Translations under genes and position numbers: made by a program
Shown here: piece by piece, positions 1 to 64,000 of the stretch
How the letters are laid out: every line of letters starts with the position of its first letter
Numbering within the stretch: the first letter of the stretch is position 1
Notes under the pieces: generated by a model
What the model was told of the DNA's origin: nothing
Database searches by the model: none
Seen by the model: only the letters and a program-made list of their open reading frames with translations
NCBI GenBank assembly: GCA_965226545.1
Contig: OZ245364.1
Coordinates: 1,771,890 to 1,835,889, forward strand
Direction of reading: 5' to 3'
Source: Candidatus Poriferihabitaceae bacterium
GTDB taxonomy: Bacteria > Pseudomonadota > Gammaproteobacteria > Arenicellales > Poriferihabitantaceae
Length of the DNA: 64,000 bases

Positions 1-1228
1 GGCGCGGTTTTTCGAAGCCGTAATATTGCGCGGCCCACATTTGATGCTGCCCGACATCGGAGGTAACAAACGCTTCGCCGCGCGTCACCTGCATCATTTT
101 TTGCACGACATATTGCGGCTTAATCACCGTGTCGCTGGGTTCATACGCAAGCGAATCCACCGCCTTCCATTGGTTAACCTCGCCCCACCAAGCATCGACC
201 GCCGCGCGGTCAATCTCGCCGACGCGCGGCTTGATGCGCGCGAGCATATCGGTCAACACCTCGGCGCAATGCCCGACAATCGGCACTTCGACCGGCACGT
301 TTTTGCCTATCGACGAAGGGTCGATGTCGATTTGCACGATGCGCGTGCCCGGCGAAAATTTTCCCAAATCGCCGGTTACGCGGTCGTCAAACCGCGCGCC
401 GACCGCCAACATCACGTCGCAATCGTGCATCGCCATGTTGGATTCATAAGTGCCATGCATGCCGAGCATGCCGAGAAAATGCGGGTCGGATGCGGCAATC
501 GCGCCCAGCCCCATCAACGTGGTGGTCGCCGGGAATTTCAGCAACGCCAACAATTCGCGCAACGCCGACTCGGCCTCGCCGAGTATCACGCCGCCGCCGG
601 TGTAAATAATCGGCCGCTTGGCTGACAACAATAATTCGACGCCGCGCGCAATCTGCCGCCCATGCCCCTTGTGATGCGGCTGATACGAACGCATCTCGAC
701 GCTGCGCGGATAATGATATTCGGCGCGCTCGTTGGTGATGTCCTTGGGGATGTCGACCACGACCGGCCCGGGGCGCCCCGAAGCGGCGATGTAAAACGCC
801 TTCTTCATCGTCACTGCGATGTCTTCGACGCGCTTGACCAAAAAATTATGCTTGACGCAAGGCCGGGTGATGCCGACCGTATCGACCTCTTGGAAGGCGT
901 CGTCGCCGATTAATGTCGACGGCACTTGCGCGGTAATCACCACCATCGGAATCGAATCCATATAGGCCGTGGCGATGCCGGTCACGGTGTTGGTCACGCC
1001 CGGCCCCGAAGTCACCAACACCACCCCCGGCTTGCCCACCGACCGCGCATAACCGTCGGCGGCGTGCGTCGCCCCCTGCTCATGGCGCACCAAAATGTGC
1101 TTCACCTTATCCTGCTTGTAAAGCGCGTCATAAATATGCAGCGCCGCCCCGCCCGGATACCCAAAGATGTACTCAATATTCTCGTCCTGCAAACAACGAA
1201 CGATGATGTCAGCGCCGGTTATTGTCAC
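1..1228 (-). CDS. ilvI: acetolactate synthase (acetohydroxy-acid synthase) large subunit, N-terminal about 409 codons; the gene continues past the window start
   Basis: Minus-strand reading from GTG at 1228 gives MTITGADIIVRCLQDENIEYIFGYPGGAALHIYDAL..GVTNTVTGIATAYMDSIPMVVITAQVPSTLIGDDAFQEVDTVGITRPCVKHNFLV..RPGPVVVDIPKD, the classic ThDP/AHAS pattern. The frame is open to base 1, so it is absent from the ORF track. Confidence 0.85.
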   Translation of the reverse strand, partial: MTITGADIIVRCLQDENIEYIFGYPGGAALHIYDALYKQDKVKHILVRHEQGATHAADGYARSVGKPGVVLVTSGPGVTNTVTGIATAYMDSIPMVVITAQVPSTLIGDDAFQEVDTVGITRPCVKHNFLVKRVEDIAVTMKKAFYIAASGRPGPVVVDIPKDITNERAEYHYPRSVEMRSYQPHHKGHGRQIARGVELLLSAKRPIIYTGGGVILGEAESALRELLALLKFPATTTLMGLGAIAASDPHFLGMLGMHGTYESNMAMHDCDVMLAVGARFDDRVTGDLGKFSPGTRIVQIDIDPSSIGKNVPVEVPIVGHCAEVLTDMLARIKPRVGEIDRAAVDAWWGEVNQWKAVDSLAYEPSDTVIKPQYVVQKMMQVTRGEAFVTSDVGQHQMWAAQYYGFEKPR

Positions 1229-1363
1229 AATGCACTCGCGGATTGAATGGTCGAATTTACGCAACGGATTGGATGTGGGGGAGTATAGCGTAAATGTGGG
1301 GGTGGGGACACAACTGGCGGGGGTGAGTCGGGTGTCATCCATGCTCGATGTTGTTGCTTAGGT

Positions 1364-1924
1364 CTACCTTGGAACTTTCGTCGAGATTTTTTTCCGCAAG
1401 TCATCAGGCGACAATACCTCGACGTTTTCCAGCAATTGTTTGCCGATTACGCCGGTTAAATCGCCCCGTAAAGAATCTTTCATGTTGTCGAAATATATTT
1501 TGTCATCGTCGCTTTCCATTTTTCCGGCGACAAGCCAAAACTCGAATGCTCGATGCTCGAACAGTTTTTTTGCCTCGGTGTTTTTTGCCGATAAACGACA
1601 CAGCACCAGCATTGAGCCGTATGCTTTGAGTTGGTTTTCATCGCGAATTCGTTTGTTGACGATGTCATCTTTATCATTATCATCTAAGCAAGAGTACTCG
1701 TCTCGCACCATAGTGACAGTGCTCAACAAATCCGTTTCTTCAAGAAGAACAACGGCTTGATTGGTCGCCACAAAATAGTCACAACAATGTACTGTGCCTA
1801 ATCCAACATCGTCGCGCATATCAGTTGGCTCTCCAGACCCATCCATTCGATAGGCCGGATATTTACTTTTAATCTTTTTTTCACCGACAACAATCGGCTC
1901 CCTGTATTTTTCGAGTGACATCAC
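1364..1924 (-). CDS. hypothetical 186-aa protein, translationally coupled partner of the downstream twin ATPase
   Basis: ORF track entry. Its ATG overlaps the stop of the 1921-3312 ATPase by 4 nt. It is AT-richer than the flanks. I recognise no domain; there is a weak E..DxD pattern (IVVGEKK .. CLDDNDKDD). Confidence 0.6.
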   Translation of the reverse strand: MMSLEKYREPIVVGEKKIKSKYPAYRMDGSGEPTDMRDDVGLGTVHCCDYFVATNQAVVLLEETDLLSTVTMVRDEYSCLDDNDKDDIVNKRIRDENQLKAYGSMLVLCRLSAKNTEAKKLFEHRAFEFWLVAGKMESDDDKIYFDNMKDSLRGDLTGVIGKQLLENVEVLSPDDLRKKISTKVPR

Positions 1925-3312
1925 AACCCCGCCGTATACAAATCAGCAAAGGGTTTGGTCAATTCTCTTTTAATCGCCGCCATTTTGTCGTCAAAATCTT
2001 GACCATCAGCATCTTCGTTGTTAATCGGAAACTTGTTTAGGGCGATTAACTCTTTAGCATCAGGATTCTTTTTGGCATGCACTTCCAGCCATTTAAGAAT
2101 ATCCGGGCTGTGGGTGGCGATGACGACATGCACACCTTTTTCGGCGAGTGCAAACAAAGCCTTCGCCATAGTAACCTGCCACTCCGGATGAAGGTGGGCT
2201 TCCGGTTCATCAATGAAGAGAATGGAAGTCTCGTCCAATACTTTGCGTTCAATCAACAAAGCCAATACACCAAGATTAGTGGTGCCCATCGCAGTCGTCG
2301 ACAACGGAAACTTGCGTCCATTTTCCACAAACAGCAAGTTACCATCATCTGCAATAGTAATTTTTCCGCCCATCACTTTGTCCCCGGTCAAATTTTCATA
2401 AACATCCGAGAAAGCCATCTCACCTGTTTGGTCGAGTCGCAACGACCGAGCGAGGTCATAAAAATATTCCGGGATTCCAGTGATTCGCTTTCTCGCACTT
2501 AGCCAGTTCCACCCGCCAAGACGAACATCTTCCAAGGCATTTTTTAATTTCCAGTACACTGGAGACTCGAGATATGCAACTCTGGAGTATGCCTGCAACT
2601 CCATCAAGCCAGCGTGACTCATGTCAATACGAAACCTATTGTTTTCGATTTCCAGCATACCCAAATTGTCGATGTCAACCTTGGCTATCTGGTCTTTATT
2701 GCCCAGCAAATCCACAAGGTTTGGCACTTGGAAATTCTGAATCAGATTACTTGCAATCTTAGATTGCATTCCTTGTGCCAACAAATCCGAGGCGTTAACC
2801 TCCTCAAGGATTTTTTGTAAATTACCCAACTTTTCATCCAGTTCTTCCCAATATTTTTTAAAATCGTCTGCCGAAATCAACAAAGTTCTTTCGAGATTGC
2901 GCGGACATTTTCGAATGCCATCAATAGCATTTCGCACAGTTTCAATTTCTCGGATGATTTTTTGAGTAATTTCTTTAATCTTCCCGACATTATCAGCGGT
3001 AAAATTCTTAAATGCGTCTTCAATTTTTGCAATATGTCCAAAAATTGAGTTCACTTCTTCGTCCTCCAACTCGTTCATGGACAAAAACCGCATCATCTTA
3101 CCGAACGTGCGCGTTTCAGTGACAGGTTTCATTAAATTTTTAAAGTAAACGTCCGCATGATTCGCGTTCATCGCATCGAAAATCGAATACATCAACTTCG
3201 ACACAAAACTTTTGCCCGTGTTGTTAGGACCAGCAAGAACGGTAAACTGCCCGAACTCCAACTTGGCGTCGGTCAATTTACCAATATTCTTAATGTGAAC
3301 ATTAAATTTCAT
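1921..3312 (-). CDS. ABC/AAA15-type ATPase with intact motifs and a long helical insertion (SMC/OLD/PARIS-AriA-like architecture)
   Basis: Walker A is LAGPNNTGKSF. The C-terminal half carries STTAMGTTNLGVLALLIE, Walker B plus D-loop ILFIDEPEAHLHPEWQ, and H-loop IATHSP. The roughly 300 aa between the motifs are charged and helical. Confidence 0.8.
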   Translation of the reverse strand: MKFNVHIKNIGKLTDAKLEFGQFTVLAGPNNTGKSFVSKLMYSIFDAMNANHADVYFKNLMKPVTETRTFGKMMRFLSMNELEDEEVNSIFGHIAKIEDAFKNFTADNVGKIKEITQKIIREIETVRNAIDGIRKCPRNLERTLLISADDFKKYWEELDEKLGNLQKILEEVNASDLLAQGMQSKIASNLIQNFQVPNLVDLLGNKDQIAKVDIDNLGMLEIENNRFRIDMSHAGLMELQAYSRVAYLESPVYWKLKNALEDVRLGGWNWLSARKRITGIPEYFYDLARSLRLDQTGEMAFSDVYENLTGDKVMGGKITIADDGNLLFVENGRKFPLSTTAMGTTNLGVLALLIERKVLDETSILFIDEPEAHLHPEWQVTMAKALFALAEKGVHVVIATHSPDILKWLEVHAKKNPDAKELIALNKFPINNEDADGQDFDDKMAAIKRELTKPFADLYTAGL

Positions 3313-3342
3313 TTCGTTGCGTATCCGGTTGCGGGCGCGGCG

Positions 3343-3373
3343 ATTATAGCACTTTAAACATCACCTCTTGCAA
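3343..3373 (-). promoter_or_regulatory. candidate sigma70 promoter with extended -10 in the spacer between the two ATPase paralogues
   Basis: The minus strand reads TTGCAA-19 nt-(TGc)TATAAT, about 30 nt upstream of the ATG at 3312. The 19-nt spacing is long, which is partly offset by the TGn extended -10. Confidence 0.35.
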
Positions 3374-3394
3374 ACAAAACACCCACCGCCCCAC

Positions 3395-4786
3395 CTACAA
3401 CTCAACCAAATCCAAATCCGTAAACGGCTTAACAAATTCCTTTTTAATCGCCGTCATCTTTTCGTCAAAATTTTGATGCGCGGCTTGTTCGTTGTTGATC
3501 GGGAATTGGTTGAGGGCGATTAACGCCTTGTCCTGCGGGTTCTTTTTGGCTTGCACTTCCAGCCATTTAATAATGTACGGGCTGTGGGTGGTGATGGCGA
3601 TGTGTACGCCTTCGGATGCCAAGGCGAACAGCGTTTCGGCCATTAAGACCTGCCACGCGGGATGCAGATGCGCTTCGGGTTTGTCGATGAACAGAATCGA
3701 GTTTTCGTTTAATAGTTTGCGCTCCATCAACAACGCCAACATGCCGAGATTAACGGCGCCGGCGGATGCCGACAGCAGCAATGATTTGCGCTTGCCGGCA
3801 AATTCCCATTCGCCGTAATCGGGCACTTCGATTTTGCCGTCGATGGTTTGCTTGCCGGTTAACTTTCGATGCAATTCCGCAAACGCCGGGCGCCCGCTGC
3901 GGCCGGCTTTCAACGCATGCGCGAGGTCGTAAAACGATTTCGAAACCCCGTCGGCGTTGTCGTATAAATGCACATTGCGCAATTCGCGCCGGTTGAGATG
4001 AAAATATCTCAGCGATGGCATCAGTTGCCAATGCACCGCGGAATCCAAATACCACACATTGCAATCCGATTGCATTTGCGGCAAGGCGGCGTGGCTGATG
4101 ACGTTTTGCAAATCGCCGTTTTGGATTGCAAACATTTGCATCTCGCCGATATCGACCGAACTCGGCTTGCGTCGCTTGCTCGGCAACTCGGCGACACTTT
4201 TTACCTGAAACGCCTGCTGCATATTGTGGTCGAGTTGATGCTGTACGCCGCCGTCCAAAAAATCCGCAAAGTTGGTTTCCTGCAACGCCGTTTGCATTTC
4301 GCGCAGACGGTCATCGAATTCCTGCCAGTGTTTATTGACATCGCGCAACCGCACCGGCAACGTGCGTTCGTTTTCCTCCGCAGGGCGATGCAAATCCTCG
4401 GCGGCTTCGCGGATGGCTTCAACGTTTTCGATAATGCCGGCAATAATCGCGTTAAATTCATCGACATCATCCGCGGCAAAATCGGTAAACGCCGTCTCCA
4501 TTTTTTCGATGTTGTCAAAGATAATGTTAACTTCCTCGACATCCGATTTGCCAAAGGTCGAATAATTAATTTCGCGCAACAAATGCGCGCCGGCCACCGG
4601 GCGGAATAATTTGCGCAAATACGCATCCGCGTGATTCGAGTTAATGGCGTCAAAAATCGCATGCATCAACTGCAATGCAAAACGCTTGCCGGTATCGTTA
4701 TGCCCGACAAACACGGTAAACCGCCCAAACTCCAATTTGGAGTCGGTCAATTTACCAATGTTCTTAACATGAAAATCGAGTTTCAT
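3395..4786 (-). CDS. ABC/AAA15-type ATPase paralogue with degenerate nucleotide-binding motifs (predicted catalytically impaired)
   Basis: Same length (463 aa) as and collinear with the 1921-3312 product. Walker A reads FVGHNDTGKRF (Arg where Ser/Thr is expected). Walker B reads ILFIDKPEAHLHP (Lys where the catalytic Glu is expected). The H-loop TTHSP is retained. Confidence 0.75.
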   Translation of the reverse strand: MKLDFHVKNIGKLTDSKLEFGRFTVFVGHNDTGKRFALQLMHAIFDAINSNHADAYLRKLFRPVAGAHLLREINYSTFGKSDVEEVNIIFDNIEKMETAFTDFAADDVDEFNAIIAGIIENVEAIREAAEDLHRPAEENERTLPVRLRDVNKHWQEFDDRLREMQTALQETNFADFLDGGVQHQLDHNMQQAFQVKSVAELPSKRRKPSSVDIGEMQMFAIQNGDLQNVISHAALPQMQSDCNVWYLDSAVHWQLMPSLRYFHLNRRELRNVHLYDNADGVSKSFYDLAHALKAGRSGRPAFAELHRKLTGKQTIDGKIEVPDYGEWEFAGKRKSLLLSASAGAVNLGMLALLMERKLLNENSILFIDKPEAHLHPAWQVLMAETLFALASEGVHIAITTHSPYIIKWLEVQAKKNPQDKALIALNQFPINNEQAAHQNFDEKMTAIKKEFVKPFTDLDLVEL

Positions 4787-4837
4787 TTGGTTGCCTCATA
4801 GTGCGCACGGTAACTTCGAAACGTTAACACAAACACC

Positions 4838-6166
4838 TTACCCCAACCCGCCCTGCAACTGCGCCATCATCCGCTTCATCCCGCCTTTGCCGGCGCGTTT
4901 TAGCATCTTTTGGGTTTGGGTGAATTGTTTGAGCAGGCGGTTGACCTCCTGCACCTGCACGCCAGCGCCGGCGGCGACGCGTTTTTTGCGGGTGGCGCGC
5001 AGGATGTCGGGGCGACGGCGTTCGCCCGGGGTCATGGAATCGATGATGGCGATGTTGCGGGTGAATTGTTTTTCGTCGAGTTGTGATGCGGTTTGGGCGG
5101 CGCGGCTCGGGAGTTTTTCGGCGATGGCTTTAAGCCCGCCCATCTTTTGCATTTGCGCGAGTTGTTCGCGGAAATCGGCGAGCGTGAAGCCTTTGCCGCG
5201 CGCGACTTTGTCCGCGAGTTGTTTGGCTTGTTGGTCGTCGGCTTGGCGTTGGGCGTCTTCGACCAGCGACAGCACATCGCCCATGCCCAAAATGCGCGCG
5301 GCGATGCGTTGCGGATGAAACGGCTCGAGTGCATCGAGACGTTCGCCGACGCCGATGAATTTAATCGGCTTGCCGGTGACATGGCGAATCGACAACGCCG
5401 CGCCGCCGCGCGCGTCGCCGTCGGTTTTGGTCAGCACGACGCCGGTGAATGCAACCGCGTCATTAAACGCGCGCGCGCTGTTGACCGCATCCTGCCCGCT
5501 CATGCTGTCGACCACGAATAAAGTTTCGACCGGCGCGGTGGCGTCGCGGATTTGGCGAATCTCATCCATCATTTGCGCATCGACATGCAAGCGCCCGGCG
5601 GTGTCAATCAACACCACATCCATCGCCATTTTGCGCGCCTGGGTTACGCCGTCGCGCGCAAGTTGCACCGCGTCGACATCATCGCGATGAAAAAATTGCG
5701 CGCCGACTTCATCGGACAATCGACGCAATTGTTCGACCGCGGCCGGACGCTGCAGGTCGGCGGCGACGGTCATCACTTTTTTGCGGCGCTCGCCGAGCAG
5801 GTGCGCAAGTTTGCCGACTGTGGTGGTTTTGCCCGCGCCTTGTTGCCCGGCGACCAACACCACCGCCGGCGGTTCAGCCGCGAGATTTAATTCATCGCAA
5901 GCCGCGCCCATCAACTCGACCAATTCATCGCGCACCACCGCAATCACCGCCTGCGCCGGCGATACGCTGCGCAACACTTCGCCGCCAACCGCGCGCGCTT
6001 TAACGCCATCGATAAATTCGCGCACCACATCCAACGACACATCGGCTTCGAGCAACGCCACGCGCACTTCACGAAGCGCGGCGGTGACGTTGTCTTCACT
6101 CAACCGCCCCTTGCCGCGCAAGTTGCGGAAGGTGGCGGTCAAGCGGTCGCTGAGTTGGGTGAACAT
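4838..6166 (-). CDS. ffh: signal recognition particle protein Ffh
   Basis: MFTQLSDRLTATFRNLRGKGRLSEDNV.., GQQGAGKTTT P-loop, DTAGR, TKTDGDARGG, and a Met-rich C-terminal M domain. Confidence 0.95.
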   Translation of the reverse strand: MFTQLSDRLTATFRNLRGKGRLSEDNVTAALREVRVALLEADVSLDVVREFIDGVKARAVGGEVLRSVSPAQAVIAVVRDELVELMGAACDELNLAAEPPAVVLVAGQQGAGKTTTVGKLAHLLGERRKKVMTVAADLQRPAAVEQLRRLSDEVGAQFFHRDDVDAVQLARDGVTQARKMAMDVVLIDTAGRLHVDAQMMDEIRQIRDATAPVETLFVVDSMSGQDAVNSARAFNDAVAFTGVVLTKTDGDARGGAALSIRHVTGKPIKFIGVGERLDALEPFHPQRIAARILGMGDVLSLVEDAQRQADDQQAKQLADKVARGKGFTLADFREQLAQMQKMGGLKAIAEKLPSRAAQTASQLDEKQFTRNIAIIDSMTPGERRRPDILRATRKKRVAAGAGVQVQEVNRLLKQFTQTQKMLKRAGKGGMKRMMAQLQGGLG

Positions 6167-6444
6167 AGTTGGGTGGGCGTTAAATGACGGTGCGAGTCGG
6201 CGGTATAATTAGCGCGCGGTGTTGCAGTTCGCGCGCGAAATTTTATCGTGACGATTCATTATTAACGATATTAACAATTCGATTGTAAAGTTCACTTAAC
6301 AAAGTTTTTTGTAACATTTGATTGGTAAAAGTTTATTGATACAAGTTTACTTTTAAAGTGCACTTGTAAAGTTTATTTTCACAGTTAAGTTATAACATTG
6401 ATTAACATTACTCACACCATCACTTACACTTCATCAGGTGCGCA

Positions 6445-7299
6445 TTGATGTGGATGATGATTGTTGCCGCGGGGTTGTACAGCGCAATCAGCGCATTGAT
6501 TTGGCGGCGCATTGCCGTCGATGAACGGCGGTTTGCGCGGCGGGCAATTTCATGGGGCGGCTTGCATGCCTTGACCGCCGTCGCCGGCGGATTGCATGGT
6601 TGGCAATTATACCGCAACATCGTCGGTGTCGATGTCTTCAACTTGGCGCTCGGTCATTTCGTATCGTTGGTTGCATGGATGGGCGTTGTGTTGTATTGGT
6701 GCGTTGCGTTGTACAGCCGCCGCATCGCGCGCGCGACCGGCGCGCCATCGACCGCGATTCCATCGCTCGGCGTCATCGTGTTGCCGCTTGGGTTGCTCGG
6801 ATTATTAATTGGCGAGTTGGCGCCGGGCAATGTTTTTTTACTCGATGAATTTGTGCGCGGCATTGGTCGACATTTAATCATCGCGGTTGCCGCGTATGCG
6901 GTGCTCAGCATTGCATTTGCTCAAGCGTTACTTTTATGGCTACAGGAAAAACAATTGCGCCAACCGCGCCCGTCCGGTTTTTTTGCCGCCTTGCCGGCGT
7001 TGCAGACAATGGAGACGACGTTGTTTCGGTTGACGCTGCTCGGTTTTGTATTGCTCAGCGTCAACTTAATCACCGGCATGCGCGCGGTGCTCGAAAACTA
7101 CGATGCATTTTTATTGTTCAATCATCACATCCTTTTCGCGCTGCTCGCTTGGGGCGGCTTCGGTGCATTGTTAAGCGGTCGCGCAATATTCGGTTGGCGC
7201 GGACAAACCGCGGCGAAGTGGACGATGGCGGCATTCGGGTTGTTGGTGCTGGCGTATTTCGGCGCGCGCTTTGTCGGCGGCGTGTTGTTGGCGGGTTAA
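6445..7299 (+). CDS. ypjD: CcsA/YpjD-family cytochrome c assembly-like inner membrane protein
   Basis: Polytopic hydrophobic 284-aa protein divergent from ffh, as ypjD is in E. coli. Confidence 0.7.
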   Translation: MMWMMIVAAGLYSAISALIWRRIAVDERRFARRAISWGGLHALTAVAGGLHGWQLYRNIVGVDVFNLALGHFVSLVAWMGVVLYWCVALYSRRIARATGAPSTAIPSLGVIVLPLGLLGLLIGELAPGNVFLLDEFVRGIGRHLIIAVAAYAVLSIAFAQALLLWLQEKQLRQPRPSGFFAALPALQTMETTLFRLTLLGFVLLSVNLITGMRAVLENYDAFLLFNHHILFALLAWGGFGALLSGRAIFGWRGQTAAKWTMAAFGLLVLAYFGARFVGGVLLAG

Positions 7300-7369
7300 G
7301 GTGTAACTTGAAAGTAACTTGTGACGCATTTATGAATCGCGCTTACGACTCGCACTTGCACCCTGTCGA

Positions 7370-8179
7370 TTAACCCGACACATTCATCGAAGCGTTACTC
7401 GATGCCTTAACCGACGGCGTCGCCACCTGATTGCGCACATAACTTGCGCGCACTTCAAGCGGCGAGATTGCCGCATCGATTCGTTGCGCCGCAATCCGCG
7501 CAACAATTTCGGCTTGCGGATTTCGATTAACGATATGCATCGCCGGCGTCGGCAATTCATTTTGATACGCCGCCCAACCGCCGCCCACCGCCGTCGCCGC
7601 CCCGGGCAACACCAATTCACGCGGCGCGATTAACGACGGCGCAATTAATTCACGCGGCGGTTGCGCAACGTCGACTTGATAATGCGCATAATAAATTTGA
7701 TGCATACGCGCATCGATGGCCGGCAATACGCTGTATGTTTTTTTACCGTCGTGTGCGACTTTGTCACTGTCACTGTTACTGTTACTGTCACCGTCGCTGT
7801 CGGCATTGTCATCACCGTCACTGTTACTGTCACCGTCACCCGTTAACTTTGTTGACTGCGTCACCACCGATTGCGCCAACGCCTCGAGCGAACCAACCGC
7901 AATCACCTTCAACTGCGCCGCATAGCCAAGCCCTTGCGCAACGCCGATGCCGAGGCGCACGCCGGTAAATGAACCCGGCCCGACATCGACCGCAATCGCG
8001 GTTAACGCCGACAATTCGATGTTGCGTTCCGCCAACAACGAATCCACCATCGACAAAATCAACCGCGAATGCGCGCGCGAATGTTCGATGCGTTGCGTAA
8101 GCACATCATCCATCAACAACGCCGCCGAACAACTTTCGGTTACGGTGTCGATTGCAAGCAGACGCGGCGCAGTTGACAT
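7370..8179 (-). CDS. tsaB: tRNA threonylcarbamoyladenosine (t6A) biosynthesis protein TsaB, with a D/S/N/G low-complexity insert
   Basis: LLAIDTVTESCSAALL.., VDVGPGSFTGVRLGIGVAQGL. I prefer the ATG at 8179 over the TTG at 8197. It is adjacent to yoaA, as in E. coli. Confidence 0.85.
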   Translation of the reverse strand: MSTAPRLLAIDTVTESCSAALLMDDVLTQRIEHSRAHSRLILSMVDSLLAERNIELSALTAIAVDVGPGSFTGVRLGIGVAQGLGYAAQLKVIAVGSLEALAQSVVTQSTKLTGDGDSNSDGDDNADSDGDSNSNSDSDKVAHDGKKTYSVLPAIDARMHQIYYAHYQVDVAQPPRELIAPSLIAPRELVLPGAATAVGGGWAAYQNELPTPAMHIVNRNPQAEIVARIAAQRIDAAISPLEVRASYVRNQVATPSVKASSNASMNVSG

Positions 8180-8201
8180 TCGAATAAGTGGAATCAATAA
8201 A

Positions 8202-8272
8202 GTTAATTCGTAAACGTTAATTCACAAACGTTAATTTACAAATGTTAATTCGCCAATGTTAATTCGATAAAC
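8202..8272. repeat. 5 x 14-bp degenerate tandem repeat (GTTAATTCNNAAAY)
   Basis: gttaattcgtaaac gttaattcacaaac gttaatttacaaat gttaattcgccaat gttaattcgataaac, lying immediately upstream of tsaB. Confidence 0.9.
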
Positions 8273-8338
8273 TGCGCGCGACACAGTTCAACAGTTCACT
8301 CGATACACCGCACTCGACACACTTCATCCCGCCAAACT

Positions 8339-10243
8339 TCACTCATTAAAAAACGCCCGCACTTGTTCAATCGATTGACACTTGCGCATCTTCGGCAAAC
8401 TGTTAATAAACGACCGCCCATATGATTTCGACACCACGCGCGGGTCGCACAACACCAACACGCCGCGGTCGGTTTCCGAGCGGATCAATCGTCCGGCGCC
8501 TTGCTTTAATGCGGTCACCGCGGCCGGGATTTGGATGTCGCGAAACGGATTGCCGCCGTCCTGTTCGCAGGCGCGCAGCCGGCTTTTGAGCACCGGGTCG
8601 GACGGCGCGGCGAAGGGCAGTTTATCGATAATCACGCACGACAACCGTTCGCCGGCGACATCGACGCCCTGCCAAAAACTTGCGGTCGCAAACAACACCG
8701 CATGTTCGGCGCTGCGATAACGCGCCAGCAATTCCTGTTTGGGCGCTTCGCCCTGCAAAAAAATCGACCAATCGGCGCGCGCCGCAAAATTTTGATGCGC
8801 GCGTTTCATCATATCGATGCTGGTGAATAAACAAAACGCGCGCCCGCGACTTGCGCCGACGACTTGTTCAATCACTTTGCACAACGCCGATTCAAATTCG
8901 CGTTCGCGCGGCTCGGGCATGTGCGGCGGCAGATACAACAGCGCGTTGTTGGCGTAATCGTATTGACTATCGAAGCGTCGCGTCTCGGCCTCGTCGTCCA
9001 AACCAAGCCGCGCACAAAACGCCGTGAAGTCGTCGCCGACCGCCAGCGTCGCCGAAGTGAACACCCAAGCGACGCGGTTTTGTTGCATCATCTCGGTGAA
9101 TCGTTCGTCGATACGCAACGGCGTTGCGCAAAAGTTAACCCAGCCGTGCCCGATTTGCGCCCACTGCACCCAATCGCCGTCGCGTTGATGCAGCCAAGCG
9201 TCGAGGTTTTCCTGCAGTTGCAAACATCGTTCATGGCATCGCTGCAACGCTTCGCCTTTGCGCGCGGCTTTTTGCAGCAACACTTCATACGCCGCCAACG
9301 CGTGCGTCAATTCGGTGCAGGCGCGCTCGAATGCATCGCTTTGCAATGTCTCCTCATCGACCGACCGCCCGGCGAATTCTTCGGTGACGCGCACAATCGC
9401 CTTGCCGGCTCGATTCAATTCGCGCGCGCTGTCGCCAAAATCCACGCCGCTTTTTTCATCGCGTTCGGCGAGTTTTACATCGTTGGTTAATTCGCCAAAC
9501 TTTGCGGTCGATAACGCAAAGCCAAAAAAATCCGATGCAATGTCGGCGATGGCGTGCGCCTCGTCAAACACCACCGCCTCGGCTTGCGGCAACAATTCGC
9601 CGAAGCCTTCCAACTTCATCGTCAAATCGGAAAAAAACAAATGATGATTGACGACGACGACATCGGCTTTCATCGCCCGCTTGCGCGCCTTGTTCACCCA
9701 GCAATCCTTAAAATCCGGGCATTCGCCGCCCAAACAATTGTCGGTGGTCGAGGTCACCAATTTCCACAACGGCGAATCCTCGCCTATCTCGGCAACCTCG
9801 GCGATGTCGCCGTCGGCGGTTTGCGCAGCCCATTTTTCAATCGCGTCAAACGAATGCGCTTCGGCTTCGCCAATCAATTCGCTCTGCCGCGTATGCACCG
9901 CCAACCGATGCTTGCATAAATAATTCGCCCGCCCTTTCAGCAACACTGCATCGAGCGGTGCGCCCAACACTTTGGCGACTTGCGGCAAATCGCGATGAAA
10001 CAATTGTTCCTGCAGATGTTTGGTGGCGGTCGAGATAATCGTGCGCTTGCCGCTGACCACAATCGGCGCAAGATAGGCGAAGGTCTTGCCGGTGCCGGTC
10101 GCCGATTCGACCACCAATCGCCCGCCGTGCTGCAATGAATCCTCGACCGCCTGCGCCATCTCGCATTGCGCAACACGCGGCGTGAAATTTTCCAGCGCGC
10201 GGTCGAATACGCCATCGGGCGCAAGGGCGGCGGCGGCTTTCAT
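8339..10243 (-). CDS. yoaA: DinG/YoaA-family ATP-dependent DNA helicase (Fe-S XPD-like)
   Basis: ESATGTGKTFAYL Walker A, VVFDEAHA DEAH box, Cys cluster DNCLGGECPDFKDCW, and C-terminal GAGRLIRSETDRGV. Confidence 0.85.
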   Translation of the reverse strand: MKAAAALAPDGVFDRALENFTPRVAQCEMAQAVEDSLQHGGRLVVESATGTGKTFAYLAPIVVSGKRTIISTATKHLQEQLFHRDLPQVAKVLGAPLDAVLLKGRANYLCKHRLAVHTRQSELIGEAEAHSFDAIEKWAAQTADGDIAEVAEIGEDSPLWKLVTSTTDNCLGGECPDFKDCWVNKARKRAMKADVVVVNHHLFFSDLTMKLEGFGELLPQAEAVVFDEAHAIADIASDFFGFALSTAKFGELTNDVKLAERDEKSGVDFGDSARELNRAGKAIVRVTEEFAGRSVDEETLQSDAFERACTELTHALAAYEVLLQKAARKGEALQRCHERCLQLQENLDAWLHQRDGDWVQWAQIGHGWVNFCATPLRIDERFTEMMQQNRVAWVFTSATLAVGDDFTAFCARLGLDDEAETRRFDSQYDYANNALLYLPPHMPEPREREFESALCKVIEQVVGASRGRAFCLFTSIDMMKRAHQNFAARADWSIFLQGEAPKQELLARYRSAEHAVLFATASFWQGVDVAGERLSCVIIDKLPFAAPSDPVLKSRLRACEQDGGNPFRDIQIPAAVTALKQGAGRLIRSETDRGVLVLCDPRVVSKSYGRSFINSLPKMRKCQSIEQVRAFFNE

Positions 10244-10270
10244 GAGTAGTGGTTAATTGGGAGTTGCAAC

Positions 10271-10400
10271 GGTGATGACCGTGACTGTGATTGTGACGAT
10301 GACAGTGACAACGGTGACGATGACGGTAACGACGAGGTTGGAATGAACGAGGTCACTGTCACTGTTAACATTACTGTTACTGTTGATGTCAATCGCAACA
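10271..10400. repeat. hexamer-phased GTN-ACN/GAY degenerate repeat tract
   Basis: ggtgatgaccgtgactgtgattgtgacgatgacagtgacaacggtgacgatgacggtaacgac..gtcactgtcactgttaacattactgttactgttgatgtc. Confidence 0.8.
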
Positions 10401-10496
10401 ATAATAAGTGACTTAACACGTGACACAACGAGTGACCCAGTAAATAAATCGGCAAGCGACTCGGCAACCGACTCGACAATCGATTTAATAAATCAT

Positions 10497-11606
10497 TCAC
10501 GCCGCCAACTCATTCAAAAACCGCTTAATCTTCTCAGCCCATGAATCGCTGCGCGGTGCTTGGCGTTTGCCGCCGGCGGCGACCGACTCGGCGAATTCGG
10601 CGATGAGTTCGCGTTGTTTGGCGGTGAGATGCACCGGCGTTTCGACCGACACTTTGCACAACAAATCGCCGGTTGCGCCGCTGCGCACATTGCGCACGCC
10701 TTTGTCGCGCAGGCGAAACACGCGCGCCGATTGACTGCCGGCCGGCACCTTTAATTTGGCGCGCCCCGACAAGGTTGGTATTTCCAAGGTGCCGCCGAGT
10801 GCCAAGGTTGCAAACCCGACCGGCACTTCGCACAATAAATTGTCGCCGTCGCGCTGAAAAATTTCATGCGCGGCGACGCGTATCTGCACATATAAATCGC
10901 CGCTGCCGTGTTGATTGCTTTCGCCTTCGCCGGCCACGCGCACTTGGTCGCCGTCGTCAACCCCGGCCGGAATCTTGACCGACAACTCGGATTCATCGCG
11001 CACCACGCCGCGCCCTTTGCAGGAGTCGCACGGGTCGGTAATCACCCGCCCGCGTCCTTGACAATGTCGGCAAGTTTGCTGCACCGAAAAGAACCCTTGT
11101 TGCACGCGCACCCGCCCTTGTCCGTTGCAGGCGGTGCAGGTTTTCGGCGACGAACCGCGTCGCGCGCCCGAGCCTTTGCAATCCGCGCAGTTGACCGTTT
11201 TGGCAACGCGGATTTTTTTGGTCGCGCCGCGCGCCGCTTCGAGCAGCGTTAACTCCAACGCATATTGCAAATCGTCGCCGCCGCGCGCGCGCCTTCGCCC
11301 GCCGCCAAAAATATCACCGAAGATGTCACCGAAGATGTCGCCAAAGCCGCTGATATCGACATCGGCGCCGCCGGCCGCGTTTTCGACGCCGGCATGCCCG
11401 AATTGGTCATACGACGCGCGTTTTTTCGCATCGCCGAGCACCGCATAGGCTTCCTGCGCCTCCTTAAAACGCGCTTCGGCGCCGGAATCATTTTGTGCGC
11501 GGTCCGGATGATATTTCATCGCCAAGCGACGATACGCCTGCTTCAACTCGGCGGCAGTCGCACGGCGTTCGACGCCCAACACTTCGTAATAATCTTTTTT
11601 TTCCAT
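10497..11606 (-). CDS. dnaJ: molecular chaperone DnaJ
   Basis: J domain DYYEVLGV..YRRLAMKYHPDR, a G/F region, and four CxxCxGxG zinc-finger repeats. Confidence 0.95.
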   Translation of the reverse strand: MEKKDYYEVLGVERRATAAELKQAYRRLAMKYHPDRAQNDSGAEARFKEAQEAYAVLGDAKKRASYDQFGHAGVENAAGGADVDISGFGDIFGDIFGDIFGGGRRRARGGDDLQYALELTLLEAARGATKKIRVAKTVNCADCKGSGARRGSSPKTCTACNGQGRVRVQQGFFSVQQTCRHCQGRGRVITDPCDSCKGRGVVRDESELSVKIPAGVDDGDQVRVAGEGESNQHGSGDLYVQIRVAAHEIFQRDGDNLLCEVPVGFATLALGGTLEIPTLSGRAKLKVPAGSQSARVFRLRDKGVRNVRSGATGDLLCKVSVETPVHLTAKQRELIAEFAESVAAGGKRQAPRSDSWAEKIKRFLNELAA

Positions 11607-11832
11607 GGGGTAACCGGTGGCGAACTGTGGCGTATGCGGTGCGTTGCGTGAAAGGTTAATGCGTTAAGGGTTAACTTGAGTTGCAATAACGAAGTGAATT
11701 AATTAATAAGTGCGTTAATAAATGTTAACGAGCGAATTAACCGATTCATTAATAGTAAATGTATTAACACAAATGCATTAACATCAAGTGCATTAACAAA
11801 TGAGTCAATTAACCGGCGCGGATGAATGCGCC

Positions 11833-11853
11833 AAAAACGGGGCGCATGCCCCG
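11833..11853 (-). terminator. rho-independent terminator/attenuator between dnaK and dnaJ
   Basis: The minus strand reads CGGGGC-atgc-GCCCCG followed by TTTTT. Confidence 0.5.
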
Positions 11854-11872
11854 CTTCGGTCAACCGTCATCG

Positions 11873-11990
11873 CAATTGTCACGTCAATTGTCACGTCAAT
11901 TGTCACATCAATTGTCGCGCCAATTGCATCGGCGATTGTAAACCCGCTTGTTGGCAATCGTGTTGACAATCGCATTAACAATCGTGCCGA
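11873..11990. repeat. degenerate 12-bp tandem repeat (CAATTGTCACGT-like)
   Basis: caattgtcacgt caattgtcacgt caattgtcacat caattgtcgcgc caattgcatcgg, decaying to caatcgtgttga caatcgcattaa caatcgtgccga. Confidence 0.85.
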
Positions 11991-12016
11991 CAGTTTTGCA
12001 ATCGCGACAAGCGCAT

Positions 12017-13966
12017 TTACGATTTGTCCTTGTCTTTATCCTTGTCACCGACTTCCTCGAACTCAGCATCGACAACATCATCGTCGCCCTTGGCGGCGGC
12101 GTCAGCACCGCCGTCACCGCCGGCTTGCGCATCGTCGCCTTCAGCATTCGCTTGCGCATACATTTGCTCGGCGAGTTTGTGGCTGACGGCGGTTAACGCT
12201 TGGGTTTTTTCGCCAATCGCGGCGACGTCGTCGCCCTTCAACGCCGTTTCCAATTCGCCGACGGCGGTTTCGATGTCGCTCTTTTCGCTCGCTTCGATTT
12301 TGTCGCCCAACTCGCTTATCGATTTGCGCACGCCGTGAATCATCGCTTCGCCTTGATTGCGCGCATCGACCAACTCGCGCGCCTTGCGATCTTCCTCAGC
12401 GTGGGTTTCGGCGTCGGTAACCATCTGCGCAATCTCGGCGTCGGACAAACCGGAACTGGATTTGATGACGATTTTGTTTTCGCGCCCGGTGGCTTTGTCT
12501 TTCGCCGACACGTTTAAGATGCCGTTGGCGTCGATGTCGAACGACACTTCAATCTGCGGCACGCCGCGCGGCGCCGGCGGAATTTCGGTTAAATCAAACC
12601 GCCCGAGCGATTTGTTGCCGCCGGCGACTTCGCGTTCGCCCTGCAATACATGCACGGTGACCGCGCCTTGATTGTCGTCGGCGGTGGAAAACACCTGGCT
12701 CGCCTTGGTCGGTATCGTGGTGTTTTTGTCGACCAACTTGGTCATCACCCCGCCGAGCGTTTCGATGCCGAGCGACAGCGGCGTGACATCCAACAACAAC
12801 ACATCCTTAACCTCGCCGCCCAACACGCCGCCCTGTATCGCCGCGCCCACGGCCACGGCTTCATCCGGGTTGACGTCGCGGCGCGCTTCCTTGCCAAAAA
12901 AATCGGCGACCAATTCATGCACCTTCGGCATGCGCGTTTGCCCGCCGACCAAAATGACATCGTCGATGTCGGTCGCGCTCAACCCGGCGTCGGATAAAGC
13001 GGTTTTGCACGGCTTGAGCGTCTGCTGCAACAATTCGTCAACCAACGCCTCGAGTTTCGCGCGCGTCAATTTCATATGCAGATGTTTCGGTCCGCTTGCA
13101 TCGGCGGTGATGTACGGCAGGTTCACTTCGGTTTGCGCCGAGGACGACAATTCAATTTTGGCTTTCTCGGCGCCTTCCTTAAGCCGCTGCATCGCCAACG
13201 GGTCGCCGCGCAAATCCATGCCTTGATCTTTTTTAAATTCATCGGCGAGATAATCAATCAACCGTCGGTCGAAATCCTCGCCGCCCAAAAAGGTGTCGCC
13301 GTTGGTCGACAACACTTCGAATTGATGCTCGCCTTCGACTTCGGCGATTTCAATAATCGACACATCGAACGTGCCGCCGCCAAGGTCGTACACGACAATT
13401 TTGCGGTCGCCCTTGCCCTTGTCCATTCCATAAGCAAGCGCGGCGGCGGTCGGTTCGTTGATGATGCGTTTGACTTCCAGCCCGGCGATGCGCCCGGCGT
13501 CTTTGGTGGCTTGGCGTTGCGAATCATTGAAATACGCCGGCACGGTAATCACCGCCTCGCGCACTTCCTCGCCGAGATAATCCTCGGCGGTTTGTTTCAT
13601 TTTTTGCAAAATCCGCGCGGACACTTCGGGCGCGGCCATCTGCTTGCCGCCGGCTTCGACCCAGGCGTCGCCATTTTTGGCCTTGATGATTTTATACGGC
13701 ATCAATGAAATGTCGCGCTGCACGACCTCTTCATCAAACCGCCGCCCAATCAATCGCTTGACCGCAAACACCGTGTTGGCCGGATTGGTGACCGATTGAC
13801 GCTTGGCCGCCTGCCCAACCAACACTTCGTTATCCTTGGTGAACGCGACAATCGACGGCGTGGTGCGATCGCCTTCGCTGTTCTCAATAACCTTCGGCGT
13901 GCCGCCTTCGGTGACGGCAACGCATGAATTGGTCGTGCCAAGGTCAATACCGATAATCTTTGACAT
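12017..13966 (-). CDS. dnaK: molecular chaperone DnaK (Hsp70)
   Basis: [18 protein letters not shown].., [22 protein letters not shown], and an acidic tail ending in a KDKDKDK repeat. Confidence 0.97.
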
Positions 13967-14000
13967 GGTGTGCTTTCCTCAAAATTAATGAATCAAAAAA

Positions 14001-14045
14001 GTGTGCGTAAAAGTGTGCGTAAAAGTTTGCATAAAAGTTTACAGC
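14001..14045. repeat. about 3.7 x 12-bp tandem repeat in the dnaK leader
   Basis: gtgtgcgtaaaa gtgtgcgtaaaa gtttgcataaaa gtttacagc. Confidence 0.85.
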
Positions 14046-14090
14046 GACGCCGCATTGCATTAAGTTCAACGGCGCGCTCAGATGCGTTGG

Positions 14091-14120
14091 ATATGCGGGC
14101 GAATTAACGCAATGCAAGTC
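14091..14120 (-). promoter_or_regulatory. candidate sigma32 (heat-shock) promoter for dnaK
   Basis: The minus strand reads CTTGCA-13 nt-CCCGCATAT, against the consensus CTTGAAA-13/15-CCCCATNT. Confidence 0.45.
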
Positions 14121-14257
14121 GCCGCGAAATTGGCTCGGTCGATGATACTCGGTTGATGAGATGGTGACGGTGCTTTAGTTTATTAACGTCGACATTTAAT
14201 GAAACGCGAACCATTAATTAAACGGAAGTGAAGTGAATAAGTTACGAATTAATCGAA

Positions 14258-15013
14258 CTACGCGTCGTTACCGTCGCTTGCGACATCGCCTTGACCGTCA
14301 TTGTCGTTGCCGGCATCGACTTGACCGTCGTTGCCACCGTCGACTTGGTCATCACTTGCACCGCCACCTGCAACATCACCTTGCCCAGCACAAACCACCA
14401 CCATCGCCGGACGCAACAATCGTTCATTCAATGTGTAACCTTTTTGCACGACAGTAACAATATGGTCAGCGGCAATGTCAGGCGCGGCTTCGGTGCCGAT
14501 GGCTTGATGCAGTTGCGGGTCAAACCGCACACCCGGTGCGGCGGCGACTTCAGCGACCGCGAATTTGCCGAGGCTCAAATCGAATTGTTTCAATGTTAAC
14601 GCCAGCCCTTCCTTCATCTGCGTAACCGCATCACCGGCGTCTTGATTTAATTCGACTTCACAAGCACGCTGCAAACTGTCGCGCACGCCAAGCAATTCCT
14701 GCGCAAAATTTTCAATCGCAAACTTACGCGCCGCCGCAATTTCTTTCTGCGACCGCCGCCGAACATTCTCGACCTCAGCACGCGCACGCAAAGATTCATC
14801 TTTGGCTTGTTCGAGCTGCGCCTGCGCCTCGCTTAACTGTGCGGATAATGCACCGTCGGACTCGGCGGCGTCATCGGCAACATCAGCACCATCGACAACT
14901 TTGTCATCACCGACATCGACGTTCCCGTCGTTATCGACATGGTCGCCATTGCCATCGGCAACCGCATCGGTGTGCGCCGATGAATTGGCTTCGGCATCAA
15001 AAGAGTTCATCAC
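14258..15013 (-). CDS. grpE: nucleotide exchange factor GrpE with acidic low-complexity N- and C-terminal extensions
   Basis: Core sequence LRARAEVENVRRRSQKE..FAQELLGVRDSL..GYTLNERLLRPAMVVV. It lies upstream of dnaK. Confidence 0.9.
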   Translation of the reverse strand: MMNSFDAEANSSAHTDAVADGNGDHVDNDGNVDVGDDKVVDGADVADDAAESDGALSAQLSEAQAQLEQAKDESLRARAEVENVRRRSQKEIAAARKFAIENFAQELLGVRDSLQRACEVELNQDAGDAVTQMKEGLALTLKQFDLSLGKFAVAEVAAAPGVRFDPQLHQAIGTEAAPDIAADHIVTVVQKGYTLNERLLRPAMVVVCAGQGDVAGGGASDDQVDGGNDGQVDAGNDNDGQGDVASDGNDA

Positions 15014-15045
15014 AAGTTTAAGTTAAGCGGTGGAGTCACACAAAA

Positions 15046-15075
15046 AAATGGGGGCGCATCGATAAAAGGTCAAGG
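15046..15075 (-). promoter_or_regulatory. candidate sigma32 promoter for grpE
   Basis: The minus strand reads CTTGAC-14 nt-CCCCCATTT, about 30 nt upstream of the grpE ATG. Confidence 0.55.
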
Positions 15076-15092
15076 CGGGAAGTGGCGGACAC

Positions 15093-15425
15093 CTATACAG
15101 AAAACGACGAGCCGCAACCGCAAGTCGTGCTGGCGTTTGGGTTGTTCACTAAAAACCGGCTGCCCATGATGTCGTCCAAATAATCAATCTCGGCGCCGGA
15201 TAAATATTGCATGCTGAGCATATCGACCAACACTTGCACGCCGCTCTGTTCGACTTTCAGGTCGTCGTCTTGCGCTTCGCCGTCGAATTGAAAGCCGTAT
15301 TGAAAGCCCGAACAACCGCCGCCGCGAATGAATACGCGCAACTTCAACGCCGGGTCGCCCTTGTCGGCGAGCAGTTGATGGATGCGCGCAATCGCGCTTT
15401 CGGAAATGGTTAAATCGGTTTGCAT
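15093..15425 (-). CDS. erpA: iron-sulfur cluster insertion protein ErpA (IscA/HesB family)
   Basis: LRVFIRGGGCSGFQYGFQFD and C-terminal CGCGSSF. Confidence 0.85.
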   Translation of the reverse strand: MQTDLTISESAIARIHQLLADKGDPALKLRVFIRGGGCSGFQYGFQFDGEAQDDDLKVEQSGVQVLVDMLSMQYLSGAEIDYLDDIMGSRFLVNNPNASTTCGCGSSFSV

Positions 15426-15630
15426 GGTCGTGAGTGAACGCCGTCAAGTTGGGCGCGATGATGCGCCTTTGCAACACGGCGGCGATTATACTAAAAAAAC
15501 GCGCGCGGCATTGCGTTAAGATGGCGTTGGACGATATGCGCGAATATGATGTTGCGTGCGCGCGATTGCAATGCCGTGCGCCGAGATTGCGCGTATCCGA
15601 CGCCGCGATTATCCAACACAACGCACCCGG

Positions 15631-17229
15631 ATGAACACTGTGGAAAATTTTGATTTCATCATCATCGGCGCAGGCTCGGCCGGTTGTGTGCTGGCGAATC
15701 GCCTGAGCGCAAACCGCGCGCATCGAGTGCTGTTGCTCGAAGCCGGGCGGCGCGACCGCAATCCGTGGCTGCATATTCCGGTCGGCTATTTCAAAACCAT
15801 GCATAACCCAAAATTCGATTGGTGTTATCGCACGCAAGCCGAACGCGGGTTAAACGGACGCCGTCTTAAATGGCCGCGCGGCAAAGTGCTCGGCGGGTCG
15901 AGCGCGTTAAACGGCTTGCTCTACATCCGCGGGCAGGCGCAGGATTATGACGATTGGGCGCGCGACAATCCCGGCTGGTCGTTTGCCGAAGTGTTGCCGC
16001 ATTTTATTCGCGCCGAAGATCAAGAACGCGGCGCCGACCATTTTCACGGGCAAGGCGGCTTGCTTAAAGTGTCCGACATTCGCCTGCGCCGCGACATCAC
16101 CGAATCATTCATCATCGCCGCCGAACAAGCCGGCATCCCGTATAACCGCGATTTCAACGGCGCGGTGCAAGAAGGCGTCGGCTATTTTCAATTGACCGCA
16201 TCGCGCGGCTTGCGATGCAGCACCGCCGGCTATTTGCGCGCGGCAAAAAAACGCGGCAATTTATCCGTGCGCACCGATGCGCATGCAACGCGGATTAACA
16301 TTAAGGCGCAACGCGCAGTCGGCGTCGACTATCTGCATCGCAACATCGCCCACAGCGCAACCGCCAATCAAATTATCCTGTGCGCCGGCGCAATTGGTTC
16401 GCCGCAAATTCTGCAACTCTCCGGCATCGCCGACGGCGGCTTGTGTCAATCGCTCGGCATCGCGCATCAAGCGCATTTGCGCGGCGTCGGCAAAAACTTG
16501 CAGGACCATCTGCAAATCCGCGCCGTATACAAATGTCGTCAACCGACCTTAAACGATGAGATTAACAACCCGCTGCGCAAACTATTCATCGGCGCGCAAT
16601 ACCTGCTGACGCGCAGCGGCCCGATGAGCATGGCGGCCAGCCAAGTCGCCATCTTCACCCGCACCGCCAAATATCTCACCCGCCCGGACATTCAATTCCA
16701 TTTCCAACCGCTCAGCTCCGACAACCCCGGCGAAGGCGTGCATCCATTCTCGGCGTTCACCTCATCGGTCTGCCAATTGCGCCCAACCAGCCGCGGCACA
16801 ATCACCATCGCCGCCCCCGACCCAATGACGCATCCAACCATCGCGCCAAATTATCTATCCACCGAACTCGATTGCCAAACCGCCGTAATGGCAATGAAGG
16901 TATCGCGCAAAATCGCCGAAATGCCGGCACTCGCCGAATACATCACCGAAGAACACGACCCCGGCGACGCCGTGCGCACCGACGAAGAATTGCTCGCCCA
17001 CGCCCGCAACACGGCAACAACCATTTATCACCCGGCCGGCACCTGCAAAATGGGCCCGCGCGACGACAACGATGCGGTGGTCGACCATCGCTTGCGCGTA
17101 CACGGCATCGCCGGCTTGCGCGTGGCTGATGCATCGATTATGCCAACGATAACTTCGGGCAACACCAATGCGCCGACGGTGATGATTGCGGAGAAGTGTG
17201 CGGGGATGGTGTTGGAGGATTGTTTGTGA
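15631..17229 (+). CDS. GMC-family FAD oxidoreductase (choline/alcohol dehydrogenase-like)
   Basis: FDFIIIGAGSAGCVLANRLS, GKVLGGSSALNGLLY, and a C-terminal HPAGTCKMG..VVD..LRVHG..LRVADASIMP. The start is moved to the ATG at 15631 just before the FAD fold. Confidence 0.85.
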   Translation: MNTVENFDFIIIGAGSAGCVLANRLSANRAHRVLLLEAGRRDRNPWLHIPVGYFKTMHNPKFDWCYRTQAERGLNGRRLKWPRGKVLGGSSALNGLLYIRGQAQDYDDWARDNPGWSFAEVLPHFIRAEDQERGADHFHGQGGLLKVSDIRLRRDITESFIIAAEQAGIPYNRDFNGAVQEGVGYFQLTASRGLRCSTAGYLRAAKKRGNLSVRTDAHATRINIKAQRAVGVDYLHRNIAHSATANQIILCAGAIGSPQILQLSGIADGGLCQSLGIAHQAHLRGVGKNLQDHLQIRAVYKCRQPTLNDEINNPLRKLFIGAQYLLTRSGPMSMAASQVAIFTRTAKYLTRPDIQFHFQPLSSDNPGEGVHPFSAFTSSVCQLRPTSRGTITIAAPDPMTHPTIAPNYLSTELDCQTAVMAMKVSRKIAEMPALAEYITEEHDPGDAVRTDEELLAHARNTATTIYHPAGTCKMGPRDDNDAVVDHRLRVHGIAGLRVADASIMPTITSGNTNAPTVMIAEKCAGMVLEDCL

Positions 17230-17395
17230 GGGTGGTGGGGTGGCTTTGGTTTGTTGTAATTTTGGTTGGGTTGATTTTGGTTTTAATGGTGATGTGACTT
17301 TATTTCGTGACTTTACTTAATGTGTAGGGGAATTATGTGCGACACGAGAATTGTTAGTGTGACAACTTCAGGAAAAACAAAATGCGTTTGCTTCG

Positions 17396-17998
17396 ATGAA
17401 TAAAACCGTTCTATACACTGTCGGCCACTCCACGCATGAAACCAAAGCGTTTATTGCGCTGTTAAAACAGCACGACATCACCGCCTTGTGTGATGTTCGT
17501 TCACAGCCGTACAGCCGCTACAACCCGCAATACAACCGCGAAACCTTAAAAGGCGAAATCAAAATGCACGGCATTCATTATGTTTATCTCGGCAAGGAAC
17601 TCGGGGCGCGCAGCGACAATGCGCAATGTTATGCAAACGGACAAGTGCAGTTTGCGCGGTTGGCGCGCGATGAAACATTTCAGCGCGGCTTAACGCGATT
17701 GCGCAACGGTGCAAGCGAACATAAAATTGCATTGATGTGCGCCGAGAAGGACCCGTTGGATTGTCATCGAATGATTTTGGTAACGCGGCAATTGCGCGGG
17801 GAATTTTCCGTGCATCACATTTGCGCCGACGGTGCAATCGAAACCAATCAACAAGCCGAGCATCGTCTGATGAAATTGGTCGGCATCCACCCGTCGGCGT
17901 TAATTGCCGACGAAGACAACATCGCCGCCGCGTACGACAAACGCGGTGAACGAATTGCATACAAACGCGACGCCGGCAAATCTGAATCATCGAAATGA
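17396..17998 (+). CDS. DUF488-family protein
   Basis: LYTVGHSTH..F..LLKQHDITALCDVRS.P.S..NPQYN and ALMCAEKDPLDCHR. Confidence 0.7.
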   Translation: MNKTVLYTVGHSTHETKAFIALLKQHDITALCDVRSQPYSRYNPQYNRETLKGEIKMHGIHYVYLGKELGARSDNAQCYANGQVQFARLARDETFQRGLTRLRNGASEHKIALMCAEKDPLDCHRMILVTRQLRGEFSVHHICADGAIETNQQAEHRLMKLVGIHPSALIADEDNIAAAYDKRGERIAYKRDAGKSESSK

Positions 17999-18441
17999 AC
18001 ATCGACCTCTACACCATCGGCTTCACTCAAAAGAAGGCGCAGGAATTTTTTGGCAAACTGCAATCGGCCGGCGTTAAGCGGGTGTTGGATGTGCGGTTGA
18101 ACAATGTTTCGCAATTGTCCGGTTTTGCCAAGCGTGATGATTTGGCTTATTTTTTGCGGCAAATCGGCGCGATGGAGTATTTGCATTTAACCGAGTTGGC
18201 GCCGACGCGCGACATTTTGGATGCGTATAAAAAACACAAGGGCGAATGGGCGGAGTATGAAAAACAATTTCTTGCATTGATGACGCAGCGGCGCATCGAA
18301 GATACGTTGGATAAAAAGATGATGCATGACGGTTGTTTGTTGTGCAGCGAACACCAACCGCATCATTGCCATCGACGATTGGTCGCCGAATATCTGCGGG
18401 AAAAATGGGGCGGTGAAATGCGGGTTACGCATTTGCTTTGA
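17995..18441 (+). CDS. DUF488-family protein, second divergent tandem copy
   Basis: LYTIGFTQKKAQEFF..LQSAGVKRVLDVRLNN and LLCSEHQPHHCHRRLVAEYL. A 4-nt ATGA overlap couples it to the preceding gene. Confidence 0.7.
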   Translation: MNIDLYTIGFTQKKAQEFFGKLQSAGVKRVLDVRLNNVSQLSGFAKRDDLAYFLRQIGAMEYLHLTELAPTRDILDAYKKHKGEWAEYEKQFLALMTQRRIEDTLDKKMMHDGCLLCSEHQPHHCHRRLVAEYLREKWGGEMRVTHLL

Positions 18442-18530
18442 GCGATGCATCGGCGGCGGTTGCGATGCGCATGGGTTGTTGGGATTGGGTACAATCGCAT
18501 GCATGAGTTAACTTCATCGAGTAAACAAAA

Positions 18531-19427
18531 ATGTTCACGCGAATCGTTTTATTTTTGTTGACCAACATTGCGGTGCTGATTGTGTTGAGCGTCACCGCAA
18601 AATTGTTTGGCATCGAGCCGGTTTTACACGCGCACACCGGAATAAGCCTCTTCGGGTTGTTGTTGTTCTCCGCGGCGGTTGGCATGTTGGGCGCGTTGAT
18701 TTCCTGTGCGCTGTCCAAGCCGATGGCAAAGCGCATGATGCGCGTGCGCCTTATCGACGCGGACGCAACCAACGACCGCGAACGTCGGCTGTGCAACACG
18801 GTGCGCCGTCAAGCCGAGATGGCCGGCATCGGCATGCCCGAAGTCGGCATCTTTGCATCGGCGCAACCCAATGCATTCGCCACCGGAATGTTTCGCAATA
18901 ACGCGCTGGTCGCCGTCAGCGAAGGCTTGCTCGAAAAATTAACCGCCGACGAAGTCGAAGCGGTGCTCGCGCATGAAGTCACGCATGTCGCCAACGGCGA
19001 TATGGTCACGCTCAGTTTAATACAGGGCGTGGTCAACACTTTCGTCATATTCTTCTCGCGGATTATCGGCATATTGGTCGCGCAAATTTTATTTCGCGGT
19101 CAACGCGGCGGCTATCAAATCGGCTATTTCATCTGCTCGCTGGTCGCGCAAATCGTGCTGTCGGTGTTGGCGACGATGATTGTGATGCGGTTTTCACGCC
19201 AACGCGAATTCCGCGCCGACCAAGGCGGCGCAAAACTCGCCGGCCGCGCCAAGATGATTTCCGCCTTGCGCCGCCTGCAAAACGCCACCGAACCCGAAGC
19301 CGAATTGCCGAAAGCCATCGAAGCCGCCGGCATCACCGGCGCGCGCAACGGCGGTTGGCGGCGGTTGTTTATGAGTCATCCGCCGTTGGAGGAACGGATT
19401 CGGGCTTTGCAAGAATATGAGTGCTAA
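18531..19427 (+). CDS. htpX: zinc metalloprotease HtpX
   Basis: N-terminal TM helices, HEVTHVANGDM (HExxH), and HPPLEERI near the C-terminus. Confidence 0.9.
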   Translation: MFTRIVLFLLTNIAVLIVLSVTAKLFGIEPVLHAHTGISLFGLLLFSAAVGMLGALISCALSKPMAKRMMRVRLIDADATNDRERRLCNTVRRQAEMAGIGMPEVGIFASAQPNAFATGMFRNNALVAVSEGLLEKLTADEVEAVLAHEVTHVANGDMVTLSLIQGVVNTFVIFFSRIIGILVAQILFRGQRGGYQIGYFICSLVAQIVLSVLATMIVMRFSRQREFRADQGGAKLAGRAKMISALRRLQNATEPEAELPKAIEAAGITGARNGGWRRLFMSHPPLEERIRALQEYEC

Positions 19428-19476
19428 TTTTGTATAACCATTTGATGTTTTTTTATAAAAAATTGTGAGAATGTGC

Positions 19477-19505
19477 TTGACTTCTGGATGCTTTGATTAC
19501 ATAAT
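19477..19505 (+). promoter_or_regulatory. candidate sigma70 promoter for the 19543 orphan gene
   Basis: TTGACT-17 nt-CATAAT, followed by a GAGG Shine-Dalgarno 8 nt before the ATG at 19543. Confidence 0.45.
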
Positions 19506-19542
19506 TCCAAACTCACTTAACTCAAATATTGAGGCATCTATT

Positions 19543-19956
19543 ATGTATATTCAACTGCAAGTTAATGAACAAATCTGCACTCGGCTTGCCGCTTACGCAT
19601 CCAAGAAAGATATTTCTTGGGAAGCGGCAATTGACGACTTGCTTACGAAATGTGAGCAAGAAAACTTATCGCGCTCCGTCGAGCCGCGTGCAGTTTCCGA
19701 AGATGAGCCAATTGAACTTGTCTTCCATCCCCACAGCAAACGAGAATTTAAACGTCTCCTTATGCAGCAAAAGCAGGCGTTTGTCCGGCGGTGGTATGAA
19801 AACGGTTCGCATAGTGACCATATCTGGAACGCAAGCAACTTCACTGTACATTCCGATTTGGTTGGCAATCTGCGAACCGGTTATGCCCAACGCACTCGGT
19901 GCCTTAAAGAGGGCGTCGTAAAAGTGGAGGTTTCCATTGAGCCGTTTGCCAACTAA
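19543..19956 (+). CDS. hypothetical protein, possible ribbon-helix-helix-like N-terminus
   Basis: I prefer the internal ATG at 19543 (GAGG SD plus promoter). MYIQLQVNEQICTRLAAYASKKDISWEAAIDDLL resembles CopG/RHH antitoxin N-termini. The region is AT-rich. Confidence 0.5.
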   Translation: MYIQLQVNEQICTRLAAYASKKDISWEAAIDDLLTKCEQENLSRSVEPRAVSEDEPIELVFHPHSKREFKRLLMQQKQAFVRRWYENGSHSDHIWNASNFTVHSDLVGNLRTGYAQRTRCLKEGVVKVEVSIEPFAN

Positions 19957-20112
19957 TGCGCTTGCAGTTGGCGCGTCACCGGCGCTTCAGTTTTGCCCGC
20001 CAATGCGGCGGGCAAAACTACCGCTTGGAATCCCAAGGTTGCCAAAAACCCGGACGGTTGCGGCACCCTCTAATTGATTTATTTACTTCACTACTTATTC
20101 GGAGAAAACCGT

Positions 20113-20454
20113 ATGACGAACAAAGAATTCATCGCTTCCGCATGGCGCAATAACTCGCTCGGTCACAAAACCGGTGCAGTCTTTGGTGTTTCGATTAATG
20201 TTTCCGGGCACAACATCCTCGAACAGATACTCGGATTACAAACACCCAACAAAGTCGAATTGCGAATCGATGGTGACTGGGTTTCCATCAATATCACTGA
20301 CACTTTTTGGACAACCTGCCCCGAATGGCGCAAAAAAGAAATCGGCGCTTGGTTAATCGCAAACAAGCGCGACGACTGGGAACTCAACAACCCTACGAAA
20401 ATTCGCGTAACGCATTTAGGCGACAATCGATTCGCGCTTGCGTTTGCTGATTAA
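20113..20454 (+). CDS. hypothetical protein, distant paralogue of the 24479-24802 product
   Basis: A GGAGAA SD precedes the ATG at 20113. The C-terminal motif KRDDWELNNPTKIRVTHLGDNRFAL matches KKWDDNRTPQVMLCHRGDDEFEV in the other ORF. Confidence 0.5.
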   Translation: MTNKEFIASAWRNNSLGHKTGAVFGVSINVSGHNILEQILGLQTPNKVELRIDGDWVSINITDTFWTTCPEWRKKEIGAWLIANKRDDWELNNPTKIRVTHLGDNRFALAFAD

Positions 20455-20490
20455 ATGCCCGCAAAAGAAAATCGTCACACACCACAAAAA

Positions 20491-21342
20491 TCACTTCGCC
20501 CCATTCGCCCGCAACACCGCCTTCACCGCCTCCCCCTCCGCCGACTCCAACGTCGTCTCGCCGTTTTCATTAACCGTATTCACCTCCGCCCCATTCGCAA
20601 GCAGCAACTCCACCATCTCGAGCGCGGCGTTTTCCGCGGCGTGTTGTAGCGGCGTTCGGCCCAATGCATCGCGAAAGTTCAATTTGGCGCCGTTGGCGAG
20701 CAGAAGTTCGGCCAGTGCCACGGCGTTTTTGGGGGCGGCCCAGTGCAATGCCGTGTCGCCGAGGTTGTTTCGTGCGTTGACATCGGCGCCGTTGGCGATT
20801 AATACGCGCGCCGCGGCGGGGGCGTCCAAGGCGATGGAAACTTGCAGCGCGGTTAAGCCGTTGTTGTCGTTGGCGTCGACGGCGACGTTGTTATCGATGA
20901 GCAATTGACACACTTCGGCGTGATTGTTCCAAGCGGCCCAGTGCAACACCGTCGCGCCGTTTTTTTCGCGCAGGGCGAGGTTTGCGCCGTGGGCGATTAA
21001 GCGTTGCACGGCATCAAAGGCGCCGTTGCGAGCGGCGAAAAACAGCGGGGTGTTGTCGCGGTTATCGATGGCGTCGACTTGCGCGCCGTGAGCGATGAGC
21101 GCATCGATTAACGCGACCGCATTGAATTGCGCGGCGATGTGCAGCGGCGTCTCGTTGGCTTTGTTGGTTTCGCGCACATCCGCGCCGTTTTGTATCAGGC
21201 GATTGGCTTTTGCGGTGTCGCCGTCGGCGATGGCGTCGAACAATCGCGAACCGGCCAAGGCGGTTGTGCATACGGCGGTCGTCAACAACATTAACAGCGC
21301 AATTGATGCCCAGTTGATTGGAGTGCTGATTGGATTGCTCAT
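20491..21342 (-). CDS. secreted ankyrin-repeat protein
   Basis: N-terminal signal-like segment, then about 7 repeats of the G.T.LH.AA..G....V..LL..GA..N pattern. Confidence 0.85.
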   Translation of the reverse strand: MSNPISTPINWASIALLMLLTTAVCTTALAGSRLFDAIADGDTAKANRLIQNGADVRETNKANETPLHIAAQFNAVALIDALIAHGAQVDAIDNRDNTPLFFAARNGAFDAVQRLIAHGANLALREKNGATVLHWAAWNNHAEVCQLLIDNNVAVDANDNNGLTALQVSIALDAPAAARVLIANGADVNARNNLGDTALHWAAPKNAVALAELLLANGAKLNFRDALGRTPLQHAAENAALEMVELLLANGAEVNTVNENGETTLESAEGEAVKAVLRANGAK

Positions 21343-21605
21343 TGGATTGCCTCGAGTGGAATGCGCCCGATTTTACGCCCAAACGCCGCGCATATCGCCG
21401 CCGCCGAACTGTTATAATCGCGCCGCAATATTTTTGTGCGGGTTTTTTGTACAGCCCGCTTTTGTGCGATTTATTTTTGTATAATTAATTTGCACCCTTT
21501 AACATTTGTGCGATTTACTTTTATACGATTGATTGATACAACTTAACCTTTGCACAAAACTTATTAACATCGATACACCATAACTTCCACCGTAACGCCA
21601 ACGAA

Positions 21606-21905
21606 ATGAACGCCGCCACCCAACCGCCGGATTTTTTAATACACGACGCGCACGACGATGTCGGCGTGGTCGTCGTCGAAGAGATTGACGCCGGGCAACA
21701 GTTAACCGGCTGGTGCATGGAAACCGACGAGACCGTCACGGTCAAAACGCTCGAGCCGATTCCGCTTGGGCATAAGATTGCGTTGCGCGACATTAAGACC
21801 GGCGAGGATGTCATTAAATACGGCGAAATCATCGGGCGCGCGGTTGCCGATATTGCAACCGGCGCGCATCTGCATGTACACAACACCAAAACCAAAAAGT
21901 GGTGA
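21606..21905 (+). CDS. UxaA-family dehydratase/lyase small (SAF-domain) subunit; candidate sulfolactate sulfo-lyase SuyA
   Basis: 99-aa protein [42 protein letters not shown]...GAHLHVHN (SAF/UxaA N-terminus). It lies immediately upstream of the large subunit. Confidence 0.7.
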
Positions 21906-21910
21906 TCGAT

Positions 21911-23098
21911 ATGTCCGCCAATAAACCCGCAACGCCGCCGAGCATCCTCGGCTATCGCCGCGAAAATAAACGCGTCGGCATCCGCAATCATGTGGTGATT
22001 TTGCCGCTCGACGATTTATCCAACGCCGCCTGCGAAGCGGTCGCCAACCACATTCACGGCACGATGGCGATACCGCACGCCTATGGTCGGCTGCAATTCG
22101 GCGAGGATTTGCAACTGCACTTCCGCACATTGATTGGCACCGGCGCGAATCCCAACGTGGCGGCGGTGATTGTCATCGGCATCGAGCCGGAATGGACGCA
22201 AGTCATCGTCGACGGCATCGCCGAGAGCGGCAAACCGGTGCGCGGGTTTTCGATTGAACGGCACGGCGACATCAACACGATTGCGATGGCCAGCCGCACG
22301 GCAAAGGAATATGTGCATTGGGCGTCCGAATTGCGTCGCACCGAATGTTCGCTGGCGGATGTTTGGGTGTCGCATAAATGCGGCGAATCCGACACGACTT
22401 CGGGGATTGCGGCCAATCCGACGGTCGGCAATTTCGTCGACAAAACCGACGCCATGGGCGTGACCAACTGTTTCAGCGAAACCTCCGAGATTACCGGCGG
22501 CGAACATTTGTGCCGAGCGCGCGCGATTGATGAAAAAATCGGCGATAAATGGTACGCCACTTGGAAGGCGTACATGGACGAAGTCATCGAGCCGCACAAG
22601 ACTTCCGATTTATCCGACAGCCAGCCGACCAAAGGCAACATCGCCGGCGGCTTGACCACGATTGAAGAAAAGGCGCTCGGCAATTTGCAAAAAATTGGCA
22701 AGCGCGCGAAATATATCGATGTCCTCGAGCCGGCCGAGACTCCGAACAAAGGCGCGGGGTTGTATTTTATGGACACCTCCTCGGCCGCCGCCGAATGCGT
22801 TACGCTCAAAGCCGCCGCCGGGTTTGTCGTGCATTGTTTCCCCACCGGACAAGGCAACATCATCGGCAACCCGATTGAGCCGGTGATTAAAATCACCGCC
22901 AACCCGCGCACCATGCGCACGATGAGCGAACATGTCGATGTCGATGTATCGAAATTGTTGCGCCGCGAGATGAACATGGACGAAGCCGGCGATGCGTTGC
23001 TGGATATGGTGGTGCGCACCTGCAACGGACGATTGACCGCCGCCGAAGCGTTGGGGCATCGTGAGTTTGTGTTGACCAAGTTGTATCGAAGCGCGTAG
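21911..23098 (+). CDS. UxaA-family dehydratase/lyase large subunit; candidate sulfolactate sulfo-lyase SuyB
   Basis: [50 protein letters not shown], typical of the altronate-dehydratase C-terminal domain. The two-subunit split is as in SuyAB. Confidence 0.75.
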
Positions 23099-23203
23099 CG
23101 TTGTATTGCGCTTTGTTGTTTTTGTTTTTTTATTTTACTTAGCCACTTGAGTTTTCTTGCTGTTTAATCGCTACACCAATTCAATGAATGGGGGAATTTA
23201 AAA

Positions 23204-24343
23204 ATGTTACGACTATTCAAATTGCCGGCAATTGCTTTCGCCATTGTCGGCGCGGTATTTCTGACCGGATGCAGTGAAGACGACAACAAATCCACTTCGC
23301 AATCCGCCGAAGTCGAAAACCGAGTTACCATCCGCGTACAGTCGGTGTTGCCGACCAAGGCCGATGAAATCGTCATGGTCAGAGATTTTGCCGACAACGT
23401 CGCCGCCTTGACCAACGGTCAAGTCATCATCGAAGTGTTGCCCGACGGCGCAGTCGTCAGCGGGCGCGACATTCTCGATGCAGTCGACAAAGGGCTGGTT
23501 GACGGCGGCTTTGCGTGGACGCATTACTGGTCGGGCAAACACCCGGCTGCGATGCTGTTCGGTTCGCCGGTTGCCGGCGCCGGTGTCGGCATTGACAACA
23601 TCGCGTTCCTCTCGTGGTATATGAACGGCGGCGGACGCGAGTTGTATACCCGCTTGTGGGATGAGATGGGCATGAACATCAAAGGCTTGATGTTACAACC
23701 GGTCGGCCCCGAAGCGTTGGGTTGGTTTAAGGAGCCGATTAACAGCATGGAAGATTTTCGCAAATATCGCTTCCGCACCCCGCCGGGCATTCCCGGGCAA
23801 ACCTATAAAGACATCGGCGTCGCCTCAGTGGCGATGGGCGGCGGCGACATTTTGCCGGCGCTCGAAAAAGGCGTGATTGACGCCGCCGAATGGTGCTGCC
23901 CGAAACCCGACAGCGTGTTTGGTTTCCAAAAGGTGCTGAAGCATTATTATCTGCAGGGCTTGCATCAAGTCGTGGTCAACGCCGACATGTACATCAACAA
24001 AGATGTATGGAACAAATTAACCGACCGCCAAAAGCGCGCGATGGAAGTCGCCGCCGATGCGTCGTTGATTCGTTCGCTGTCGTATCGCATTTACGAAAAC
24101 GGCAAGGCGCTCAAAGACCTCACCGAGAATCACGGCGTCATCCTGCACGACACGCCGGCGGATTATTTTCCGGCATACATGAACGCCGCCAAAGCCAGCC
24201 TCGAGAAAAACGCCGCAAAAAACGCGTTCTTCAAAGAAGTCTGGGATTCACAAAAAGCCTTCGCCGAAATCGCCGTGCCGTTCTGGGCTGGCGCGCAAAC
24301 TTCGAATGCGAAGTTGGGCAAGGCGTTTGCTGACGGTCAATGA
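23204..24343 (+). CDS. TRAP transporter substrate-binding protein (lipoprotein-type signal); candidate sulfonate-binding component
   Basis: The signal peptide ends in LTGC. The product is about 380 aa and the membrane components follow downstream. Confidence 0.75.
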   Translation: MLRLFKLPAIAFAIVGAVFLTGCSEDDNKSTSQSAEVENRVTIRVQSVLPTKADEIVMVRDFADNVAALTNGQVIIEVLPDGAVVSGRDILDAVDKGLVDGGFAWTHYWSGKHPAAMLFGSPVAGAGVGIDNIAFLSWYMNGGGRELYTRLWDEMGMNIKGLMLQPVGPEALGWFKEPINSMEDFRKYRFRTPPGIPGQTYKDIGVASVAMGGGDILPALEKGVIDAAEWCCPKPDSVFGFQKVLKHYYLQGLHQVVVNADMYINKDVWNKLTDRQKRAMEVAADASLIRSLSYRIYENGKALKDLTENHGVILHDTPADYFPAYMNAAKASLEKNAAKNAFFKEVWDSQKAFAEIAVPFWAGAQTSNAKLGKAFADGQ

Positions 24344-24369
24344 TTGATTCGTTGAATTGACTGACGGAA

Positions 24370-24402
24370 CTCGACGGGCGTTGTGCCCGTCGAGTTTTTT
24401 TA
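24370..24402 (+). terminator. rho-independent terminator after the TRAP binding-protein gene
   Basis: CTCGACGGGC-gttgt-GCCCGTCGAG followed by TTTTTTT. Confidence 0.8.
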
Positions 24403-24478
24403 TTGTTTATTTGTTTACTGTTTTGTTTATTATTTTTTTGTCCCTTATTTTTTTACCATTTTATTGTGTATTTGTTCA

Positions 24479-24802
24479 ATGATGTCCTATCGAAGATTCA
24501 CCCTAACACTCGGCTTCTACGGCGAGAAAAAACACCTGTACATGCCGGTGTCGCTCAACGAATGCGCGCGGATATTTCAGCGTGAATGGGAGTCGATAAA
24601 GTTGTATTATGACGACCGTTGCCTGACCGTGCCGTTGCGGTTTTGTGCGTGGAACAATCGCATCGAATTGGACAGCGAAGAACTTCACCGGTATTTGGAT
24701 GTCCTCATCGACACCAAAAAATGGGATGACAACCGCACCCCGCAAGTAATGTTGTGCCATCGCGGCGACGATGAATTCGAAGTCGTTGGGCGTGTGTTTT
24801 AA
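24479..24802 (+). CDS. hypothetical small protein inserted inside the TRAP operon, paralogue of the 20113-20454 product
   Basis: The track ORF is trimmed to the ATG at 24479, because the upstream part is a T-rich spacer. There is no clear SD. Support comes mainly from the shared C-terminal motif with the 20113 ORF. Confidence 0.4.
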   Translation: MMSYRRFTLTLGFYGEKKHLYMPVSLNECARIFQREWESIKLYYDDRCLTVPLRFCAWNNRIELDSEELHRYLDVLIDTKKWDDNRTPQVMLCHRGDDEFEVVGRVF

Positions 24803-24920
24803 GAAGTTAAAGTCACAATTAAAAGTTACCTTGATAAGTTACTTTTATAAGTTACTTTTATAAGTTACAATCACCCAATCAAAATTAAATCAAAATTAAT
24901 TAAACCCAACACCAACGACC

Positions 24921-25532
24921 ATGCCGGAACAAATCGACCCGTCGAAACTCGACACCGCCGACGAACTCATCGCCGAGCGGCGCGGTGTGACCGCGCAACT
25001 GCCCGCCGACATGCCGACTTGGATGGCGGCGACGATACGCGCGATTGATGCGTTTAGTTTTGCCACCGGGCGCGTGGTCTGTTGGCTGTTGTTGCCGCTG
25101 GGGTTGGCGATGGTTTATGAAGTCATCGCGCGCAAATATTTTCTCGCGCCGACCATGTGGGCGTACGACATCAGCCGAATGTTTTACGGCGCATTATTTA
25201 TGCTCGGCGCGGCGTATGCATTGATGCGCGGCGTGCATATCCGCGCCGATTTTTTATATCGCAACTGGTCGGCGCGCGCACAAGGCGTAATTGACGCGAC
25301 GCTGTATCTCACCTTCTATTTCCCCGGCTTGATGGTGTTTTTGTGGACTTCCATCGATTACGCCTGGCTGGCAATTGAACGCGGCGAACGCGGCATGGAC
25401 ACCGCATGGATGCCGTACATGGGCCCGGTCAAATCGGTGTTGCCGATTGGCGCGGTGTTGCTGTTGATACAAGGCGTATCCGAAACCTTAAAAAGCGTTT
25501 ACGCCGCGCGCCATAATCGGTGGCCGACATGA
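24921..25532 (+). CDS. TRAP transporter small permease subunit
   Basis: 203-aa protein with 4 predicted TM segments. It overlaps the large-permease start (ATGA). Confidence 0.75.
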   Translation: MPEQIDPSKLDTADELIAERRGVTAQLPADMPTWMAATIRAIDAFSFATGRVVCWLLLPLGLAMVYEVIARKYFLAPTMWAYDISRMFYGALFMLGAAYALMRGVHIRADFLYRNWSARAQGVIDATLYLTFYFPGLMVFLWTSIDYAWLAIERGERGMDTAWMPYMGPVKSVLPIGAVLLLIQGVSETLKSVYAARHNRWPT

Positions 25533-26869
25533 TTGATTCCATCATCAACCTGCCGCCCGAATGGATTGGCGTCGTCATGATTGGCGTGATGTTGTTCGCC
25601 ATCTTCGTCGGCTTCCCGATTTCCTTCACGCTGATTTTCCTCGGCATGGCGTTCGGCTTGTGGGGGTTTGGTCAACTGGTGTTTTACCTGATGACCTTTC
25701 AATTCTCCAATGTAATGCTCGAGCAAACCTTGGCCGCGGTGCCGCTGTTTATTTTCATGGGCATCTTAATGGAACAAGCCGGGCTGATGGAACGCCTGTT
25801 CAAAGCCGTGCTGCTCACCTTGTCGCGCGTCAAGGGCGCGTTGTATGTCGCGGTGTTGTTGGTGTCGACCGTATTCGCCGCAGCCACCGGCATTGTCGGC
25901 GCCTCGGTCACGATACTCGGCATCATGGCGGCCAAAACCATGAACCAATCCGGCTACAACCCACGCCTCGCGGCCGGCACCATCACCGCCGGCGGCACGC
26001 TCGGCATTTTGATTCCGCCGAGCATTATGTTGGTGGTGATGGGCCCAATTCTCGAAGTGCCGGTCACCGATTTATTCGCCGCCGCCATCATCCCCGGCTT
26101 TATGCTGGCGATGTTGTACACCTTCTACGCCCTACTCCGTTGCCAGATAAACCCTTCACTCGGCCCGCCGTTGCCGGAACACATGCGCGCCAAATCGATG
26201 GCGTATGTATGGAAGGAATTCGCGCTCGGCTTGGTGCCGCCGGCGGCGTTGGTCGGCTTTGCCCTCGGCAGCATCCTGCTCGGCTTCGCCACGCCAACCG
26301 AAGCCGCCGGCATGGGCGCCATCGGCGCATTCCTGCTTGCAGCCGCCTATCGCAAACTCACCTGGCGCGGCTTTCAAGACGCGCTGATTAAAACCCTGGA
26401 AATCTCCGCGTTAATTTTGGTGCTGGTCGCCGCCAGCAATTTCTTCGGCGCCGTATTCTCCCGCCTCGGCACGCCGGGCATGCTGACCAACCATCTGCTC
26501 GCTTTGGAGATGTCGCCGTATATGGTGCTGTTCATGATTATGGCGTTGATTTTCCTCCTCGGCTGGCCGCTCGAATGGGTGCCGATTGTGCTGATTATCG
26601 TGCCGATTCTGTTGCCAGTCGTCGAACAACTCGGCTTCAATCTCGTCTGGTTCGGCATCTTAGTCGCCGTCAACCTACAAACCGCCTGGCTGTCCCCGCC
26701 GGTCGCCCTATCCGCCTACTTCCTAAAAGGCGTCGTCCCCGATTGGGATTTAAAGGACATCTACGCCGGAATGATGCAGTTCATGCTCATCCAACTGATT
26801 GGCTTGCTGCTGATTATTTTCTTCCCGCAGATTGCGTTGTGGTTGCCGGAGGTTTTGTATGGGCGGTAG
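25529..26869 (+). CDS. TRAP transporter large permease subunit (DctM family)
   Basis: Polytopic protein of about 446 aa. The ATG at 25529 overlaps the stop of the small subunit. Confidence 0.85.
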   Translation: MIDSIINLPPEWIGVVMIGVMLFAIFVGFPISFTLIFLGMAFGLWGFGQLVFYLMTFQFSNVMLEQTLAAVPLFIFMGILMEQAGLMERLFKAVLLTLSRVKGALYVAVLLVSTVFAAATGIVGASVTILGIMAAKTMNQSGYNPRLAAGTITAGGTLGILIPPSIMLVVMGPILEVPVTDLFAAAIIPGFMLAMLYTFYALLRCQINPSLGPPLPEHMRAKSMAYVWKEFALGLVPPAALVGFALGSILLGFATPTEAAGMGAIGAFLLAAAYRKLTWRGFQDALIKTLEISALILVLVAASNFFGAVFSRLGTPGMLTNHLLALEMSPYMVLFMIMALIFLLGWPLEWVPIVLIIVPILLPVVEQLGFNLVWFGILVAVNLQTAWLSPPVALSAYFLKGVVPDWDLKDIYAGMMQFMLIQLIGLLLIIFFPQIALWLPEVLYGR

Positions 26870-26957
26870 TTGTACGCCGCTTTCTGAACGCGAAAATTTT
26901 TTGATTTGTTTTGTGATATAACTGGCGTAGACACTAATCATATACGGCACGAAAACA

Positions 26958-28976
26958 ATGTCTGATTTAGGTCCCGGCAGAAATGCGCCCGCCGATTATG
27001 TGGCAATATGCCGCAACATCGCTGACAGTTACCCTGAAGGTATTTCGCATGGGTTGCAAAAAGACGCCATCCAAAACTCTTTGGATGCGCGCAAAAGCAA
27101 AAAAGCCACCGTGCACGTTTATTTCCGCGTGGTAAAAACCCGTCGCGGAAACTTCCTTACTTTCACTGACAGCAATACGACCGGTCTCACCGGCGATGTC
27201 AAGAGCGACATTGAAGATTACAAGCGTCTGGGCGAAGATGACCATTGGGCAAGATTTGAAGCTTTTGCATTCACAAAAGCCGACCCTGACGCTTTGGGGG
27301 CAAGAGGACAAGGCAAATTCATTTTTCTTCGTGCATCAGAACAATATCGCATGTTCTACGACACATTGCGGGATGACGGTGTATACCGACTTGGCGCCAC
27401 CGAAGTAACCACAGTTGGCCGCGAGAACTTCCCGTCTGGCGAAAAATGGGAAGATGCAACCGCAAAAGCGCGACTGCAGGAACACTGCGGATTAGACCCG
27501 CTGAGCGAAGTCGGCACTCGAATTATTGTCTGCGACCCCATCGAGGAAGTGTTGGAAGCGATTCGCAATGGCGAATTTGCTGGTGCCATTCAGGAAACTT
27601 GGTTTCGCGCGATTGAGAAAAAACAATTGAAGGTGTGGATTGACGCGTTTGACAAACGCGAGTCTGTTAATATTCCGGACATTCATCCGTTACCGAACAA
27701 AGATTCTGGTAACAACAAGACGTGGGTATTCCAAAAAGATTTTAATGATCCTGTTGTTACTGGCGACTTCAGAATTAAAAATTTTCACGCCGCATACCTT
27801 CCGGAATCTGACATTCCGGAAGCACTGCAAGGCATCGCAATTTTACAAGGCGGCATGAAAATCACCTCGCGCAATATTGATATGGCACCGCGAGATGTTA
27901 AGGAAAAAATCACCGGTTTTATCGAGTTTGACCGGGAACTGGACCAAGAGTTGCGAAAAGGCAACAACCAAAACCCCAACCACTACGATTTAAACTGGCG
28001 TCGTAGCACACCATCCGCCATCAAGAGTTTTATCGGGCGCCAATTACAAGATTTTGGACACAAAAAACTGGGAATTGGCGAAGACCGTCGAGCGCGGCAA
28101 AAGCGCACTCGAGATAACGCTGAGCAAGAAGCGATGAATATGTTGATGCGCTATGCGCCCGACTTGTCGCTCGCCGGCGGCAAAGTACGCCCTGGTCCAA
28201 ACCCACCTCCGCCGTCGCCGCCCCCACCCCCGTCGCACAAAAAAATTGGCGTTGGCATGTCGGTGCAATTCCCGGACGAAGCGAAAAAACCTCGCGTCGA
28301 CTGGGGGGATGAAATCCGGGTCACGGCGTCCTGTTTCAACAAAACAACGGCGGGCATTGCCGGCAAATTTGCTTTGCAAGTTTTACATGCCGACACGCCC
28401 ATCGAAAAATTGACCGAGGATGTAAATATTGATTTGCCCTCGGGCAGCACCGGCGCGCGCATTGTGCAAATTAACAACAACGAGGCTTTTGTCATAAATC
28501 TGGATAAAGCCCGATACAAAAATGCCGGTGAATACCGCATCCACGCGACATTGATAAACAGCGATAGTGGCGACAAAGTGGATACAGCCCGCCGAAAATT
28601 CTGGCTGGCGGAAGACCCGCCGCGTCGTTTGCCATTTGAACTAATCGCAACGTCGCTCGACGATAACCACGCTCGTTGGATTCCGAACGGGAGCGTTAAC
28701 GACTCCCCGGAAATTAGGTACAACACCAATCACCCGCATTACGAATCCTGCCAGGATGATGAGCAGAAGCATGCGGATTATTTGTTTAACATTTGCCTGG
28801 AAGGTGCATTGCATTTTATAATCACTCGTCCGCTTGGCGAAGACGAGAAGCCGGATTACACTCCGCTGGATACAACCGCAATTGTCGACGCCGACCCTCT
28901 CAACTTGCCGGGCATACTGTACGAAGAAATCAGCCTTTACTTCGCAAAAGTCCGATGGCGCATTCATGAGGATTGA
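26958..28976 (+). CDS. GHKL (Hsp90/MutL/MORC-like) ATPase-domain protein with a poly-proline linker and a beta-rich C-terminal region
   Basis: N-box-like LQKDAIQNSLDA, G1-like FTDSNTTGLTG, G2-like GARGQGKF, linker PGPNPPPPSPPPPPS. Visibly lower GC than the flanks. Confidence 0.65.
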   Translation: MSDLGPGRNAPADYVAICRNIADSYPEGISHGLQKDAIQNSLDARKSKKATVHVYFRVVKTRRGNFLTFTDSNTTGLTGDVKSDIEDYKRLGEDDHWARFEAFAFTKADPDALGARGQGKFIFLRASEQYRMFYDTLRDDGVYRLGATEVTTVGRENFPSGEKWEDATAKARLQEHCGLDPLSEVGTRIIVCDPIEEVLEAIRNGEFAGAIQETWFRAIEKKQLKVWIDAFDKRESVNIPDIHPLPNKDSGNNKTWVFQKDFNDPVVTGDFRIKNFHAAYLPESDIPEALQGIAILQGGMKITSRNIDMAPRDVKEKITGFIEFDRELDQELRKGNNQNPNHYDLNWRRSTPSAIKSFIGRQLQDFGHKKLGIGEDRRARQKRTRDNAEQEAMNMLMRYAPDLSLAGGKVRPGPNPPPPSPPPPPSHKKIGVGMSVQFPDEAKKPRVDWGDEIRVTASCFNKTTAGIAGKFALQVLHADTPIEKLTEDVNIDLPSGSTGARIVQINNNEAFVINLDKARYKNAGEYRIHATLINSDSGDKVDTARRKFWLAEDPPRRLPFELIATSLDDNHARWIPNGSVNDSPEIRYNTNHPHYESCQDDEQKHADYLFNICLEGALHFIITRPLGEDEKPDYTPLDTTAIVDADPLNLPGILYEEISLYFAKVRWRIHED

Positions 28977-28978
28977 AC

Positions 28979-29650
28979 ATGTCAGTTTTATTGCGTGAAA
29001 ATGCAACCATACGGGGCGAGCAAAAGGAAATCAAAGTTTTCCGCCCGTCCGGTTCTTTATCCCGGGAAAGCCGGGAACGCGCCGAACAACTTGATGTTTT
29101 TTTGGCGCGTGAAGTGCCGATTATGGCGGGGCGCGTAATGGACGTTCCGAAAAACAACACGCTCAAAAAATGGTACCGGTTTGGTCGGGAACTGCGCAAG
29201 ATTTTGGACAACAACAATCTTGTGTCTCGTTACGACCTGGAAAACGGTTTAATTTGGGCGGCTATCAAACAACATTTGCCGAAATCTATCGGCATCAAGG
29301 GAGCGGGGGAAGTGCAGGATGCAAAAACAAAACTTGGAGGGCACCGCGGGCACCTTGCAGAATGCTACGCAATTGCCGAACATGCTTGGGAAGATATCGA
29401 GTGGTTAAAACGCTGGACCGATTGGACAGAGTTTCACAACAGAGAAAGCATGTGCCGAGATAAGCGCGTACTTAAATTACTGCGCGAGGAAATTGCAAAA
29501 ATGAGTCCATACCCGAACCGTGATGTTTTTAGAGACATCATAAAACTGCTTTCGGCGCAAACCACCGGGAAAGACATCGCGGTGCTTGACGATTCCGTAA
29601 TCACGGAAAAGGTCCGTCAAGTTTTTAAGCAAATCAACCTTTCCGCTTAA
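28979..29650 (+). CDS. hypothetical 223-aa helical protein, tightly coupled partner of the GHKL ATPase
   Basis: The ATG lies 3 nt after the GHKL stop, with a GAGGA SD inside the upstream gene's 3' end (a TTG at 28973 would overlap by 4 nt). I recognise no domain. Confidence 0.6.
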   Translation: MSVLLRENATIRGEQKEIKVFRPSGSLSRESRERAEQLDVFLAREVPIMAGRVMDVPKNNTLKKWYRFGRELRKILDNNNLVSRYDLENGLIWAAIKQHLPKSIGIKGAGEVQDAKTKLGGHRGHLAECYAIAEHAWEDIEWLKRWTDWTEFHNRESMCRDKRVLKLLREEIAKMSPYPNRDVFRDIIKLLSAQTTGKDIAVLDDSVITEKVRQVFKQINLSA

Positions 29651-29739
29651 TGGACGGTAAAATAAAACAAATCAATAAATGCCAATTATCGATAAAAAAC
29701 ACACTCAAAACACAGACAACTTTCCCGACCATCCAACCC

Positions 29740-30411
29740 ATGCCAACCGAAAACTACGCCCTCTATCTCCTGGTCGCCGTCGGCTACATCGCATCGCCCG
29801 GGCCGGCGGTGTTTTTTGCCATCAACGGCGGCGCGACCATCGGCATTGGCAACACCGCCGTTGTTTTGTTCGGCAATACGATTGGCTTGGGGGCGTTGGC
29901 GTTAATCTCCGCGCTTGGCGTTGGGGCGGTGATACTCAACTCGGATGTGTTAACAAGCGTCATTAAAATCGCCGGCGCGCTGTGGTTGATTTACATGGGC
30001 GCAAAAATGATTTTGGCGAAGCCGTCCAACCCGCCGACCGTCAACACCGTCGCCCGCGCCAAGCCGGGTTGGGACAACAAACTGGTCGGGTTTTGCGAAG
30101 GGTTTTTGTTGGCGATTACCAACCCCAAACCCATCATCTTTTTCGTTTCCATTTACCCGCAATTCGTCGCGCCCAACACAAGTGCGATTCAACAGTTAAC
30201 CGCACTCGGCGTAACTTTCATGTGCCTGTCCTTTGTCGTGCTTAATGGCTATTCGATTTTTTCCAAACTAACCATCGGCCGCATCGCCAACCCGCGCACC
30301 GCGCGAATCATCAACTGGATTTTCGGAATCACATTTGTGGCGTTGGCGTTTTTTCTCATCCGCCAAATTCCCGTTATCGACCGTATTGCAGGGTATACTG
30401 CGCGTCCGTGA
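29740..30411 (+). CDS. LysE/RhtB-family translocator (small-molecule exporter)
   Basis: MPTENYALYLLVAVGYIASPGPAVFFAINGG.. and a 6-TM pattern of about 220 aa. The start is moved to the ATG at 29740. Confidence 0.75.
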   Translation: MPTENYALYLLVAVGYIASPGPAVFFAINGGATIGIGNTAVVLFGNTIGLGALALISALGVGAVILNSDVLTSVIKIAGALWLIYMGAKMILAKPSNPPTVNTVARAKPGWDNKLVGFCEGFLLAITNPKPIIFFVSIYPQFVAPNTSAIQQLTALGVTFMCLSFVVLNGYSIFSKLTIGRIANPRTARIINWIFGITFVALAFFLIRQIPVIDRIAGYTARP

Positions 30412-30487
30412 CCACCACTTTTTTATTTTTTAAGCGGTTTTGCGTTAAGATTGATGATGTTTTTAACCAAACTTAAGAGATTATGAA

Positions 30488-31735
30488 ATGAAAATTCAAC
30501 AATTTATTAACGAACGACACAAATACAAAGTCGATAAAACCTACCAACGACCGGAAGGCGTTTGGTCGCGCGCGGACAAGCAATGTTTGATTGACACCAT
30601 TCTCCGTGCGGAACCGATTCCTATATTTTTCCTGAATCACATTTCACGGGAAGATTTTTATTACATTGTCGATGGACAACAACGGTTGCATGCAATCCAA
30701 CAGTTCCATGACAATAAATTTACACTTGACGAAAAGTTTTCGTTGTCGAAAGACCACGGAAAAAATTTTAACGGCAACAACCCAATTTCTGATGAGCAGC
30801 GTGAGCAGTTTCTGGAGTACAAACTTAACTTCAAAATGCTCAAGGATTATGATGACGAACGCATAAGAATGATTTTTTCGCGCCTACAACGCGGAAAACC
30901 GCTTCAATTAGGCGAAAGATTAAATGCTAAACCCGGCAATATTGTGTTGCGCATGCGAGAAATCGCCGAGCATCCATTTATGCGCGAATCGATTGGGGTA
31001 CCCAAAAAACGTTACGGCAATTATCCGGACGCAGCGCGCATATTGTTTTACGAAAAATTCGGCGCCAAGCACATGGGGGCGGAAGAAATCAACAACTTTT
31101 TCGACACATACCGCGATATGGATAGAAACGACAAAGATTACAAATCTGTTGTCCGCGTCCTAAATTACCTTGCCCGGTGTTTCCCGTCGGAGCCGGGAGA
31201 TTACGCGTATTTAAGCAAGCACGCGTGGGTATTGGCGGCATATGGCATGGCGCGTAACTTGCTGTTGCGATATTCGACCGCCAACATTGAAAACAAAATC
31301 CAAGGTTTTGTTCGTTCGTTTCACAGCAAAGTCTATTCTGAGGATTGGCGCGGTTCCAACCCGGAAATCCAAAAATTTTACGAAAATGTTCGCGGCGGCT
31401 GGTCGGAAAAAATCATCAGCCTGCGAGCCGACATCCTGTTAAAACATTGCTTGGAGAAAATCAAACCCAACGCATTGAGCGATACTCGGCAAATTACCGA
31501 TGAAGAAAAGGCGCGCATATACGGCGAGCGAGGAGAGTGCTGCGAACGTTGCAGCACGCAGTTTAATGACCACAGGGAGCCGGAGTATCACCACATCAAA
31601 CGATATGTCGACGGTGGCGAAAGCCACATCGACAATATTGAAATGCTTTGCCGCGAATGCCATAAAAAAGTGCATGGCAAGAGCGACATTACTGAAACCG
31701 TGTCGATGCAAGACGAACCCGACGATGTAGAATAG
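30488..31735 (+). CDS. DUF262 (ParB/GmrSD N-terminal-like) protein fused to a C-terminal HNH nuclease; type IV restriction-like
   Basis: The N-terminus has YQRPEGVWSRADKQCLIDTIL....PIP.IF and the IVDGQQRLHAI (DGQQR) motif. The C-terminus has CERCSTQF...EYHHIKRYVDGGESHIDNIEMLCRECHKKVH. The gene is AT-rich. Confidence 0.8.
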   Translation: MKIQQFINERHKYKVDKTYQRPEGVWSRADKQCLIDTILRAEPIPIFFLNHISREDFYYIVDGQQRLHAIQQFHDNKFTLDEKFSLSKDHGKNFNGNNPISDEQREQFLEYKLNFKMLKDYDDERIRMIFSRLQRGKPLQLGERLNAKPGNIVLRMREIAEHPFMRESIGVPKKRYGNYPDAARILFYEKFGAKHMGAEEINNFFDTYRDMDRNDKDYKSVVRVLNYLARCFPSEPGDYAYLSKHAWVLAAYGMARNLLLRYSTANIENKIQGFVRSFHSKVYSEDWRGSNPEIQKFYENVRGGWSEKIISLRADILLKHCLEKIKPNALSDTRQITDEEKARIYGERGECCERCSTQFNDHREPEYHHIKRYVDGGESHIDNIEMLCRECHKKVHGKSDITETVSMQDEPDDVE

Positions 31736-31768
31736 CGACGCCACAAACACCACACAGGTAAACCAAAC

Positions 31769-33070
31769 ATGCACCATTTAAAACAAGCCGCCAAAACCCC
31801 CACCACCGGCGAAGGCGACACACTCGACACCGTGCGCACGATGTTGCGCGAGATTGAAGCCGAAGGCGAGGCGCGGGTGCGGCGGTATGCGCGCGAGTTG
31901 GATGGTTGGGAGGGGGAAATTGTCGTTGGGCGCGAGGCGATTGATGCGGCGGCGGCGGCGTTGGATTCGCGCACGCGGCGGGATATTGCGTTTGCGCATG
32001 CGCGGGTTAAAAAATTCGCCGAGGCGCAACTCGACAGTATGCGCGAATTCGAAATCGAATTGTCGCCGGGCTTGATGGCCGGGCAACGATTGGTGCCGGT
32101 CGCCACCGCCGGTTGTTATGTGCCGGGCGGGCGGTATGCGCACATCGCTTCGGCGATTATGAGCGTGACCACCGCGCGCGTCGCCGGCGTGCCCAATGTC
32201 ATCGCCTGTTCGCCGGCGCATCGCGAGCGCGGCGTTCATCCGGCGATTTTATACGCCGCCGATTTGGCCGGCGCCGACACCATACTCGCCTTGGGCGGCG
32301 TGCAGGGCGTCGCCGCGCTTGCCTTCGGGCATTTCACCGGGCATGCGGCCGATATTTTGGTCGGGCCCGGCAATCGTTTTGTCGCCGAAGCCAAGCGCAT
32401 TTTATTCGGGCGAGTCGGCATCGATTTATTTGCCGGGCCGACCGAGATTTTGGTCATTGCCGATGAATCCGCAGACGCCGAATTGGTCGCATCGGATTTG
32501 GTCGGGCAAGCCGAACACGGTTTGGATTCGCCGGCGTGGTTGGTCACCACTTCGCGCGCGCTTGGCGAACGCGTGTTGGAATTGATGCCGAAATACATCG
32601 ATCGCCTGCCGCAACCAAATCGCGACACCGCGCATTGCGCGTGGCGCGATTACGGCGAAGTGGTCGTCGTCGATTCGCGCGAGGCGGCGGTTGCAGTCAG
32701 CGACGATTACGCGCCCGAACATCTCGAAGTGCATGCCGATGAGTTGGAGTGGTGGCGGCAACATCTGCGCAACTACGGCTCATTGTTTTTGGGCGAACAA
32801 ACCACCGTCGCCTACGGCGATAAATGCAGCGGCACAAATCACATCCTGCCGACCAAACGCGCGGCGCGTTACACCGGCGGCTTGAGCGTCGCCAAGTTTA
32901 TTAAGGTGCTGACTTGGCAACGCATGACCGCCGAAGCCAACCGCGAAGTCGGCGCCGTCACCGCGCGCATCTCGCGCTCCGAAGGCATGCATGGTCACGC
33001 CTTAACCGGCGACGACCGACTCGGCAAATACTTCCCCGGCGAACATTTCGAATTGGGCGGCGACGATTAA
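31769..33070 (+). CDS. histidinol-dehydrogenase-family enzyme; candidate sulfopropanediol 3-dehydrogenase (HpsN-like)
   Basis: HisD-family pattern: GCYVPGGRYAHIASAIM, LGGVQGVAALAFG, GPGNRFVAEAKR, QAEHGLDS, APEHLEV. No other his genes lie nearby; the neighbours are sulfonate genes. Confidence 0.75.
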   Translation: MHHLKQAAKTPTTGEGDTLDTVRTMLREIEAEGEARVRRYARELDGWEGEIVVGREAIDAAAAALDSRTRRDIAFAHARVKKFAEAQLDSMREFEIELSPGLMAGQRLVPVATAGCYVPGGRYAHIASAIMSVTTARVAGVPNVIACSPAHRERGVHPAILYAADLAGADTILALGGVQGVAALAFGHFTGHAADILVGPGNRFVAEAKRILFGRVGIDLFAGPTEILVIADESADAELVASDLVGQAEHGLDSPAWLVTTSRALGERVLELMPKYIDRLPQPNRDTAHCAWRDYGEVVVVDSREAAVAVSDDYAPEHLEVHADELEWWRQHLRNYGSLFLGEQTTVAYGDKCSGTNHILPTKRAARYTGGLSVAKFIKVLTWQRMTAEANREVGAVTARISRSEGMHGHALTGDDRLGKYFPGEHFELGGDD

Positions 33071-33167
33071 TCGATGATGTTGATGTTGGCGTTAACGTTG
33101 ACCGCGACGTCGACATTAACGTCGACCTTAACTTCGACATCGACCTCATCCGCTTCGAACTTAATCC
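33071..33167. repeat. hexamer-phased GTYGAY/GTTAAC degenerate repeat spacer
   Basis: gatgatgttgatgttggcgttaacgttgaccgcgacgtcgacattaacgtcgaccttaacttcgacatcgacc. Confidence 0.8.
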
Positions 33168-33189
33168 CGCCTCGCATCGACACCATCGA

Positions 33190-33984
33190 ATGAACACCGC
33201 CGCCGAATTGCAAACAACGCGCGCGCGCGAATTGTTTTCGTTGGATGAAAAACACGCGCTGATTAGCGGCGGCGGCAGCGGCATCGGGCAAACGATTGGC
33301 GAAGCCTTGGCAAGCGCCGGCGCGCGCGTCACCTTAATCGGCAGACGCGCCGATGCACTTAGAAAAAGCGCCGCGCGAATTCACCAACAAGGCGGACGCG
33401 CCGAAATATACGCATGCGATTTAACCGAATTGGCGCGCATGGAAGAACACGTCGCCGCCATCACCGCACAACATCAATCGCCGGATATTTTGGTCAACGC
33501 CGCCGGCTGGCGCAAACGCGAATCTGCAAGCGACACTTCGGTTGACGCTTGGCAACGCACCTTGGACACCAACTTGTCCGCGCCGTTTTTTTTGGCGCGC
33601 GCGTGTGCGCCGGCGATGTGCGCGCGCGGCTGGGGGCGCATCGTCAACATCGCCTCGCTGCAATCCAAACTCGCCTTCGCCGGCGGCATCGCCTACGGCG
33701 CCTCCAAAGGCGGCGTCGCGCAATTGACTCGCGCGATGGCGATTGAATGGTCGGCGCACGGCGTCACCGCCAATGCAATTGCCCCGGGCTTTTTCCCCAC
33801 CGCATTAACCGCGCCGCTGTTTGCCGACGACGACACCGCCGCCGCCCTGGCCGCGCGCACCGCAATTGGTCGCAACGGCCAACTCACCGACTTGGTCGGC
33901 GCGGCGATTTTTTTATGCGCACCAGCCAGCGATTACATCACCGGACAAGTACTGTATATTGACGGCGGCTTTACCGCGAAATAG
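33190..33984 (+). CDS. short-chain dehydrogenase/reductase (SDR); candidate DHPS dehydrogenase (HpsO-like)
   Basis: ALISGGGSGIGQTIGEALA (TGxxxGxG) and YGASKGGVAQLTRAMA (YxxxK). The start is set at the ATG at 33190; the upstream part of the track ORF runs through the repeat spacer. Confidence 0.8.
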   Translation: MNTAAELQTTRARELFSLDEKHALISGGGSGIGQTIGEALASAGARVTLIGRRADALRKSAARIHQQGGRAEIYACDLTELARMEEHVAAITAQHQSPDILVNAAGWRKRESASDTSVDAWQRTLDTNLSAPFFLARACAPAMCARGWGRIVNIASLQSKLAFAGGIAYGASKGGVAQLTRAMAIEWSAHGVTANAIAPGFFPTALTAPLFADDDTAAALAARTAIGRNGQLTDLVGAAIFLCAPASDYITGQVLYIDGGFTAK

Positions 33985-34219
33985 TTGCGGGTTAAGTTTG
34001 AAGTTAAAGTTAAAGTTAAAGTTAAAATGAAATTGTGACAAACTTAAAACGAAGTTGAAATTAAGTCAAAACAAAATTAAAGTTAACTTAAGTTAAAGTG
34101 GAACAATTGTTTTACTTTTTGTTTTATTTATTTATTATTAACTTTACTTTTAACTTTAACTTGCGTTAACGGTTAAAGTTAAAGCACACCAACGACAACC
34201 CATAGAGTAACTTCATCCA

Positions 34220-35209
34220 ATGAAAGCCCTCGTTTACACCGCCAACCGCGAAATGACTTGGCGTGATGAACCGCCGCCGCAAGCGTCAAACGATGATGCA
34301 TTGGTGGCAATCGATTCGGTCGGCATTTGCGGCTCGGATATGCACGCTTATTTGGGACATGACCCGCGCCGCGTACCGCCGTTGATTCTTGGGCATGAAG
34401 CGGTCGGCACATTGGTCGATGGCGAAAACGCCGGGATGCGCGTCGTGCTCAATCCGTTAATCACCTGCGGCGAATGCGCCGAGTGCATGAACGGGCGACA
34501 AAATTTATGCGTCAAGCGCGACTTAATCGGCATGTATCGCCCCGGCGCTTTCGCCGAACAAATCGCCATCCCGCGCCGCAACTTAATCCCGGCGCCGAAT
34601 GATTTCGATGCGCACAAAGCCGCGCTGACCGAACCCGGCGCATGCGCCTTGCACGCCGTCAACCTCGCCGAAAAATCCCTGTCGCGCCCGATTAGCGAAT
34701 CACGCGCGCTGGTGTTGGGCGGCGGCTCGGTCGGTTTACTGTGCGCATTAATCCTCGCCGACAAAGGCGCCGCCGACATCCACCTCGCCGAAACCAACGC
34801 CCGCCGCCGCAAAACCATCAGCCAAACCGCCGCCCTGCGCGTCTTCGACCCAATCGAAAACGCCCCGCAACAAAACGATTACGACGTCATCTTCGACGCC
34901 GTCGGCGCCGCCCCAACCCGCGCCACCGCCATCACCTGCGCCCGCCCCGGCGCGGTCATCGTGCATATCGGCTTAATGGATTCACAAGGCGATATCGATG
35001 TCCGCAAAATAACCCTGCAGGAAATCACCTTCATCGGCTGCTACACCTACACGCCAATCGATTTACAAACCACCCTAACCAAACTCGCCGCCGGCGCCCT
35101 CGGCGATTTGGAATGGGCCGAACAACGCCCGATTAACGAAGGCGCACGGGCGTTTGCGGATTTGTTGGCTGGGGAATGTGCGGCGCCTAAGATTGTGTTG
35201 CGGGTGTGA
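34220..35209 (+). CDS. zinc-dependent medium-chain alcohol dehydrogenase; candidate DHPS dehydrogenase (HpsP-like)
   Basis: GICGSDMHAYLG, GHEAVG, the C..C..C zinc-site segment CGECAECMNGRQNLC, and VLGGGSVGLL (Rossmann fold). Confidence 0.8.
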   Translation: MKALVYTANREMTWRDEPPPQASNDDALVAIDSVGICGSDMHAYLGHDPRRVPPLILGHEAVGTLVDGENAGMRVVLNPLITCGECAECMNGRQNLCVKRDLIGMYRPGAFAEQIAIPRRNLIPAPNDFDAHKAALTEPGACALHAVNLAEKSLSRPISESRALVLGGGSVGLLCALILADKGAADIHLAETNARRRKTISQTAALRVFDPIENAPQQNDYDVIFDAVGAAPTRATAITCARPGAVIVHIGLMDSQGDIDVRKITLQEITFIGCYTYTPIDLQTTLTKLAAGALGDLEWAEQRPINEGARAFADLLAGECAAPKIVLRV

Positions 35210-35290
35210 TTGGTGTAAATGACCGCTGCTTTAAGCGGGGTCGCCACTGTGGATAAGCGCACTTCCGTAAACAAATTTCCGGAGTAAACA

Positions 35291-35560
35291 ATGTCTACCA
35301 TTTATCGACAACAAGAATTTGACGCCGAGTTGCGAAAAATGTTGTGCAAGGCAAACGCCAAAGGTCAACCGCGCGTTTGCATAGTCGCAAAAAAACTGCA
35401 CGACCGTGTTGTGAAAACGAACGAAAACCGTATGCGAATGGCATGCAAGGCGATGCGGAAACTTAAAGAACAACAAGGCATAGAAGCAAAAGTTATTTCC
35501 GAGCCGCCGAGCGGAGAAAGCACTACTCTGGAAATCGAATTCGACACCGCAACAATTTGA
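35291..35560 (+). CDS. hypothetical 89-aa basic protein
   Basis: A GGAG SD lies 8 nt upstream. The gene is AT-richer than its neighbours, and I recognise no domain. Confidence 0.4.
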   Translation: MSTIYRQQEFDAELRKMLCKANAKGQPRVCIVAKKLHDRVVKTNENRMRMACKAMRKLKEQQGIEAKVISEPPSGESTTLEIEFDTATI

Positions 35561-35599
35561 CCGATCAATCGGTCGATAACGTTTGCCTCTGCCAACAAC

Positions 35600-35630
35600 A
35601 TGAATCAAAACAATCGAAGTTTTGATTCAT
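35600..35630. terminator. perfect 12-bp stem hairpin between convergent genes (possible bidirectional terminator)
   Basis: ATGAATCAAAAC-aatcgaa-GTTTTGATTCAT. There is no strong U-tract on either side. Confidence 0.4.
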
Positions 35631-36583
35631 CAATCCAACAACGCCCCCACCACCTCATTCCACCCCAACGCCAAATTATCGCGGTTATACCCGCCGCCGC
35701 CGGTGGCGATGATGCGGCCTTGGCAGAATTCATCGGCGAGTTGCACCAAGCGTTTGGCGGCGTGGCCGTGGGCGGCGGGGGTGAAGCGCATGTGGGTGAG
35801 TGGGTCGCCGGCGATGCTGTCGGCGCCGGCTTGCAGCAGGATGATTTCGGGTTGGAAGGCGCGCAGGTGTTCCTCGACTTTTGGCCAGGCGCGGTGGAAG
35901 GTTTCGTCGTCGCTGCCGGGCGCCAGCGGGATGTTGAGTTTTGTGCCGGTTGCTGCGCCGCGGCCGGTTTCGGATGCTGCGCCGGTGCCGGGATAAAGGA
36001 ATTTGCCGTCTTCGTGCAGGTCGGCGAACGCGACATCGGGGTCGTCTTCGTAGGCGTAGAAAACGCCGTCGCCGTGATGGGCGTCGATGTCGACATAGGC
36101 GATGCGTTGGATGTTGTATTGCGCGCGCAGGGTTTCGATGAGTACGCCGATGTCGTTGAACGCGCAAAATCCGGCCGCGCCGTCTCGGCGGGCGTGATGC
36201 AAGCCGGCGATGGGAATGAACATTCGCGGCGTCTCGCCGGCGACGATGCGCGACAACGCATCCAAATCCGAACCGACCACATACAAGCCGGCTTCGAATA
36301 CGCCGGGATACGCCGGCGTGTCGCCGGCATCCAAAAATCCGTTTCCGCTTGTCGATGCCCGCTTCGATGCACGCTTGACATGCGCGATGTATTCGTCGGT
36401 GTGAAAGCGCGACAAACTTGATTCATCGCCGAGCACCGGCGCGATGATGTTGACGCGTTTGTCCAAACCGCGTTTGACCGTCTCACACCAAAACGCGTGA
36501 ATTCGGTCGGTGCCAAACGGATGCCCGCCGGGGAATCCATACAACCCAAGTTCATCGCCAAAATATACGCTTGCCGCTTTCAT
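35630..36583 (-). CDS. histone deacetylase-family amidohydrolase (AcuC/acetylpolyamine amidohydrolase-like)
   Basis: GLHHARRDGAAGFCAFNDIGV, YVDIDAHHGDGV, and a GGGGYN-type C-terminus. Confidence 0.85.
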   Translation of the reverse strand: MKAASVYFGDELGLYGFPGGHPFGTDRIHAFWCETVKRGLDKRVNIIAPVLGDESSLSRFHTDEYIAHVKRASKRASTSGNGFLDAGDTPAYPGVFEAGLYVVGSDLDALSRIVAGETPRMFIPIAGLHHARRDGAAGFCAFNDIGVLIETLRAQYNIQRIAYVDIDAHHGDGVFYAYEDDPDVAFADLHEDGKFLYPGTGAASETGRGAATGTKLNIPLAPGSDDETFHRAWPKVEEHLRAFQPEIILLQAGADSIAGDPLTHMRFTPAAHGHAAKRLVQLADEFCQGRIIATGGGGYNRDNLALGWNEVVGALLD

Positions 36584-36707
36584 TGTTGCGCCTTTGATTG
36601 TTGTTGCGATTAATTTTAAGTTTCGTTTAAGTTTGGTTTAAGTTTACTTTATAAGTTGCAATCGCCAACTGCGCAATTGCAATTGCCACCGCATTACATT
36701 CGTCACT

Positions 36708-37604
36708 TTAATCCGCGCCGAGCAATTGTGCAACTTGCGCGTCGCTTGCCAACGGGCGCGACAACGGATTGCCGAATTGCGTCAATTGCGCAATCAATGC
36801 CCCGTTGTTCGCCGCGCGCGCACCGTCTTTCAACTCCAATGCATTCTCAAAACCAACGCGCACATGCCCGCCCAACCGAGTCGCTTCGGTTAAGCAATCA
36901 AATTCACCGTCGCCAAACGCACACACCATCCACTGCACCGACTCGCCAAGCGCGACGCGCATTTCATGCAGTGCATCAATCGGCGAATAATTTATTGCAT
37001 CACCGGTAGCATCGACAGTCGAATCAACCGTCGCCGTCGCCACCGACAACCCGCGCCGCCCAACCACCAACAACACGCAATGTTTATCGGCGGGAATAAC
37101 GCCGCGTTTGCGCAGCGAGCAATATGCATCCACCTCATCGCGCGAATATAAAATGTATTGAATCAAAACCTCACGCGCACGCAAAAAATTAAACAAATCG
37201 CCCGCCGCCGCAACATCATCCGTCGTGCGAATCAATTCGCGCGGTGCAATCGATACGCCGTCGGGCGCATCGTGCGCGCATAACGCGCGCAACGCGCGGC
37301 ATTGGTCGACGGCGGCGTAGTGCCGCGCCGATTCGCTGGTCGCTTGAATAAACAATCGCGCGCCGACTTGTGCGCGCACCGCATCGATGGCCGCGCGATA
37401 GGCGTGTTCATCCAAAGTGTGCGCGCCGTGTTCATCGCGCACATGCAGATGCAACATCCGCGCGCCGGCGCGCAACACTTCCTCGGCGACGCCCGCCAAT
37501 TGCGCGGCGGTCAACGGCAACGCCGGATGGTCGGCGCGGGTTTTATACGCGCCGTTGGGCGCGGCGGCGATTAACAACGGTTGCTTTGCAATGCGGTCGG
37601 TCAC
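36708..37604 (-). CDS. 3-keto-5-aminohexanoate cleavage enzyme family (BKACE/DUF849)
   Basis: LLIAAAPNGAYKTRADHPALPLTAAQLA..MLHLHVRDEHGAHTLD, the family N-terminal signature. Confidence 0.8.
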   Translation of the reverse strand: MTDRIAKQPLLIAAAPNGAYKTRADHPALPLTAAQLAGVAEEVLRAGARMLHLHVRDEHGAHTLDEHAYRAAIDAVRAQVGARLFIQATSESARHYAAVDQCRALRALCAHDAPDGVSIAPRELIRTTDDVAAAGDLFNFLRAREVLIQYILYSRDEVDAYCSLRKRGVIPADKHCVLLVVGRRGLSVATATVDSTVDATGDAINYSPIDALHEMRVALGESVQWMVCAFGDGEFDCLTEATRLGGHVRVGFENALELKDGARAANNGALIAQLTQFGNPLSRPLASDAQVAQLLGAD

Positions 37605-37806
37605 GACTTTGTTAAATGTATTCGAATGGTGTCACTATTAATGCCAATGGTTAATAGTTTGATTGCGTTACTTAATCACGTTGCTTAATAAAGTTAACCT
37701 AAACCGTATTAACTTAACCAACGTTAACTTAAAACCATTAACTTAACCGTCAACAAAGTTAATTACCGCGCCGCACTGTGTCGAACTGTGCCGCACCACA
37801 TCGAAA

Positions 37807-39144
37807 TCACCCACGCGGAATTTTCTCCATCGCATCATCCAAAGACGCCGCAAGTTTATCGACCAACTCATCGACATGCGCGGCTTCATAAATAAACGCC
37901 GGCGCCAGCAAAATATGATGCCCGTTGTCGCCGTCGGCGGTGCCGCATTCGGGGTAAATCATCAGCGCATTATCCATCGCGGTTTGTTTGACCAGATGAT
38001 GCAGCGGAATCGATGCCGGATAAGGCGTTTTGTCGGCGCGCGATTTCACCAACTCGATGCCGATAAACAATCCGCGCCCGCGAATGTCGCCGACATTGGG
38101 ATGCTCGGCAAACCGTTCGCGCAGGGCGGCGAATAATTGCGCGCCGCGTACGCGCACATTATCCAGCAGATTTTCATCGACGATGGTTTGCTGCACCGCC
38201 AACGCCGCGCTCGCGGCCAGCGCATGCCCCAAATAAGTGTGTCCGTGTTCGAACGCGCCCGAGCCGTCGGCGATGGCGCGATAAATGCGTTCGTCCATTA
38301 AGGTCGCGCCAATCGGTTGATAGCCGCCGCCCAACCCTTTGGCGATGCATGCCAAATCGGCGCGCACGTTTTCCTGTTGATGCGCATACCACGCGCCGCT
38401 GCGCCCCATGCCGCACATCACCTCATCCAAAATTAACAACACGCCGTGGCGGTCGCAAATTTCGCGGATGCGTTGAAAATAACCGTCGACAGCCGGCGCC
38501 GCTCCGATGCTTGCGCCAACCACCGTTTCGGCGACAAAACCGATGACGCGCTCGGCGCCGAGTTGCATAATCGCCGCCTCCAATTCATCGGCGGCGCGCT
38601 TGGCGTATTGCGCTTCGCTTTCCTTATCGCTTTGATGCCGATAGGCGTAGCACGGCGCAATGTGTTCGCACGGCAACAACAGCGGTTGGTAATGCGCGCG
38701 ACGTTTGTCGTTGCCGCCGACCGACAATGCGCCGAGCGTGTTGCCGTGATAACTTTGTCGGCGCGCGATAAATTGCGTTCGATTCGGTTCGCCGATTTCG
38801 ATGAAGTATTGCCGCGCAAGTTTCAACGCCGTCTCAATCGCCTCCGAGCCGCCGCTGACAAAATAAGCGTATTGCAAATTATCCGGCGCGTGTTGGATGA
38901 GTTGTTCGCCAAGATTCTCGAGCGTCTCAGTCGTAAAAAACGCGGTGTGCGCATAACTCAATTGCGCCGCCTGCGCACAAATCGCGGCAACCACCGCCGG
39001 ATGGTTATGCCCCAAACACGACACCGCCGCCCCGCCCGAACCGTCCAAATACCGCTTGCCGTTGGCGTCAATCAAATACACCCCGTCGCCGCCAACTGCC
39101 GTCGGCAACGATAGTCGAGTGTGGCGATGCATGATGCGAGTCAT
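37807..39144 (-). CDS. class III (omega) pyridoxal-phosphate aminotransferase
   Basis: FVSGGSEAIETALKLAR, LILDEVMCGMGRSG, and product length of 445 aa. Confidence 0.85.
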   Translation of the reverse strand: MTRIMHRHTRLSLPTAVGGDGVYLIDANGKRYLDGSGGAAVSCLGHNHPAVVAAICAQAAQLSYAHTAFFTTETLENLGEQLIQHAPDNLQYAYFVSGGSEAIETALKLARQYFIEIGEPNRTQFIARRQSYHGNTLGALSVGGNDKRRAHYQPLLLPCEHIAPCYAYRHQSDKESEAQYAKRAADELEAAIMQLGAERVIGFVAETVVGASIGAAPAVDGYFQRIREICDRHGVLLILDEVMCGMGRSGAWYAHQQENVRADLACIAKGLGGGYQPIGATLMDERIYRAIADGSGAFEHGHTYLGHALAASAALAVQQTIVDENLLDNVRVRGAQLFAALRERFAEHPNVGDIRGRGLFIGIELVKSRADKTPYPASIPLHHLVKQTAMDNALMIYPECGTADGDNGHHILLAPAFIYEAAHVDELVDKLAASLDDAMEKIPRG

Positions 39145-39413
39145 TGGCGGAAGGTTTGTGGGTGGTTGATGAATTGTTAATGCAAATTGTTAATGCGTTG
39201 TTGACGAATGGATTGATGAATCAGTTGCGGGGGACTTTCGAATGCGCACTGTTGGCATTGGCGGCGCAACATCAATAACGCAACATTGTAACCGCATTGC
39301 GCGACAGTTTTATCGGCATAGTCGTCAGTCGATGGCGACGGCGGCTACGCGATGTACATTGCAGTTAACCGACGGAGTATAATGCCAACCCGTATTTAAT
39401 TGAGGTAATTATT

Positions 39414-40367
39414 ATGCACACTGTTAACAAGTTAACCAAATCAATTGTCGCACTGAGTTGCGCGTTGTCTTTGGCCGCGTTGTCCGCCCCCGCATCGGCC
39501 GCGGATTGTCGCACCGTGCGTTTTTCCGATGTCGGCTGGACTGACATCACCGCCACCACGGCGGCCGCTTCGGTGGTGCTCAAAGCGCTTGGTTATCGAA
39601 CCGATGTAAAAGTGTTGTCGGTGCCGGTCACCTATAAATCGCTCGCCAACGACGACATCGATGTCTTCCTCGGCAATTGGATGCCGACCATGGAAGCCGA
39701 CATCAAACCGTATCGCGAAGCCGGCACGGTCGACACCGTGCGCGCCAATCTGCAAGGCGCGAAGTACACGCTGGCGGTGCTCTCTCGCAGCGCGAAAAAA
39801 GGATTGAAGGATTTCGCCAACATCGCCGACTTCCGCGGCGACTTGGACGGCAAAATCTACGGCATCGAGCCGGGCAACGACGGCAACCGCATCATCTTGG
39901 ACATGATTAAATCCAACGCATTCGGCTTGCAGGGGTTTGAAGTGGTCGAATCATCCGAGCAAGGCATGCTCGCGCAGGTGGCGCGCATCAACAAGCGCGG
40001 CGGCGACATTGTATTTTTGGGATGGGAACCGCATCCGATGAACGCCAATTACAAACTTGCGTATCTGACCGGTGGCGACGATTATTTCGGCCCCAACTTG
40101 GGCGGCGCAACCGTATACACCAACACCCGCGCAGGCTATGTCAACGAATGCAAAAACGTCGGGCGATTGCTTGGCAATCTGGAATTTTCGTTGGCCATGG
40201 AAAATGAAATCATGGGCGCCATCTTAAACGACGGCGCCGCGCCTGAAGCCGCCGCCAAAAGTTGGCTGAAAGCCAACATCAACACGGTTAAAAAATGGCT
40301 CAAACGAGTCAACACCGCGGACGGCAACAAAGGCTACGCCGCCGTCAAAACGGCGTTGGGCGTTTAA
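39414..40367 (+). CDS. choline/glycine betaine ABC transporter substrate-binding protein
   Basis: Signal peptide, then VRFSDVGWTDITATTA..LGNWMP (ProX/ChoX-type). The X-W-V gene order follows. Confidence 0.8.
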   Translation: MHTVNKLTKSIVALSCALSLAALSAPASAADCRTVRFSDVGWTDITATTAAASVVLKALGYRTDVKVLSVPVTYKSLANDDIDVFLGNWMPTMEADIKPYREAGTVDTVRANLQGAKYTLAVLSRSAKKGLKDFANIADFRGDLDGKIYGIEPGNDGNRIILDMIKSNAFGLQGFEVVESSEQGMLAQVARINKRGGDIVFLGWEPHPMNANYKLAYLTGGDDYFGPNLGGATVYTNTRAGYVNECKNVGRLLGNLEFSLAMENEIMGAILNDGAAPEAAAKSWLKANINTVKKWLKRVNTADGNKGYAAVKTALGV

Positions 40368-40424
40368 CTCCCGCCCCTTGTTTGCAAACGCCGGCCTCTC
40401 CGTCTCCTTGCGGGAATAACGCTT

Positions 40425-41366
40425 ATGTTTGAGCAGGTGACGGAGTGGCTGGCGTCTTATCAATTGCCCATCGGCAAAGCGACTGAAACGTTTTTTGATT
40501 TCATCATCGCGCACAACGCGCCGCTGTTCGACGGCATCGCCGCGGTGTTACAGGCGGTCATCGATGCGTTGTTGTGGCCGCTTAAGTTTTTTCCCGCGCC
40601 GGTGATTGTTTTTTTCGCCGCGCTGGGCGCGTATTTAATCCACCGCAAAATTTCACTCGCCGCCTTTGTCGCCGGCGGCTTGTTGCTGATTATCAATCAA
40701 GGCTACTGGCAACAAACCGCCGACACCCTGGCGTTGGTGTTGGCCTCGGCGTCGTTGTGCATGGCGATCGGCGTGCCGTTGGGCATCGCCGCGGCGCATC
40801 GTCCGTGGCTGTATACCGCGATGCGTCCGGTGTTGGATTTAATGCAAACCATTCCGACGTTCGTGTATTTGATTCCGGCGTTGGTGCTGTTTGGTTTGGG
40901 CGAAGTGCCGGGCTTGGTCGCCACCGTCATCTTTGCAATCGCCGCGCCGATTCGCCTAACGCATCTTGGCGTGTCGTCGACTCCGCAAACGCTCATCGAA
41001 GCCGGCCAAGCGTTCGGCTGTTCGCCGCGTCAATTGCTGTTGAAGGTCGAGTTGCCGTTCGCCCTGCCGCAAATTTTGGCGGGGTTTACCCAAGCGATTA
41101 TGCTGTCGTTGTCGATGGTGGTCATCGCCGCGATGGTCGGCGCGCCCGGCTTGGGCGTGCCGATTTTGCGCGCGATTAACACGGTCAATATCGCCAAAGG
41201 ATTCGAAGCCGGCTTGGCGATTGTGGTCATCGCGATTATTCTCGACCGCGTCTGTCGCCCGCCGACGCGCACATCGCGCAACACCGCCAACAACGTGGAG
41301 CGCGTGCGCAAGCGGTTGCGACGCATCATCGGCGGCAAAAAACCGCGCGCGCGTCCATCCAAATGA
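40425..41366 (+). CDS. choline/glycine betaine ABC transporter permease
   Basis: Polytopic protein with an EAA-loop-like EAGQAFGCSPRQLLLKVELPFALP. Confidence 0.85.
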   Translation: MFEQVTEWLASYQLPIGKATETFFDFIIAHNAPLFDGIAAVLQAVIDALLWPLKFFPAPVIVFFAALGAYLIHRKISLAAFVAGGLLLIINQGYWQQTADTLALVLASASLCMAIGVPLGIAAAHRPWLYTAMRPVLDLMQTIPTFVYLIPALVLFGLGEVPGLVATVIFAIAAPIRLTHLGVSSTPQTLIEAGQAFGCSPRQLLLKVELPFALPQILAGFTQAIMLSLSMVVIAAMVGAPGLGVPILRAINTVNIAKGFEAGLAIVVIAIILDRVCRPPTRTSRNTANNVERVRKRLRRIIGGKKPRARPSK

Positions 41367-42397
41367 AATCGCCGATGGTTCATTTGGATGCGGTGTCGAT
41401 TGTGTTCGGCAATTCGCCGGCGCGCGCATTGCCGTTGATGGACGCCGGGCAAAGCCGCGAAGAAATTCAAGCGCAAACCGGGCAGATAGTCGGCGTACAC
41501 GACTGCAGCCTGCGCGTGATGCAAGGCGAGATAGTCGTGTTGATGGGCTTGTCCGGCTCGGGCAAATCAACCTTGTTGCGCGCGGTCAACGGCTTGAACA
41601 AAATCGCGCGCGGCGGCGTGCATGTCAACGACGGCGAAACATTAATCGACATCACGCGCGCCAACACCGCAACCTTGCGTCACTTTCGCACCGCGCGCAT
41701 CGCAATGGTGTTTCAGCAATTCGGATTGTTGCCGTGGCGCACGGTCGCCGAAAATGTCGCGTTTGGTTTGGAAATCGCCGGCGTCGCCGCCGAACAACGC
41801 AACCGGATAGTCAAGCGTCAATTGGCGATGGTGCATCTGCACGATTGGGGCGAATGCCGCGTTGATGAATTGTCCGGCGGCATGCAACAGCGCGTCGGCT
41901 TGGCGCGCGCGTTTGCGACCGAATCGCCGATTTTGTTAATGGACGAACCATTTTCCGCACTCGACCCGTTGATTCGCGTGCGCCTGCAGGATGAGTTGTT
42001 GGATTTACAAACGCGTCTGCAGCGCACGATTTTGTTTGTCAGTCACGATTTGGATGAAGCGCTCAAAATCGGCAACCGCATCGTGATTATGCAGGGCGGG
42101 CGCATCGTGCAAATCGGCGCACCCGAACAAATCGTGCTCAACCCGGCGACCGATTATGTCGCCGATTTTGTCGCCCACATGAACCCGCTCAAAACCCTGC
42201 GCGCAACCGCCGTGATGCGCAACTCATCCAGCCGGCCAACCGATAAACAGGCGACGGTCGATGCCGACGCCACCTTGCTGGAAGTGTTGCGCGTTAAACA
42301 CCAAAGCGGCGGGCGCGTGCATGTGCGCCAAGGCCGGCAATGGATTGGCGTCATCGACGACAACGACATTTACAACGCGCTGTTGCGCCAAAAATAA
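41363..42397 (+). CDS. choline/glycine betaine ABC transporter ATP-binding protein
   Basis: GLSGSGKST Walker A, LSGGMQQRVGLARA signature, LLMDEPFSALD Walker B, and a C-terminal regulatory extension. Confidence 0.9.
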   Translation: MKSPMVHLDAVSIVFGNSPARALPLMDAGQSREEIQAQTGQIVGVHDCSLRVMQGEIVVLMGLSGSGKSTLLRAVNGLNKIARGGVHVNDGETLIDITRANTATLRHFRTARIAMVFQQFGLLPWRTVAENVAFGLEIAGVAAEQRNRIVKRQLAMVHLHDWGECRVDELSGGMQQRVGLARAFATESPILLMDEPFSALDPLIRVRLQDELLDLQTRLQRTILFVSHDLDEALKIGNRIVIMQGGRIVQIGAPEQIVLNPATDYVADFVAHMNPLKTLRATAVMRNSSSRPTDKQATVDADATLLEVLRVKHQSGGRVHVRQGRQWIGVIDDNDIYNALLRQK

Positions 42398-42496
42398 ACG
42401 CCGCCGCGAACCGTGTCATCGTTGCCAACGCCCGCGATTGCCTGTTGATTCGCAACACCGTAACCGCAGGCGGCATGCGTCGGGGGAGTTAAGTGA

Positions 42497-42586
42497 CTTT
42501 GGTGTATGCCCTTTGTATGCGCGCTTGTATTCGAACTTGTATGCGCACTTGTATGCGACTTTGTAATGCGACTTTGTAATGCGCCG
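42497..42586. repeat. about 7 x 12-13-bp degenerate tandem repeat (CTTGTATGCGNN)
   Basis: ctttgtatgcgcg cttgtattcgaa cttgtatgcgca cttgtatgcga ctttgtaatgcga ctttgtaatgcgcc. Confidence 0.85.
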
Positions 42587-42716
42587 TTATCGACGGTGAT
42601 GCGCGGGAGTTGGCAAGCGGCTTTGCAACGGTGGTCGGTGATTGGGCAAGTGATTTTGTTGTTGAAATTATCGGCGCCGGTGTTTAGGTTGAGTTTTGTT
42701 GCACGGTGTTAATAAT

Positions 42717-42790
42717 GATTGTTTTTGATATTGTTTTGATATTGTTTTGATATTGTTTTAATCTTGTTTTAATCTAAATCTCAATCCCGC
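42717..42790. repeat. 11-bp degenerate tandem repeat (GATATTGTTTT)
   Basis: gattgttttt gatattgtttt gatattgtttt gatattgtttt aatcttgtttt aatctaaatct. Confidence 0.85.
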
Positions 42791-42802
42791 ATTAACTTCA
42801 CT

Positions 42803-43603
42803 TCACCGCGCCAACTCATCCACTATCGCCTGCAACTCATCCAACGGCAACGCGCCGGCGACGAATCGGGTGGCGCCGTGTTTGTTGATGAAAAACACCG
42901 CCGGGGTGCCGGTTACGCCGGCGTTTGCGCCGTCGCGATAATCGGTCATCACGCGCTCGGTCATGCGGCCGCCGGTTAAGCATTCGTCGAATGCATCGCC
43001 GTTGACGCCGGTTTCTTCCGCCAATGCGCGCAGGCGGGTTAAGGCGAATCCGCGTCCGCCGGATTTGGTGCGTTGATAAATTTCATCGGTGAATTTCCAA
43101 AACGCATCGTTGCCGGACAAGGCGGCGACGCATTCGGATGCTTCGGCTTGTTGTTGTGCGCCGGGGTTGTGAAAGCCCAGCGGGAAGTGGCGATACACCC
43201 AGCGCAATTTGTCGCGATTGTTTTGCTGCAATTGCGCGACGGTGAAATGAAAACGCTTGCAGTACGGGCATTCAAAATCGGAATACTCAATCAGCGTTAC
43301 CTCAGCATCCGCCGCGCCCAAGATGTGGTCGCGCGCCGCATCGACTGCGCGCAAATTTTCGCCGGGCGATTCGCGTTCGGCTTGTTGGCGGCGGACGAAT
43401 TCGACGATGCCGCTTTCAATCGCATCGGTCAACGCGCCTTGTTCAATCAAACGGTTTAATTCATCGCGCACCATCGCGCGCAATTCATCATTGGATGCGC
43501 CGCTTTGCGCAAACGCCGGCGTAATGCAAACCGTCAATGACAATGCCAACGCCAACGCGCGTGCAAAATAATTGATGCGGCTACTATCGATGCAATGCTT
43601 CAT
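42803..43603 (-). CDS. DsbA-family periplasmic thiol:disulfide oxidoreductase
   Basis: Signal peptide and a thioredoxin-fold active site SDFECPYCKRFH. Confidence 0.8.
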   Translation of the reverse strand: MKHCIDSSRINYFARALALALSLTVCITPAFAQSGASNDELRAMVRDELNRLIEQGALTDAIESGIVEFVRRQQAERESPGENLRAVDAARDHILGAADAEVTLIEYSDFECPYCKRFHFTVAQLQQNNRDKLRWVYRHFPLGFHNPGAQQQAEASECVAALSGNDAFWKFTDEIYQRTKSGGRGFALTRLRALAEETGVNGDAFDECLTGGRMTERVMTDYRDGANAGVTGTPAVFFINKHGATRFVAGALPLDELQAIVDELAR

Positions 43604-43614
43604 CAGATTCGCGC

Positions 43615-43911
43615 TTAGCGCATGCCGGACAGGTTGGCGATGAGACCGATGGTCTTGCGCTTAATCTCGCGGCGGAGTTTATGCGCCAAATCTTCATCGT
43701 GGCTTAAGCAAGTCGTGCACGCGTTTGCATATTCGACGCCGGCGCGAGTCACCGCGCTTTCCATTGCCGCGGCGACCAGCGTACGAATGCGCGCGATTTG
43801 TTCATCGCGCAACGGCGCATCCATCGTGTCGCTTATCGCTTTGGCAATTTCGCGCGCGTAATCGTCCGCGCTCTTTACGGTTGCCTCGCGGTTGGATTGT
43901 GCGGCGCGCAT
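43615..43911 (-). CDS. hypothetical 98-aa protein
   Basis: The start ATG overlaps the upstream stop (TAATG), which indicates coupling. The longer 182-aa track ORF overlaps the upstream gene. Confidence 0.45.
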   Translation of the reverse strand: MRAAQSNREATVKSADDYAREIAKAISDTMDAPLRDEQIARIRTLVAAAMESAVTRAGVEYANACTTCLSHDEDLAHKLRREIKRKTIGLIANLSGMR

Positions 43912-44195
43912 TAGTCGTCTCTCCATTTGGCAAACGGAAACGGTTTGTCGTCTGATTCGAAAGTGATGTAGCACAGCACGCGGTCGATGTAGCCGCGCAA
44001 CTGTTCGCCGAATTCCAGCAACGATAAATTGCGCGAACCGCCAATCAACAAAAAGCCAAACTGCACCGCCACCGACGCCGCCAACACCGCTTGCGCAACG
44101 CCGATACAGGCGATGAACAACAGCACCAACAACAAGCGCAACCAAGTTTCTTTGCGCAACCACGGTTTAACCGGCGAATTAAATTCCTCATTCAT
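43911..44195 (-). CDS. small membrane protein, DUF4389-like
   Basis: MNEEFNSPVKPWLRKETWLRLLLVLLFIACIGVAQAVLAASVAVQFGFLLI, giving two TM helices. Confidence 0.5.
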   Translation of the reverse strand: MNEEFNSPVKPWLRKETWLRLLLVLLFIACIGVAQAVLAASVAVQFGFLLIGGSRNLSLLEFGEQLRGYIDRVLCYITFESDDKPFPFAKWRDD

Positions 44196-44563
44196 AACGC
44201 CCTCAACATAAGTTGTGTAAGTTAAAAAACCAAGTGAACAATTAAGTAAAAAATTAAGTAACACATTAAGTACAAATCAAATTCAAAATAATATGCAAAA
44301 TGATATGCATCATCGCATTCGGCGTCGCACACTTCGTCACATTCGTCGCCGCCTACTTCGTCACATACTTCGTCGCATTCATCGCCACATTCATCGTCGC
44401 ACAAATCGTCAACTGTGAATCGAATTCGTCACCACTATCACCGCATTTATCGACGATACGCCATTGTCGCGTCGATGAACAACATTCGCGGCAACACAAA
44501 CTCGCTTGTCAACGCATTTGTCAACCGTACTTATCAACACACTTGTAAACGAATCCGCAAACC

Positions 44564-46978
44564 TCACCCACGCAACCGCACACCCCGCGCATCGAACGGC
44601 GGTTCGGTCAACAACTTCGCACGATGCGCGCGCCCAAGCACCGCGATTTCATAGTCGCCACCCGGCGTCACCGCATCGAAGTTGACATAACCCAAGGCAA
44701 GCGATTGCTTGACAAAAAAGCCGTAGCCGCCGGACGTCACCCGCCCGACATAGTCGCCGTTTAAATAAATACTCTCGCCGCCCGAAGCGTCGGCGTTGTC
44801 GGCGTCTATCGAAAAAATGCATAGTTGTTGACGCGGCGGCAGGTCGGCGACTTCGAGATAGGCGGCTTTGCCGAGGAAGGTTTTTTTGTCGGGCTTAACC
44901 AACGCCGCCATGTTGCTTTCATTCGGTCGCCATTCGGGCGAGTATTCGCGGCTCCAACTGCCGTAGCCTTTCTCGATGCGCATGCAACCCAAGGCGCGCG
45001 AGCCGACCGCGACTGCGTTAAATTCCGCGCCGCAGTTAAAAATCGCGTCGTACAACGCCAATTGATTTTGTTCGGCGACATAAATTTCATAACCCAAATC
45101 GCCGCTGAACGAAACCCGAATCAACGCCGCATCGAAGCCGTCTACGCGCACCGCGCGATTTTGCATAAACCGCAACTCATCATTCGGCAACGGCGCCTTA
45201 ATTAATTTCTCGACCAACGCGCGCGCGTTCGGCCCGGCGATGTTAAAACCGCACAACGCGCGACTCAACGAGCGAAACACCACGCCTTTGGCCGGCAAGT
45301 GACGCGCCAAGATGCGCAAGTGATATTCCTCAGCGATGCCCGAGCCAATCATCAACAACCGCTCGGCGGTAAATCGCGCAATGGTGAAATCGCCGGCGAT
45401 GCCGGCGCGCGGCGAAAGCAACGGCGTCAGGCGGGTTTGCCCGTCTTTGTCCGGGGCGTAATTGGCGAAGATGTCGTTTGCCCAGGCCAGCGCGTTTTTG
45501 CCGCTGATTTCATATTTGGCAAAGTTGGAGACGTCAATCACGCCGACCGATTGGCGCGTGCGCATGCATTCTTCGCCGACCGCATCGAACCACCTCGGGC
45601 GTTCGAAACTGAATTCATCCTGTTGCGCATCGCCTTCGCGCGCAAACCATTGCGGATGTTCCCAGCCAAATGAAAACCCAAACACCGCACCGCGCGATTT
45701 TTGTTTGGCGTATGCCGGACGCGTCTGCAGTGGCCTGCCGGCGTCTCGTTCTTCGAGCGGGAAGTGAATTCGAAACCGTGAACGATAGGCATCCATCGCG
45801 CGCGCAGTCGCGAATTTGCCGTTTGCCCAATCGCCGAATCGCGCGACATCCCAAGGGAACATATCCAACTCCGGCTCGCCTTCAATCATCCATTGCGCCA
45901 GCGTCAAGCCTAAGCCCGCGCTTTGGCTGAAGCCGGGGATGATGCCGCAACAAACAAAATAATTTTTCAAGCCCGGCACCGGGCCAAGCAATGCGGCCGC
46001 ATCCGGCGACCAAATCATCGGGCCGTTAATCACCTTTTTGACGCCGGCTTCGGCAAACACCGGCACACGTTCGCAGGCGCGCATCAAGTTGTCTTCGATG
46101 CGCGACAAATCGGGCGGCAACAAGTCGTGACCAAAATCCATCGGCGTGGCGTTTTCGCTCCACAACTTGCCGTCGCGTTCATACGCGCCGACCAACAAGC
46201 CGTTGCCTTCTTGGCGCATATAGTATTCATAATCGCGGTCGGCAATCGCCGGCAATTCGCGTCCGAGTTCGGCGATGGCCGGGATTTCTTCGGTCACCAA
46301 ATATTGATGTTCCATCGGCACCAACGGCAAGGTCACGCCGGCCAATTGCGCAACTTCACGCGCCCACAACCCGGCCGCGTTAATTAAATAGTCCGCGTGA
46401 ATTTCGCCTTGGTCGGTCACCACCCGCCAACCGCCTTTATCGGCGCGGGTTTCGCGCACTGCGGCAAATCGATGAATCTCCGCGCCGCGTTGACGCGCGC
46501 CGGCGGCATAAGCATGAGTCACGCCGGACGGGTCGACATGCCCGGCGAGCGGTTCATACATCGCGCACAACACGCCGTCCATCTGCACCAACGGATGCAA
46601 TTCGCGCACATCGTCTTCGCCGATTTCATAAAACTCAGCATCGAACGCGCGCGCCTTGGATGCGGCGATGCGCAGTTGATGCACGCGGTCTTTGGTGCAT
46701 GCAAGATAAATGCCGCCGGGTTGATGCACGCCGCAGGATTGTCCGGTCTCGGCTTCGAGTTCGGCATATAACGCCATCGTGTAATACTGCAGTCGCGAGA
46801 TGTTGTTGGTGTCGTGCAACCCGTGCGTGCCGGCGGCGGCGTGCCAAGTCGAGCCGGAGGTTAACTCATCGCGCTCGAGCAACACCACATCGCGCCAACC
46901 GAGTTTGGTTAGGTGATACAAAATGCTGCAGCCAATCAACCCGCCGCCGATGACCACCGCTTGTGCGTGTGTTTTCAT
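44564..46978 (-). CDS. FAD-dependent oxidoreductase fused to a GcvT-type folate-binding domain (dimethylglycine/sarcosine dehydrogenase family)
   Basis: N-terminal VVIGGGLIGCSILYHL dinucleotide fold. The 804-aa length and C-terminal aminomethyltransferase-like region are typical of DMGDH/SardH. Confidence 0.85.
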   Translation of the reverse strand: MKTHAQAVVIGGGLIGCSILYHLTKLGWRDVVLLERDELTSGSTWHAAAGTHGLHDTNNISRLQYYTMALYAELEAETGQSCGVHQPGGIYLACTKDRVHQLRIAASKARAFDAEFYEIGEDDVRELHPLVQMDGVLCAMYEPLAGHVDPSGVTHAYAAGARQRGAEIHRFAAVRETRADKGGWRVVTDQGEIHADYLINAAGLWAREVAQLAGVTLPLVPMEHQYLVTEEIPAIAELGRELPAIADRDYEYYMRQEGNGLLVGAYERDGKLWSENATPMDFGHDLLPPDLSRIEDNLMRACERVPVFAEAGVKKVINGPMIWSPDAAALLGPVPGLKNYFVCCGIIPGFSQSAGLGLTLAQWMIEGEPELDMFPWDVARFGDWANGKFATARAMDAYRSRFRIHFPLEERDAGRPLQTRPAYAKQKSRGAVFGFSFGWEHPQWFAREGDAQQDEFSFERPRWFDAVGEECMRTRQSVGVIDVSNFAKYEISGKNALAWANDIFANYAPDKDGQTRLTPLLSPRAGIAGDFTIARFTAERLLMIGSGIAEEYHLRILARHLPAKGVVFRSLSRALCGFNIAGPNARALVEKLIKAPLPNDELRFMQNRAVRVDGFDAALIRVSFSGDLGYEIYVAEQNQLALYDAIFNCGAEFNAVAVGSRALGCMRIEKGYGSWSREYSPEWRPNESNMAALVKPDKKTFLGKAAYLEVADLPPRQQLCIFSIDADNADASGGESIYLNGDYVGRVTSGGYGFFVKQSLALGYVNFDAVTPGGDYEIAVLGRAHRAKLLTEPPFDARGVRLRG

Positions 46979-47003
46979 TTTCGTTTTTTTCGAGAGTGGG
47001 ATT

Positions 47004-47195
47004 TGTGTTGATTGATGTTGAGGTTAATGTCGATATTAATTTCGATGTCGATGTCGATGTCGATGTCGATATTAACGTTAAGTTCGAAGTGAAAGTTTGT
47101 TACTGATGTTGATGATATCGAGGTTAATGTTAACTTGCACTGTCACTGTTACTGTTACTGTTACTGCTGATGTCGATGTCGGCATTGTCGCCGAC
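47004..47195. repeat. hexamer-phased degenerate repeat spacer (GTYGAT / GTTAAY / GTYACT blocks)
   Basis: gttgaggttaatgtcgatattaatttcgatgtcgatgtcgatgtcgatgtcgatattaacgttaag...ctgtcactgttactgttactgttactgctgatgtcgatgtcggc. Confidence 0.85.
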
Positions 47196-47215
47196 GACAG
47201 CGGCATTGTAACAAA

Positions 47216-48379
47216 TTAAAGCGAATCGACAAACCCACAAATGCGCCGACACGCCTCGACCAAGCGCGCATCATCGACGCATAAACTCAGCCGCAACAAA
47301 CCGCGCGCGCCGAAGCCGTCGCAGGACAACACCGACACGCCGGCATCATCCAACAATCGGCGCGCGAATTGATTGGCGCAGATATGCAATGCGCCGATGT
47401 CCAGCACAACAAACATCCCGCCGGGCGCGGCGAATAATTCGATGCGCGCGCACGACGCGAATGCATCGCGCGTTAATTGTTGCCGCCTATCCAACTCGAT
47501 GCGTATTTGTTTTGCCGGCGATTCGGTCAACGCCAACGCCGCTTGCGCCGCATCCTGCACAAACGCCGGCAAGCCGTACGCCATGCACACCGACAGATTG
47601 TATAAATGCGCAATCAGCGTCGGCGGCGCAAACGCCCAGCCGAGTCGCCAGCCGGTCATTTGATGTGATTTGGATACACTCGATATGCCGATGCACACCT
47701 CGCGCGCGCCATCGAATTGATACGGGTTGGCGCGTTCGTGTTGATGCAACAACTCGGCATACACCTCATCGATAATCAACCAAACGCGCCGCTCGACGCA
47801 GGCGCGCACAATCGGCGCATACCGCGCATCGTCAATCACCGAGCCGAGCGGATTGTTCGGCGAGTTCAACACAATCGCGCGCGTCGCCGGCGTTATCGCT
47901 GCAATGATTTCATCGGCATCGATGGCGAAACGATTCTCGCGCCGCACCGCCACCGGCACCAATCGCGCCGCGCATGCGCCGAAGGTCGCCGGATAGGTCG
48001 CGTAATACGGCGCCGATAAAATCACTTCGTCATCCGCCTCGAGCAAACATTGCGCAACCGCAAACAGCGCATTTTGCGCGCCGGCAAAAATCGCGCAATG
48101 ATGTTCATCCGCCCAAGCCGCGCGCGCGCGATAATGCGCGGCAACCGCGAGACGCAAATCATCCTGCCCGCTAATCGGCGTGTAATGATGTCGCCCTTTA
48201 CGCAAACTGCGCACCGCCGCCTCGACGATGGGCGCAGGCGTAACCGCATCACGCTGCTCGCCGACGCTGAGTACAATCACATCTTCGCCGGCATCGAAGC
48301 GCGCCATCGCGTCATAATGCACTTGCCACACATCGACCGACTCGCCGCCGATGCGTTCGGTTAAGGTGGAGAACTTCAT
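47216..48379 (-). CDS. class I/II pyridoxal-phosphate aminotransferase
   Basis: SVSKSHQMTGWRLGW (PLP-lysine motif) and NSPNNPLG. The start is trimmed to MKFSTL.. because the longer ORF reads through a (GTTGGT)n spacer repeat. Confidence 0.8.
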   Translation of the reverse strand: MKFSTLTERIGGESVDVWQVHYDAMARFDAGEDVIVLSVGEQRDAVTPAPIVEAAVRSLRKGRHHYTPISGQDDLRLAVAAHYRARAAWADEHHCAIFAGAQNALFAVAQCLLEADDEVILSAPYYATYPATFGACAARLVPVAVRRENRFAIDADEIIAAITPATRAIVLNSPNNPLGSVIDDARYAPIVRACVERRVWLIIDEVYAELLHQHERANPYQFDGAREVCIGISSVSKSHQMTGWRLGWAFAPPTLIAHLYNLSVCMAYGLPAFVQDAAQAALALTESPAKQIRIELDRRQQLTRDAFASCARIELFAAPGGMFVVLDIGALHICANQFARRLLDDAGVSVLSCDGFGARGLLRLSLCVDDARLVEACRRICGFVDSL

Positions 48380-48761
48380 TGAGCGCGGCATTGAGGACGA
48401 CATTGCGGCGGGGTTGGTGTTGGTGTTGGTGTTAATAGTGACATCTGCGTCGGACAAACGCTCGACATTGACGGAAGGCGACATTTTAACACGCACACCT
48501 GACACCGCCGCTTGTGCCGACACGGATTTTAGGTTTGCATTATTATGCGCTTTGCGTTATGTAACTTGCGTTGACTGAGTTGCGTTTATCGACTTGCATT
48601 TATAATGTGTAACGTTTACTTGTTTGGCGTACACTTGATTGACATACGCTTGTTTTGACTTGCACTTATTTCGTGCACTTGCTTAACATTATTTGTTTAA
48701 CATTAATCGGTTTGACACTTTTCGAATTTCCGCCACCCCCCCACACTTGGAGCGAATCGAT

Positions 48762-50129
48762 ATGAAAAATCTCAATGCAAAAAATCGCACTGCGAATCAC
48801 AGCACAGCACCCGCAACTGAACGCGGGTTGCATGAACTCTATCGCATCGATGCCGAACGCGCCGATGCATTGGTGTTTGGTCGACGCGTCAACCACAACC
48901 GTCGCGGCTTTTTAAAGCGCGCCGGATTGATTGGCATCGGCGGCGCACTTGGCGGCGTGGCGTTGCCGTTTGCCGCCAATTTTCCCGGCGGATTAATTCC
49001 CGCAGCCTTAGCGGATTCGACCGCGCCGTTTAATTTGGCGGCGTTTGGCAAACGCGGTTTGACCATACTCAACGACCGCCCCATCAACGCCGAGACGCCG
49101 CCGCATCTTCTCGACGATGCGTTCACGCCGGCGCATTATATGTTTGTGCGCAACAACGGCACGCCGCCGGCGCTCGCCGATATTAATGTCGACGAGTGGA
49201 CGTTGTCAGTCGGCGGCGAAGCCTGCGCGCATCCGCAAACGTTCACTTTGGCGCAATTAAAAAAACGATTCGACCAACACGAATACGCATTGCAGATTGA
49301 ATGCGGCGGCAACGGGCGCGCCGAATATCGTCCGCCGGCAAAAGGCAATCAATGGACCACCGGCGCGGTCAGTTGCGCCAAATGGCGCGGCGTGCGGTTG
49401 GGCGATGTGCTTAAATCCTGCGGCATCGCCGACAACGCAAAATACATCGCCTATTACGGCGCCGATAAACATCTCAGCGGCGACCCCAACAAACGCCCGA
49501 TTTCGCGCGGCGTGCCGATGGCTAAGGCGTTGGAAAAAGAATCGTTAATCGCTTGGGCGATGAACGGTGAAGACATCAATTTGTTAAACGGGCATCCGTT
49601 GCGCGTGGTGACCGCCGGCTGGCCCGGCTCGACCTGCGGCAAATGGATTACCCGCATCGACATCCGCGACCGTGTACACGACGGCGCGAAGATGACCGGC
49701 GCATCGTATCGCGTGCCGCGGTATCCGGTTGCGCCCGGCGAAAAGGTCGCCGACGCCGACATGGAAATTATCCAAAGCATGCCGATTAAATCCTTAATCA
49801 CCCGCCCGCAAACCGGCGCGCGTTTCGCGCCCGGCGATGTGGTGGCGATGCGCGGGCATGCATGGGGCGGCGATGTTGCGGTCGACCGTGTGCATGTCTC
49901 CATCGATTTCGGCGCAACTTGGCGCGCGGCAAAATTGAATTCGCCGGTCAACCGTTTGGCATGGCAACGGTTTTCGGCCAAGGTGAAATTCATCGACCCC
50001 GGCTATTATGAAATCTGGGCGCGCGCCACCGACAAAAACGGCCGCGCCCAACCGATGGTCGTACCCGGCTGGAATCCAAAAGGCTATCTCAACAATCGCT
50101 GCCATCGAGTTGCGGTGTATATCGCATGA
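48762..50129 (+). CDS. sorA: molybdopterin sulfite dehydrogenase/oxidase catalytic subunit (SorA-like), Tat-exported
   Basis: Twin-arginine signal NRRGFLKRAGLIGIGGALGG and a sulfite-oxidase-family core (FVRNNG, ECGGNGR, GAVSCAKWRGV). A GGAG SD precedes the ATG at 48762. Confidence 0.8.
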   Translation: MKNLNAKNRTANHSTAPATERGLHELYRIDAERADALVFGRRVNHNRRGFLKRAGLIGIGGALGGVALPFAANFPGGLIPAALADSTAPFNLAAFGKRGLTILNDRPINAETPPHLLDDAFTPAHYMFVRNNGTPPALADINVDEWTLSVGGEACAHPQTFTLAQLKKRFDQHEYALQIECGGNGRAEYRPPAKGNQWTTGAVSCAKWRGVRLGDVLKSCGIADNAKYIAYYGADKHLSGDPNKRPISRGVPMAKALEKESLIAWAMNGEDINLLNGHPLRVVTAGWPGSTCGKWITRIDIRDRVHDGAKMTGASYRVPRYPVAPGEKVADADMEIIQSMPIKSLITRPQTGARFAPGDVVAMRGHAWGGDVAVDRVHVSIDFGATWRAAKLNSPVNRLAWQRFSAKVKFIDPGYYEIWARATDKNGRAQPMVVPGWNPKGYLNNRCHRVAVYIA

Positions 50130-50446
50130 GCCGCGCGCGGCTTCGCTTGGTCGTTGCATTAACGATGTCGCTCGGCGGCGTCGCGCAGGCGGAATACGAT
50201 GCGCACGGTTTATTCATCGCCCCGGGCGGCGAATGGGTCGCCGCGCATTGCACCGTGTGTCACTCGGCGAAGTTAATCATCCAACAAGGCGCAAGTTACG
50301 AAGGCTGGCGCGACATCATCGAATCGATGCAGGATGAACAAGGCTTATGGGAAATTCCGCCGGCGCAACTTGGGGCGATGTTGGATTATCTCGCCGCGCA
50401 TTACGGTGAAGAGCGTCCGCATTGGGGTGGTGGGGTGGCGCAATAA
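50126..50446 (+). CDS. sorB: monohaem cytochrome c subunit (SorB-like)
   Basis: Signal peptide and a CTVCHS haem-binding CxxCH motif. ATGA overlap with sorA. Confidence 0.75.
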   Translation: MSRARLRLVVALTMSLGGVAQAEYDAHGLFIAPGGEWVAAHCTVCHSAKLIIQQGASYEGWRDIIESMQDEQGLWEIPPAQLGAMLDYLAAHYGEERPHWGGGVAQ

Positions 50447-50480
50447 AAAAACCCGCCCGATGCATTGGGCGGGTTTATTA
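50447..50480 (+). terminator. rho-independent terminator after sorB
   Basis: AAACCCGCCC-gatgcatt-GGGCGGGTTT followed by ATT. It is flanked by an A-run, so it may act in both directions. Confidence 0.7.
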
Positions 50481-50607
50481 ATTAACGCTTGGCTTAGGTG
50501 ATGACAAACTCGGTGATTTTGGAATCCGGACCAACTTCGTCTCGGGTGTTGATGTGGCAGGCTTTGGCGAAGGCGATTACATCAACGAGGGGCGGGCGGC
50601 GGGCGGA

Positions 50608-51162
50608 TTAGCCGCGAGATTTCTTTTTGAGCGGTGCGTTGAGAGCCAGTTCATCCAAATGCGAATCGAGTTCGATGAATTTGGAGCAAGTTCTTTTTAG
50701 TTCGGCCGATGTTCGCGCCCAAAAAACGACTTCCACTGTAAAGCCGTCTTTGACCAACATCTCAACCGGCGGGATGAAATCGCCATCGCCGGACACCAAC
50801 AAAATTTTATGGTGTGCGGGGCCGTCGCTAACATAAGCGTCTTTAATCATGTCTTTGACGATGGAGGTATCAACGCCTTTTTCTTTATTGGCGACATTGC
50901 GGTCTCTAATTTCCAATTCAAACCCGGCGGATTTGGCGCGCGCCCACAGCGAATCATTCGGCGGCGGACGCGAACCGACCAACAACGCCCGACCAATCTC
51001 GCCATCACCGTTTTGGGTAACAAAACGGTAGAGTTTGCCAAAATCAATTTTGTAGTTGAGGTCGAGCGTTTTGCCGCTCTTGTCATTTTTCCCAATCGCC
51101 GCCGCAACACGTTGCCCTTCGATAAACAAATTGGAGTTGTCGATATAGATAAACTTTTTCAT
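50608..51162 (-). CDS. NYN-domain (LabA/PIN-like) predicted ribonuclease
   Basis: MKKFIYIDNSNLFIEG.., EKGVDTSIVKDMI, ILLVSGDGDFIPPVE. The start is trimmed to the ATG at 51162. Confidence 0.75.
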   Translation of the reverse strand: MKKFIYIDNSNLFIEGQRVAAAIGKNDKSGKTLDLNYKIDFGKLYRFVTQNGDGEIGRALLVGSRPPPNDSLWARAKSAGFELEIRDRNVANKEKGVDTSIVKDMIKDAYVSDGPAHHKILLVSGDGDFIPPVEMLVKDGFTVEVVFWARTSAELKRTCSKFIELDSHLDELALNAPLKKKSRG

Positions 51163-51200
51163 TGCGTTTACTCTCGTTGATGTTTTGCACGGTGTGGTGT

Positions 51201-51240
51201 AGAAAAACCGCGCACCATTGTTAAGTGGCGGCGCGGTTTT
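51201..51240 (-). terminator. hairpin terminator/attenuator between the small ORF and the NYN gene
   Basis: AAAACCGCGC..17 nt..GCGCGGTTTT, with a U-run on the minus strand. Confidence 0.5.
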
Positions 51241-51245
51241 GGGTG

Positions 51246-51509
51246 TCACTTATCGTCAAGCACGTTGTCCAGTGTTTCCAGATTCAACGGCAATTCTTCC
51301 ATAATTTTGGTGGCGTTATTTTCGGCGCTCCATTCGGAAAAGGCGATAATCATTTCTTTGTTTTTGCATTTTTGTTCGCTGTGTTTGCCGCCATAGTGGT
51401 CGAAGCAGTTTTGGCTGTTAATCGCCCACTTCACCAACACCCCTATGGCGCAGTCGCCCGGATTAATCGGTTTGCGGTCGTAATCGGTTTTAAGGAATTC
51501 ATCGGTCAT
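51246..51509 (-). CDS. hypothetical 87-aa protein upstream of the NYN nuclease
   Basis: A GAGGTG SD lies 6 nt before the ATG at 51509. The product is Cys/His-containing (DCAIGVLVKWAINSQNCFDHYGGKHSEQKC). Confidence 0.5.
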   Translation of the reverse strand: MTDEFLKTDYDRKPINPGDCAIGVLVKWAINSQNCFDHYGGKHSEQKCKNKEMIIAFSEWSAENNATKIMEELPLNLETLDNVLDDK

Positions 51510-51638
51510 TTGGGTCACCTCGTTTGATGTGAAGTCGGAATGGATTTTAACACAAGTGCCGCGCATAAAAAACCGCGCATGTTGTGCGCGGTTATTGGGC
51601 GGCGGTCGGCGATTCTGTTATGGCAAATCGCAGAATCA

Positions 51639-51849
51639 AGCGTTAGCGGTGCCGGCGCAAGCGTTACCGACGCTGTCATTAGCGTTAGTGACGACTCCAT
51701 TAGCGTTACTGACGCTGTCATTAGCGTTAATGGCACTCGATTAGCGTTAGTGACGCCGCCATTAGCGTTAGTGACACCACCGTTAGCGTTAGTGACGACT
51801 CCATTAGCGTTACTGGCGACTCTATTAGCGTTAGTGACGCGGCAAATCG
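51639..51849. repeat. about 10 x 21-bp tandem repeat (AGCGTTAGTGACGNNNCCATT)
   Basis: agcgttaccgacgctgtcatt agcgttagtgacgactccatt agcgttactgacgctgtcatt agcgttaatggcactcgatt agcgttagtgacgccgccatt agcgttagtgacaccaccgtt agcgttagtgacgactccatt agcgttactggcgactctatt ... Confidence 0.9.
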
Positions 51850-52000
51850 CGCTAATTTGACGGGTTTATGCGGGTTTTGGGGGGTGCGGGTGGTGGGGAA
51901 TGGCTTATGTATGCGGTTTTGGGCGAGGGCGGGGTTGGGGGTGCGCCATTTGAGTTTGTTGTTAATTGACTGTTATTGACGGCAAATACCCCACTTTTTG

Positions 52001-52029
52001 TTGACACCGCAGGCAACCGTTGGCAAAAT
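52001..52029 (+). promoter_or_regulatory. candidate sigma70 promoter driving leader A and the outer-membrane barrel gene
   Basis: TTGACA-17 nt-CAAAAT. The conserved leader begins 6 nt downstream. Confidence 0.5.
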
Positions 52030-52035
52030 CCGTTT

Positions 52036-52216
52036 CGCCAATATTTCGGAAAGTAGCCCTTTTGCGGGTTACCCGCTTTAAGTAAACGCAACATTGCTTG
52101 CCTGCGCGAGATTCATTCTCTCGCGGGCATGGACGGTTGTAGCCGCTTTCGCGGTATTGGCAACGGTTCGTCACTTCGGTGGCGGAGATTGTCAATTTTG
52201 TAACCGGAGATTTGAA
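52036..52216 (+). ncRNA. conserved structured 5' leader, copy A (candidate riboswitch or other cis-regulatory RNA)
   Basis: 181 nt. It shares blocks, helices and length with the 183-nt leader at 57049-57231 on the minus strand; see findings. Confidence 0.55.
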
Positions 52217-52837
52217 ATGTTTAAGAAACTTATTGCTGTATCGCTCGCCGCGGTTATGTCGCTTGCTTCGGCAAGTGCGTTGGCGGCGGAAGAGTATTAC
52301 GGGCTCGCTTATTCCAACATCAATTTGAATTTTGACGAATTGTTCGGCAATTCCTACAACACAGGCGATTTTTCGCTTAAAGCCATCGGGCTTACAATTG
52401 GCGAGTTCAGCGACGACAACGATTTCCTTGGCTTCGAGTTTTACATCGGCACCGGCATAGGGGAGACATCCGACGAAGGGGTGTTGAACCCCAACAGTGC
52501 TGCAAATCGTCTCGTTGCCAACCATGACTGGGAGTTAAATTATGCCGGCGGTGCAAGCATTCGGTTTGGCGCATTGCACAGTGACCGAACGGTTAATCCG
52601 TATGCGTTACTCGGTTACCACTGGATGCGCGTGGGCTTTTTGGGTGGCCCCTCCGGTAACACAATTACTGACAGGGATGGGAGCCAAACGGATGAGGTGA
52701 TTCTGGTCGGCACATCGTATGGCATAGGTGTCAACATCGGGCAAGACGATGTTCACTTGGGCCTTAAGTACGTCGGTTACGGCTTTGAATACGTGGAAGC
52801 CAATTCGGTGCAGGCTGAACTCGTTTGGAGTTTTTAA
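52217..52837 (+). CDS. small outer-membrane beta-barrel protein (OmpW/OMP_b-brl-like)
   Basis: Signal peptide MFKKLIAVSLAAVMSLASASALA, alternating beta-strand pattern, and C-terminal ..ELVWSF (terminal Phe). A GGAGA SD is present. Confidence 0.75.
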   Translation: MFKKLIAVSLAAVMSLASASALAAEEYYGLAYSNINLNFDELFGNSYNTGDFSLKAIGLTIGEFSDDNDFLGFEFYIGTGIGETSDEGVLNPNSAANRLVANHDWELNYAGGASIRFGALHSDRTVNPYALLGYHWMRVGFLGGPSGNTITDRDGSQTDEVILVGTSYGIGVNIGQDDVHLGLKYVGYGFEYVEANSVQAELVWSF

Positions 52838-52868
52838 ACACGCACCGACAAACTTCGTTGGTGTAGTT

Positions 52869-52896
52869 GCCCCGTCTGCAGGCGGGGCTTTTTTTT
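52869..52896 (+). terminator. rho-independent terminator after the barrel gene
   Basis: GCCCCG-tctgcagg-CGGGGC followed by TTTTTTTT. Confidence 0.8.
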
Positions 52897-52920
52897 GCAA
52901 CATAATGCTTGGCATAAAGA

Positions 52921-52955
52921 TAAAAAAACGGCGGCAATGTTTCCACTGCCGCCGT
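52921..52955 (-). terminator. rho-independent terminator after the Bor-like gene
   Basis: The minus strand reads ACGGCGGCA-gtggaaacat-TGCCGCCGT followed by TTTTTTT. Confidence 0.8.
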
Positions 52956-52968
52956 CAAGATTGCCGAA

Positions 52969-53274
52969 TTAGTTTCGGCAATACACTCGCGCTTGTTGCG
53001 GCGTGAAAATGCCAAAGGTGATGGCACCAAGCAGACCGTTAATAAACGTGGTTTGCGTTTCCACACGGACAATGTTGTCGTCCCCTCCGCAAATTTCGCC
53101 GGGGTCGATGTTTTTTTGTTGCCCAAGCCCGCTGATGAAATAAGGCTGCGCACGGTCGTAAGTCGCAACCGCCCCATCCGAATTCTCTTGCAGGTTGAAC
53201 TTGGTTTGTGCGCACCCGGCAAGCCAGATGGCACAAAATACTGCAATCACTTTAAAAATGCTTTGGTATTTCAT
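52969..53274 (-). CDS. Bor/Iss-family outer-membrane lipoprotein (phage lambda Bor homologue)
   Basis: Lipobox LAGC. FISGLGQQKNIDPGEICGGDDNIVRVETQTTFINGLLGAITFGIFTPQQARVYC matches, from memory, lambda Bor FVSGIGQKKTVDAAKICGG..VKTETQQTFVNGLLGFITLGIYTPLEARVYC. Confidence 0.8.
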   Translation of the reverse strand: MKYQSIFKVIAVFCAIWLAGCAQTKFNLQENSDGAVATYDRAQPYFISGLGQQKNIDPGEICGGDDNIVRVETQTTFINGLLGAITFGIFTPQQARVYCRN

Positions 53275-53415
53275 TGGAACCTCTACATTGATGAAGATTG
53301 AAATTTGCGGCAAACGCCGCGCGGGTAAAACAAAGGTCAAGGGCGGCGATGTTGCCATTGCCGCCGTGGGTAACTGATTTTGGATGGTGCGTTGGTTGGG
53401 GGTGGTTGAATCGTA

Positions 53416-54741
53416 TTAATCAACGTAGACCCTTACACCGTCCGAGCAATTGTTGGAACGGTCGGTGTCGTCAGTGTCATCCACGCAAGCCCCGTAATAT
53501 TGGGAGCCGCGCCAATAAACTGTAAAGGAATATTGTTCATCGTCAGTTTCCCCGGGAGCGAGCGCATCCACTTCGTCATACCTGCTGAGAGGTGTGTCAC
53601 TCGACGATATGTAGGAGTTGGTCGAACGGTAATATGTGACCCGAGTGTCAAGTGGTGATTTGCCGCCGCCTGAAGCATTGCGGACTGTTACCGTAAGTCT
53701 GAGTGTGCTACCGTAATCCACGGTGTAGTAAGTGGTTGTGCCATTAATTTCAAAATCTTCCGCCACCAAATCCCATTCACTGTCCTTTACGACGACTTTC
53801 ACGCCGGGATTCCGACAATCATTTGTGCCGTCGGAATCGTCGCGGTCGTCCACGCACACGCCATAGTAGTAAGTGCCGGGAGTGTCCGGGGCATCCACAT
53901 CTATGTCTTCGTCGCGATTGCGGCCCGGTGAAATTCTGTAAATTCTGTCAGACCCAACACTGGTATCGCCCCTTGTTATCTCGTCATTTGGCGAACGATA
54001 GTATCTTATCCGGACATAACCATCCCAATCCGCCGTAGAGCCTCGGCTATTTTCGATTGTCGTCGAAAGGGTGATTTCCTCACCCGGATAAGGGTTTACG
54101 TTATCCACCTCAAAGGCGATTGGGCGTAAATCCCATTCGCCTTCTTCTTCGGTCTCGCTCTGCTCTGTAGATGGGGTGCCGCCACCGCCACCGCCGCCGC
54201 CACCGCCGCCGCCCGAGTCACTGGCGGCAGCGTACGAAATGGTTACACCGTAAGCCCCGCCGGGACCGCCCGGTTCACTGACCACACCCAATTTAAAAGT
54301 GGGGGCGCTAGTATCGGCGTTAGCGTAAACAAAACTGAAGTTCGTGCCTGTGCCGCTATTGTCATCGGCAACAAGGCTGTTGCTGAAGTCGCTGAGAACG
54401 TTGTTGGGGTACAGACTGCCGACTGTGTCGGTTGCCCCCGTGCTCCAGACATGAAATTCGCCTGCGCTACCTGACATAGGCCGAAATCGAAACCAATCGA
54501 GGTCGTTGCTACCAAGCACCCCAGTTGCGTAGGCAACGCCGCTACTGGCCCCAACCCAAGTGGCGTATTCATGGTTTTGGCTGTGGTCATCACCAGGGTC
54601 AAGATTGGGGTCAATGACGGCAACATTTTCAGCACCGCCAGAATCGCCGCCACCAGAATCACTGTCGCTACTGCCACTGCTACTGCAAGCAGTAACAGCG
54701 GCGATTGCGAAAATGAGGAAAATAATTTTGAGAAGTTTCAT
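53416..54741 (-). CDS. lipoprotein: PPC (pre-peptidase C-terminal)-like domain, poly-Gly linker, two CARDB-like repeats
   Basis: Lipobox VTAC. The PPC-like region has DLDWFRF..GEFHVWSTGATDT..GAYGVTISY. About 12 Gly follow, then two roughly 115-aa repeats starting EWDL.. and ending ..YYG.CVDD.DD.D..N.C. Confidence 0.7.
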   Translation of the reverse strand: MKLLKIIFLIFAIAAVTACSSSGSSDSDSGGGDSGGAENVAVIDPNLDPGDDHSQNHEYATWVGASSGVAYATGVLGSNDLDWFRFRPMSGSAGEFHVWSTGATDTVGSLYPNNVLSDFSNSLVADDNSGTGTNFSFVYANADTSAPTFKLGVVSEPGGPGGAYGVTISYAAASDSGGGGGGGGGGGGTPSTEQSETEEEGEWDLRPIAFEVDNVNPYPGEEITLSTTIENSRGSTADWDGYVRIRYYRSPNDEITRGDTSVGSDRIYRISPGRNRDEDIDVDAPDTPGTYYYGVCVDDRDDSDGTNDCRNPGVKVVVKDSEWDLVAEDFEINGTTTYYTVDYGSTLRLTVTVRNASGGGKSPLDTRVTYYRSTNSYISSSDTPLSRYDEVDALAPGETDDEQYSFTVYWRGSQYYGACVDDTDDTDRSNNCSDGVRVYVD

Positions 54742-54777
54742 TGCGAGTTGCTCCAAAGTGGTGAATGCACAATTTGG

Positions 54778-55686
54778 CTATTGGCCAGGGCAGGTTAGGC
54801 TGCGACGTATGGTTGCGGCGCCGGGAGTTACGTCATAACAACAACTACTACAACTTTGGTCGCCGTCGATGCCAACGCCCCAGGAAATTGAGGTGCCGCG
54901 AATTTCTGCCCCATAGCAGATGTCGCCTGTGAGACCATCGACATTAAGGGAGACGCCAATGGTGTCGCCGACTGTATTGGCATTGTTCGTTGTGTAGACT
55001 TGGCCACTGGAAGGCCAACTGGCGTACCGAGAACTTACGCTAGATGTGCGGTAAGCGAAAAATCGTGCATTCAACGCCCCGTGAACTGCACAATTGTCAG
55101 TGAGTTCAAAACGCATTCCCGTGTTGCCGCCGCCGCCGCCACCGCCGCCACCACCACCGCCTGAACTGGCATAAGCGTAAGAAACGGTTAAGCCATAAGC
55201 CCCGGTGCTACTGCTGTGACCACGCACCCGTATTCGGAAAGTAACGTTACTGGCGGCTGGGTTGGTGTAAGTAAAACTGAAATTGCTGCTTGAGCCGTCA
55301 TCATCGTCGGACGCAAGGGCTGATGCGGAGGTACTGGAACTGTTGTACATATCACCTAATGTGTCGGTTGACCCGGTGCTCCAGACGTGCATTGTTCCCG
55401 CACTACCTGCCGGAACCCAAAATCCAAACCAATCTTCGTCACCAGACACCTCAATGTTGCCGCTTGCGCGGCCAACATTGCCGCTGAAGACTACTGCTGA
55501 GGTGTATCGACGGTTGTTGCTGTGGTCATCGCCGGCACCAAGATTGGGGTCGATGGTGGCGACGCTATTCCCAGCGCCGCCGCCACCGCCACTGCTTGAA
55601 TCACTGCTACCACCACTGCTACTACAACCAGCAACAGCGGCGGCTAACAGCGCAATGAGAATAAGATTGATAATTTTCATTGTCAT
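54778..55686 (-). CDS. lipoprotein: paralogous PPC-like domain, poly-Gly linker, Cys-rich C-terminal domain
   Basis: Lipobox VAGC. DEDWFGFWVPAGSAGTMHVWSTGSTDT..GAYGLTVSY is collinear with the 53416 product. 12 Gly follow, then an unrelated 120-aa Cys-containing domain. Confidence 0.7.
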   Translation of the reverse strand: MTMKIINLILIALLAAAVAGCSSSGGSSDSSSGGGGGAGNSVATIDPNLGAGDDHSNNRRYTSAVVFSGNVGRASGNIEVSGDEDWFGFWVPAGSAGTMHVWSTGSTDTLGDMYNSSSTSASALASDDDDGSSSNFSFTYTNPAASNVTFRIRVRGHSSSTGAYGLTVSYAYASSGGGGGGGGGGGGNTGMRFELTDNCAVHGALNARFFAYRTSSVSSRYASWPSSGQVYTTNNANTVGDTIGVSLNVDGLTGDICYGAEIRGTSISWGVGIDGDQSCSSCCYDVTPGAATIRRSLTCPGQ

Positions 55687-55695
55687 TCCCCCAAA

Positions 55696-57048
55696 TCAAA
55701 GCGCGTCAACGCGCACCGCAACCTTGCGGACAACATTCATCTCACCGTTAAAAAGAAGTTGCGCAGTAACAACCGCACTAACCTCACCGGCGGGGATAAC
55801 AACATCAATCGGCGTAGCGTCAAAATCGACGCCGGCAACGGCGGCGTTTTCGACATTGGGGGAAACCAAACGCACTTGCAGAGGCGTATCGGCGGATGCA
55901 ACTTGCGGCAAGGTAACCTCGATATCCAAAGTGCCGCCGTTGCCGGTGCGCTTTTGCAAAAATTGCGCGGTGATGCCGTTGGCTTGGGTGAACACTTGCG
56001 GGGTAACTTCGCGCCGCGACACTTCGATTCTGCCGTCTGAAGTAATCGGTGCAAAATCATCGTTGCCGGCGAAACTGCGCGAGGTGAAATTCAATTGCGG
56101 CTTGCCTTTGGCGGTGCGCCCATTGCCAAACAGATATTTGTAACTCACAAGCGCGCCAAAATCGCCGTCGTTGCCGATGCCGCCAAGCCGCAATCCATAC
56201 AAGCCATTGGTGCGCGGCGATTGATAATCCAGACCAAGTTGTGCGGAAGTTACAAAATCGCCGCTGCCGTCGGTGCGTTCGCTATGCGTGAAGGCGATAT
56301 TGCCGATGGCGGTTTTGCTGAATACGCGATTGACCGAGAGGACGGTTTTTTCAATCGGGCGTTCGTAATAATCGCCGACAATGCGCTCATCGCTAAGCGG
56401 CATAAAATGTTCGATTTGGAATGCATTGGCGTTGTAAATCCGTTCGAATCCCAAGCGAAGACGGCGGTGACCGTATTCGGCGTTTTCCTGTCCATACGCC
56501 CAAAACCCCGAGCGTTGATAATTCGCGCCATTGGTTTCGCCAAAACGGAATACGCCGCCATAACGCAAATCGTTGCGGTCGATATTGGCGGAATCTTGAT
56601 AGCGGGTGTTGCCGAATTGCAAAAACAGTGCGCGGCTTGCATTTGGATTGGCGGACGCCGCCAAAGACAGCGGCATAACGGCATCCAAATCACCGGCAAT
56701 GCCGCGCTCGTCGTCATACTGCAACGACGAATGCGCGCGCATATCTTGTCCGGTTAACCGGTTTGCAAGTGCAATCGCTTTATTTGCACCGGCGGAAAAT
56801 GCAACGCGGCTTATGCTTTGTTGCAGTTTGCGCCCCGCCGTTTCAAGCGTTTGCTCAATCGCTTGTTCGGCATCGTCGGCATCGGCAAACGAAGACGACA
56901 TTTGCAAAATGCCAAGCGGAAGTTTTGTTACCTCTTGGGTAATTAAATCGCGAATCAAAACGCCGTCTTGTGCAGAAACACTGTGGGTGACGGCCATGCC
57001 ACTGAATGCAATGCACCAAGCGGCACAAATGCGGGTAATGCGTTTCAT
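55696..57048 (-). CDS. inverse-autotransporter (intimin/invasin-type) beta-barrel protein with a short Calx-beta-like passenger
   Basis: Signal peptide MKRITRICAAWCIAFSGMAVTHSVSA. Barrel motifs LFLQFGNTRY, YGHRRLRLGFERIY.....IEHFMPLSDE....DYYERP parallel intimin HRRWGLG.E.....L..N.Y..LSGW....DYEERPA. The C-terminal roughly 100 aa has AGVDFD...VVIPAGE (Calx-beta-like). Confidence 0.65.
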   Translation of the reverse strand: MKRITRICAAWCIAFSGMAVTHSVSAQDGVLIRDLITQEVTKLPLGILQMSSSFADADDAEQAIEQTLETAGRKLQQSISRVAFSAGANKAIALANRLTGQDMRAHSSLQYDDERGIAGDLDAVMPLSLAASANPNASRALFLQFGNTRYQDSANIDRNDLRYGGVFRFGETNGANYQRSGFWAYGQENAEYGHRRLRLGFERIYNANAFQIEHFMPLSDERIVGDYYERPIEKTVLSVNRVFSKTAIGNIAFTHSERTDGSGDFVTSAQLGLDYQSPRTNGLYGLRLGGIGNDGDFGALVSYKYLFGNGRTAKGKPQLNFTSRSFAGNDDFAPITSDGRIEVSRREVTPQVFTQANGITAQFLQKRTGNGGTLDIEVTLPQVASADTPLQVRLVSPNVENAAVAGVDFDATPIDVVIPAGEVSAVVTAQLLFNGEMNVVRKVAVRVDAL

Positions 57049-57231
57049 CGTAATGCTCCGAATGAGATTGGCAACCCCCGACACCGAAGTGTCGGGCCTT
57101 TGCCAATATCACGGAAAGCAGAGTGAAATCCCCGCCTATTCGCACCACGCGAGCAGGACTCGCGCGGCGAAAAAACGCTGTTGTATTTGGCGGGTAACCC
57201 GACCAAGGGCTACTTTCCGGAAATATTGGCG
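57049..57231 (-). ncRNA. conserved structured 5' leader, copy B (candidate riboswitch or other cis-regulatory RNA)
   Basis: 183 nt on the minus strand, between the predicted -10 and the inverse-autotransporter ATG. Homologous to 52036-52216. Confidence 0.55.
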
Positions 57232-57237
57232 AGGCGG

Positions 57238-57266
57238 AATATACAAAACAAAACCGACAACCGCAA
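57238..57266 (-). promoter_or_regulatory. candidate sigma70 promoter driving leader B and the inverse-autotransporter operon
   Basis: The minus strand reads TTGCGG-17 nt-TATATT. The conserved leader begins 6 nt downstream, the same geometry as copy A. Confidence 0.5.
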
Positions 57267-57277
57267 GCGAAAAATCG

Positions 57278-57301
57278 AAAAAAAAAGCGGCTTTCGCCGC
57301 T
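57278..57301 (-). terminator. rho-independent terminator after mutL
   Basis: The minus strand reads AGCGGC-gaaa-GCCGCT followed by TTTTTTTTT. Confidence 0.8.
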
Positions 57302-57343
57302 AATCGCCCAAGCCAAAATCAACCAAACACCCAACCAACAACC

Positions 57344-59245
57344 TCACCGCCCCCGCATAAACCATTTATCAATCTCCCCAAGCGAAACCCGCATCCAAGT
57401 CGGGCGACCGTGATTGCATTGTCCGGCGCGTTCGACTTGTTCCATTTGGCGCAACAGCGCATTCATTTCGATGTGGGTGAGTTTGCGGTTGGCGCGAATC
57501 GAGCCGTGGCAGGCGGCGGTCGATAAAATTTCATGTTGCGCGTTTTCGATTCGTTGGCTGCTGCCGTGCGCGATTAAATCGGCGAGTGCATCGCGAATCA
57601 ATTCGGCGATATCCAAATTGGCGAGCAATTCCGGCGCGGCGCGGATGATGAGTTGTTCGTCGCCGACCATCTCCATATCAAAACCAATCTCGTTAAATTG
57701 CGCGCCAAACAGCATAGCGGCTTCGGCTTCATCCGGGTTGACGACCACGGCAATCGGCACCAACAACGGTTGACTGGACGGATTTTTTTCGCCCGCTTGG
57801 CGTTTTAAGGTTTCATAAGTAATGCGTTCATGCGCGGCATGCATATCGACCATCACCAAACCATCGGCGTTTTCGGCGAGGATGTACGCGCCTTTAAGTT
57901 GCGCCAATGCATACCCCATCGGCGGAATTTCCGCGCCGTCAGTTTCGACCCAAGCGTCGCCCATCGATTCGCGCGAAGCATTATCGACGCCGCCAACATT
58001 GCCGGCGAATGCATCGGCTGAGCGATGTAACTCACCGTAAGGTTGCAGTTGCTCGGCAACCGACAGATGATGTTGGCGATGATTGGTTGGATAGAAAAAT
58101 GGTTTTGATGATGACGGTGACGACGGTGACAGTGACTGTGCCGACGCCGCCAACGCCGCATCAGGTGTCGGCAGATTAACCGCGCCATCGCCGACTGCAA
58201 GGTTGGCGATAACTCGATGCAGCGTTCGATAAATATAATCCTGCACCGCGCGCATCTCGCGAAATCTGACTTCGGTTTTTGCCGGATGCACATTAACATC
58301 GACCAAGTTCGGCGCAATTTGCAAAAACAACACAAACGCCGGATGCCGTCCGTGATACAGCACATCGTTATAAGCGCGGCGCACCGCATGCGCGATTAAA
58401 TAATCGCGCACCGCGCGTTGATTAACAAAAAAATGCTGCATGTCGCGTTGGCTGCGCGAGAAAGTCGGCAAACCAATCCACCCTTGCAACTGCAATGCAC
58501 CGGCATGGTCGTCGACGGCGACACTTTGTTCGGCAAACGGCGCGCCGCAAATCGCCGCCAACCGCGCGCGGCGTTGTGCATCATCATTGGCGGCGCGCGC
58601 GTGAAACAGCGTTTTGCCGTCGTGGGCGAATTCGATTTCGATTTGTTCATGCGCCAATGCGATGCGGCGCACGACTTCCTGCATGTATTTTAATTCGGTG
58701 CGTTCGCTGCGCATAAACTTGCGCCGCGCCGGCGTGTTGTAAAACAACTCGGCGACTTCAATCGTCGTGCCCGGCGGATGTGCCGCGGGTTTGAGTTCGC
58801 CGAATTGTCCGCCGTCGCAGGTGATACTGCAGGCGTGTGCGGCATCGGCGATGCGCGAGGTTAATGTCAAACGCGACACGGCGGCGATGCTCGGCAAGGC
58901 TTCGCCGCGAAAACCGAGCGTGGTGATGTTGTATAAATCGTCGAAGCGATTTAGTTTGCTGGTGGCGTGGCGCGACAATGCAAGCCGCGCGTCGACTTCG
59001 GCGATGCCGCCGCCGTTGTCCTGCACGACCACGCGCTTAAAGCCGCCGCTTTCGGTTCGTATGCGAATGTGGGTTGCGCCGGCGTCGACGCTGTTTTCCA
59101 ATAATTCCTTTAACAACGACGCCGGGCGTTCAATCACTTCGCCGGCGGCGATTTGATTGATGAGTTTGTCATCCAACTGCACAATTCCACCACGCGCGGA
59201 TGCGGGCGGGGCGACGGATTGGGCGGCGGTGCGCGACATTGGCAA
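57344..59245 (-). CDS. mutL: DNA mismatch repair protein MutL
   Basis: LINQIAAGEVIERPASLLKELLENSVDAGA (GHKL N-box), DNGGGI, LGFRGEAL, and a C-terminal dimerisation domain. Confidence 0.95.
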   Translation of the reverse strand: MPMSRTAAQSVAPPASARGGIVQLDDKLINQIAAGEVIERPASLLKELLENSVDAGATHIRIRTESGGFKRVVVQDNGGGIAEVDARLALSRHATSKLNRFDDLYNITTLGFRGEALPSIAAVSRLTLTSRIADAAHACSITCDGGQFGELKPAAHPPGTTIEVAELFYNTPARRKFMRSERTELKYMQEVVRRIALAHEQIEIEFAHDGKTLFHARAANDDAQRRARLAAICGAPFAEQSVAVDDHAGALQLQGWIGLPTFSRSQRDMQHFFVNQRAVRDYLIAHAVRRAYNDVLYHGRHPAFVLFLQIAPNLVDVNVHPAKTEVRFREMRAVQDYIYRTLHRVIANLAVGDGAVNLPTPDAALAASAQSLSPSSPSSSKPFFYPTNHRQHHLSVAEQLQPYGELHRSADAFAGNVGGVDNASRESMGDAWVETDGAEIPPMGYALAQLKGAYILAENADGLVMVDMHAAHERITYETLKRQAGEKNPSSQPLLVPIAVVVNPDEAEAAMLFGAQFNEIGFDMEMVGDEQLIIRAAPELLANLDIAELIRDALADLIAHGSSQRIENAQHEILSTAACHGSIRANRKLTHIEMNALLRQMEQVERAGQCNHGRPTWMRVSLGEIDKWFMRGR

Positions 59246-59391
59246 AGTATCGACCGAATCAACAGTGATTGCAAGCGAGGGTTAAGGCGTGTTGGTGGTG
59301 GCGGCGTTTGTAGTCGATGCGCTTGCGAAGTTAATTAAAGTGGTGCGCATTAATATCGCTGCGTAACTTTGTTAAATAACTTGTTGCGCAT

Positions 59392-59646
59392 TTATTTATT
59401 GTGCAATTCGAAGGGCACAACAAACGCGGTTAAACCGTGTTGTTTAATAGTGTTACTTACATAGTGTTGGTTAATGATGGCTTTTAAATAATGACGGGTT
59501 TCGAAGTTGTTATACAACGCCATCGCGCGCAAATATTGTTGCGCAACATCGAGAAACCCAGCATCGCCTTCAAGATTCGATACAAAACCAACGCGCATTG
59601 CACCAAAAGGCGATTGATGTTTTCCAATAATTTTTACACTACTCAT
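59392..59646 (-). CDS. hypothetical 84-aa protein
   Basis: Track ORF in an AT-rich gap between amiB and mutL. No recognisable domain and no obvious SD. Confidence 0.3.
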   Translation of the reverse strand: MSSVKIIGKHQSPFGAMRVGFVSNLEGDAGFLDVAQQYLRAMALYNNFETRHYLKAIINQHYVSNTIKQHGLTAFVVPFELHNK

Positions 59647-59917
59647 TTATGCAATGCGTATACAAATGCGCGCGAATCAAATTAAAGGTGTGCGTTGCCT
59701 TATGCGCGAATACAATTCACTTCTCAAGCGAACACGAATCGACAGTGAACTGAGAAGGTACACCATGATTAATGTGAGAGACAAACTGAAATGTGTAGTG
59801 GCAAATAAATTGCCAAACAAAGTGACGAAAAAAATGACAAACACAAGCACATGCAACACAACACCGCAAATGCGAAAAAAGGAACGCAATGAATTGCTCA
59901 ACAAAATACGCATCGTC

Positions 59918-61114
59918 TTAACGCCCGCCGTAGCGATTTGGGTTTTGCGCGACATAACGTTTGATGCCGTTGACAATCGCGCCGGCGATGCGCGTTTGAT
60001 GTTTGCTGTTGCGCAATAATTTTTCCTCGCGCGGATTGGTGATGTAGGCGGTCTCGACCAAAATCGATGGAATCTCCGGCGACTTCAACACCGCAAACCC
60101 GGCGCGTTCGACGCGCGGACTGTGCACTGCGCCGATTTTTTTTAATTCCGCCAACACCGCCGCGCCAAAGTTGTGCGATTCTTTCGAGGCGATTGTCATC
60201 GACATATCGCGCAACGAGAAGGCGACATCATCCTCCTTATCCGCCAAACTAACCGCGCCGATTAAGTCGGCGGCGTTTTCCTTGTTGGCAAGCCATTTCG
60301 CATTTTCACTGCTGGCGCCGCGCAACGATAATGCATACACCGATGCGCCGCGCGCGCGTGAATTTTTAAATGCATCGGCATGCAGCGACACAAACAAATC
60401 CGCGCCGAGCGAATGCGCGATGCGAATCCGTTTGCGCAGCGGCACATAATAATCGCCGCGCCGCGTCAATTCGGCGCGCATATTGCGCTGGCGATTAATC
60501 GCGGCTTGCAGTCGTTTGGCGATGACCAACACCACCGCCTTTTCATGCGTATGCCGCCCGCTTGCGCCGGGGTCTTCGCCGCCGTGTCCGGGGTCTATCA
60601 CGACCAACAACTTGCCCTTGGGTTTTTTGCCGCGCGATGTTGCAATGCGCGGCTTGCTTGGTTTGCGCGGCTTGGCGTCGCGCGGATAAAAATCCACAAC
60701 CAATCGATAGCGATACGGTTTGCGCGGCGTGAGCATCTGCACTTCATAGCGAAGCGATTTGCGCAAATCGAAAACCAATCGCGCGCGCCCGGCGTGGTCG
60801 CCCGCGCGAATTGCGCGAATGAATTGCCCAACTTTATCCGGCGACGGAATGCTTGCATCGACGCGCGCGTTTTGCAGGTCGACGACAATGCGGTCCGGTT
60901 TCTTTAAATGAAAAACATTAAACGCCGCGCGTTGGTCGAGGTCGAACACAATGCGCGAACGTTGCGGCGCATGCCACATTCGAATGTCGCCAATCGTCGC
61001 GACATCGTTTTGCCCGACCGCCGGCGCGGCGATTGCACCGAGCGCGATGCATAACAACATCGCCGGGCACCGAAACATTGCGCGTGTGCGTCGAGTATTA
61101 ATCGTATGCAACAT
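59918..61114 (-). CDS. amiB: N-acetylmuramoyl-L-alanine amidase (AmiB/AmiC type, AMIN domain plus Amidase_3)
   Basis: VVIDPGHGGEDPGA, SLHADA. The position between tsaE and mutL matches E. coli amiB. Confidence 0.9.
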   Translation of the reverse strand: MLHTINTRRTRAMFRCPAMLLCIALGAIAAPAVGQNDVATIGDIRMWHAPQRSRIVFDLDQRAAFNVFHLKKPDRIVVDLQNARVDASIPSPDKVGQFIRAIRAGDHAGRARLVFDLRKSLRYEVQMLTPRKPYRYRLVVDFYPRDAKPRKPSKPRIATSRGKKPKGKLLVVIDPGHGGEDPGASGRHTHEKAVVLVIAKRLQAAINRQRNMRAELTRRGDYYVPLRKRIRIAHSLGADLFVSLHADAFKNSRARGASVYALSLRGASSENAKWLANKENAADLIGAVSLADKEDDVAFSLRDMSMTIASKESHNFGAAVLAELKKIGAVHSPRVERAGFAVLKSPEIPSILVETAYITNPREEKLLRNSKHQTRIAGAIVNGIKRYVAQNPNRYGGR

Positions 61115-61117
61115 TTT

Positions 61118-61543
61118 TTATGGTTGACGGATATGCACTTGACGCTGCCCGTTTTCGATGCAGTGAATCGACACTTCGACATCGGCCGGCGGCAACTGTC
61201 CGGCGGCGCGTTGCGGCCATTCAATCAACATCAAATTAGCATCGGTTATTAAATCGCGAAACCCGAGCATCTCCAATTCGGCCGGGGCGCGCAATCGATA
61301 TAAATCGAGATGATAAACATCGCCGGCGCGCAACGGATAATGTTCGCATAAAGTGTAAGTCGGGCTCGGCGTTGCGCCGTGATGCCCCAACGCCGCCAAC
61401 ACCCCGCGCGCAAACGTGGTTTTGCCGACGCCCAACGCACCGCGCAAAAACACCAGCGCATCGCCGCGCTCGACAAATTGCCGCGCACAACGCATGCCGA
61501 GTGCGTGCATAGATTGTTCGGTTGGCGCGGAAAATTCCTGCAT
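61118..61543 (-). CDS. tsaE: tRNA t6A biosynthesis ATPase TsaE
   Basis: LRGALGVGKTTFARGV, SPTYTL...Y, HLDLYRL, and WPQRA (variant of the conserved EWPE). Confidence 0.9.
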   Translation of the reverse strand: MQEFSAPTEQSMHALGMRCARQFVERGDALVFLRGALGVGKTTFARGVLAALGHHGATPSPTYTLCEHYPLRAGDVYHLDLYRLRAPAELEMLGFRDLITDANLMLIEWPQRAAGQLPPADVEVSIHCIENGQRQVHIRQP

Positions 61544-61722
61544 GGCGCGCCGATTTTAACATTGCCGCGCGCGACGTGTTGCATCATTGTTGCATCGTCG
61601 TTGCATTGTCGATAGGTTGTCGATGTGTTGTCAATGTGTTGTCGATGCGTCGACGATGCATCGGACATCATACGGTGCACAGTGCAATTGACGCGGCGAC
61701 ACAATAGTAAAGACGACAACCG

Positions 61723-63228
61723 TTACACTTCGCCTTGACATTCGCGCAACACCGTCGGCAACGCATCGATTACATCGCCCGCCAGCAAGCCGCGTTCGCC
61801 GCGCGTCTGCACCGCAACATCGGCGGCGCGCGCATGCAACCACACCGCAGATTCGGCGGCGGCAAGTGGCGCATCGCCTTGGGCAAGTTGCGCGGCCAGC
61901 AAGCCGGTCAACACATCGCCCATGCCGGCCGATGCCATGCCCGGATTGCCGAGGATGCACACCTGCGCGCTTGTGCCGTCACTAATCAAAGTGCCCGCGC
62001 CTTTTAATACGCACACCCCGCCATACCGCGCGGCAATCGCATGCGCGGCGGTCAATCTGTCGGCTTGCACTTCGCCGACCGTGGCGTCGAGCAATCGCGC
62101 CGCTTCGCCGGGATGCGGGGTGAGCAACCAATCATCGCGGCGGCGCCCGGTGCGCGCCAAATGATTCAAGCCGTCGGCGTCGACAACCATGCCGGCTTTG
62201 GTATCGACATCGCCATCGACAAACTGCGCAAACACCCGCGCGCTCCACGCGCTTTGCCCCAGCCCGGGGCCGAGTGCAACCACATCCGCCGGCGGCGCAT
62301 CAGAGAGCGCATCAACGCTCATTAACTCGGCGCGATGCAAGGCGATTTGCGCGCAATGCGCCGCGCAGGTTGCAATCGTCACCAAGCCGGCGCCGCCGCG
62401 CAACGCCGCCCGCCCGGACAACAACGTTGCTCCAAGCATGCCGACATCGCCGCCGACCACCAGCACGCGCCCGGCGTCGCCTTTATGCATGCTCGGCGCG
62501 CGCTTGCGCAGACGCGGTGCGCGCAGGATTCGCGCGCAAGGCGCAACCACTTCACGCGCCGCGCGCGGAATGTTGAGGTCGGCAAAGACCAAATCGCCGG
62601 CGACATCGCGACCGCTTGCGGTCAACAACCCCAACTTGACGCCGATGAAGGTGACCGTGACATCGGCCTGCACGCACGGCGCAAATGCAACGCCGGTGTC
62701 GGCGCACAACCCGGACGGCAAATCCAATGCAAGCACCGCACAATCGGCGCGGTTGATGCAATCGATTAACGCGGCCGCGTCACCTTCAGGCGCGCGCCGC
62801 AAGCCGGTGCCGAACAATGCATCGACAATCACTTCGGCTTCGTCAATCGCTTTATGTTGCGCGGCGCGGTCGCGCACGATGACGCCGCCGGCGGTTTGGT
62901 AGTCCTCAGCGCAGGCGCGCGCATCGACGCCGCGCGGCGCGCCAATGGCGAGCGCGCGAGTCGGCACGCCGATTTGTTGCGCGCACGATGCAACGACATA
63001 ACCGTCGCCGCCGTTGTTGCCGGCGCCGCACACCACGACCAAGTTGGCGGCGCCGCCAAAGCGCATCATCATTGCATCGAACGCCGCCCGTCCGGCGCGG
63101 CGCATTAATTCACCGCCGCTGACCGCGTGGTGTTGCATCACAATGCGGTCGAGTTCGCGCGTTTGCGCGGCTTGATAAACTTCGTCGGGGAGCATAAACC
63201 TGCGTGGTTGAAACTGTGGCGGATGCAT
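61723..63228 (-). CDS. nnr: bifunctional NAD(P)H-hydrate epimerase/dehydratase Nnr (YjeF)
   Basis: CGAGNNGGDGYV (YjeF-N) and HKGDAGRVLVVGG..GNPGMASAGMGDVLTG (YjeF-C). Confidence 0.9.
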   Translation of the reverse strand: MHPPQFQPRRFMLPDEVYQAAQTRELDRIVMQHHAVSGGELMRRAGRAAFDAMMMRFGGAANLVVVCGAGNNGGDGYVVASCAQQIGVPTRALAIGAPRGVDARACAEDYQTAGGVIVRDRAAQHKAIDEAEVIVDALFGTGLRRAPEGDAAALIDCINRADCAVLALDLPSGLCADTGVAFAPCVQADVTVTFIGVKLGLLTASGRDVAGDLVFADLNIPRAAREVVAPCARILRAPRLRKRAPSMHKGDAGRVLVVGGDVGMLGATLLSGRAALRGGAGLVTIATCAAHCAQIALHRAELMSVDALSDAPPADVVALGPGLGQSAWSARVFAQFVDGDVDTKAGMVVDADGLNHLARTGRRRDDWLLTPHPGEAARLLDATVGEVQADRLTAAHAIAARYGGVCVLKGAGTLISDGTSAQVCILGNPGMASAGMGDVLTGLLAAQLAQGDAPLAAAESAVWLHARAADVAVQTRGERGLLAGDVIDALPTVLRECQGEV

Positions 63229-63483
63229 CGATGATATAAGAAAAGCGCGCGCCGCGACAATCGGTTACGATTGATGCATTGCTTTACGGTGTATTTTACT
63301 TTCGATGATGGTTTTTTGTTTTTATTTTTTATTTTTGCTTTGCTTGCGCAGTTTACTATTTGAGTTGATTTGTTTTTTTTGTTTTGTTTTGCATTGAAAT
63401 GAATTGTATTGAATTGAATTACGTATAACTTGAACCAAACCAAACAAAATAAACCAAACTAAATCAAACCAAATTAAATTAAG

Positions 63484-64000
63484 ATGACCGCGCACAGCAC
63501 AGACACTTACGACGCCGCCGCGCTCGTGCAAAAAATTAAAACCTGGGGCGCGCAACTCGGCTTTGCGCACACCGCCATCAGCGATGTCGATTTGCGCGCC
63601 AGCGAGCGGCGGTTGGTTGCATGGCTGGCGAATAACTTTCACGGCGAGATGGCGTACATGGCGCGCCACGGCGTCAAGCGCAGTCGCCCGGGCGAATTGT
63701 TGGCGGAGACGGTGCGCGCGATTACCGTGCGCATGGATTATTTGCCGCAACCGATGCGCGATGCACAAGCGGCGTTGGACGACGCCACCATCGGCTACAT
63801 CTCGCGCTATGCACTCGGGCGCGATTATCACAAGATGATGCGCAACAAACTTGCAACACTTGCGCGGCGCGTCGGCGATGAAGTCGGCGCGTTTGGTCAT
63901 CGCGCATTGTGCGACAGCGCGCCGGTGTTGGAAAAGCCGCTCGCGCAAAAATCCGGGCACGGCTGGATTGGCAAGCACACCAATTTAATCAACCGCGAAC
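63484..64000 (+). CDS. queG: epoxyqueuosine reductase QueG, N-terminal part; continues past the window end
   Basis: ..FHGEMAYMARHG.KRSRPGELL..ISRYALGRDYHK..DSAPVLEKPLAQKSGHGWIGKHTNLI. Divergent from nnr, as with E. coli yjeS/yjeF. Confidence 0.85.
   Translation, partial: MTAHSTDTYDAAALVQKIKTWGAQLGFAHTAISDVDLRASERRLVAWLANNFHGEMAYMARHGVKRSRPGELLAETVRAITVRMDYLPQPMRDAQAALDDATIGYISRYALGRDYHKMMRNKLATLARRVGDEVGAFGHRALCDSAPVLEKPLAQKSGHGWIGKHTNLINRE

Follow-up and report, generated by a model that had tools for sequence, protein, structure and literature searches.

The genes between ffh and ilvI

Between ffh and ilvI the window (the whole 64,000-nucleotide stretch of DNA that was analysed) carries three minus-strand genes that run in one direction, two ATPase paralogues and a small partner, with the ORF coordinates given in the first-pass annotation. 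The features, in order along the window, are:

1228, minus strand: GTG start of ilvI
1229..1363, minus strand: spacer separating ilvI from the small gene, where the variable segment is bounded on the right
1364..1924, minus strand: ORF, small partner gene
1921..3312, minus strand: ORF, ATPase-2, the intact copy
3313..3394, minus strand: 82-nt spacer between ATPase-1 and ATPase-2, left edge of the hypervariable segment
3395..4786, minus strand: ORF, ATPase-1, the degenerate copy
4787..4837, minus strand: 51-nt spacer running from the ffh stop to the start of ATPase-1, where the cassette is bounded on the left
4838..6166, minus strand: ORF, ffh

The greater AT-richness ascribed to these genes is real, as GC is 0.37-0.46 across 1400-3400 versus about 0.60 in the flanks. 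GC3 is 0.48 in ATPase-2, 0.47 in the small gene and 0.64 in ATPase-1; in ffh and ilvI it is 0.73-0.75. No tRNA gene was found in window positions 1-20000, and the ORF list holds no gene of integrase size between ffh and ilvI, in keeping with the earlier statement that neither lies nearby.

In the spacer that follows ffh, a Shine-Dalgarno-like GAGG stands 8 nt before the ATPase-1 ATG. The spacer between the ATPases, read directly, contains an extended -10-like TGCTATAAT at 3351..3343, with TTGCAA at 3373..3368, 19 nt upstream of it. Together these may form a separate promoter that serves ATPase-2 and the small gene; a consensus scan that required a spacer of 16-18 nt did not report the element. 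A search of 1229..1363 for Rfam elements found none.

The small gene had been described as a 186-aa frame overlapping ATPase-2 by 4 nt. It likely starts at ATG 1921 (185 aa) rather than GTG 1924 (186 aa), because homologues open with MSL- and the protein on record has 185 aa; from that ATG it shares 1 nt with the ATPase-2 stop (TGATG). The length and overlap would thus be revised, but translational coupling to ATPase-2 stands for either start.

The active pair and its relatives

ATPase-2 is a protein of 463 aa with the motifs GPNNTGKS, ILFIDEPE and THS, and both ATPases match AAA_15/AAA_21. Its best PADLOC match is HEC-02A (1.6e-32), followed by PD-T4-4_A, NsnB and AriA. With its AF2 model (pLDDT 81.6), Foldseek found PtuA, AriA and SMC heads as the closest structures, and Eco8-OLD was also matched. 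These best profile and structure matches agree with the proposal that the cassette is of a defence type, with ABC ATPases like those of PARIS and Septu at its base. In ATPase-2 a large Insert 1, helical throughout, occupies aa ~52-194, and the protein is presumed to be both sensor and motor.

How does the pair compare with HEC-02? HEC-02 (Hma-embedded candidate 02) is a validated system of an ABC ATPase and a NERD-like PD-(D/E)xK nuclease (Payne et al. 2024, bioRxiv 10.1101/2024.01.29.577857). It protected E. coli, with both genes required, and the version tested was that of Dickeya dianthicola NCPPB 3534 (HEC-02A, WP_024108366.1; HEC-02B, WP_024108365.1) (10.1101/2024.01.29.577857). BLASTP aligns ATPase-2 with the tested HEC-02A at 35% identity over 105 aa (E 3e-17). 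Like HEC-02, the pair forms a two-gene operon in which the gene for a small protein (about 170-190 aa) overlaps the end of the ABC ATPase gene before it; HEC-02A is the top PADLOC match for ATPase-1 as well as ATPase-2, and the cassette is also found near methylase, ATPase and helicase modules. The ATPase here, however, has 463 aa and HEC-02A 342 aa, the extra length being the ~120-aa helical Insert 1, and ATPase-2 resembles HEC-02A in the head and C-terminal core only. In relatives with short ATPases the match to HEC-02A (about 1e-40) extends end to end, from position 5 to 302 of its 338; the small proteins paired with them fall in the small-protein family of the window (E about 1e-24) and match HEC-02B and CARF-PDDEXK models weakly.

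The small protein of the window has no match in Pfam, PADLOC or NCBIfam. As it matches no HEC-02B model, PADLOC would probably not call the window's system. The family is rare: a search of 5.8e9 proteins gave 21 matches, and one of 1.84e9 gave 240 clusters. The residues conserved across it are D28, C47-C48-D49, E62-x-T64, K100-x-Y102 and C109, and in the AF2 model (pLDDT 87.5) D28, D49, E62, K100 and Y102 sit on a beta-beta-beta-alpha core. That model had no significant match in PDB or BFVD and gave faint structural matches of the Hjc/XPF type (E 0.2-1). When the small family was aligned with the HEC-02B family by hhalign, the score of 21.6 exceeded 200/200 shuffles, at a probability of just 3.5%, and the alignment was collinear: D28-D23, D49-D43, E62-E56 and K100-K78. 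Among the 74 members of the small family there are seven matches to five HEC-02B models. Two features set the window's protein apart from HEC-02B: the CC-D motif and Cys109 are conserved here and absent there, and threonine replaces the lysine of ExK. The canonical ExK occurs in 7/74 family members, and since the window's protein has ExT, its nuclease activity is uncertain. The Toprim assignment suggested earlier is rejected, because the residues of IVVGEKK and DDNDKDD vary within the family; the conserved D/D/E/K align instead with the HEC-02B core. One protein (P0040) fuses the N-terminal half of an ATPase with the small domain, which hints at a physical link between the two. We predict that the small protein is an effector with a PD-(D/E)xK-type (HEC-02B/NERD-like) nuclease fold.

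Two other known systems invite comparison. Among solved structures, those of Septu PtuA/PtuB and retron-associated PtuAB come nearest to ATPase-2 (8eea, 8sux, 9vhe, 9n69 and 9e91; E 2.5e-6 and above, probability 1.0), and in them too an ABC ATPase oligomer governs a small nuclease effector. However, TM-scores to ATPase-2 are just 0.33-0.38, the sequences resemble each other in the C-terminal ABC core only (E about 1e-5), PtuB is an HNH nuclease rather than a PD-(D/E)xK-like protein, and there is no inactive paralogue. PARIS likewise combines a ~460-aa AAA_15 ABC ATPase with one effector, which the ATPase scaffold retains until triggered. AriA models match at 1e-20 to 1e-24, weaker than HEC-02A; the AriB effector is a Toprim nuclease, unlike the small family, and PARIS has no twin ATPase. 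The active pair, then, is a divergent variant of the described HEC-02 and not a new kind of system, contrary to the first-pass annotation.

About 18 other loci carry the unit as a single canonical ATPase with a small protein. In L001-L003 and L010-L022 the small partner overlaps the ATPase gene and the genomic contexts are unrelated. A single ATPase per unit is the rule in all other lineages sampled. The trio, proposed at first as the system itself, is therefore not the basic unit; the twin is an elaboration within a single species.

Within this species the ATPase-2 and nuclease genes are swapped among strains as ancient mosaic alleles. ATPase-2 alleles are 55-66% identical as protein, lowest at aa ~50-290, whereas the flanks of the same genomes are ~99% identical; dS among alleles of ATPase-2 and the nuclease is 0.8-1.7 versus about 0.04 in the flanks. 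Between-strain identity drops at 3365-3312 from 99% to 18-84% and recovers to 97-100% from about 1279 leftwards. Two strains (L005 and L090) have the middle region in common (dS 0.02) but diverge over the C-terminus (dS 1.2) and carry different partners. The spacer 4787..4837 is an insertion point for other defence modules in sister strains: in the L006/L009 strain a Type III R-M-like block lies between ffh and ATPase-1, and homology with the window starts at about 4832. In three loci (L003, L009, L091) a Type III R-M-like block of methylase, ABC ATPase and helicase adjoins the cassette. The unrelated contexts elsewhere and the strain variation here uphold the claim that the cassette is accessory.

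Might the cassette have nothing to do with phages? One could picture a toxin-antitoxin-like addiction module, or an SbcCD- or RecF-like pair of ABC ATPase and nuclease that serves DNA repair or housekeeping and lies beside ffh by chance, given the likeness of ATPase-2 to SMC/Rad50 heads, a small protein with no confident annotation and a locus with no integrase or tRNA. We consider this highly improbable: the family is rare and patchy, its contexts are unrelated, the allelic dS within one species is unexpected for housekeeping repair genes, R-M-like modules adjoin the cassette, and the closest profile matches are defence-system ATPases, with HEC-02 itself validated. We infer an anti-phage function, and a strain-variable defence islet inserted straight after ffh is the best explanation of the locus.

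The degenerate twin

ATPase-1 also has 463 aa (Pfam AAA_15 at 3.4e-19) and is a true paralogue of ATPase-2, as first described, with 45% identity over 460 aligned aa (E 3e-143). The judgement that one copy is incompetent is likewise sustained. Walker A is GHNDTGKR (S->R) where ATPase-2 has GPNNTGKS, and Walker B is ILFIDKPE (E->K) where ATPase-2 has ILFIDEPE; among 120 homologues only the ATPase-1 cluster has non-canonical Walker motifs. At the 106 columns that are >=95% conserved across canonical ATPases, ATPase-1 is altered at 27, namely these two and 25 others, whereas canonical sequences are altered at 0-5. With lesions in the P-loop helix and at the Ser of Walker A, the protein may have lost even the ability to bind ATP. 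Residues near the signature and Q-loop regions are also altered, and these changes could impair a composite active site. Of 5.8e9 proteins searched, none is closer to ATPase-1 than the neighbouring ATPase-2, and in the tree ATPase-1 lies on a long branch nested inside the local clade.

Is the twin an inert relic of an older cassette copy, its nuclease lost, that has not yet decayed and has no part in a working two-gene system? Such a relic would suit the destroyed motifs, the long branch, the restriction to one species, the promoter-like element that ATPase-2 and the small gene seem to own, and the sufficiency of one ATPase in all other lineages. The record of selection speaks otherwise. Segregating sites in seven strains number 32 synonymous and 9 nonsynonymous, where neutrality predicts about 1 to 3.8 (pN/pS 0.075, P=9e-15), and pairwise dN/dS is 0.04-0.11, on par with ffh and ilvI, at the same dS as those genes. 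All cluster members on strain contigs (11/11) have 463 aa, an unbroken frame and the same degenerate motifs, though these come from a few metagenome samples of one species, so that "conserved" spans little evolutionary depth; no strain without ATPase-1 was found. The frame has held despite the long residence implied by 45% identity to ATPase-2 together with partial compositional amelioration (GC3 0.64). In a low-coverage contig (L008) the fragmented gene is ATPase-2, and ATPase-1 is whole. A relic is thus unlikely. ATPase-1 is a pseudo-ATPase under strong purifying selection, and because its frame is so kept we take it for a pseudo-enzyme subunit, whose most likely role is that of an unchanging regulator or non-catalytic component.

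A possible working of the cassette

On balance we favour, with some reserve, a defence islet in which an HEC-02-like pair with swapped alleles is joined by a constant pseudo-ATPase subunit. ATPase-2, of the PtuA/AriA/SMC-head type, probably senses infection through its large variable inserts, and the nuclease effector is probably the coupled protein of PD-(D/E)xK fold. If the cassette works in the way of HEC-02, Septu and PARIS, an ATPase oligomer would hold or license the effector, and a phage cue would lead, through ATP binding or hydrolysis, to its release or activation against nucleic acid. ATPase-1 arose in one species from a local duplicate of this ATPase, its nucleotide pocket being remodelled afterwards. 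Most likely, we infer, it is a non-hydrolysing partner that binds ATPase-2 by way of the conserved ABC head, so that the complex is asymmetric and has a single working ATP site; it may otherwise be a regulator or scaffold of the module.

The dead twin beside an active copy is the sole new element of the cassette. No precedent was found for competent and incompetent ATPase copies paired in such a system, as the first-pass annotation had held, and HEC-02 itself lacks a degenerate second ATPase. ABC heterodimers in which one nucleotide-binding site is degenerate do exist, among them TAP1/TAP2, TM287/288 and CFTR. In pairs of the TAP1/TAP2 type an impaired module beside a competent one is kept by selection, and the lesions typically affect the glutamate of Walker B and motifs close to it. 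Those proteins, however, are membrane transporters with demonstrated heterodimers, whereas the heterodimer here is hypothesised.

One might suppose instead that ATPase-1 works independently of ATPase-2 and of ATP. It could be a decoy that draws off the inhibitors with which phages target this ATPase family, a brake in the style of an antitoxin that tempers newly arriving nuclease alleles, or a binding or sensor protein that acts alone and shares a transcript with ffh. Purifying selection on a protein stripped of catalytic motifs would fit such a role, as would its constancy while partner alleles change, which suits many partners or none. Its place 51 nt past ffh with a ribosome-binding-like site of its own, an insert region unlike that of any ATPase-2 allele, and the sequestering of the effector by PARIS AriA (PDB name 'AriA antitoxin') point the same way. 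We give this possibility some weight but think it the less probable course, since ATPase-1 always accompanies the pair: every strain seen with it also carries ATPase-2 and the small gene. The N- and C-terminal segments that form the ABC-dimer head are, moreover, the most alike between the two ATPases (74-80% nt identity), which fits co-assembly.

Gene layout of the ffh-ilvI cassette

Three minus-strand open reading frames lie between ilvI and ffh, at the positions that the first-pass annotation had assigned to them:

1364..1924, minus strand: small gene (ORF)
1921..3312, minus strand: ATPase-2, intact, 463 aa (ORF; AAA_15/AAA_21)
3395..4786, minus strand: ATPase-1, degenerate, 463 aa (ORF; AAA_15/AAA_21)
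4838..6166, minus strand: ffh
start at 1228, minus strand: ilvI

Along their whole length the two ATPases share 45% identity. The upstream copy, ATPase-1, reads GHNDTGKR at Walker A and ILFIDKPE at Walker B, versus GPNNTGKS and ILFIDEPE in the downstream ATPase-2. The cassette is AT-rich, as had been remarked, with a GC content of 0.37-0.46 versus ~0.60 outside, and GC3 is 0.47-0.48 in ATPase-2 and the small gene, 0.64 in ATPase-1 and 0.73-0.75 in ffh and ilvI. The earlier observation that no tRNA is nearby holds for the first 20 kb of the window, and an Rfam search of the whole 64 kb gave no family at its gathering score. The proposed coupling of the small gene to ATPase-2 stands from either start, with a corrected start codon and overlap: because homologues begin MSL- and the recorded protein is 185 aa long, the start is probably ATG 1921, which overlaps the ATPase-2 stop as TGATG. 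A promoter and terminator scan found nothing above chance. Read by eye, TGCTATAAT, an extended -10-like element at 3351..3343 in the 82-nt spacer between the ATPase genes, is a candidate promoter. In strain L004 this spacer (6416-6595, equivalent to window ~3313-3394) has been swapped for unrelated sequence, 18% identical, that carries a called 59-aa ORF, and the candidate is therefore not universal.

Relation of the active pair to HEC-02

HEC-02 consists of an ABC ATPase and a NERD-like PD-(D/E)xK nuclease, is found embedded in Hma loci, and in its Dickeya form, the one form for which this has been shown, guards E. coli against phages, both genes being needed (doi 10.1101/2024.01.29.577857). 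The best PADLOC match of both window ATPases is HEC-02A (PDLC04214; 1.6e-32 for ATPase-2, 1.2e-28 for ATPase-1). The cassette had been taken for an undescribed one; its active pair is better seen as a divergent HEC-02-type variant. The profile match is split into two stretches because of a ~120-aa insert. BLASTP against the tested Dickeya HEC-02A, its sequence taken from Table S2 of the same paper (doi 10.1101/2024.01.29.577857), gives 35% identity over 105 aa (E 3e-17), the common part being the head and the C-terminal core; the tested protein has 342 aa, versus 463 aa for the window ATPases.

ATPase-2 carries the ABC hallmarks GPNNTGKS, Q195, ILFIDEPE and THS, and matches Pfam AAA_15 at 3.2e-23 (ATPase-1 at 3.4e-19). 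Its AF2 model (pLDDT 81.6) comprises an ABC head, an all-helical Insert 1 (aa 52-194) and a small beta domain (aa 210-248). The closest solved structures by Foldseek are Septu and retron PtuA, PARIS AriA, retron-Eco8 OLD, and SMC/Rad50 heads, with probability 1.0 for PtuA, AriA and the SMC heads. To our knowledge, the ATPases PtuA, AriA, retron-Eco8 OLD and SMC/Rad50 all dimerise through their heads and control an effector.

What is the functional unit? The trio had been put forward as the system. Elsewhere the rule is a single canonical ATPase with an overlapping small gene directly behind it, the neighbourhoods being unrelated (L001-L003 and L010-L022, loci from context look-ups and a JGI metagenome scan with the ATPase alignment), and the functional unit is therefore the pair, not the trio. 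A JGI metagenome scan with small-protein motifs found nothing. A word-indexed search of 5.8 billion proteins returned 21 relatives of the small protein, and when 1.84 billion representatives were searched exhaustively by profile, the family came to 240 clusters at 50% identity. One family member from the profile search, P0040 (445 aa), joins the N-terminal half of an AAA_15 ATPase (aa 2-226) to a small-protein domain (aa 258-437). This may be a true fusion, a hint that ATPase and effector associate physically, or else the product of a deletion or of misassembly. At locus L018, a second, canonical and distantly related ABC ATPase (8112-9179; GENNTGKS / LIIDEPE) lies just downstream of a short-ATPase and small-gene pair, and is probably part of a different adjacent system.

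The short ATPases of the metagenome loci (~345 aa, without Insert 1) match HEC-02A over positions 5-302 of 338 at 2.6e-40 (about 1e-40). Their partners are clear members of the window small-protein family (E about 1e-24), and give weak matches both to HEC-02B (E 0.002 to 0.009), over most of the profile, and to a CARF-PDDEXK model, which matches two family members at 0.004. Judged by these matches, the short-ATPase subfamily bridges the window ATPases and HEC-02A.

The window small protein has no Pfam or NCBIfam match, and no PADLOC match at E<=1, the HEC-02B profiles included. In a scan of 74 diverse family members, five HEC-02B models gave seven matches in all (best E 1.5e-4), about half of the sub-threshold matches there; an RloB match at 0.022 among the 74 was dismissed as noise. 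Six very distant members had no PADLOC match. Since hhalign against the single tested HEC-02B sequence was uninformative (probability 2%), a profile-profile comparison with shuffle calibration was needed. Against a 35-sequence HEC-02B alignment the family scored 21.6 (P 0.012, probability only 3.5%), a score reached by 0 of 200 column-shuffled controls (mean 13.1, sd 2.4). When extended, the alignment stays collinear and brings invariant residues of both families into register (family-HEC-02B): D28-D23, D49-D43, E62-E56 and K100-K78. The (D/E/Q)xK signature of HEC-02B is absent from the window protein, which has E62-E63-T64; residue 64 is T in 59/74, K in 7/74 and S in 5/74 family members, and the invariant K100 that aligns with HEC-02B K78 is on the next helix.

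The AF2 model of the small protein (pLDDT 87.5) gives the order E24-26, E50-53, E57-64, helices 66-114 and E126-133, a strand-strand-strand-helix arrangement in which D49 precedes the second strand and E62 is on the third, the places that they would have in a PD-(D/E)xK site. That fold has an alpha-beta-beta-beta-alpha-beta core, with an acidic residue opening beta2 and (D/E)xK on beta3. Foldseek searches of PDB and BFVD with this model found no significant neighbour, the faint matches (E 0.2-1) being Hjc, XPF, Mus81 and Zip2-Spo16, and a PDB profile search found nothing significant. The Toprim-like E...DxD spacing suggested earlier was rejected, because neither E15 (of IVVGEKK) nor DDNDKDD at 81-87 is conserved in 20 close or 74 distant homologues; Pfam and PADLOC gave no Toprim, OLD or AriB match.

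On sequence grounds, then, the active pair is a divergent, long-insert, Lys-less HEC-02-type variant. It is homologous to HEC-02 in architecture and probably shares common descent with it, but it does not pass the HEC-02B profile test. A practical consequence is a detection gap: an HEC-02-like clade of about 240 clusters at 50% identity, combining a long-insert ATPase with a Lys-less PD-(D/E)xK-like partner, is missed by the profiles searched.

Origin and maintenance of the degenerate twin

That one ATPase copy is incompetent, as first proposed, is borne out: ATPase-1 keeps the signature of the fold but has lost the Walker A Ser (to R) and the Walker B Glu (to K). Among the best 120 homologues, non-canonical Walker motifs occur in the twin cluster only, and besides the window GHNDTGKR/FIDKPE was found only in L004-L006, L008, L009, L090 and L091, contigs that share about 99% identity with the window in ffh, ilvI and ATPase-1, so that the twin is limited to one species. 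This lineage is missing from the GTDB species representatives; its nearest ccsA-like match, in a sponge-type gammaproteobacterial MAG, is 50% identical. The nearest relative of ATPase-1 anywhere is the adjacent ATPase-2 (45%), all others being at <=41%, and a neighbor-joining tree, without support values, places ATPase-1 inside the clade of local ATPase-2 sequences, its branch being about double the length. These features fit a local duplication followed by accelerated change of ATPase-1.

Is ATPase-1 an inert relic? On the side of this rival, the protein is altered at 27 of 106 columns conserved at >=95% in 39 canonical ATPases (canonical sequences: 0-5), and the altered columns are concentrated on the P-loop helix, the Q-loop, Walker B and the H-loop region, so that ATP binding itself appears doubtful. 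It is nevertheless the rival against which the data speak most clearly. All 11 recorded variants are 463 aa long with the same degenerate motifs, and they differ at only 11 positions, mostly conservatively. Segregating sites in seven strains number 32 synonymous and 9 nonsynonymous (pN/pS 0.075; binomial P=9e-15 versus neutrality), and pairwise dN/dS is 0.04-0.11, with dS the same as for ffh and ilvI. The GC3 of ATPase-1 has covered most of the distance to that of the host, which implies that the gene has long been resident as an open frame. Substitution patterns thus argue that ATPase-1 is a pseudo-ATPase kept by selection, not one in decay. On a 4x-coverage contig of the same species (L008 11968-13954), ATPase-2 is broken into 147 + 212 aa and the small gene is shortened to 150 aa, with ATPase-1 intact; the active pair may be genuinely decaying there, or the long-read assembly may be in error.

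No precedent for a degenerate ABC paralogue in a defence system turned up in the literature searched, in agreement with the earlier remark that no described system was known to pair a competent and an incompetent copy with one small effector-sized protein; this is not proof of absence. The twin would be a clean natural case of a pseudo-enzyme that was born within a defence system of the ABC-ATPase type and that selection has since retained. Through it one can ask whether these ATPases act as symmetric or asymmetric oligomers, and which of ATP binding and hydrolysis gives the signal, a question that Payne et al. (doi 10.1101/2024.01.29.577857) state to be open for the HEC ATPases.

Recombining alleles and a proposed role for ATPase-1

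Strains that are otherwise about 99% identical fall to 37-95% identity from about 3365 to about 1279, so that ATPase-2, the small gene and their spacers form a variable segment inside near-identical genomes. ATPase-2 alleles have 55-66% protein identity and dS of 0.8-1.7; the insert region gives dN/dS of 0.24-0.52 and the head segments 0.05-0.17, and there is therefore no sign of dN/dS >1. Mosaicism is also seen: L005 and L090 have a common middle region (dS 0.02) and different C-termini (dS 1.2), with partners of 181 and 243 aa that differ, both being members of the small-protein family. The alleles are old and were imported by recombination.

In sister strains, a Type III R-M-like block is inserted at the very junction of the ffh stop and ATPase-1; L003, from a more distant genome, has a single-ATPase pair after ffh and then the same kind of block:

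L009 10404-17665: Type III R-M-like block, adjoins the cassette
L091 1-5372: Type III R-M-like block, adjoins the cassette
L003 8882-16304: Type III R-M-like block, adjoins the cassette

The block, absent from the window, consists of a methylase, a 582-621-aa ABC ATPase and a ~980-aa ResIII/YagJ helicase; the methylase is split in L009 (386 + 433 aa, versus 810-872 aa elsewhere). In PADLOC the L009 block matches MTase_III (about 1e-112 to 1e-118), an AriA/NsnB/mad3-like ABC ATPase and REase_III (1e-20). Its composition is Hma-like; no Hma model is among the matches listed, and it was filed as Type III R-M-like. Blocks and pairs after ffh in both sister strains and the distant genome thus mark the site as a defence hot spot, a setting to be weighed against the rival that the cassette has a non-defence function. 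An empty ffh-ilvI junction was not found: an exact-Ffh look-up returned twin-carrying strains only, and a ccsA-anchored scan of genome contigs gave one locus, at 50% identity too distant.

How might such a cassette work? In the reading with most support, ATPase-2 would sense infection through its variable inserts and control the coupled PD-(D/E)xK-like effector, a mode of control that has been shown for Septu and PARIS and proposed for HEC-02. ATPase-1, as a selected pseudo-ATPase, would co-assemble into an asymmetric complex or act as a regulatory scaffold. A rival is that it serves independently, as a decoy or brake. We favour co-assembly or a scaffold role, an inference from two facts: the N- and C-terminal head segments are the parts of ATPase-1 most like ATPase-2 (74-80% nucleotide identity), and relatives of the fold act as head dimers. 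A stricter proposal, which we think rather unlikely, is that ATPase-1 is an obligate 'constant chain' that forms a heterodimer through its ABC head with whichever ATPase-2 allele, the 'variable chain', the strain carries, giving an asymmetric ATPase with one hydrolytic and one structural site; the pointers to such a heterodimer, all indirect, are adjacency, purifying selection and the conserved head segments. If it were true, populations could exchange their sensor and nuclease alleles by recombination while the scaffold stays fixed, a constant/variable subunit architecture so far undescribed among bacterial ABC-ATPase defence systems. What is new here, by the literature searched, is a selected dead paralogue, its role predicted, beside recombining alleles in one uncultured gammaproteobacterial species. 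As a view of strain-level immune diversification, the locus shows ancient mosaic sensor/effector alleles that recombine within near-identical genomes, beside a paralogue that does not vary, in the hot spot that immediately follows ffh.

Some features lie elsewhere in the window. Within tsaB (7370-8197, minus strand), an imperfect in-frame TGTCAC-type hexanucleotide array at 7762-7840 (about 6.7 copies; periods of 18 and 24 scored as well) codes for a low-complexity insert rich in D/S/N/G (…GDGDSNSDGDDNADSDGDSNSNSDSD…) in the TsaB-like protein, whose length of 274-278 aa across strains suggests repeat-length polymorphism. Short tandem arrays are found at 8202-8266, 11757-11798 and 11873-11926; they include a 14 nt x 4.6 array (GTTAATTCGCAAAC) between tsaB and a DinG-like helicase gene, and, beyond it, arrays of 15 nt x 2.9 and 12 nt x 4.5 (CAATTGTCACGT). 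The intergenic stretch that separates the divergent ffh and ccsA-like genes (6167-6444) is AT-rich, with GC of about 0.44 versus about 0.60 around it, and its identity between strains, 89-91%, is slightly below that of the flanking genes.

Follow-up and report, generated by a model that had tools for sequence, protein, structure and literature searches.

Genes A and B, which lie side by side in the 64-kb window (the whole stretch of DNA analyzed here), are in our view reasonably likely to be the two-gene core of an unnamed DNA-acting conflict module, an R-M-like or defense system built on an ATPase that combines a GHKL domain with an S5 transducer. The best reading of the pair is as a new family within the known MORC/paraMORC R-M-like theme, and we infer its defense role from gene context only.

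The A-B locus

Both reading frames are real and translationally coupled (Table 1). The junction reads ...CAT GAG GAT TGA AC ATG..., with the stop codon of A at 28974-28976 and a 2-nt gap before the start of B, so that the first-pass annotation, which had placed the start of B just past the stop of A and its Shine-Dalgarno sequence inside the upstream gene, was right on both counts. An in-frame TTG at 28973 is an alternative start for B. Neither promoter nor terminator scans found more sites near the two genes than in shuffled sequences.

The GC content of the pair (0.50 for A and 0.48 for B) is below that of the flanking DctM (0.57) and hisD-like (0.62) genes, as had been noted before. A DUF262(GmrSD_N)-HNH gene, previously put at about 0.8 kb from the pair, begins 838 nt past B, with a LysE exporter gene occupying the interval. 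In the syntenic relative L079 the order is DctQ-DctM-A-B-hisD-like, with A-B alone at the same site, and no homologue of the DUF262-HNH gene was found at other loci; we therefore count neither this gene nor LysE as belonging to the module, and the DUF262-HNH gene is a separate insert. The window holds further small defense-like inserts, and a canonical MutL is encoded at 57344-59245.

Table 1. Features of the A-B locus in the window; residue numbers are those of the A protein
Feature	Position	Strand	Remark or basis
Gene A	26958..28976	+	672 aa, ATG start, intact; divergent GHKL+S5 ATPase
GHKL (Bergerat-fold) ATP-binding domain, ~residues 14-220	26997..27617	+	Secondary structure; Foldseek to Hsp90 N-domain, MORC, GyrB, TopoVI-B
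Motif I/N-box QKDAIQNSLDA, residues 34-44	27057..27089	+	Read from sequence
Motif II/G1 box DSNTTGLTG, residues 71-79	27168..27194	+	Conservation in relatives
Motif III/G2 box GARGQGKF, residues 114-121, at ATP lid	27297..27320	+	Conservation in relatives
S5-fold transducer domain, ~residues 224-345	27627..27992	+	Foldseek, 400-450 columns
(E/Q)xxxH motif, Q338-N-P-N-H342, C-terminal end of S5	27969..27983	+	Conservation in relatives
Long helical hairpin, residues 350-399	28005..28154	+	AF2 secondary structure
Pro-rich flexible linker, residues 409-427, PGPNPPPPSPPPPPS	28182..28238	+	Sequence
Beta-sandwich module, residues 430-590, family unassigned	28245..28727	+	AF2 strands
C-terminal helical domain, residues 593-671, after conserved N589..H592 ..Y608	28734..28970	+	AF2 helices
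Shine-Dalgarno GAGGA for gene B	28968-28972	+	Sequence; within last codons of gene A
Gene B	28979..29650	+	223 aa, ATG start, intact; partner of A

A is a divergent GHKL ATPase with an S5 transducer

The three ordered GHKL signatures reported earlier for A, LQKDAIQNSLDA (residues 33-44), FTDSNTTGLTG (residues 69-79), and GARGQGKF, were all found, and their motif residues are 97 to 100% conserved among 72 relatives ranging down to ∼25% identity. In the N-box, Q34, K35, D36, and the Mg-binding N40 are kept in 70 of the 72; in the G1 box, D71 and G76 are invariant and T74 is present in 69; and in the G2 box, G114, G117, G119, and K120 are again invariant. A thus carries the superfamily patterns D36xxxN40xxD43, D71xxxxG76xxG79, and G114xxG117xG119K120 in order on a Bergerat fold. 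The Asp seen at the position of the usual catalytic Glu was verified as D36 and is a family trait; since this substitution is unusual, ATP turnover by A may be slow or regulatory. Residues 101 to 120 have reduced pLDDT in the AF2 model, which is consistent with a mobile ATP lid.

The AF2 model of A (pLDDT of 88) bears out the predicted N-terminal Bergerat fold, with an S5 transducer after it. Among the best 50 Foldseek matches listed, the first ∼400 residues resemble the GHKL and S5 modules of Hsp90, MORC3/4, GyrB, and TopoVI-B, with E values of 1e-10 to 1e-7 against Hsp90/TRAP1, MORC3/4, SMCHD1, GyrB, and TopoVI-B over 400 to 450 aligned columns and a strongest E value of 7.6e-11. The alignments span the N and middle domains of Hsp90/TRAP1 and the ATPase modules of MORC3/4 (TM-target of 0.50 to 0.56), GyrB43, and SMCHD1, which places A in the GHKL+S5 class. 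At the end of the S5 domain, H342 is found in 72 of 72 relatives, while position 338 is Glu in 50 and Gln in 22, the window clade having Gln; Q338 and H342 are candidates for a gamma-phosphate sensor or a substrate site.

Beyond the transducer, the helical hairpin may serve as a docking or dimerization element. The striking linker pointed out earlier is indeed present as the Pro-rich PGPNPPPPSPPPPPS, with pLDDT below 50 at residues 409 to 415 and a poly-Pro consensus at this position in the close clade. The C terminus had been called beta-rich, and this holds for the beta-sandwich, in which N461, P554, and F560 are conserved across the family, but not for the helical domain beyond it. The TopoVI-B of Methanosarcina mazei, which has an Ig-like C-terminal domain, aligns with A over ∼670 to 700 columns, with a TM-score of only ∼0.33. 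Around the start of the C-terminal helical domain, N589 is kept in 61, H592 in 69, and Y608 in 69 of the 72 relatives, and we recognized no nuclease motif in this domain.

In sequence-based searches, neither single sequences nor profiles of A significantly matched Pfam, NCBIfam, PHROG, or PDB sequence profiles; the window protein had no match to HATPase_c_3 or HATPase_c at an E value of ≤1, and one of ten distant members gave a subthreshold match to HATPase_c_3 (PF13589; E value of 0.025; 15 bits, where the cutoff is 25). In PADLOC v2 the sole match of A was to PDC-M33A (residues 32 to 65, E value of 4e-6), which covers 34 of 627 model positions and the N-box only; we rejected A as a PDC-M33 system for want of a full-length match, and PDC-M33 is not mentioned in the literature searched. 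PADLOC v2 also returned nothing for B, six distant A proteins, and four distant B proteins, and no Mza model was matched. The statement that the pair could not be placed in a named system therefore stands for PADLOC v2, Mza included, with Pfam, NCBIfam, and PHROGs silent.

That Hsp90-family structures give the best Foldseek E values raises the question of a housekeeping role, with A as an Hsp90/HtpG-like chaperone or a CapK-like GHKL kinase, B as its cochaperone or substrate, and no DNA conflict involved. Pairs of a GHKL kinase and a small partner that regulate immune operons are known, CapK-CapS being an example (PMC13373217). We consider such a role highly improbable. By TM-score, MORC, GyrB, and TopoVI-B equal Hsp90 among the Foldseek matches listed; A has the S5 transducer that is missing from SpoIIAB-type kinases; the pair lacks the STAS and HTH domains of CapK and CapS; A-B is a low-GC insert; the family is patchily distributed and rare, with 515 clusters (50% identity) in a collection of 1.84 billion representatives; and DNA methylases dominate its context.

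Partner B and the upstream genes X

B was modeled with a pLDDT of 86.8 and a pTM of 0.81. It had been described as an all-helical protein without a recognizable motif; the model shows a beta-hairpin at residues 3 to 22 ahead of a long helix and a helical bundle, whereas the second part of the description holds, with no profile or structure match. Foldseek searches of PDB and BFVD returned nothing below an E value of 0.4, and sequence searches of Pfam, NCBIfam, PADLOC, PHROGs, and PDB returned nothing significant. B evolves rapidly; G69, W93, W146, and W149 are conserved, and we could detect no conserved catalytic-type or membrane-type features and no conserved acidic cluster.

Many relatives carry a further gene, X, upstream of A, encoding either a 75-aa helical protein (up75) or a 350-aa protein (up350) that looks DNA binding. 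The two show no similarity to each other, ruling out up75 as a piece of up350, and neither has a significant match in Pfam, NCBIfam, PADLOC, PHROGs, or PDB. In profile and motif searches, none of A, B, and X had a recognizable effector domain such as a nuclease or a helicase.

Distribution of the family and pairing of A with B

One search retrieved 363 full-length homologues of A, too many for a chance reading frame. The hosts are almost solely uncultured bacteria, CPR, and archaea, Asgard lineages included, scattered patchily over phyla; Paraliobacillus quinghaiensis was the sole cultured host observed, and all members are annotated as hypothetical proteins.

We surveyed 160 related loci, calling genes as longest ORFs. 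In 140 of the 144 loci with room for B, a homologue of B lies directly downstream of A (median gap, 3 nt), and pairwise identities of A and B are correlated (r = 0.92); phylogenetically, these loci are not independent of one another. The two genes thus co-occur elsewhere almost without exception. No A-B fusion was found among 334 retrieved proteins. The 876-aa homologue P0064 was rejected as a fusion; it is probably an overextended gene call, since its additional 200 residues precede the conserved start.

Searches of plasmid, phage, and IMG/VR collections found no member of family A and thus lend no support to an origin on a phage or plasmid. Mobility is deduced solely from composition and patchiness; its signs are the GC below that of the flanks, the L079 synteny, the distribution across phyla, and the other small inserts in the window.

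DNA methyltransferases recur in the A-B neighborhood

The defense-type context proposed for the pair finds support in its relatives, which occur with m5C or N6/N4 methyltransferases and with Vsr or HhH-GPD genes, some of them near GmrSD, DndB-like, or Abi_2 genes. DNA methyltransferases often share the A-B operon. Of 114 loci with adequate flanks, 60 (∼53%) had a methyltransferase in the flanking sequence retrieved, a C5 (m5C) enzyme in 55 and an N6_N4 enzyme in 5. Among Pfam families directly next to the pair, the C5 methyltransferase is the most frequent, followed by HhH-GPD, PIN, and Vsr. Codirectional X-A-B-Dcm-(HhH-GPD or Vsr) operons occur at many loci, and the order X>A>B>C5>HhH-GPD recurs on independent metagenome contigs and across genomes from many phyla as well as from archaea; several compact loci hold no other candidate restriction gene. 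Within the close clade, an N6_N4 methyltransferase lies directly upstream of A-B at L078, L095, L096, L105, and L106, and at some loci a DndB-like gene, or GmrSD and Abi_2 genes, are found upstream. At four loci a protein with a FokI-like nuclease domain adjoins the methylase, which may belong to that nuclease, and A-B may be only an island coresident.

Since Vsr and HhH-GPD, which are mutually exclusive, stand beside A-B and a C5 methylase at many loci, the pair could be an accessory of DNA repair, namely, a MutL-like matchmaker for Vsr/HhH-GPD (Mig-like) repair of the T:G mismatches that arise by deamination of 5-methylcytosine. A carries the MutL-type GHKL+S5 module, and Escherichia coli MutL stimulates Vsr. 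This is nevertheless quite unlikely. About half of the loci, the window included, lack Vsr, HhH-GPD, and a C5 methylase; A-B has links to N6/N4 methylases as well, and these pose no comparable deamination problem; and the window genome already has its canonical MutL. Moreover, Vsr/Mig-type genes go with Dcm genes generally (PMC2292703), and the methylase alone therefore accounts for their presence.

Another possibility, which we judge unlikely but the least so of the alternatives, is a methylation-independent Abi- or toxin-antitoxin-like pair, with A as an ATP-dependent sensor or switch and B as toxic effector, or the reverse, and with the methylases merely sharing islands. Most of the close relatives of the window copy (L001 to L018) have no methylase nearby, and PIN/MazE pairs, Abi_2, and GmrSD, all found among the neighbors, are typical island company; a tightly coupled two-gene unit whose smaller member evolves fast and has no structural match would also fit. 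Against this stand the methylase that often follows B immediately within the same codirectional operon, the repetition of the linkage with two chemically different methylase classes, and the lack of conserved catalytic-type or membrane-type features in B.

The methylase in the operon could alternatively have A-B as its partner and not as its antagonist; A-B would load, target, or regulate it or compact methylated DNA in an epigenetic role with no part in defense. In eukaryotes, MORC proteins and DNA methylation work together in silencing, and profile searches found no nuclease in A-B. We hold this to be very unlikely given that A-B commonly has no linked methylase, associates with unrelated methylase classes, and is also adjoined by modification-dependent nucleases and Abi genes.

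Comparison with known systems

MORC/paraMORC ATPases of the GHKL+S5 type have already been published in Dcm/Vsr-containing R-M operons (PMC2292703), so A-B is not new in kind. A resembles MORC and paraMORC1 to -5 in its layout, in which a GHKL domain that keeps its ATP motifs comes first, an S5 domain follows, and the C-terminal extension is particular to the family; likewise, A-B is sporadic in bacteria and archaea and adjoins cytosine (rarely adenine) methylases and Vsr (PMC2292703). In contrast to MORC, A escapes HATPase_c_3 and HATPase_c apart from the distant member above, and it lacks the S5 motif GhXhhpXXRhl, for which a regular expression gave one off-position chance match among 72 A members and none in the window protein. 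A further differs from MORC/paraMORC in its N-box Asp, and A-B has no fused or regularly adjacent SF-II helicase, RE-fold, HNH, TIR, or HxH domain; for those families, neither X genes nor the obligate partner B have been described (PMC2292703). ParaMORC2 is marked by an ExxxH motif at the C-terminal end of S5 (PMC2292703), and family A has (E/Q)338xxxH342 at the same place, as compared by description only; paraMORC2 was found mainly in cyanobacteria and Gram-positives in the genomes of 2008 (PMC2292703), unlike the largely uncultured hosts of A. We rejected A as paraMORC3, -4, or -5, as no Pfam nuclease or TIR match supports a C-terminal RE-fold (E-D-ExK), TIR, or HxH domain; the second His of H592-P-H594 in the window protein is not conserved, the family consensus being HPxY.

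TopoVI-B shares with A the order of a GHKL domain, a transducer with long helices, and a C-terminal beta-sandwich, but A has no sequence similarity to it, and A-B lacks a Top6A/Spo11-like partner. B was rejected as a TopoVI A subunit, being a 223-aa helical protein without an acidic cluster or structural match, with no detectable Toprim and no fold-search match to a 5Y-CAP domain. In the type I-D Shedu protein VcSduA, the N-terminal GHKL ATPase and its clamp-like middle domain, proposed to gate the anti-phage effector, are part of one polypeptide with a PD-(D/E)xK (DUF4263) nuclease (PMC12137116), whereas A lacks this nuclease domain and depends on a separate partner. CapK, a SpoIIAB-type protein kinase with HTH-STAS-GHKL architecture and no S5, and CapS, a STAS-wHTH protein, resemble A-B in that two genes beside immune genes encode a GHKL protein and its small partner (PMC13373217); we excluded A-B as such a kinase-substrate pair on the lack of STAS/HTH Pfam matches and the S5 transducer of A. 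With neither a C5 nor an N6_N4 methylase in the 64 kb and no recognizable endonuclease domain, the window copy was also rejected as a classical type II R-M system.

BREX comprises about six genes (PglX, PglZ, BrxC, BrxL, and others), in which a methyltransferase marks self and the ATPases are essential; it is not known to have a nuclease. A methyl self-mark, ATPases, and the lack of a known nuclease make BREX a works-like analogy only for the proposed module: no component is homologous, and A, B, and the distant members tested did not match the PADLOC BREX models.

Proposed mechanism

Returning to an R-M-like or defense module, motifs and fold indicate that A would bind ATP, since its four GHKL motifs are intact, and that Asp36 would serve as the general base. 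From the behavior of its fold class, A would be expected to close into an N-terminally dimerized clamp, like MutL, GyrB, Hsp90, and MORC, with the S5 transducer and its invariant His342 sensing the nucleotide. B, coevolving with A and probably held at a fixed ratio to it by translational coupling, may bind A as an adaptor or effector. In the many relatives whose operons include both X and a methyltransferase (m5C or N6/N4), gene context suggests that methylation probably marks self and that X-A-B would act on unmarked DNA. Because no nuclease is recognizable in A, B, or X, the output would be either a cryptic nuclease site, with N589/H592/Y608 in A and R123/H125/Y130 in B as candidates, or an ATP-driven clamping or compaction that stops replication in a BREX-like manner.

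The second output can be carried further. X-A-B might be an immunity or silencing machine without any nuclease, in which a MORC-like, ATP-gated clamp and B, its DNA- or partner-binding adaptor, entrap or compact DNA without the cognate methyl mark and block its replication or expression uncut; it would then be the prokaryotic equivalent of methylation-coupled eukaryotic MORC silencing, to which it might even be related, with the window pair as a methylation-independent derivative. We find this version improbable, slightly more so than the Abi-like pair.

The window copy itself is a minimal, methylase-less A-B in a low-GC insert, probably gained horizontally into a TRAP-transporter/catabolic cluster of a probable sponge-symbiont gammaproteobacterium, and would either rely on an unlinked methylase or operate without methylation.

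Implications

GHKL+S5 ATPases in R-M-type operons were predicted in 2008 (Iyer, Abhiman & Aravind, PMC2292703) and are almost uncharacterized biochemically; they are the proposed ancestors of the eukaryotic MORC silencing ATPases. The A-B unit is very compact, consisting of the ATPase and a 220-aa partner without structural relatives, with a small gene and a methylase as options, and the family escapes Pfam, NCBIfam, PADLOC, and PDB sequence searches. A cryptic nuclease in A or B would represent a new nuclease fold. If A-B defends cells, it would add an unrecognized system to the defense repertoire of environmental and symbiont microbes and provide a minimal model both for the reading of methylation state by a GHKL clamp and for restriction without a recognizable nuclease.

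A conserved, translationally coupled gene pair

The two open reading frames annotated at first pass, encoding a GHKL-type ATPase (protein A) and its partner (protein B), were both recovered at full length. As had been claimed, the Shine-Dalgarno sequence of gene B lies within the upstream gene (GAGGA at the end of A, in the junction GAG GAT TGA AC ATG) and the pair is lower in GC than its flanks (0.50 for A and 0.48 for B versus 0.57 for DctM and 0.62 for the hisD-like gene). An in-frame TTG at 28973 provides an alternative start for B.

The loci pooled here came from genomes (77), metagenomes (80), and an exact protein look-up (a few contigs), for a total of 160 once near-duplicates were removed. 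A and B do co-occur in other genomes: where at least 650 nt of sequence follow A (144 loci), 140 loci contain a B homologue. The median distance between the stop of A and the start of B is 3 nt, the pairwise identities of A and B correlate with an r of 0.92, and no A-B fusion was found among 334 retrieved proteins. These results show that A and B strictly co-occur and co-diverge and that the pair is real, conserved, and translationally coupled.

In 63 of 128 loci, a third gene on the same strand lies directly upstream of A. It belongs to one of two unrelated and mutually exclusive families, neither of which matched anything in Pfam, PADLOC, PHROG, or the PDB. The first, up75 (e.g., L137, L142, L153, and L158), is an ∼75-aa helical protein with invariant F13, A17, R20, N36, Y40, and Y42, while the second, up350 (e.g., L039, L044, and L161), is an ∼350-aa protein with a sub-threshold C-terminal match to an ArsR-type wHTH (E 0.065). 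On our reading of its sequence, up350 has an RHH-like N-terminus and looks like a DNA-binding protein. No such gene is present at the window locus, where the spacing between DctM and A is just 88 nt.

Protein A is a GHKL-S5 ATPase

Protein A matched no Pfam family above noise and no NCBIfam family, and its sole PADLOC match was the candidate PDC-M33A over 34 residues of the N-box (E 4e-6). Searches of the PDB with phmmer and with a 40-sequence profile returned nothing, and none of its 363 full-length homologues (∼660 to 680 aa) is named. The AlphaFold2 model of A, built on 40 homologues, has a pLDDT of 88, with values below 50 in the Pro linker alone, and gave 177 Foldseek matches in the PDB at E≤0.001. 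Among the best 50 of these, Hsp90/TRAP1/GRP94 ranked first (E ∼1e-10), and MORC3/4 (E 1e-9 to 1e-7, TM-target 0.50 to 0.56), SMCHD1, GyrB43, and TopoVI-B were also found. The Bergerat fold proposed at first pass for the N-terminus is therefore supported by the model, through its matches to Hsp90, MORC, GyrB43, and TopoVI-B. Because the alignments with the top structural matches span 400 to 450 columns, we assign residues ∼1 to 345 to a GHKL domain and an S5 transducer. As ∼700 columns align with Methanosarcina mazei TopoVI-B, the overall domain order of the two proteins appears similar.

All three GHKL signatures occur in the A translation, as does the Pro-rich linker. Across relatives as distant as ∼25% identity (72 family members in all), Q34, K35, D36, and N40 are kept in 70 and R188 is kept in 71, and D71, G76, G114, G117, G119, K120, G186, W215, M300, and H342 are invariant; Asp36 stands where the canonical Glu is expected. 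The C-terminal half widely retains only N461, P554, F560, N589, H592, and Y608. Taken together, these data show that A is a GHKL-S5 ATPase with its nucleotide motifs intact. At position 338, 50 members carry Glu and the other 22, the window protein among them, carry Gln, which gives the end of the S5 domain an (E/Q)xxxH motif.

Among published concepts, the closest is the MORC/paraMORC radiation, GHKL-S5 ATPases found in restriction-modification operons with Dcm and Vsr (PMC2292703). The A family shares its architecture and gene context, and its (E/Q)xxxH motif, set against the published description, matches the hallmark given there for paraMORC2 (PMC2292703), whether by homology or by convergence. 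However, the A family lacks the MORC S5 motif, does not match the Pfam HATPase_c_3 model, is not accompanied by the helicase, nuclease, or TIR partners of MORC/paraMORC, and has its own obligate partner, B. The first-pass view that A-B fits no named system also held, the pair being neither Mza nor any other PADLOC v2 system. Shedu type I-D was rejected as its identity, as was CapK/CapS, whose STAS/HTH domains are lacking in A-B.

A profile of A searched against 1.84 billion representative proteins returned only 515 clusters, 273 of them at E≤1e-30; by this measure the family forms a small, closed group well apart from other GHKL ATPases. Its hosts, nearly all MAGs, come from a wide range of bacterial phyla, from CPR lineages, and from archaea (Thor-, Bathy-, Woese-, Pace-, and other Asgard/DPANN groups), and the window protein has its nearest relatives in the sponge-associated Ca. 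Spongiihabitans, Poriferihabitaceae, and Porisulfidus. The sole cultured host found was Paraliobacillus quinghaiensis (locus WP_117156350.1 / WP_117156352.1), in which A and B are both annotated as “hypothetical protein.” No A homologues were found in PLSDB plasmids, GenBank phages, or IMG/VR.

Protein B

A single-sequence search with B detected only 15 homologues. With iterated HMMs, the open reading frame immediately following A in nearly every related locus was found to belong to one B family, weakly conserved at a mean column identity of 24%. Its invariant residues are G69 and W149, with W93 and W146 almost as constant, and the conservation pattern shows neither an acidic cluster nor anything else that looks catalytic. 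A confident model built on 40 diverse members (pLDDT 86.8, pTM 0.81) shows the long helix and helical bundle expected of a protein first described as all-helical, but also a beta-hairpin. It had no match in the PDB or BFVD (best E-values of 0.6 and 0.4, respectively), showing that B, as modelled, is a partner without known structural relatives.

Linkage to DNA methyltransferases

Of 114 adequately flanked loci, 60 carry a DNA methyltransferase within the fetched flanks (55 C-5 cytosine and 5 N6_N4). The C5 methylase is the commonest Pfam family directly adjoining the pair, followed by HhH-GPD, PIN, and Vsr, and many metagenome contigs contain a co-directional operon in which the third gene, A, B, the C5 methylase, and HhH-GPD follow in that order. 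Since C5 methylases are rare per genome, an occurrence of ∼50% within 8 kb suggests a strong association, albeit among loci that are not independent. A-B is in frequent operonic linkage with DNA methyltransferases, and in several compact loci no other gene could serve as the methylase's restriction partner. In four loci (L024, L027, L037, and L040), an ∼510- to 550-aa protein with a FokI cleavage domain (Pfam E 4e-7) lies beside the C5 methylase, which may therefore belong to that protein, possibly an independent Type IIS-like enzyme.

The C5 methylase is usually paired with Vsr or with an EndoIII/MutY-like HhH-GPD glycosylase, almost never with both, which suggests that the two are interchangeable means of T:G repair once 5mC has been deaminated. 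The adjoining glycosylase carries an Fe-S motif. A-B could itself be a repair accessory for such deamination, a helper of the methylase, a chaperone or kinase, or a methylation-independent Abi/TA pair, but these explanations are less well supported. Against them, taken together, half of the loci have A-B without Vsr, HhH-GPD, or Dcm, the pair is linked to two methylase chemistries, it is rare, patchy, and inserted, and it is missing STAS/HTH domains.

Insertion site and neighboring genes

Relatives at least 40% identical to the window A mostly have no methylase, and none was found within the 64-kb window. Several close relatives carry conflict-type genes directly upstream of the pair: an N6_N4 methylase in L078 (a 72%-identical homologue), L095, L096, L105, and L106, and a DndB-like gene, GmrSD, or Abi_2 in others.

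The DUF262-HNH gene had been reported 0.8 kb away as a defence-island neighbor. The distance is correct (838 nt after B, an interval occupied by a LysE exporter gene). The syntenic locus L079 (62% identity) has the window's site as DctQ-DctM-[A-B]-histidinol-dehydrogenase-like-SDR, with neither LysE nor DUF262-HNH; A-B therefore appears to be a self-contained insert and DUF262-HNH separate cargo, and we rejected the latter as part of the module. The longest LysE open reading frame overlaps the B stop by 1 nt, and its family match begins at residue ∼31 to 47, its true start likely being near 29740.

The gap between DctP and DctQ looks like an insertion hot spot, holding a 139-aa open reading frame in the window and a different insert in L079 (4108 to 5971; two NTP_transf_2 genes and two 175-aa open reading frames). 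The window holds other small, low-GC, defence-like inserts, of which the ATPase genes at 1364-4786 are probably what was counted as the first candidate defence system at first pass. If the 633-aa open reading frame is, as its N-terminal sequence motif makes it look, a canonical MutL, the host has an ordinary MutL in addition to gene A.

Features of protein A (residues) and of the window (nucleotides)
Feature	Position	Strand	Remarks
Gene A	26958-28976	+	672 aa
A helical hairpin	residues 350-399		AlphaFold2 model
A Pro-rich linker	between hairpin and beta-sandwich		Sequence and model
A beta-sandwich	residues 430-590		AlphaFold2 model
A helical C-terminal domain	residues 593-671		AlphaFold2 model
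Gene B	28979-29650	+	223 aa
LysE-family exporter	29650-30411	+	Between B and DUF262-HNH gene, within low-GC insert
GmrSD_N (DUF262)-HNH	30488-31735	+	415 aa; GC 0.46; best PADLOC match NsnA, E 4e-20
139-aa ORF	24383-24802	+	GC 0.44; no family
Two paralogous 462-aa AAA_15/AAA_21 ATPase genes and a 185-aa ORF without matches	1364-4786	-	GC 0.43-0.51; best PADLOC matches HEC-02A, PD-T4-4_A, NsnB, AriA (E 1e-32 to 1e-20)
Two tandem overlapping DUF488 genes	17396-18441	+	PADLOC candidates PDC-M45B and PDC-M45C, ∼end to end (E 2e-78, 3e-72)
Small ORF(s)	19465-20454	+	GC 0.45-0.46; no Pfam or PADLOC match
Small ORF(s)	35231-35608	-	GC 0.45-0.46; no Pfam or PADLOC match
NYN-domain protein (212 aa) and overlapping 105-aa ORF of unknown family	50608-51566	-	GC 0.46-0.49; NYN protein: Pfam E 2e-18, PADLOC NYN
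633-aa ORF	57344-59245	-	N-terminus ..LINQIAAGEVIER

A candidate restriction-like module

We lean slightly toward a role for A-B in genetic conflict, in a restriction-modification-like manner, and hold any specific output to be less probable than this reading as a whole. By analogy with its fold class, A would act as an ATP-gated dimeric clamp to which B would bind, and the module would act on DNA by telling self from non-self, much as restriction-modification systems do. No nuclease is recognizable in the module, and its output would depend on a cryptic active site or, alternatively, on a block that does not cleave DNA, for which BREX is a precedent. Nuclease-free, MORC-like silencing of unmethylated DNA seems an improbable form of this output. 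Both the A-B family, which is unannotated, and its minimal architecture are new, within a kind that is itself known though unexplored by experiment.

Follow-up and report, generated by a model that had tools for sequence, protein, structure and literature searches.

What does it mean that two surface-protein units in the genome of one uncultured sponge symbiont, a small outer-membrane beta-barrel gene and an inverse-autotransporter operon read from the opposite strand, are introduced by what looks like the same leader of about 180 nt? A sequence-only reading of the window (the whole 64-kb stretch of DNA that was analysed) had proposed this leader to be a novel structured cis-regulatory RNA, and its description of the two copies, leaders A and B (Table 1), has held up well. 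Indeed, the leaders have identical blocks in common, are of nearly the same length and are equally spaced to the SD and the ATG. Both start with CGCCAATATTTC(C)GGAAAGTAGCCCTT....CGGGTTACCCGC and end with (G/A)TATTGGCAA, a UUCG-capped hairpin, TTG(T/C)CAAT, GGAG and, 7 nt further on, the ATG. In their alignment, blocks of 27 nt and 12 nt are 100% identical, and a 1-nt indel lies at the centre of a TTTC(C)GGAAA palindrome. Shuffled sequences yield an expectation of 0 chance matches for the 25-nt 5' block, the leaders are the sole two matches of nhmmer within the 64-kb window (E = 1e-54 and 5e-56), and no third copy came up in it when a covariance model was run in full, without filters. The finer points of the reading were likewise borne out: the first hairpin (P2) has an identical stem and a different loop in A and B, a CGCGAG(A)-loop-(T)CTCGCG hairpin (P3) is present in both with loops of 7 and 5 nt, the stems of the UUCG hairpin (P4) differ yet pair (UUCGUCAC/GUGGCGGA versus CCCGACAC/GUGUCGGG), and the central segments show only chance-level likeness except for the P3 stem (local alignment z = 1.4). 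Both leaders fold much better than their dinucleotide shuffles (z = -4.2 and -4.9), and column-shuffled alignments fold far worse than the real one (z = -6.4 for the whole leader, z = -7.9 for its 3' part).

The leaders also begin where a transcript would be expected to begin, 6 nt after a predicted -10 hexamer (CAAAAT for A, TATATT for B), as had been proposed. The promoter of leader A stops 6 nt before the conserved block, and the promoters of B and of a third copy, C, are placed alike. That of leader B escaped the promoter scan because its -35 hexamer is weak; it is directly preceded by the mutL terminator (57301-57286), which the scan did call. Jointly with the switch reading developed below, we favour the view that A and B are paralogues within a family of structured 5' untranslated RNA that has not been described before.

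Table 1. Coordinates of the two leaders, their predicted promoters and the genes behind them, numbered along the window.
Feature	Position	Strand	Details
Predicted sigma-70 promoter of leader A	52001-52029	+	TTGACA-17-CAAAAT, TG-extended; scan, 10/12 matches
Leader A	52036-52216	+	5' UTR of OMP beta-barrel gene, 181 nt
Leader A strand 1	52037-52053	+	P1 5' strand: GCCAAUAUU (P1a), internal loop, GAAAG (P1b)
Leader A P2	52054-52071	+	hairpin UAGCCC-UUUUGC-GGGUUA
Leader A P2a	52073-52136	+	CCGCU / GGACGG, around variable junction and P3
Leader A P3	52105-52125	+	hairpin CGCGAGA-UUCAUUC-UCUCGCG
Leader A strand 2	52146-52163	+	CUUUCGCGGUAUUGGCAA; P1 3' strand, alternatively anti-SD strand
Leader A P4	52167-52186	+	UUCG-capped hairpin
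Leader A strand 3	52189-52209	+	UUGUCAAU ... CGGAG, complementary to strand 2
Leader A SD	52206-52209	+	GGAG, inside strand 3
Outer-membrane beta-barrel protein	52217-52837	+	206 aa, signal peptide; OMP_b-brl, PF13505, E = 3e-7
Operon terminator	52956-52927	-	
Operon behind leader B	52969-57048	-	four genes
Bor-like lipoprotein	53358-52969	-	
CARDB lipoprotein	54756-53416	-	
Lipoprotein	55686-54778	-	second operon gene
Inverse autotransporter	57048-55696	-	450 aa
Leader B	57049-57231	-	5' UTR of inverse-autotransporter operon, 183 nt
Leader B strand 3	57056-57074	-	UUGCCAAU..UCA..CGGAG; SD GGAG at 57059-57056
Leader B P4	57077-57096	-	UUCG-capped hairpin
Leader B strand 2	57100-57118	-	CUUUCCGUGAUAUUGGCAA; P1 3' strand and anti-SD strand
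Leader B core	57131-57212	-	P2 + P2a + P3
Leader B P3	57168-57144	-	
Leader B P2a	57194-57189 with 57136-57131	-	CCCGCC/GGCGGG
Leader B P2	57212-57195	-	
Leader B strand 1	57213-57230	-	GCCAAUAUU (P1a, 57230-57222), loop UC, CGGAAAG (P1b, 57219-57213)
Predicted promoter of leader B	57232-57268	-	-35 TTGCGG (weak), -10 TATATT at 57243-57238; read from sequence

Regarding the genes that follow, the barrel protein has no homologue among 5.8 billion proteins. The first protein of the operon itself stays below the Pfam reporting level for PF11924 (IAT_beta); of the protein's 36 homologues, however, 27 do hit this domain, and a profile of the protein family finds the beta domains of both intimin 4e1s (E = 8e-8) and invasin 4e1t. 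Its designation as an inverse autotransporter is thus confirmed at the level of the family, and these profile matches place the gene behind leader B, in all appearance, among the intimin/invasin-type proteins. In another symbiont genome (L104), a barrel gene and an inverse-autotransporter gene stand in one operon, which we count as a functional link between the two.

What the leaders have in common is best described as a three-way junction closed by a long-range helix, P1, in which 14-16 bp join the 5' end (GCCAAUAUU..GGAAAG) to CUUUC..AUAUUGGC, a segment lying about 110 nt further downstream. This helix encloses hairpin P2 and a long arm made of P2a and the GC-rich hairpin P3, and it is followed in 3' direction by hairpin P4, strand 3 (UUGYCAAU...), the SD and the AUG. 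Its 5' strand (strand 1) reads GCCAAUAUU-loop-(C)GGAAAG and its 3' strand (strand 2) CUUUC(CG)-loop-G(G/A)UAUUGGC, and the junction segments include ACAGCGUUUUU and GCGAAU..GGAAUUUCACU. As isolated duplexes, strands 1 and 2 reach -17.8 kcal/mol in A (z = -4.3) and -21.9 kcal/mol in B (z = -6.4). RNAalifold predicts P1, P2, P2a, P3 and P4 de novo, with one compensatory change in P2a (C-G to U-A). The earlier reading had overlooked that the two conserved ends pair and that strand 2 can pair with the SD region as well.

The third copy supports this fold. It was found with a covariance model whose only input was A and B, and it lies in another metagenome (L098 9805-10000, the same DNA as L097 1305-1500), where it covers the whole model with 41.4 bits and E about 1e-10. 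Copy C starts 6 nt after a TTGACA-16-TAAATT promoter, stands directly upstream of an inverse-autotransporter gene (34% identical) and is single in 21 kb of its genome. Between B and C, P1a changes from GCCAAUAU/AUAUUGGC to GCAUAGAU/AUCUAUGC and P1b from CGGAAAG/CUUUCCG to CAAAAGG/CCUUUUG, giving 6 pairs in P1 with both sides changed and 0 broken; we estimate at about 3e-7 the chance that 12 substitutions would both make up 6 complete pairs and leave every one of them complementary. Across the three copies, the model-fitted alignment, with 40 pairs, has 92.4% of cells paired and 11 double changes spread over P1, P2a, P3 and P4, a result reached by 0 of 500 shuffles (slid controls, 40-45% paired), and a MAFFT alignment has 94.4% of cells paired with 8 double-change pairs (2 of 500 shuffles); the structure used in these counts was partly derived from the same three sequences, and the formal statistics are weak, as no more than these three, from two organisms, were to hand. 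The leader is, as these double changes show, a conserved structured RNA. The orthologues B and C are 84% identical in their junctions and 64% in their helices, and the paralogues A and B 45% and 84%, respectively; the junctions of A and C are 47% identical.

Such compensatory changes bear directly on whether the likeness of the copies might be a property of DNA, be it an invertible 5.2-kb segment swapping promoters, the remnants of the terminal repeats of a mobile island or operators for a DNA-binding regulator. The copies do stand inverted at the outer ends of a 5.2-kb island that is missing beside mutL in relatives, the 100% identity of their longest blocks would suit a repeat, and there is a weak trace of the mutL 3' end and its terminator having been duplicated along with leader A, the homology upstream of the two leaders being suggestive and non-significant (z = 2.5 and 1.6). 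Nonetheless, only RNA or single-strand structure explains the helix changes, C is a solitary copy, neither a recombinase or transposase nor target-site duplications are found nearby, conservation reaches the SD at fixed spacing, and the indel falls in the middle of the palindrome, so that we regard a feature of this kind as very improbable. More specific candidates were rejected as well. MITE- or REP-type elements do not correspond to two copies in 64 kb plus one in 21 kb, each ending in an SD that is followed 7 nt later by an ATG; for an invertible promoter or shufflon, the neighbours encode no recombinase domain, the promoters lie outside the repeats and the L098 homologue is single; and sigma-54 or operator readings of TTGGCAA/TTGCCAA were dismissed by eye, as the spacings are unconserved and the intervening hairpin covaries.

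The leader also lacks a counterpart among the RNA families of Rfam. Over the whole window, Rfam 15 (4227 models) gave 0 matches at gathering score; at E <= 10, A and C had none and B had two chance matches of 11.2 and 9.8 bits (cut-offs 35.6 and 37.8, E about 9). With no Rfam family matched and clear compensatory helix changes in the one homologue found in another organism (L098/L097), the proposal of a novel structured cis-regulatory RNA is supported on both counts on which it could have failed. The leader is a new family of an already known kind of RNA.

Beyond the window, the exact pattern GGAAAGTAGCCCN{4,8}GGGTTACC had 0 matches in 185,579 species genomes (a collection that leaves out the window's own genome) and 0 in viral contigs, and GCCAATATN{3,5}GGAAAGTAGCC had 17 matches in metagenomes, all by chance in unrelated sequence in which nhmmer finds nothing; these exact patterns are too strict, because copy C differs at their positions. 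Searches of plasmid and phage records with blastn found no match to the leaders, the DNA around mutL in 72 relatives (1.23 Mb) contained neither a leader nor the genes of the island, and no copy was present in 1.37 Mb of related DNA. Other inverse-autotransporter loci have no such leader upstream (L001, L093, L094, L099-L104; L095 and L096 were left aside, having too little upstream DNA). The family is known from three sequences in two organisms, the scan of the window's own genome covering 64 kb of it.

How might such an RNA act? Strand 2 has a complement in strand 1 and a second one in strand 3 with the SD (UUYCG:CGGAG), and may thus, instead of closing P1, pair with UUGYCAAU and the SD (CGGAG). 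Each of the three copies can form this alternative: pairing reaches 100% in the SD:anti-SD helix of every copy and 91% in the adjoining helix. In copy C, a CC to UU change in strand 2 weakens the SD pairing and 3 of the 8 central 2:3 pairs are lost, and the SD is lengthened to GGAGGG, pairing with new Cs in strand 2; the total of 2:3 pairs stays near 16 across the copies with a shifted distribution. The corresponding duplexes of A, B and C amount to -11.9, -17.9 and -13.5 kcal/mol (z = -2.3, -5.5 and -1.9). The two states have practically equal energies in leader B (-82.3 versus -82.6 kcal/mol) and are 4.7 kcal/mol apart in A, and in C the P1-closed fold is better than the SD-sequestered one by 12.6 kcal/mol, a gap at which C would hardly switch at equilibrium without an active factor. 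In simulated growing transcripts, P1 forms once strand 2 has been made.

Since one strand of the main helix is also able to occlude the ribosome-binding site, the leader is probably a translation switch. We propose that, with P1 closed, the 5' end would be buried and the SD free or held by a weak local hairpin only; with P1 open, strands 2 and 3 would form an irregular hairpin of about 16 bp around P4 that buries the SD. The leader would then be a cis-acting translational switch, probably affecting mRNA stability too, through which the adhesin operon and the gene for the small barrel would be controlled together, and on balance we prefer this account of the locus; that the alternation of pairings serves regulation is our inference. 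The equation of closed P1 with the on state is uncertain, because a weak local hairpin of the SD with the tail of strand 3 can form in all three copies. In leader A, a U-rich local SD hairpin exists.

The energetics leave some room for a static leader, that is a structured stabiliser or processing element of the mRNA that does not switch, in which the match between strand 2 and the SD region would be incidental or a folding aid. P1 would in this case either tie up the 5' end, as the 5'-terminal hairpin does in the E. coli ompA leader, or serve as a site for RNase III. Of all the helices, P1 has the best support and the highest stability (-18 to -22 kcal/mol as a duplex), and it begins at nucleotide 2 of the transcript in 3/3 copies, with the start predicted from promoter hexamers only; the alternative fold of C is, moreover, much the weaker one and its central 2:3 helix is not kept. 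The ompA 5' UTR is similarly a long outer-membrane mRNA leader paired almost from its first nucleotide, an arrangement expected to guard against 5'-end-dependent decay, but it consists of local hairpins, has neither a 110-nt long-range helix nor an anti-SD alternative, and shows no homology to ours. A static leader accounts poorly for an SD:anti-SD pairing kept in every copy with a longer SD compensating in C, for a pair total that is held despite its redistribution, and for the energetic bistability of B; a stabiliser, furthermore, needs no conserved junctions, yet those of B and C are strongly conserved. We therefore judge the static alternative, in either version, to be unlikely, while taking it seriously.

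Conserved junctions are what a riboswitch for a metabolite or second messenger would require. The P1-closed three-way junction would then be the aptamer, whose ligand stabilises P1, frees the SD and turns translation on. This is the architecture of a translational-ON riboswitch, with an aptamer-like domain whose 3' strand is the anti-SD, and in translational platforms such as the adenine add and SAM-II-type riboswitches the 3' strand of P1 likewise pairs alternatively with the SD region, helices covary and junctions are conserved between orthologues. Of the features generic to riboswitches, our leader thus has a covarying structured domain, as judged from three sequences only, and a mutually exclusive platform that includes the SD, with the alternative weaker in C; neither locus has a linked regulator gene. 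Cyclic-di-GMP riboswitches classically control adhesin genes, and in the GEMM-I/II classes surface adhesins are also found behind a cis-acting structured leader. But the usual P1 of translational riboswitches has 4-8 bp, and one of 14-16 bp would form ligand-free; the junctions of paralogue A diverge from those of B to an extent unexpected for a shared pocket, every hairpin loop varies, the motif occurs in two organisms only, and no riboswitch model is similar at E <= 10, those of GEMM-I/II included, and our leader has neither the tetraloop-receptor (GEMM-I) nor the pseudoknot (GEMM-II) architecture. It is thus a rather remote prospect that the leader forms a new riboswitch class. The corresponding speculation, to which we give similarly little credence, is that it binds a small signal (e.g., a cyclic dinucleotide or a host-derived metabolite) and switches on an intimin-like adhesin in sponge-symbiotic Arenicellales, with copy A as a derived variant whose pocket is altered.

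Other regulatory devices were considered and set aside. An RNA thermometer (ROSE, FourU) would be expected to respond to temperature, and the computed ON-OFF gap hardly moves from 20 to 42 C, lying at about -5.2 to -4.5 kcal/mol for leader A and at about 0 to +0.5 kcal/mol for leader B, with no Rfam match to such elements. A leader-peptide attenuator was discarded, as the short ORFs of the two leaders differ in start, length and frame (24 aa from ATG versus 53 aa from TTG), and so was terminator-based attenuation, no terminator being called in either leader and a U-run following the 3' hairpin in A only. A local 5' hairpin of strand 1 with CCG..AARUA, envisaged as a fourth switch strand, is only 75% paired across the three copies.

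The translational switch that we prefer also has parallels in leaders that work by strand competition. In the E. coli rpoS leader, the sRNAs DsrA, RprA and ArcZ act with Hfq to open a cis inhibitory stem; there too an upstream strand of a long 5' UTR sequesters the SD and a competitor releases it, with no terminator involved, but in our leader the competing strand 1 is built into the same molecule, and the two show no sequence similarity. Sequential-folding leaders (hok tac/fbi, the MS2 maturation gene, cspA) also rely on exclusive long-range pairings of the 5' end that decide on access to the SD, and on the order of transcription; they depend on processing, a kinetic window or temperature, whereas the ON-OFF gap of our leader barely changes with temperature. 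Because both copies in one genome keep P1 and P2 identical while their junctions have diverged, our best guess for the input would be a trans-acting RNA or protein recognising P1/P2 sequences. Scanning the window for duplexes found nothing beyond the leaders themselves, and no trans-acting partner was found in it.

Finally, how uncultured sponge symbionts regulate their genes is, to our knowledge, almost entirely unexplored. Intimin/invasin-type inverse autotransporters and the repeat-domain lipoproteins encoded with them are likely host-contact factors, and a conserved leader shared by two surface-protein units would imply that the two are made in concert, through a control acting once transcription has started. 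To RNA biology, it contributes a candidate family whose closing helix is unusually long and doubles as an anti-SD. For the biology of the symbiosis, the leader would offer, as an RNA of 180 nt usable in vitro or in E. coli, a handle on the signal that controls contact with the host.

Two outer-membrane transcription units of the window, a beta-barrel gene and an inverse-autotransporter operon, are preceded by related leaders (A and B, respectively), and their description in the sequence-only reading proved exact when the window was read again. Aligned from predicted start to ATG (184 nt and 186 nt), they have in common the blocks CGCCAATATTTC(C)GGAAAGTAGCCCTT, CGGGTTACCCGC and GCGCGAG, then (G/A)TATTGGCAA, CACTTCGGTG, TTG(T/C)CAAT and CGGAG, with the same SD-ATG spacing of 7 nt. 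The chance expectation of the 5' block is 0, and in the 64-kb window nhmmer recovered exactly two copies, A and B (E = 1e-54 and 5e-56), to which an unfiltered covariance-model scan added none. Upstream of the leaders, in the coding sequences and over most of the central part, similarity is no higher than chance. Both leaders fold far better than dinucleotide shuffles (z = -4.2 and -4.9), and shuffling the columns of their alignment greatly weakens its folding (z = -6.4).

The conserved ends recognized in the sequence-only reading are the two sides of one helix. Strand 1 (GCCAAUAUU, then a short pyrimidine loop and (C)GGAAAG) pairs with strand 2, located ~110 nt downstream (CUUUC(CG), a loop and G(G/A)UAUUGGC), with duplex energies of -17.8 and -21.9 kcal/mol in A and B (z = -4.3 and -6.4 versus shuffles). 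The resulting helix, P1, starts at the second nucleotide of the predicted RNA and encloses P2 (UAGCCC/GGGUUA), P2a (CCCGC/GCGGG) and P3, a GC-rich hairpin; downstream follow, in order, the UUCG-capped hairpin P4, strand 3 (UUGYCAAU), the SD and the ATG. The leader is a conserved three-way-junction RNA that runs from the predicted transcription start; the 3' strand of the long closing helix has complementarity to the SD region. When growing transcripts (prefixes) are folded, P1 forms once strand 2 is transcribed. The minimum-free-energy fold of A lacks P1 because strand-1 AAUAUUUC (52040-52047) is complementary, in this leader only, to GAAAUGUU (52214-52221) spanning the start codon; neither B nor the third copy, C, conserves this link from the 5' end to the initiation region.

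Exact-pattern scans of genome, metagenome and viral collections gave no relative of the leader, nor did the mutL neighbourhoods of relatives. Copy C was reached by running the two-copy window model on the DNA of inverse-autotransporter homologues, and is a full-length match (41.4 bits, E ~1e-10, E-values being rough owing to shortened calibration) carried on a 528-kb metagenomic contig. It lies directly upstream of a 34%-identical inverse-autotransporter homologue, followed by a He_PIG/CARDB protein, with a TTGACA-16-TAAATT promoter 6 nt before its start, as in the window copies; no Rfam family matches it. Since this contig and OY843749.1 have a ~200-nt repeat in common, its source is probably a relative within the Arenicellales that stands well apart from the window's organism. 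The repeat, found twice in the 21.8-kb mutL locus of OY843749.1 (L055), looks like a MITE/REP-type element unrelated to the leader; its hairpin matches the leader model weakly (E = 0.013).

Between B and C, six P1 pairs carry substitutions in both strands and no pair is lost (P1a: GCCAAUAU / AUAUUGGC in B, GCAUAGAU / AUCUAUGC in C; P1b: CGGAAAG / CUUUCCG in B, CAAAAGG / CCUUUUG in C). By a simple calculation, the chance that twelve substitutions fall into six complete P1 pairs and all stay complementary is ~3e-7. P3 stays in register while most of its sequence differs, and P2a shows one C-G to U-A exchange. In a MAFFT alignment, P1, P2 and P4 are 94.4% paired with 8 double changes, a result reached by 2 of 500 shuffles; the alignment fitted to the model, biased towards the structure, gives 92.4% pairing over 40 pairs with 11 double changes, reached by 0/500, against 40-45% pairing in slid controls. 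RNAalifold, run on the three sequences, predicted this fold de novo. As judged by sequence comparison, these covariation tests and the de novo fold establish a conserved RNA structure, as had been proposed from A and B, and exclude purely DNA-level explanations. Short ORFs were also considered and rejected: the peptide stretch they have in common reflects shared nucleotides only, and the compensatory substitutions in P4 alter the encoded amino acids.

The orthologues B and C are 64% identical in helices and 84% in junctions, as is usual for an RNA with an important unpaired core. The corresponding values for the paralogues A and B are 84% and 45%, meaning either that the core of A is relaxed or altered, or that a shared partner or gene conversion keeps the helix sequences of the two copies alike within one genome. 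This latter pattern mildly supports a trans-acting RNA or protein as input and speaks against one small-ligand pocket shared by both.

Strand 2 is complementary to strand 3 and the SD as well as to strand 1: AUUGGCAA pairs with UUGYCAAU, CGG or UGA with UUG or UCA, and UUYCG with CGGAG. In A and B alike, the alternative fold has its 30 pairs complete (three changed on both sides, five on one); its shuffle test gave 73/500, two sequences being too few for significance. The two folds are equal in energy in B (-82.3 vs -82.6 kcal/mol) and 4.7 kcal/mol apart in A. All three copies keep the SD:anti-SD helix fully paired (100% of cells). In C, the anti-SD UUCCG became UUUUG because covariation with strand 1 forced the change, and the SD, GGAGGG, finds partners in two Cs newly present in strand 2; three central pairs are lost and others gained in GUGAU/AUCAC, the total staying near 16, and the P1-closed fold is stronger than the SD-sequestered one by 12.6 kcal/mol. 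In each of the three copies the SD can also be engaged, weakly, by the tail of strand 3 in a local hairpin. The alternative pairing is a plausible state, and its outline is conserved.

No Rfam family has the leader as a member, in agreement with the sequence-only reading, and we rate it a new RNA family of which three sequences are known; comparable orphan leader motifs are numerous. The leader lacks the defining features of a thermometer, a leader-peptide attenuator, a MITE and an invertible element, each of which was rejected. It is designed like a translational riboswitch platform, or like an rpoS-type inhibitory leader except that the "anti-antisense" strand is here built in; as in the ompA leader, the predicted 5' end would be paired almost from the first nucleotide in A, B and C.

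Leader A precedes a 206-aa OMP_b-brl protein without relatives among 5.8 billion proteins. Leader B, preceded by the mutL terminator and then a TATATT -10 element, serves four genes encoding a 450-aa protein, two lipoproteins with glycine-rich linkers (one with a CARDB domain) and a Bor-like lipoprotein. The 450-aa protein has ~100 representative relatives; PF11924 (IAT_beta) is matched by 27 of 36, and a profile of the family hits the beta domains of both intimin and invasin, so the label "inverse autotransporter" is justified. MutL, whose best match (66% identity) is in the MAG OY843749.1, places the organism, by sequence, among sponge-associated Arenicellales. The 5-kb surface-protein island adjoining mutL is present in 0/72 relatives; in this window it directly follows mutL, at the end of a conserved gammaproteobacterial cluster order. 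Also adjoining the island is an NYN-domain gene (PIN-like, predicted ribonuclease), whose product could in principle act on the leaders. A 21-nt tandem array ~180 nt upstream of leader A's promoter looks non-coding or decayed because only short, frame-broken ORFs cross it. Between array and promoter, GGTTTATGCGGG...GGTG... and a decayed copy of GCGGCGAAAGCCGC-T-run resemble the mutL 3' end and terminator upstream of leader B, which hints at a possible inverted duplication of the whole module (mutL end, terminator, promoter, leader). This upstream likeness is weak (local alignment z = 2.5, 9/300 shuffles; global z = 1.6, equalled in only 1 of 124 genomic background segments).

Features of the window and of fetched loci (L-numbers) of other genomes or metagenomes
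Feature	Position	Strand	Details
Leader A	52036-52216	+	
Promoter of leader A	52001-52029		TTGACA-17-CAAAAT; good sigma-70-type, predicted
Short ORF, leader A 3' half	52129-52203	+	24 aa from ATG
Leader B	57231-57049	-	
Short ORF, leader B	57206-57045	-	53 aa from TTG; stop overlaps ATG as ATGA
Copy C	L097 1305-1500		same DNA as L098 9805-10000
Bor-family lipoprotein gene	52969-53358	-	fourth in leader-B operon; 129 aa, PF06291, E = 3e-25
Strong terminator	52956-52927		3' of Bor-family gene; faces barrel gene's terminator at 52869-52888
nnr (YjeF), amidase (AMIN + Amidase_3), mutL	57344-63228	-	
NYN-domain gene	50608-51249	-	PF01936, E = 2e-18
21-nt tandem array	51618-51857		~9-11 copies; consensus AGCGTTAGTGACG.CTCCATT, 77-82% matches
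Upstream elements, leader A	51862-51998		
mutL 3' end and terminator, leader B	57269-57360	-	
Palindromic non-coding repeat, ~200 nt	L098 19371-19545; L055 20782-20955 and 14961-15067		~90% or higher identity
L104 operon	5322-10411		OMP_b-brl, inverse-autotransporter and 1017-aa genes; 2.79-Mb circular symbiont genome

In the mechanism that we propose, closure of P1 would protect the 5' end and leave the SD available, and its prevention or opening would let strand 2 cover the SD, placing the adhesin operon and the barrel gene under common control. Since P1 forms once strand 2 is made, the likeliest target of an effector would be the nascent 5' half or strand 1. A functional link between barrel and inverse autotransporter fits with their occurrence in one operon of another symbiont genome (L104), which has a short leader without the motif and a barrel with no detectable similarity to that of the window (BLASTP E = 0.31); ankyrin-repeat/DUF805 genes flank this operon. 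The leader RNA is real, conserved and well placed before probable host-contact genes.
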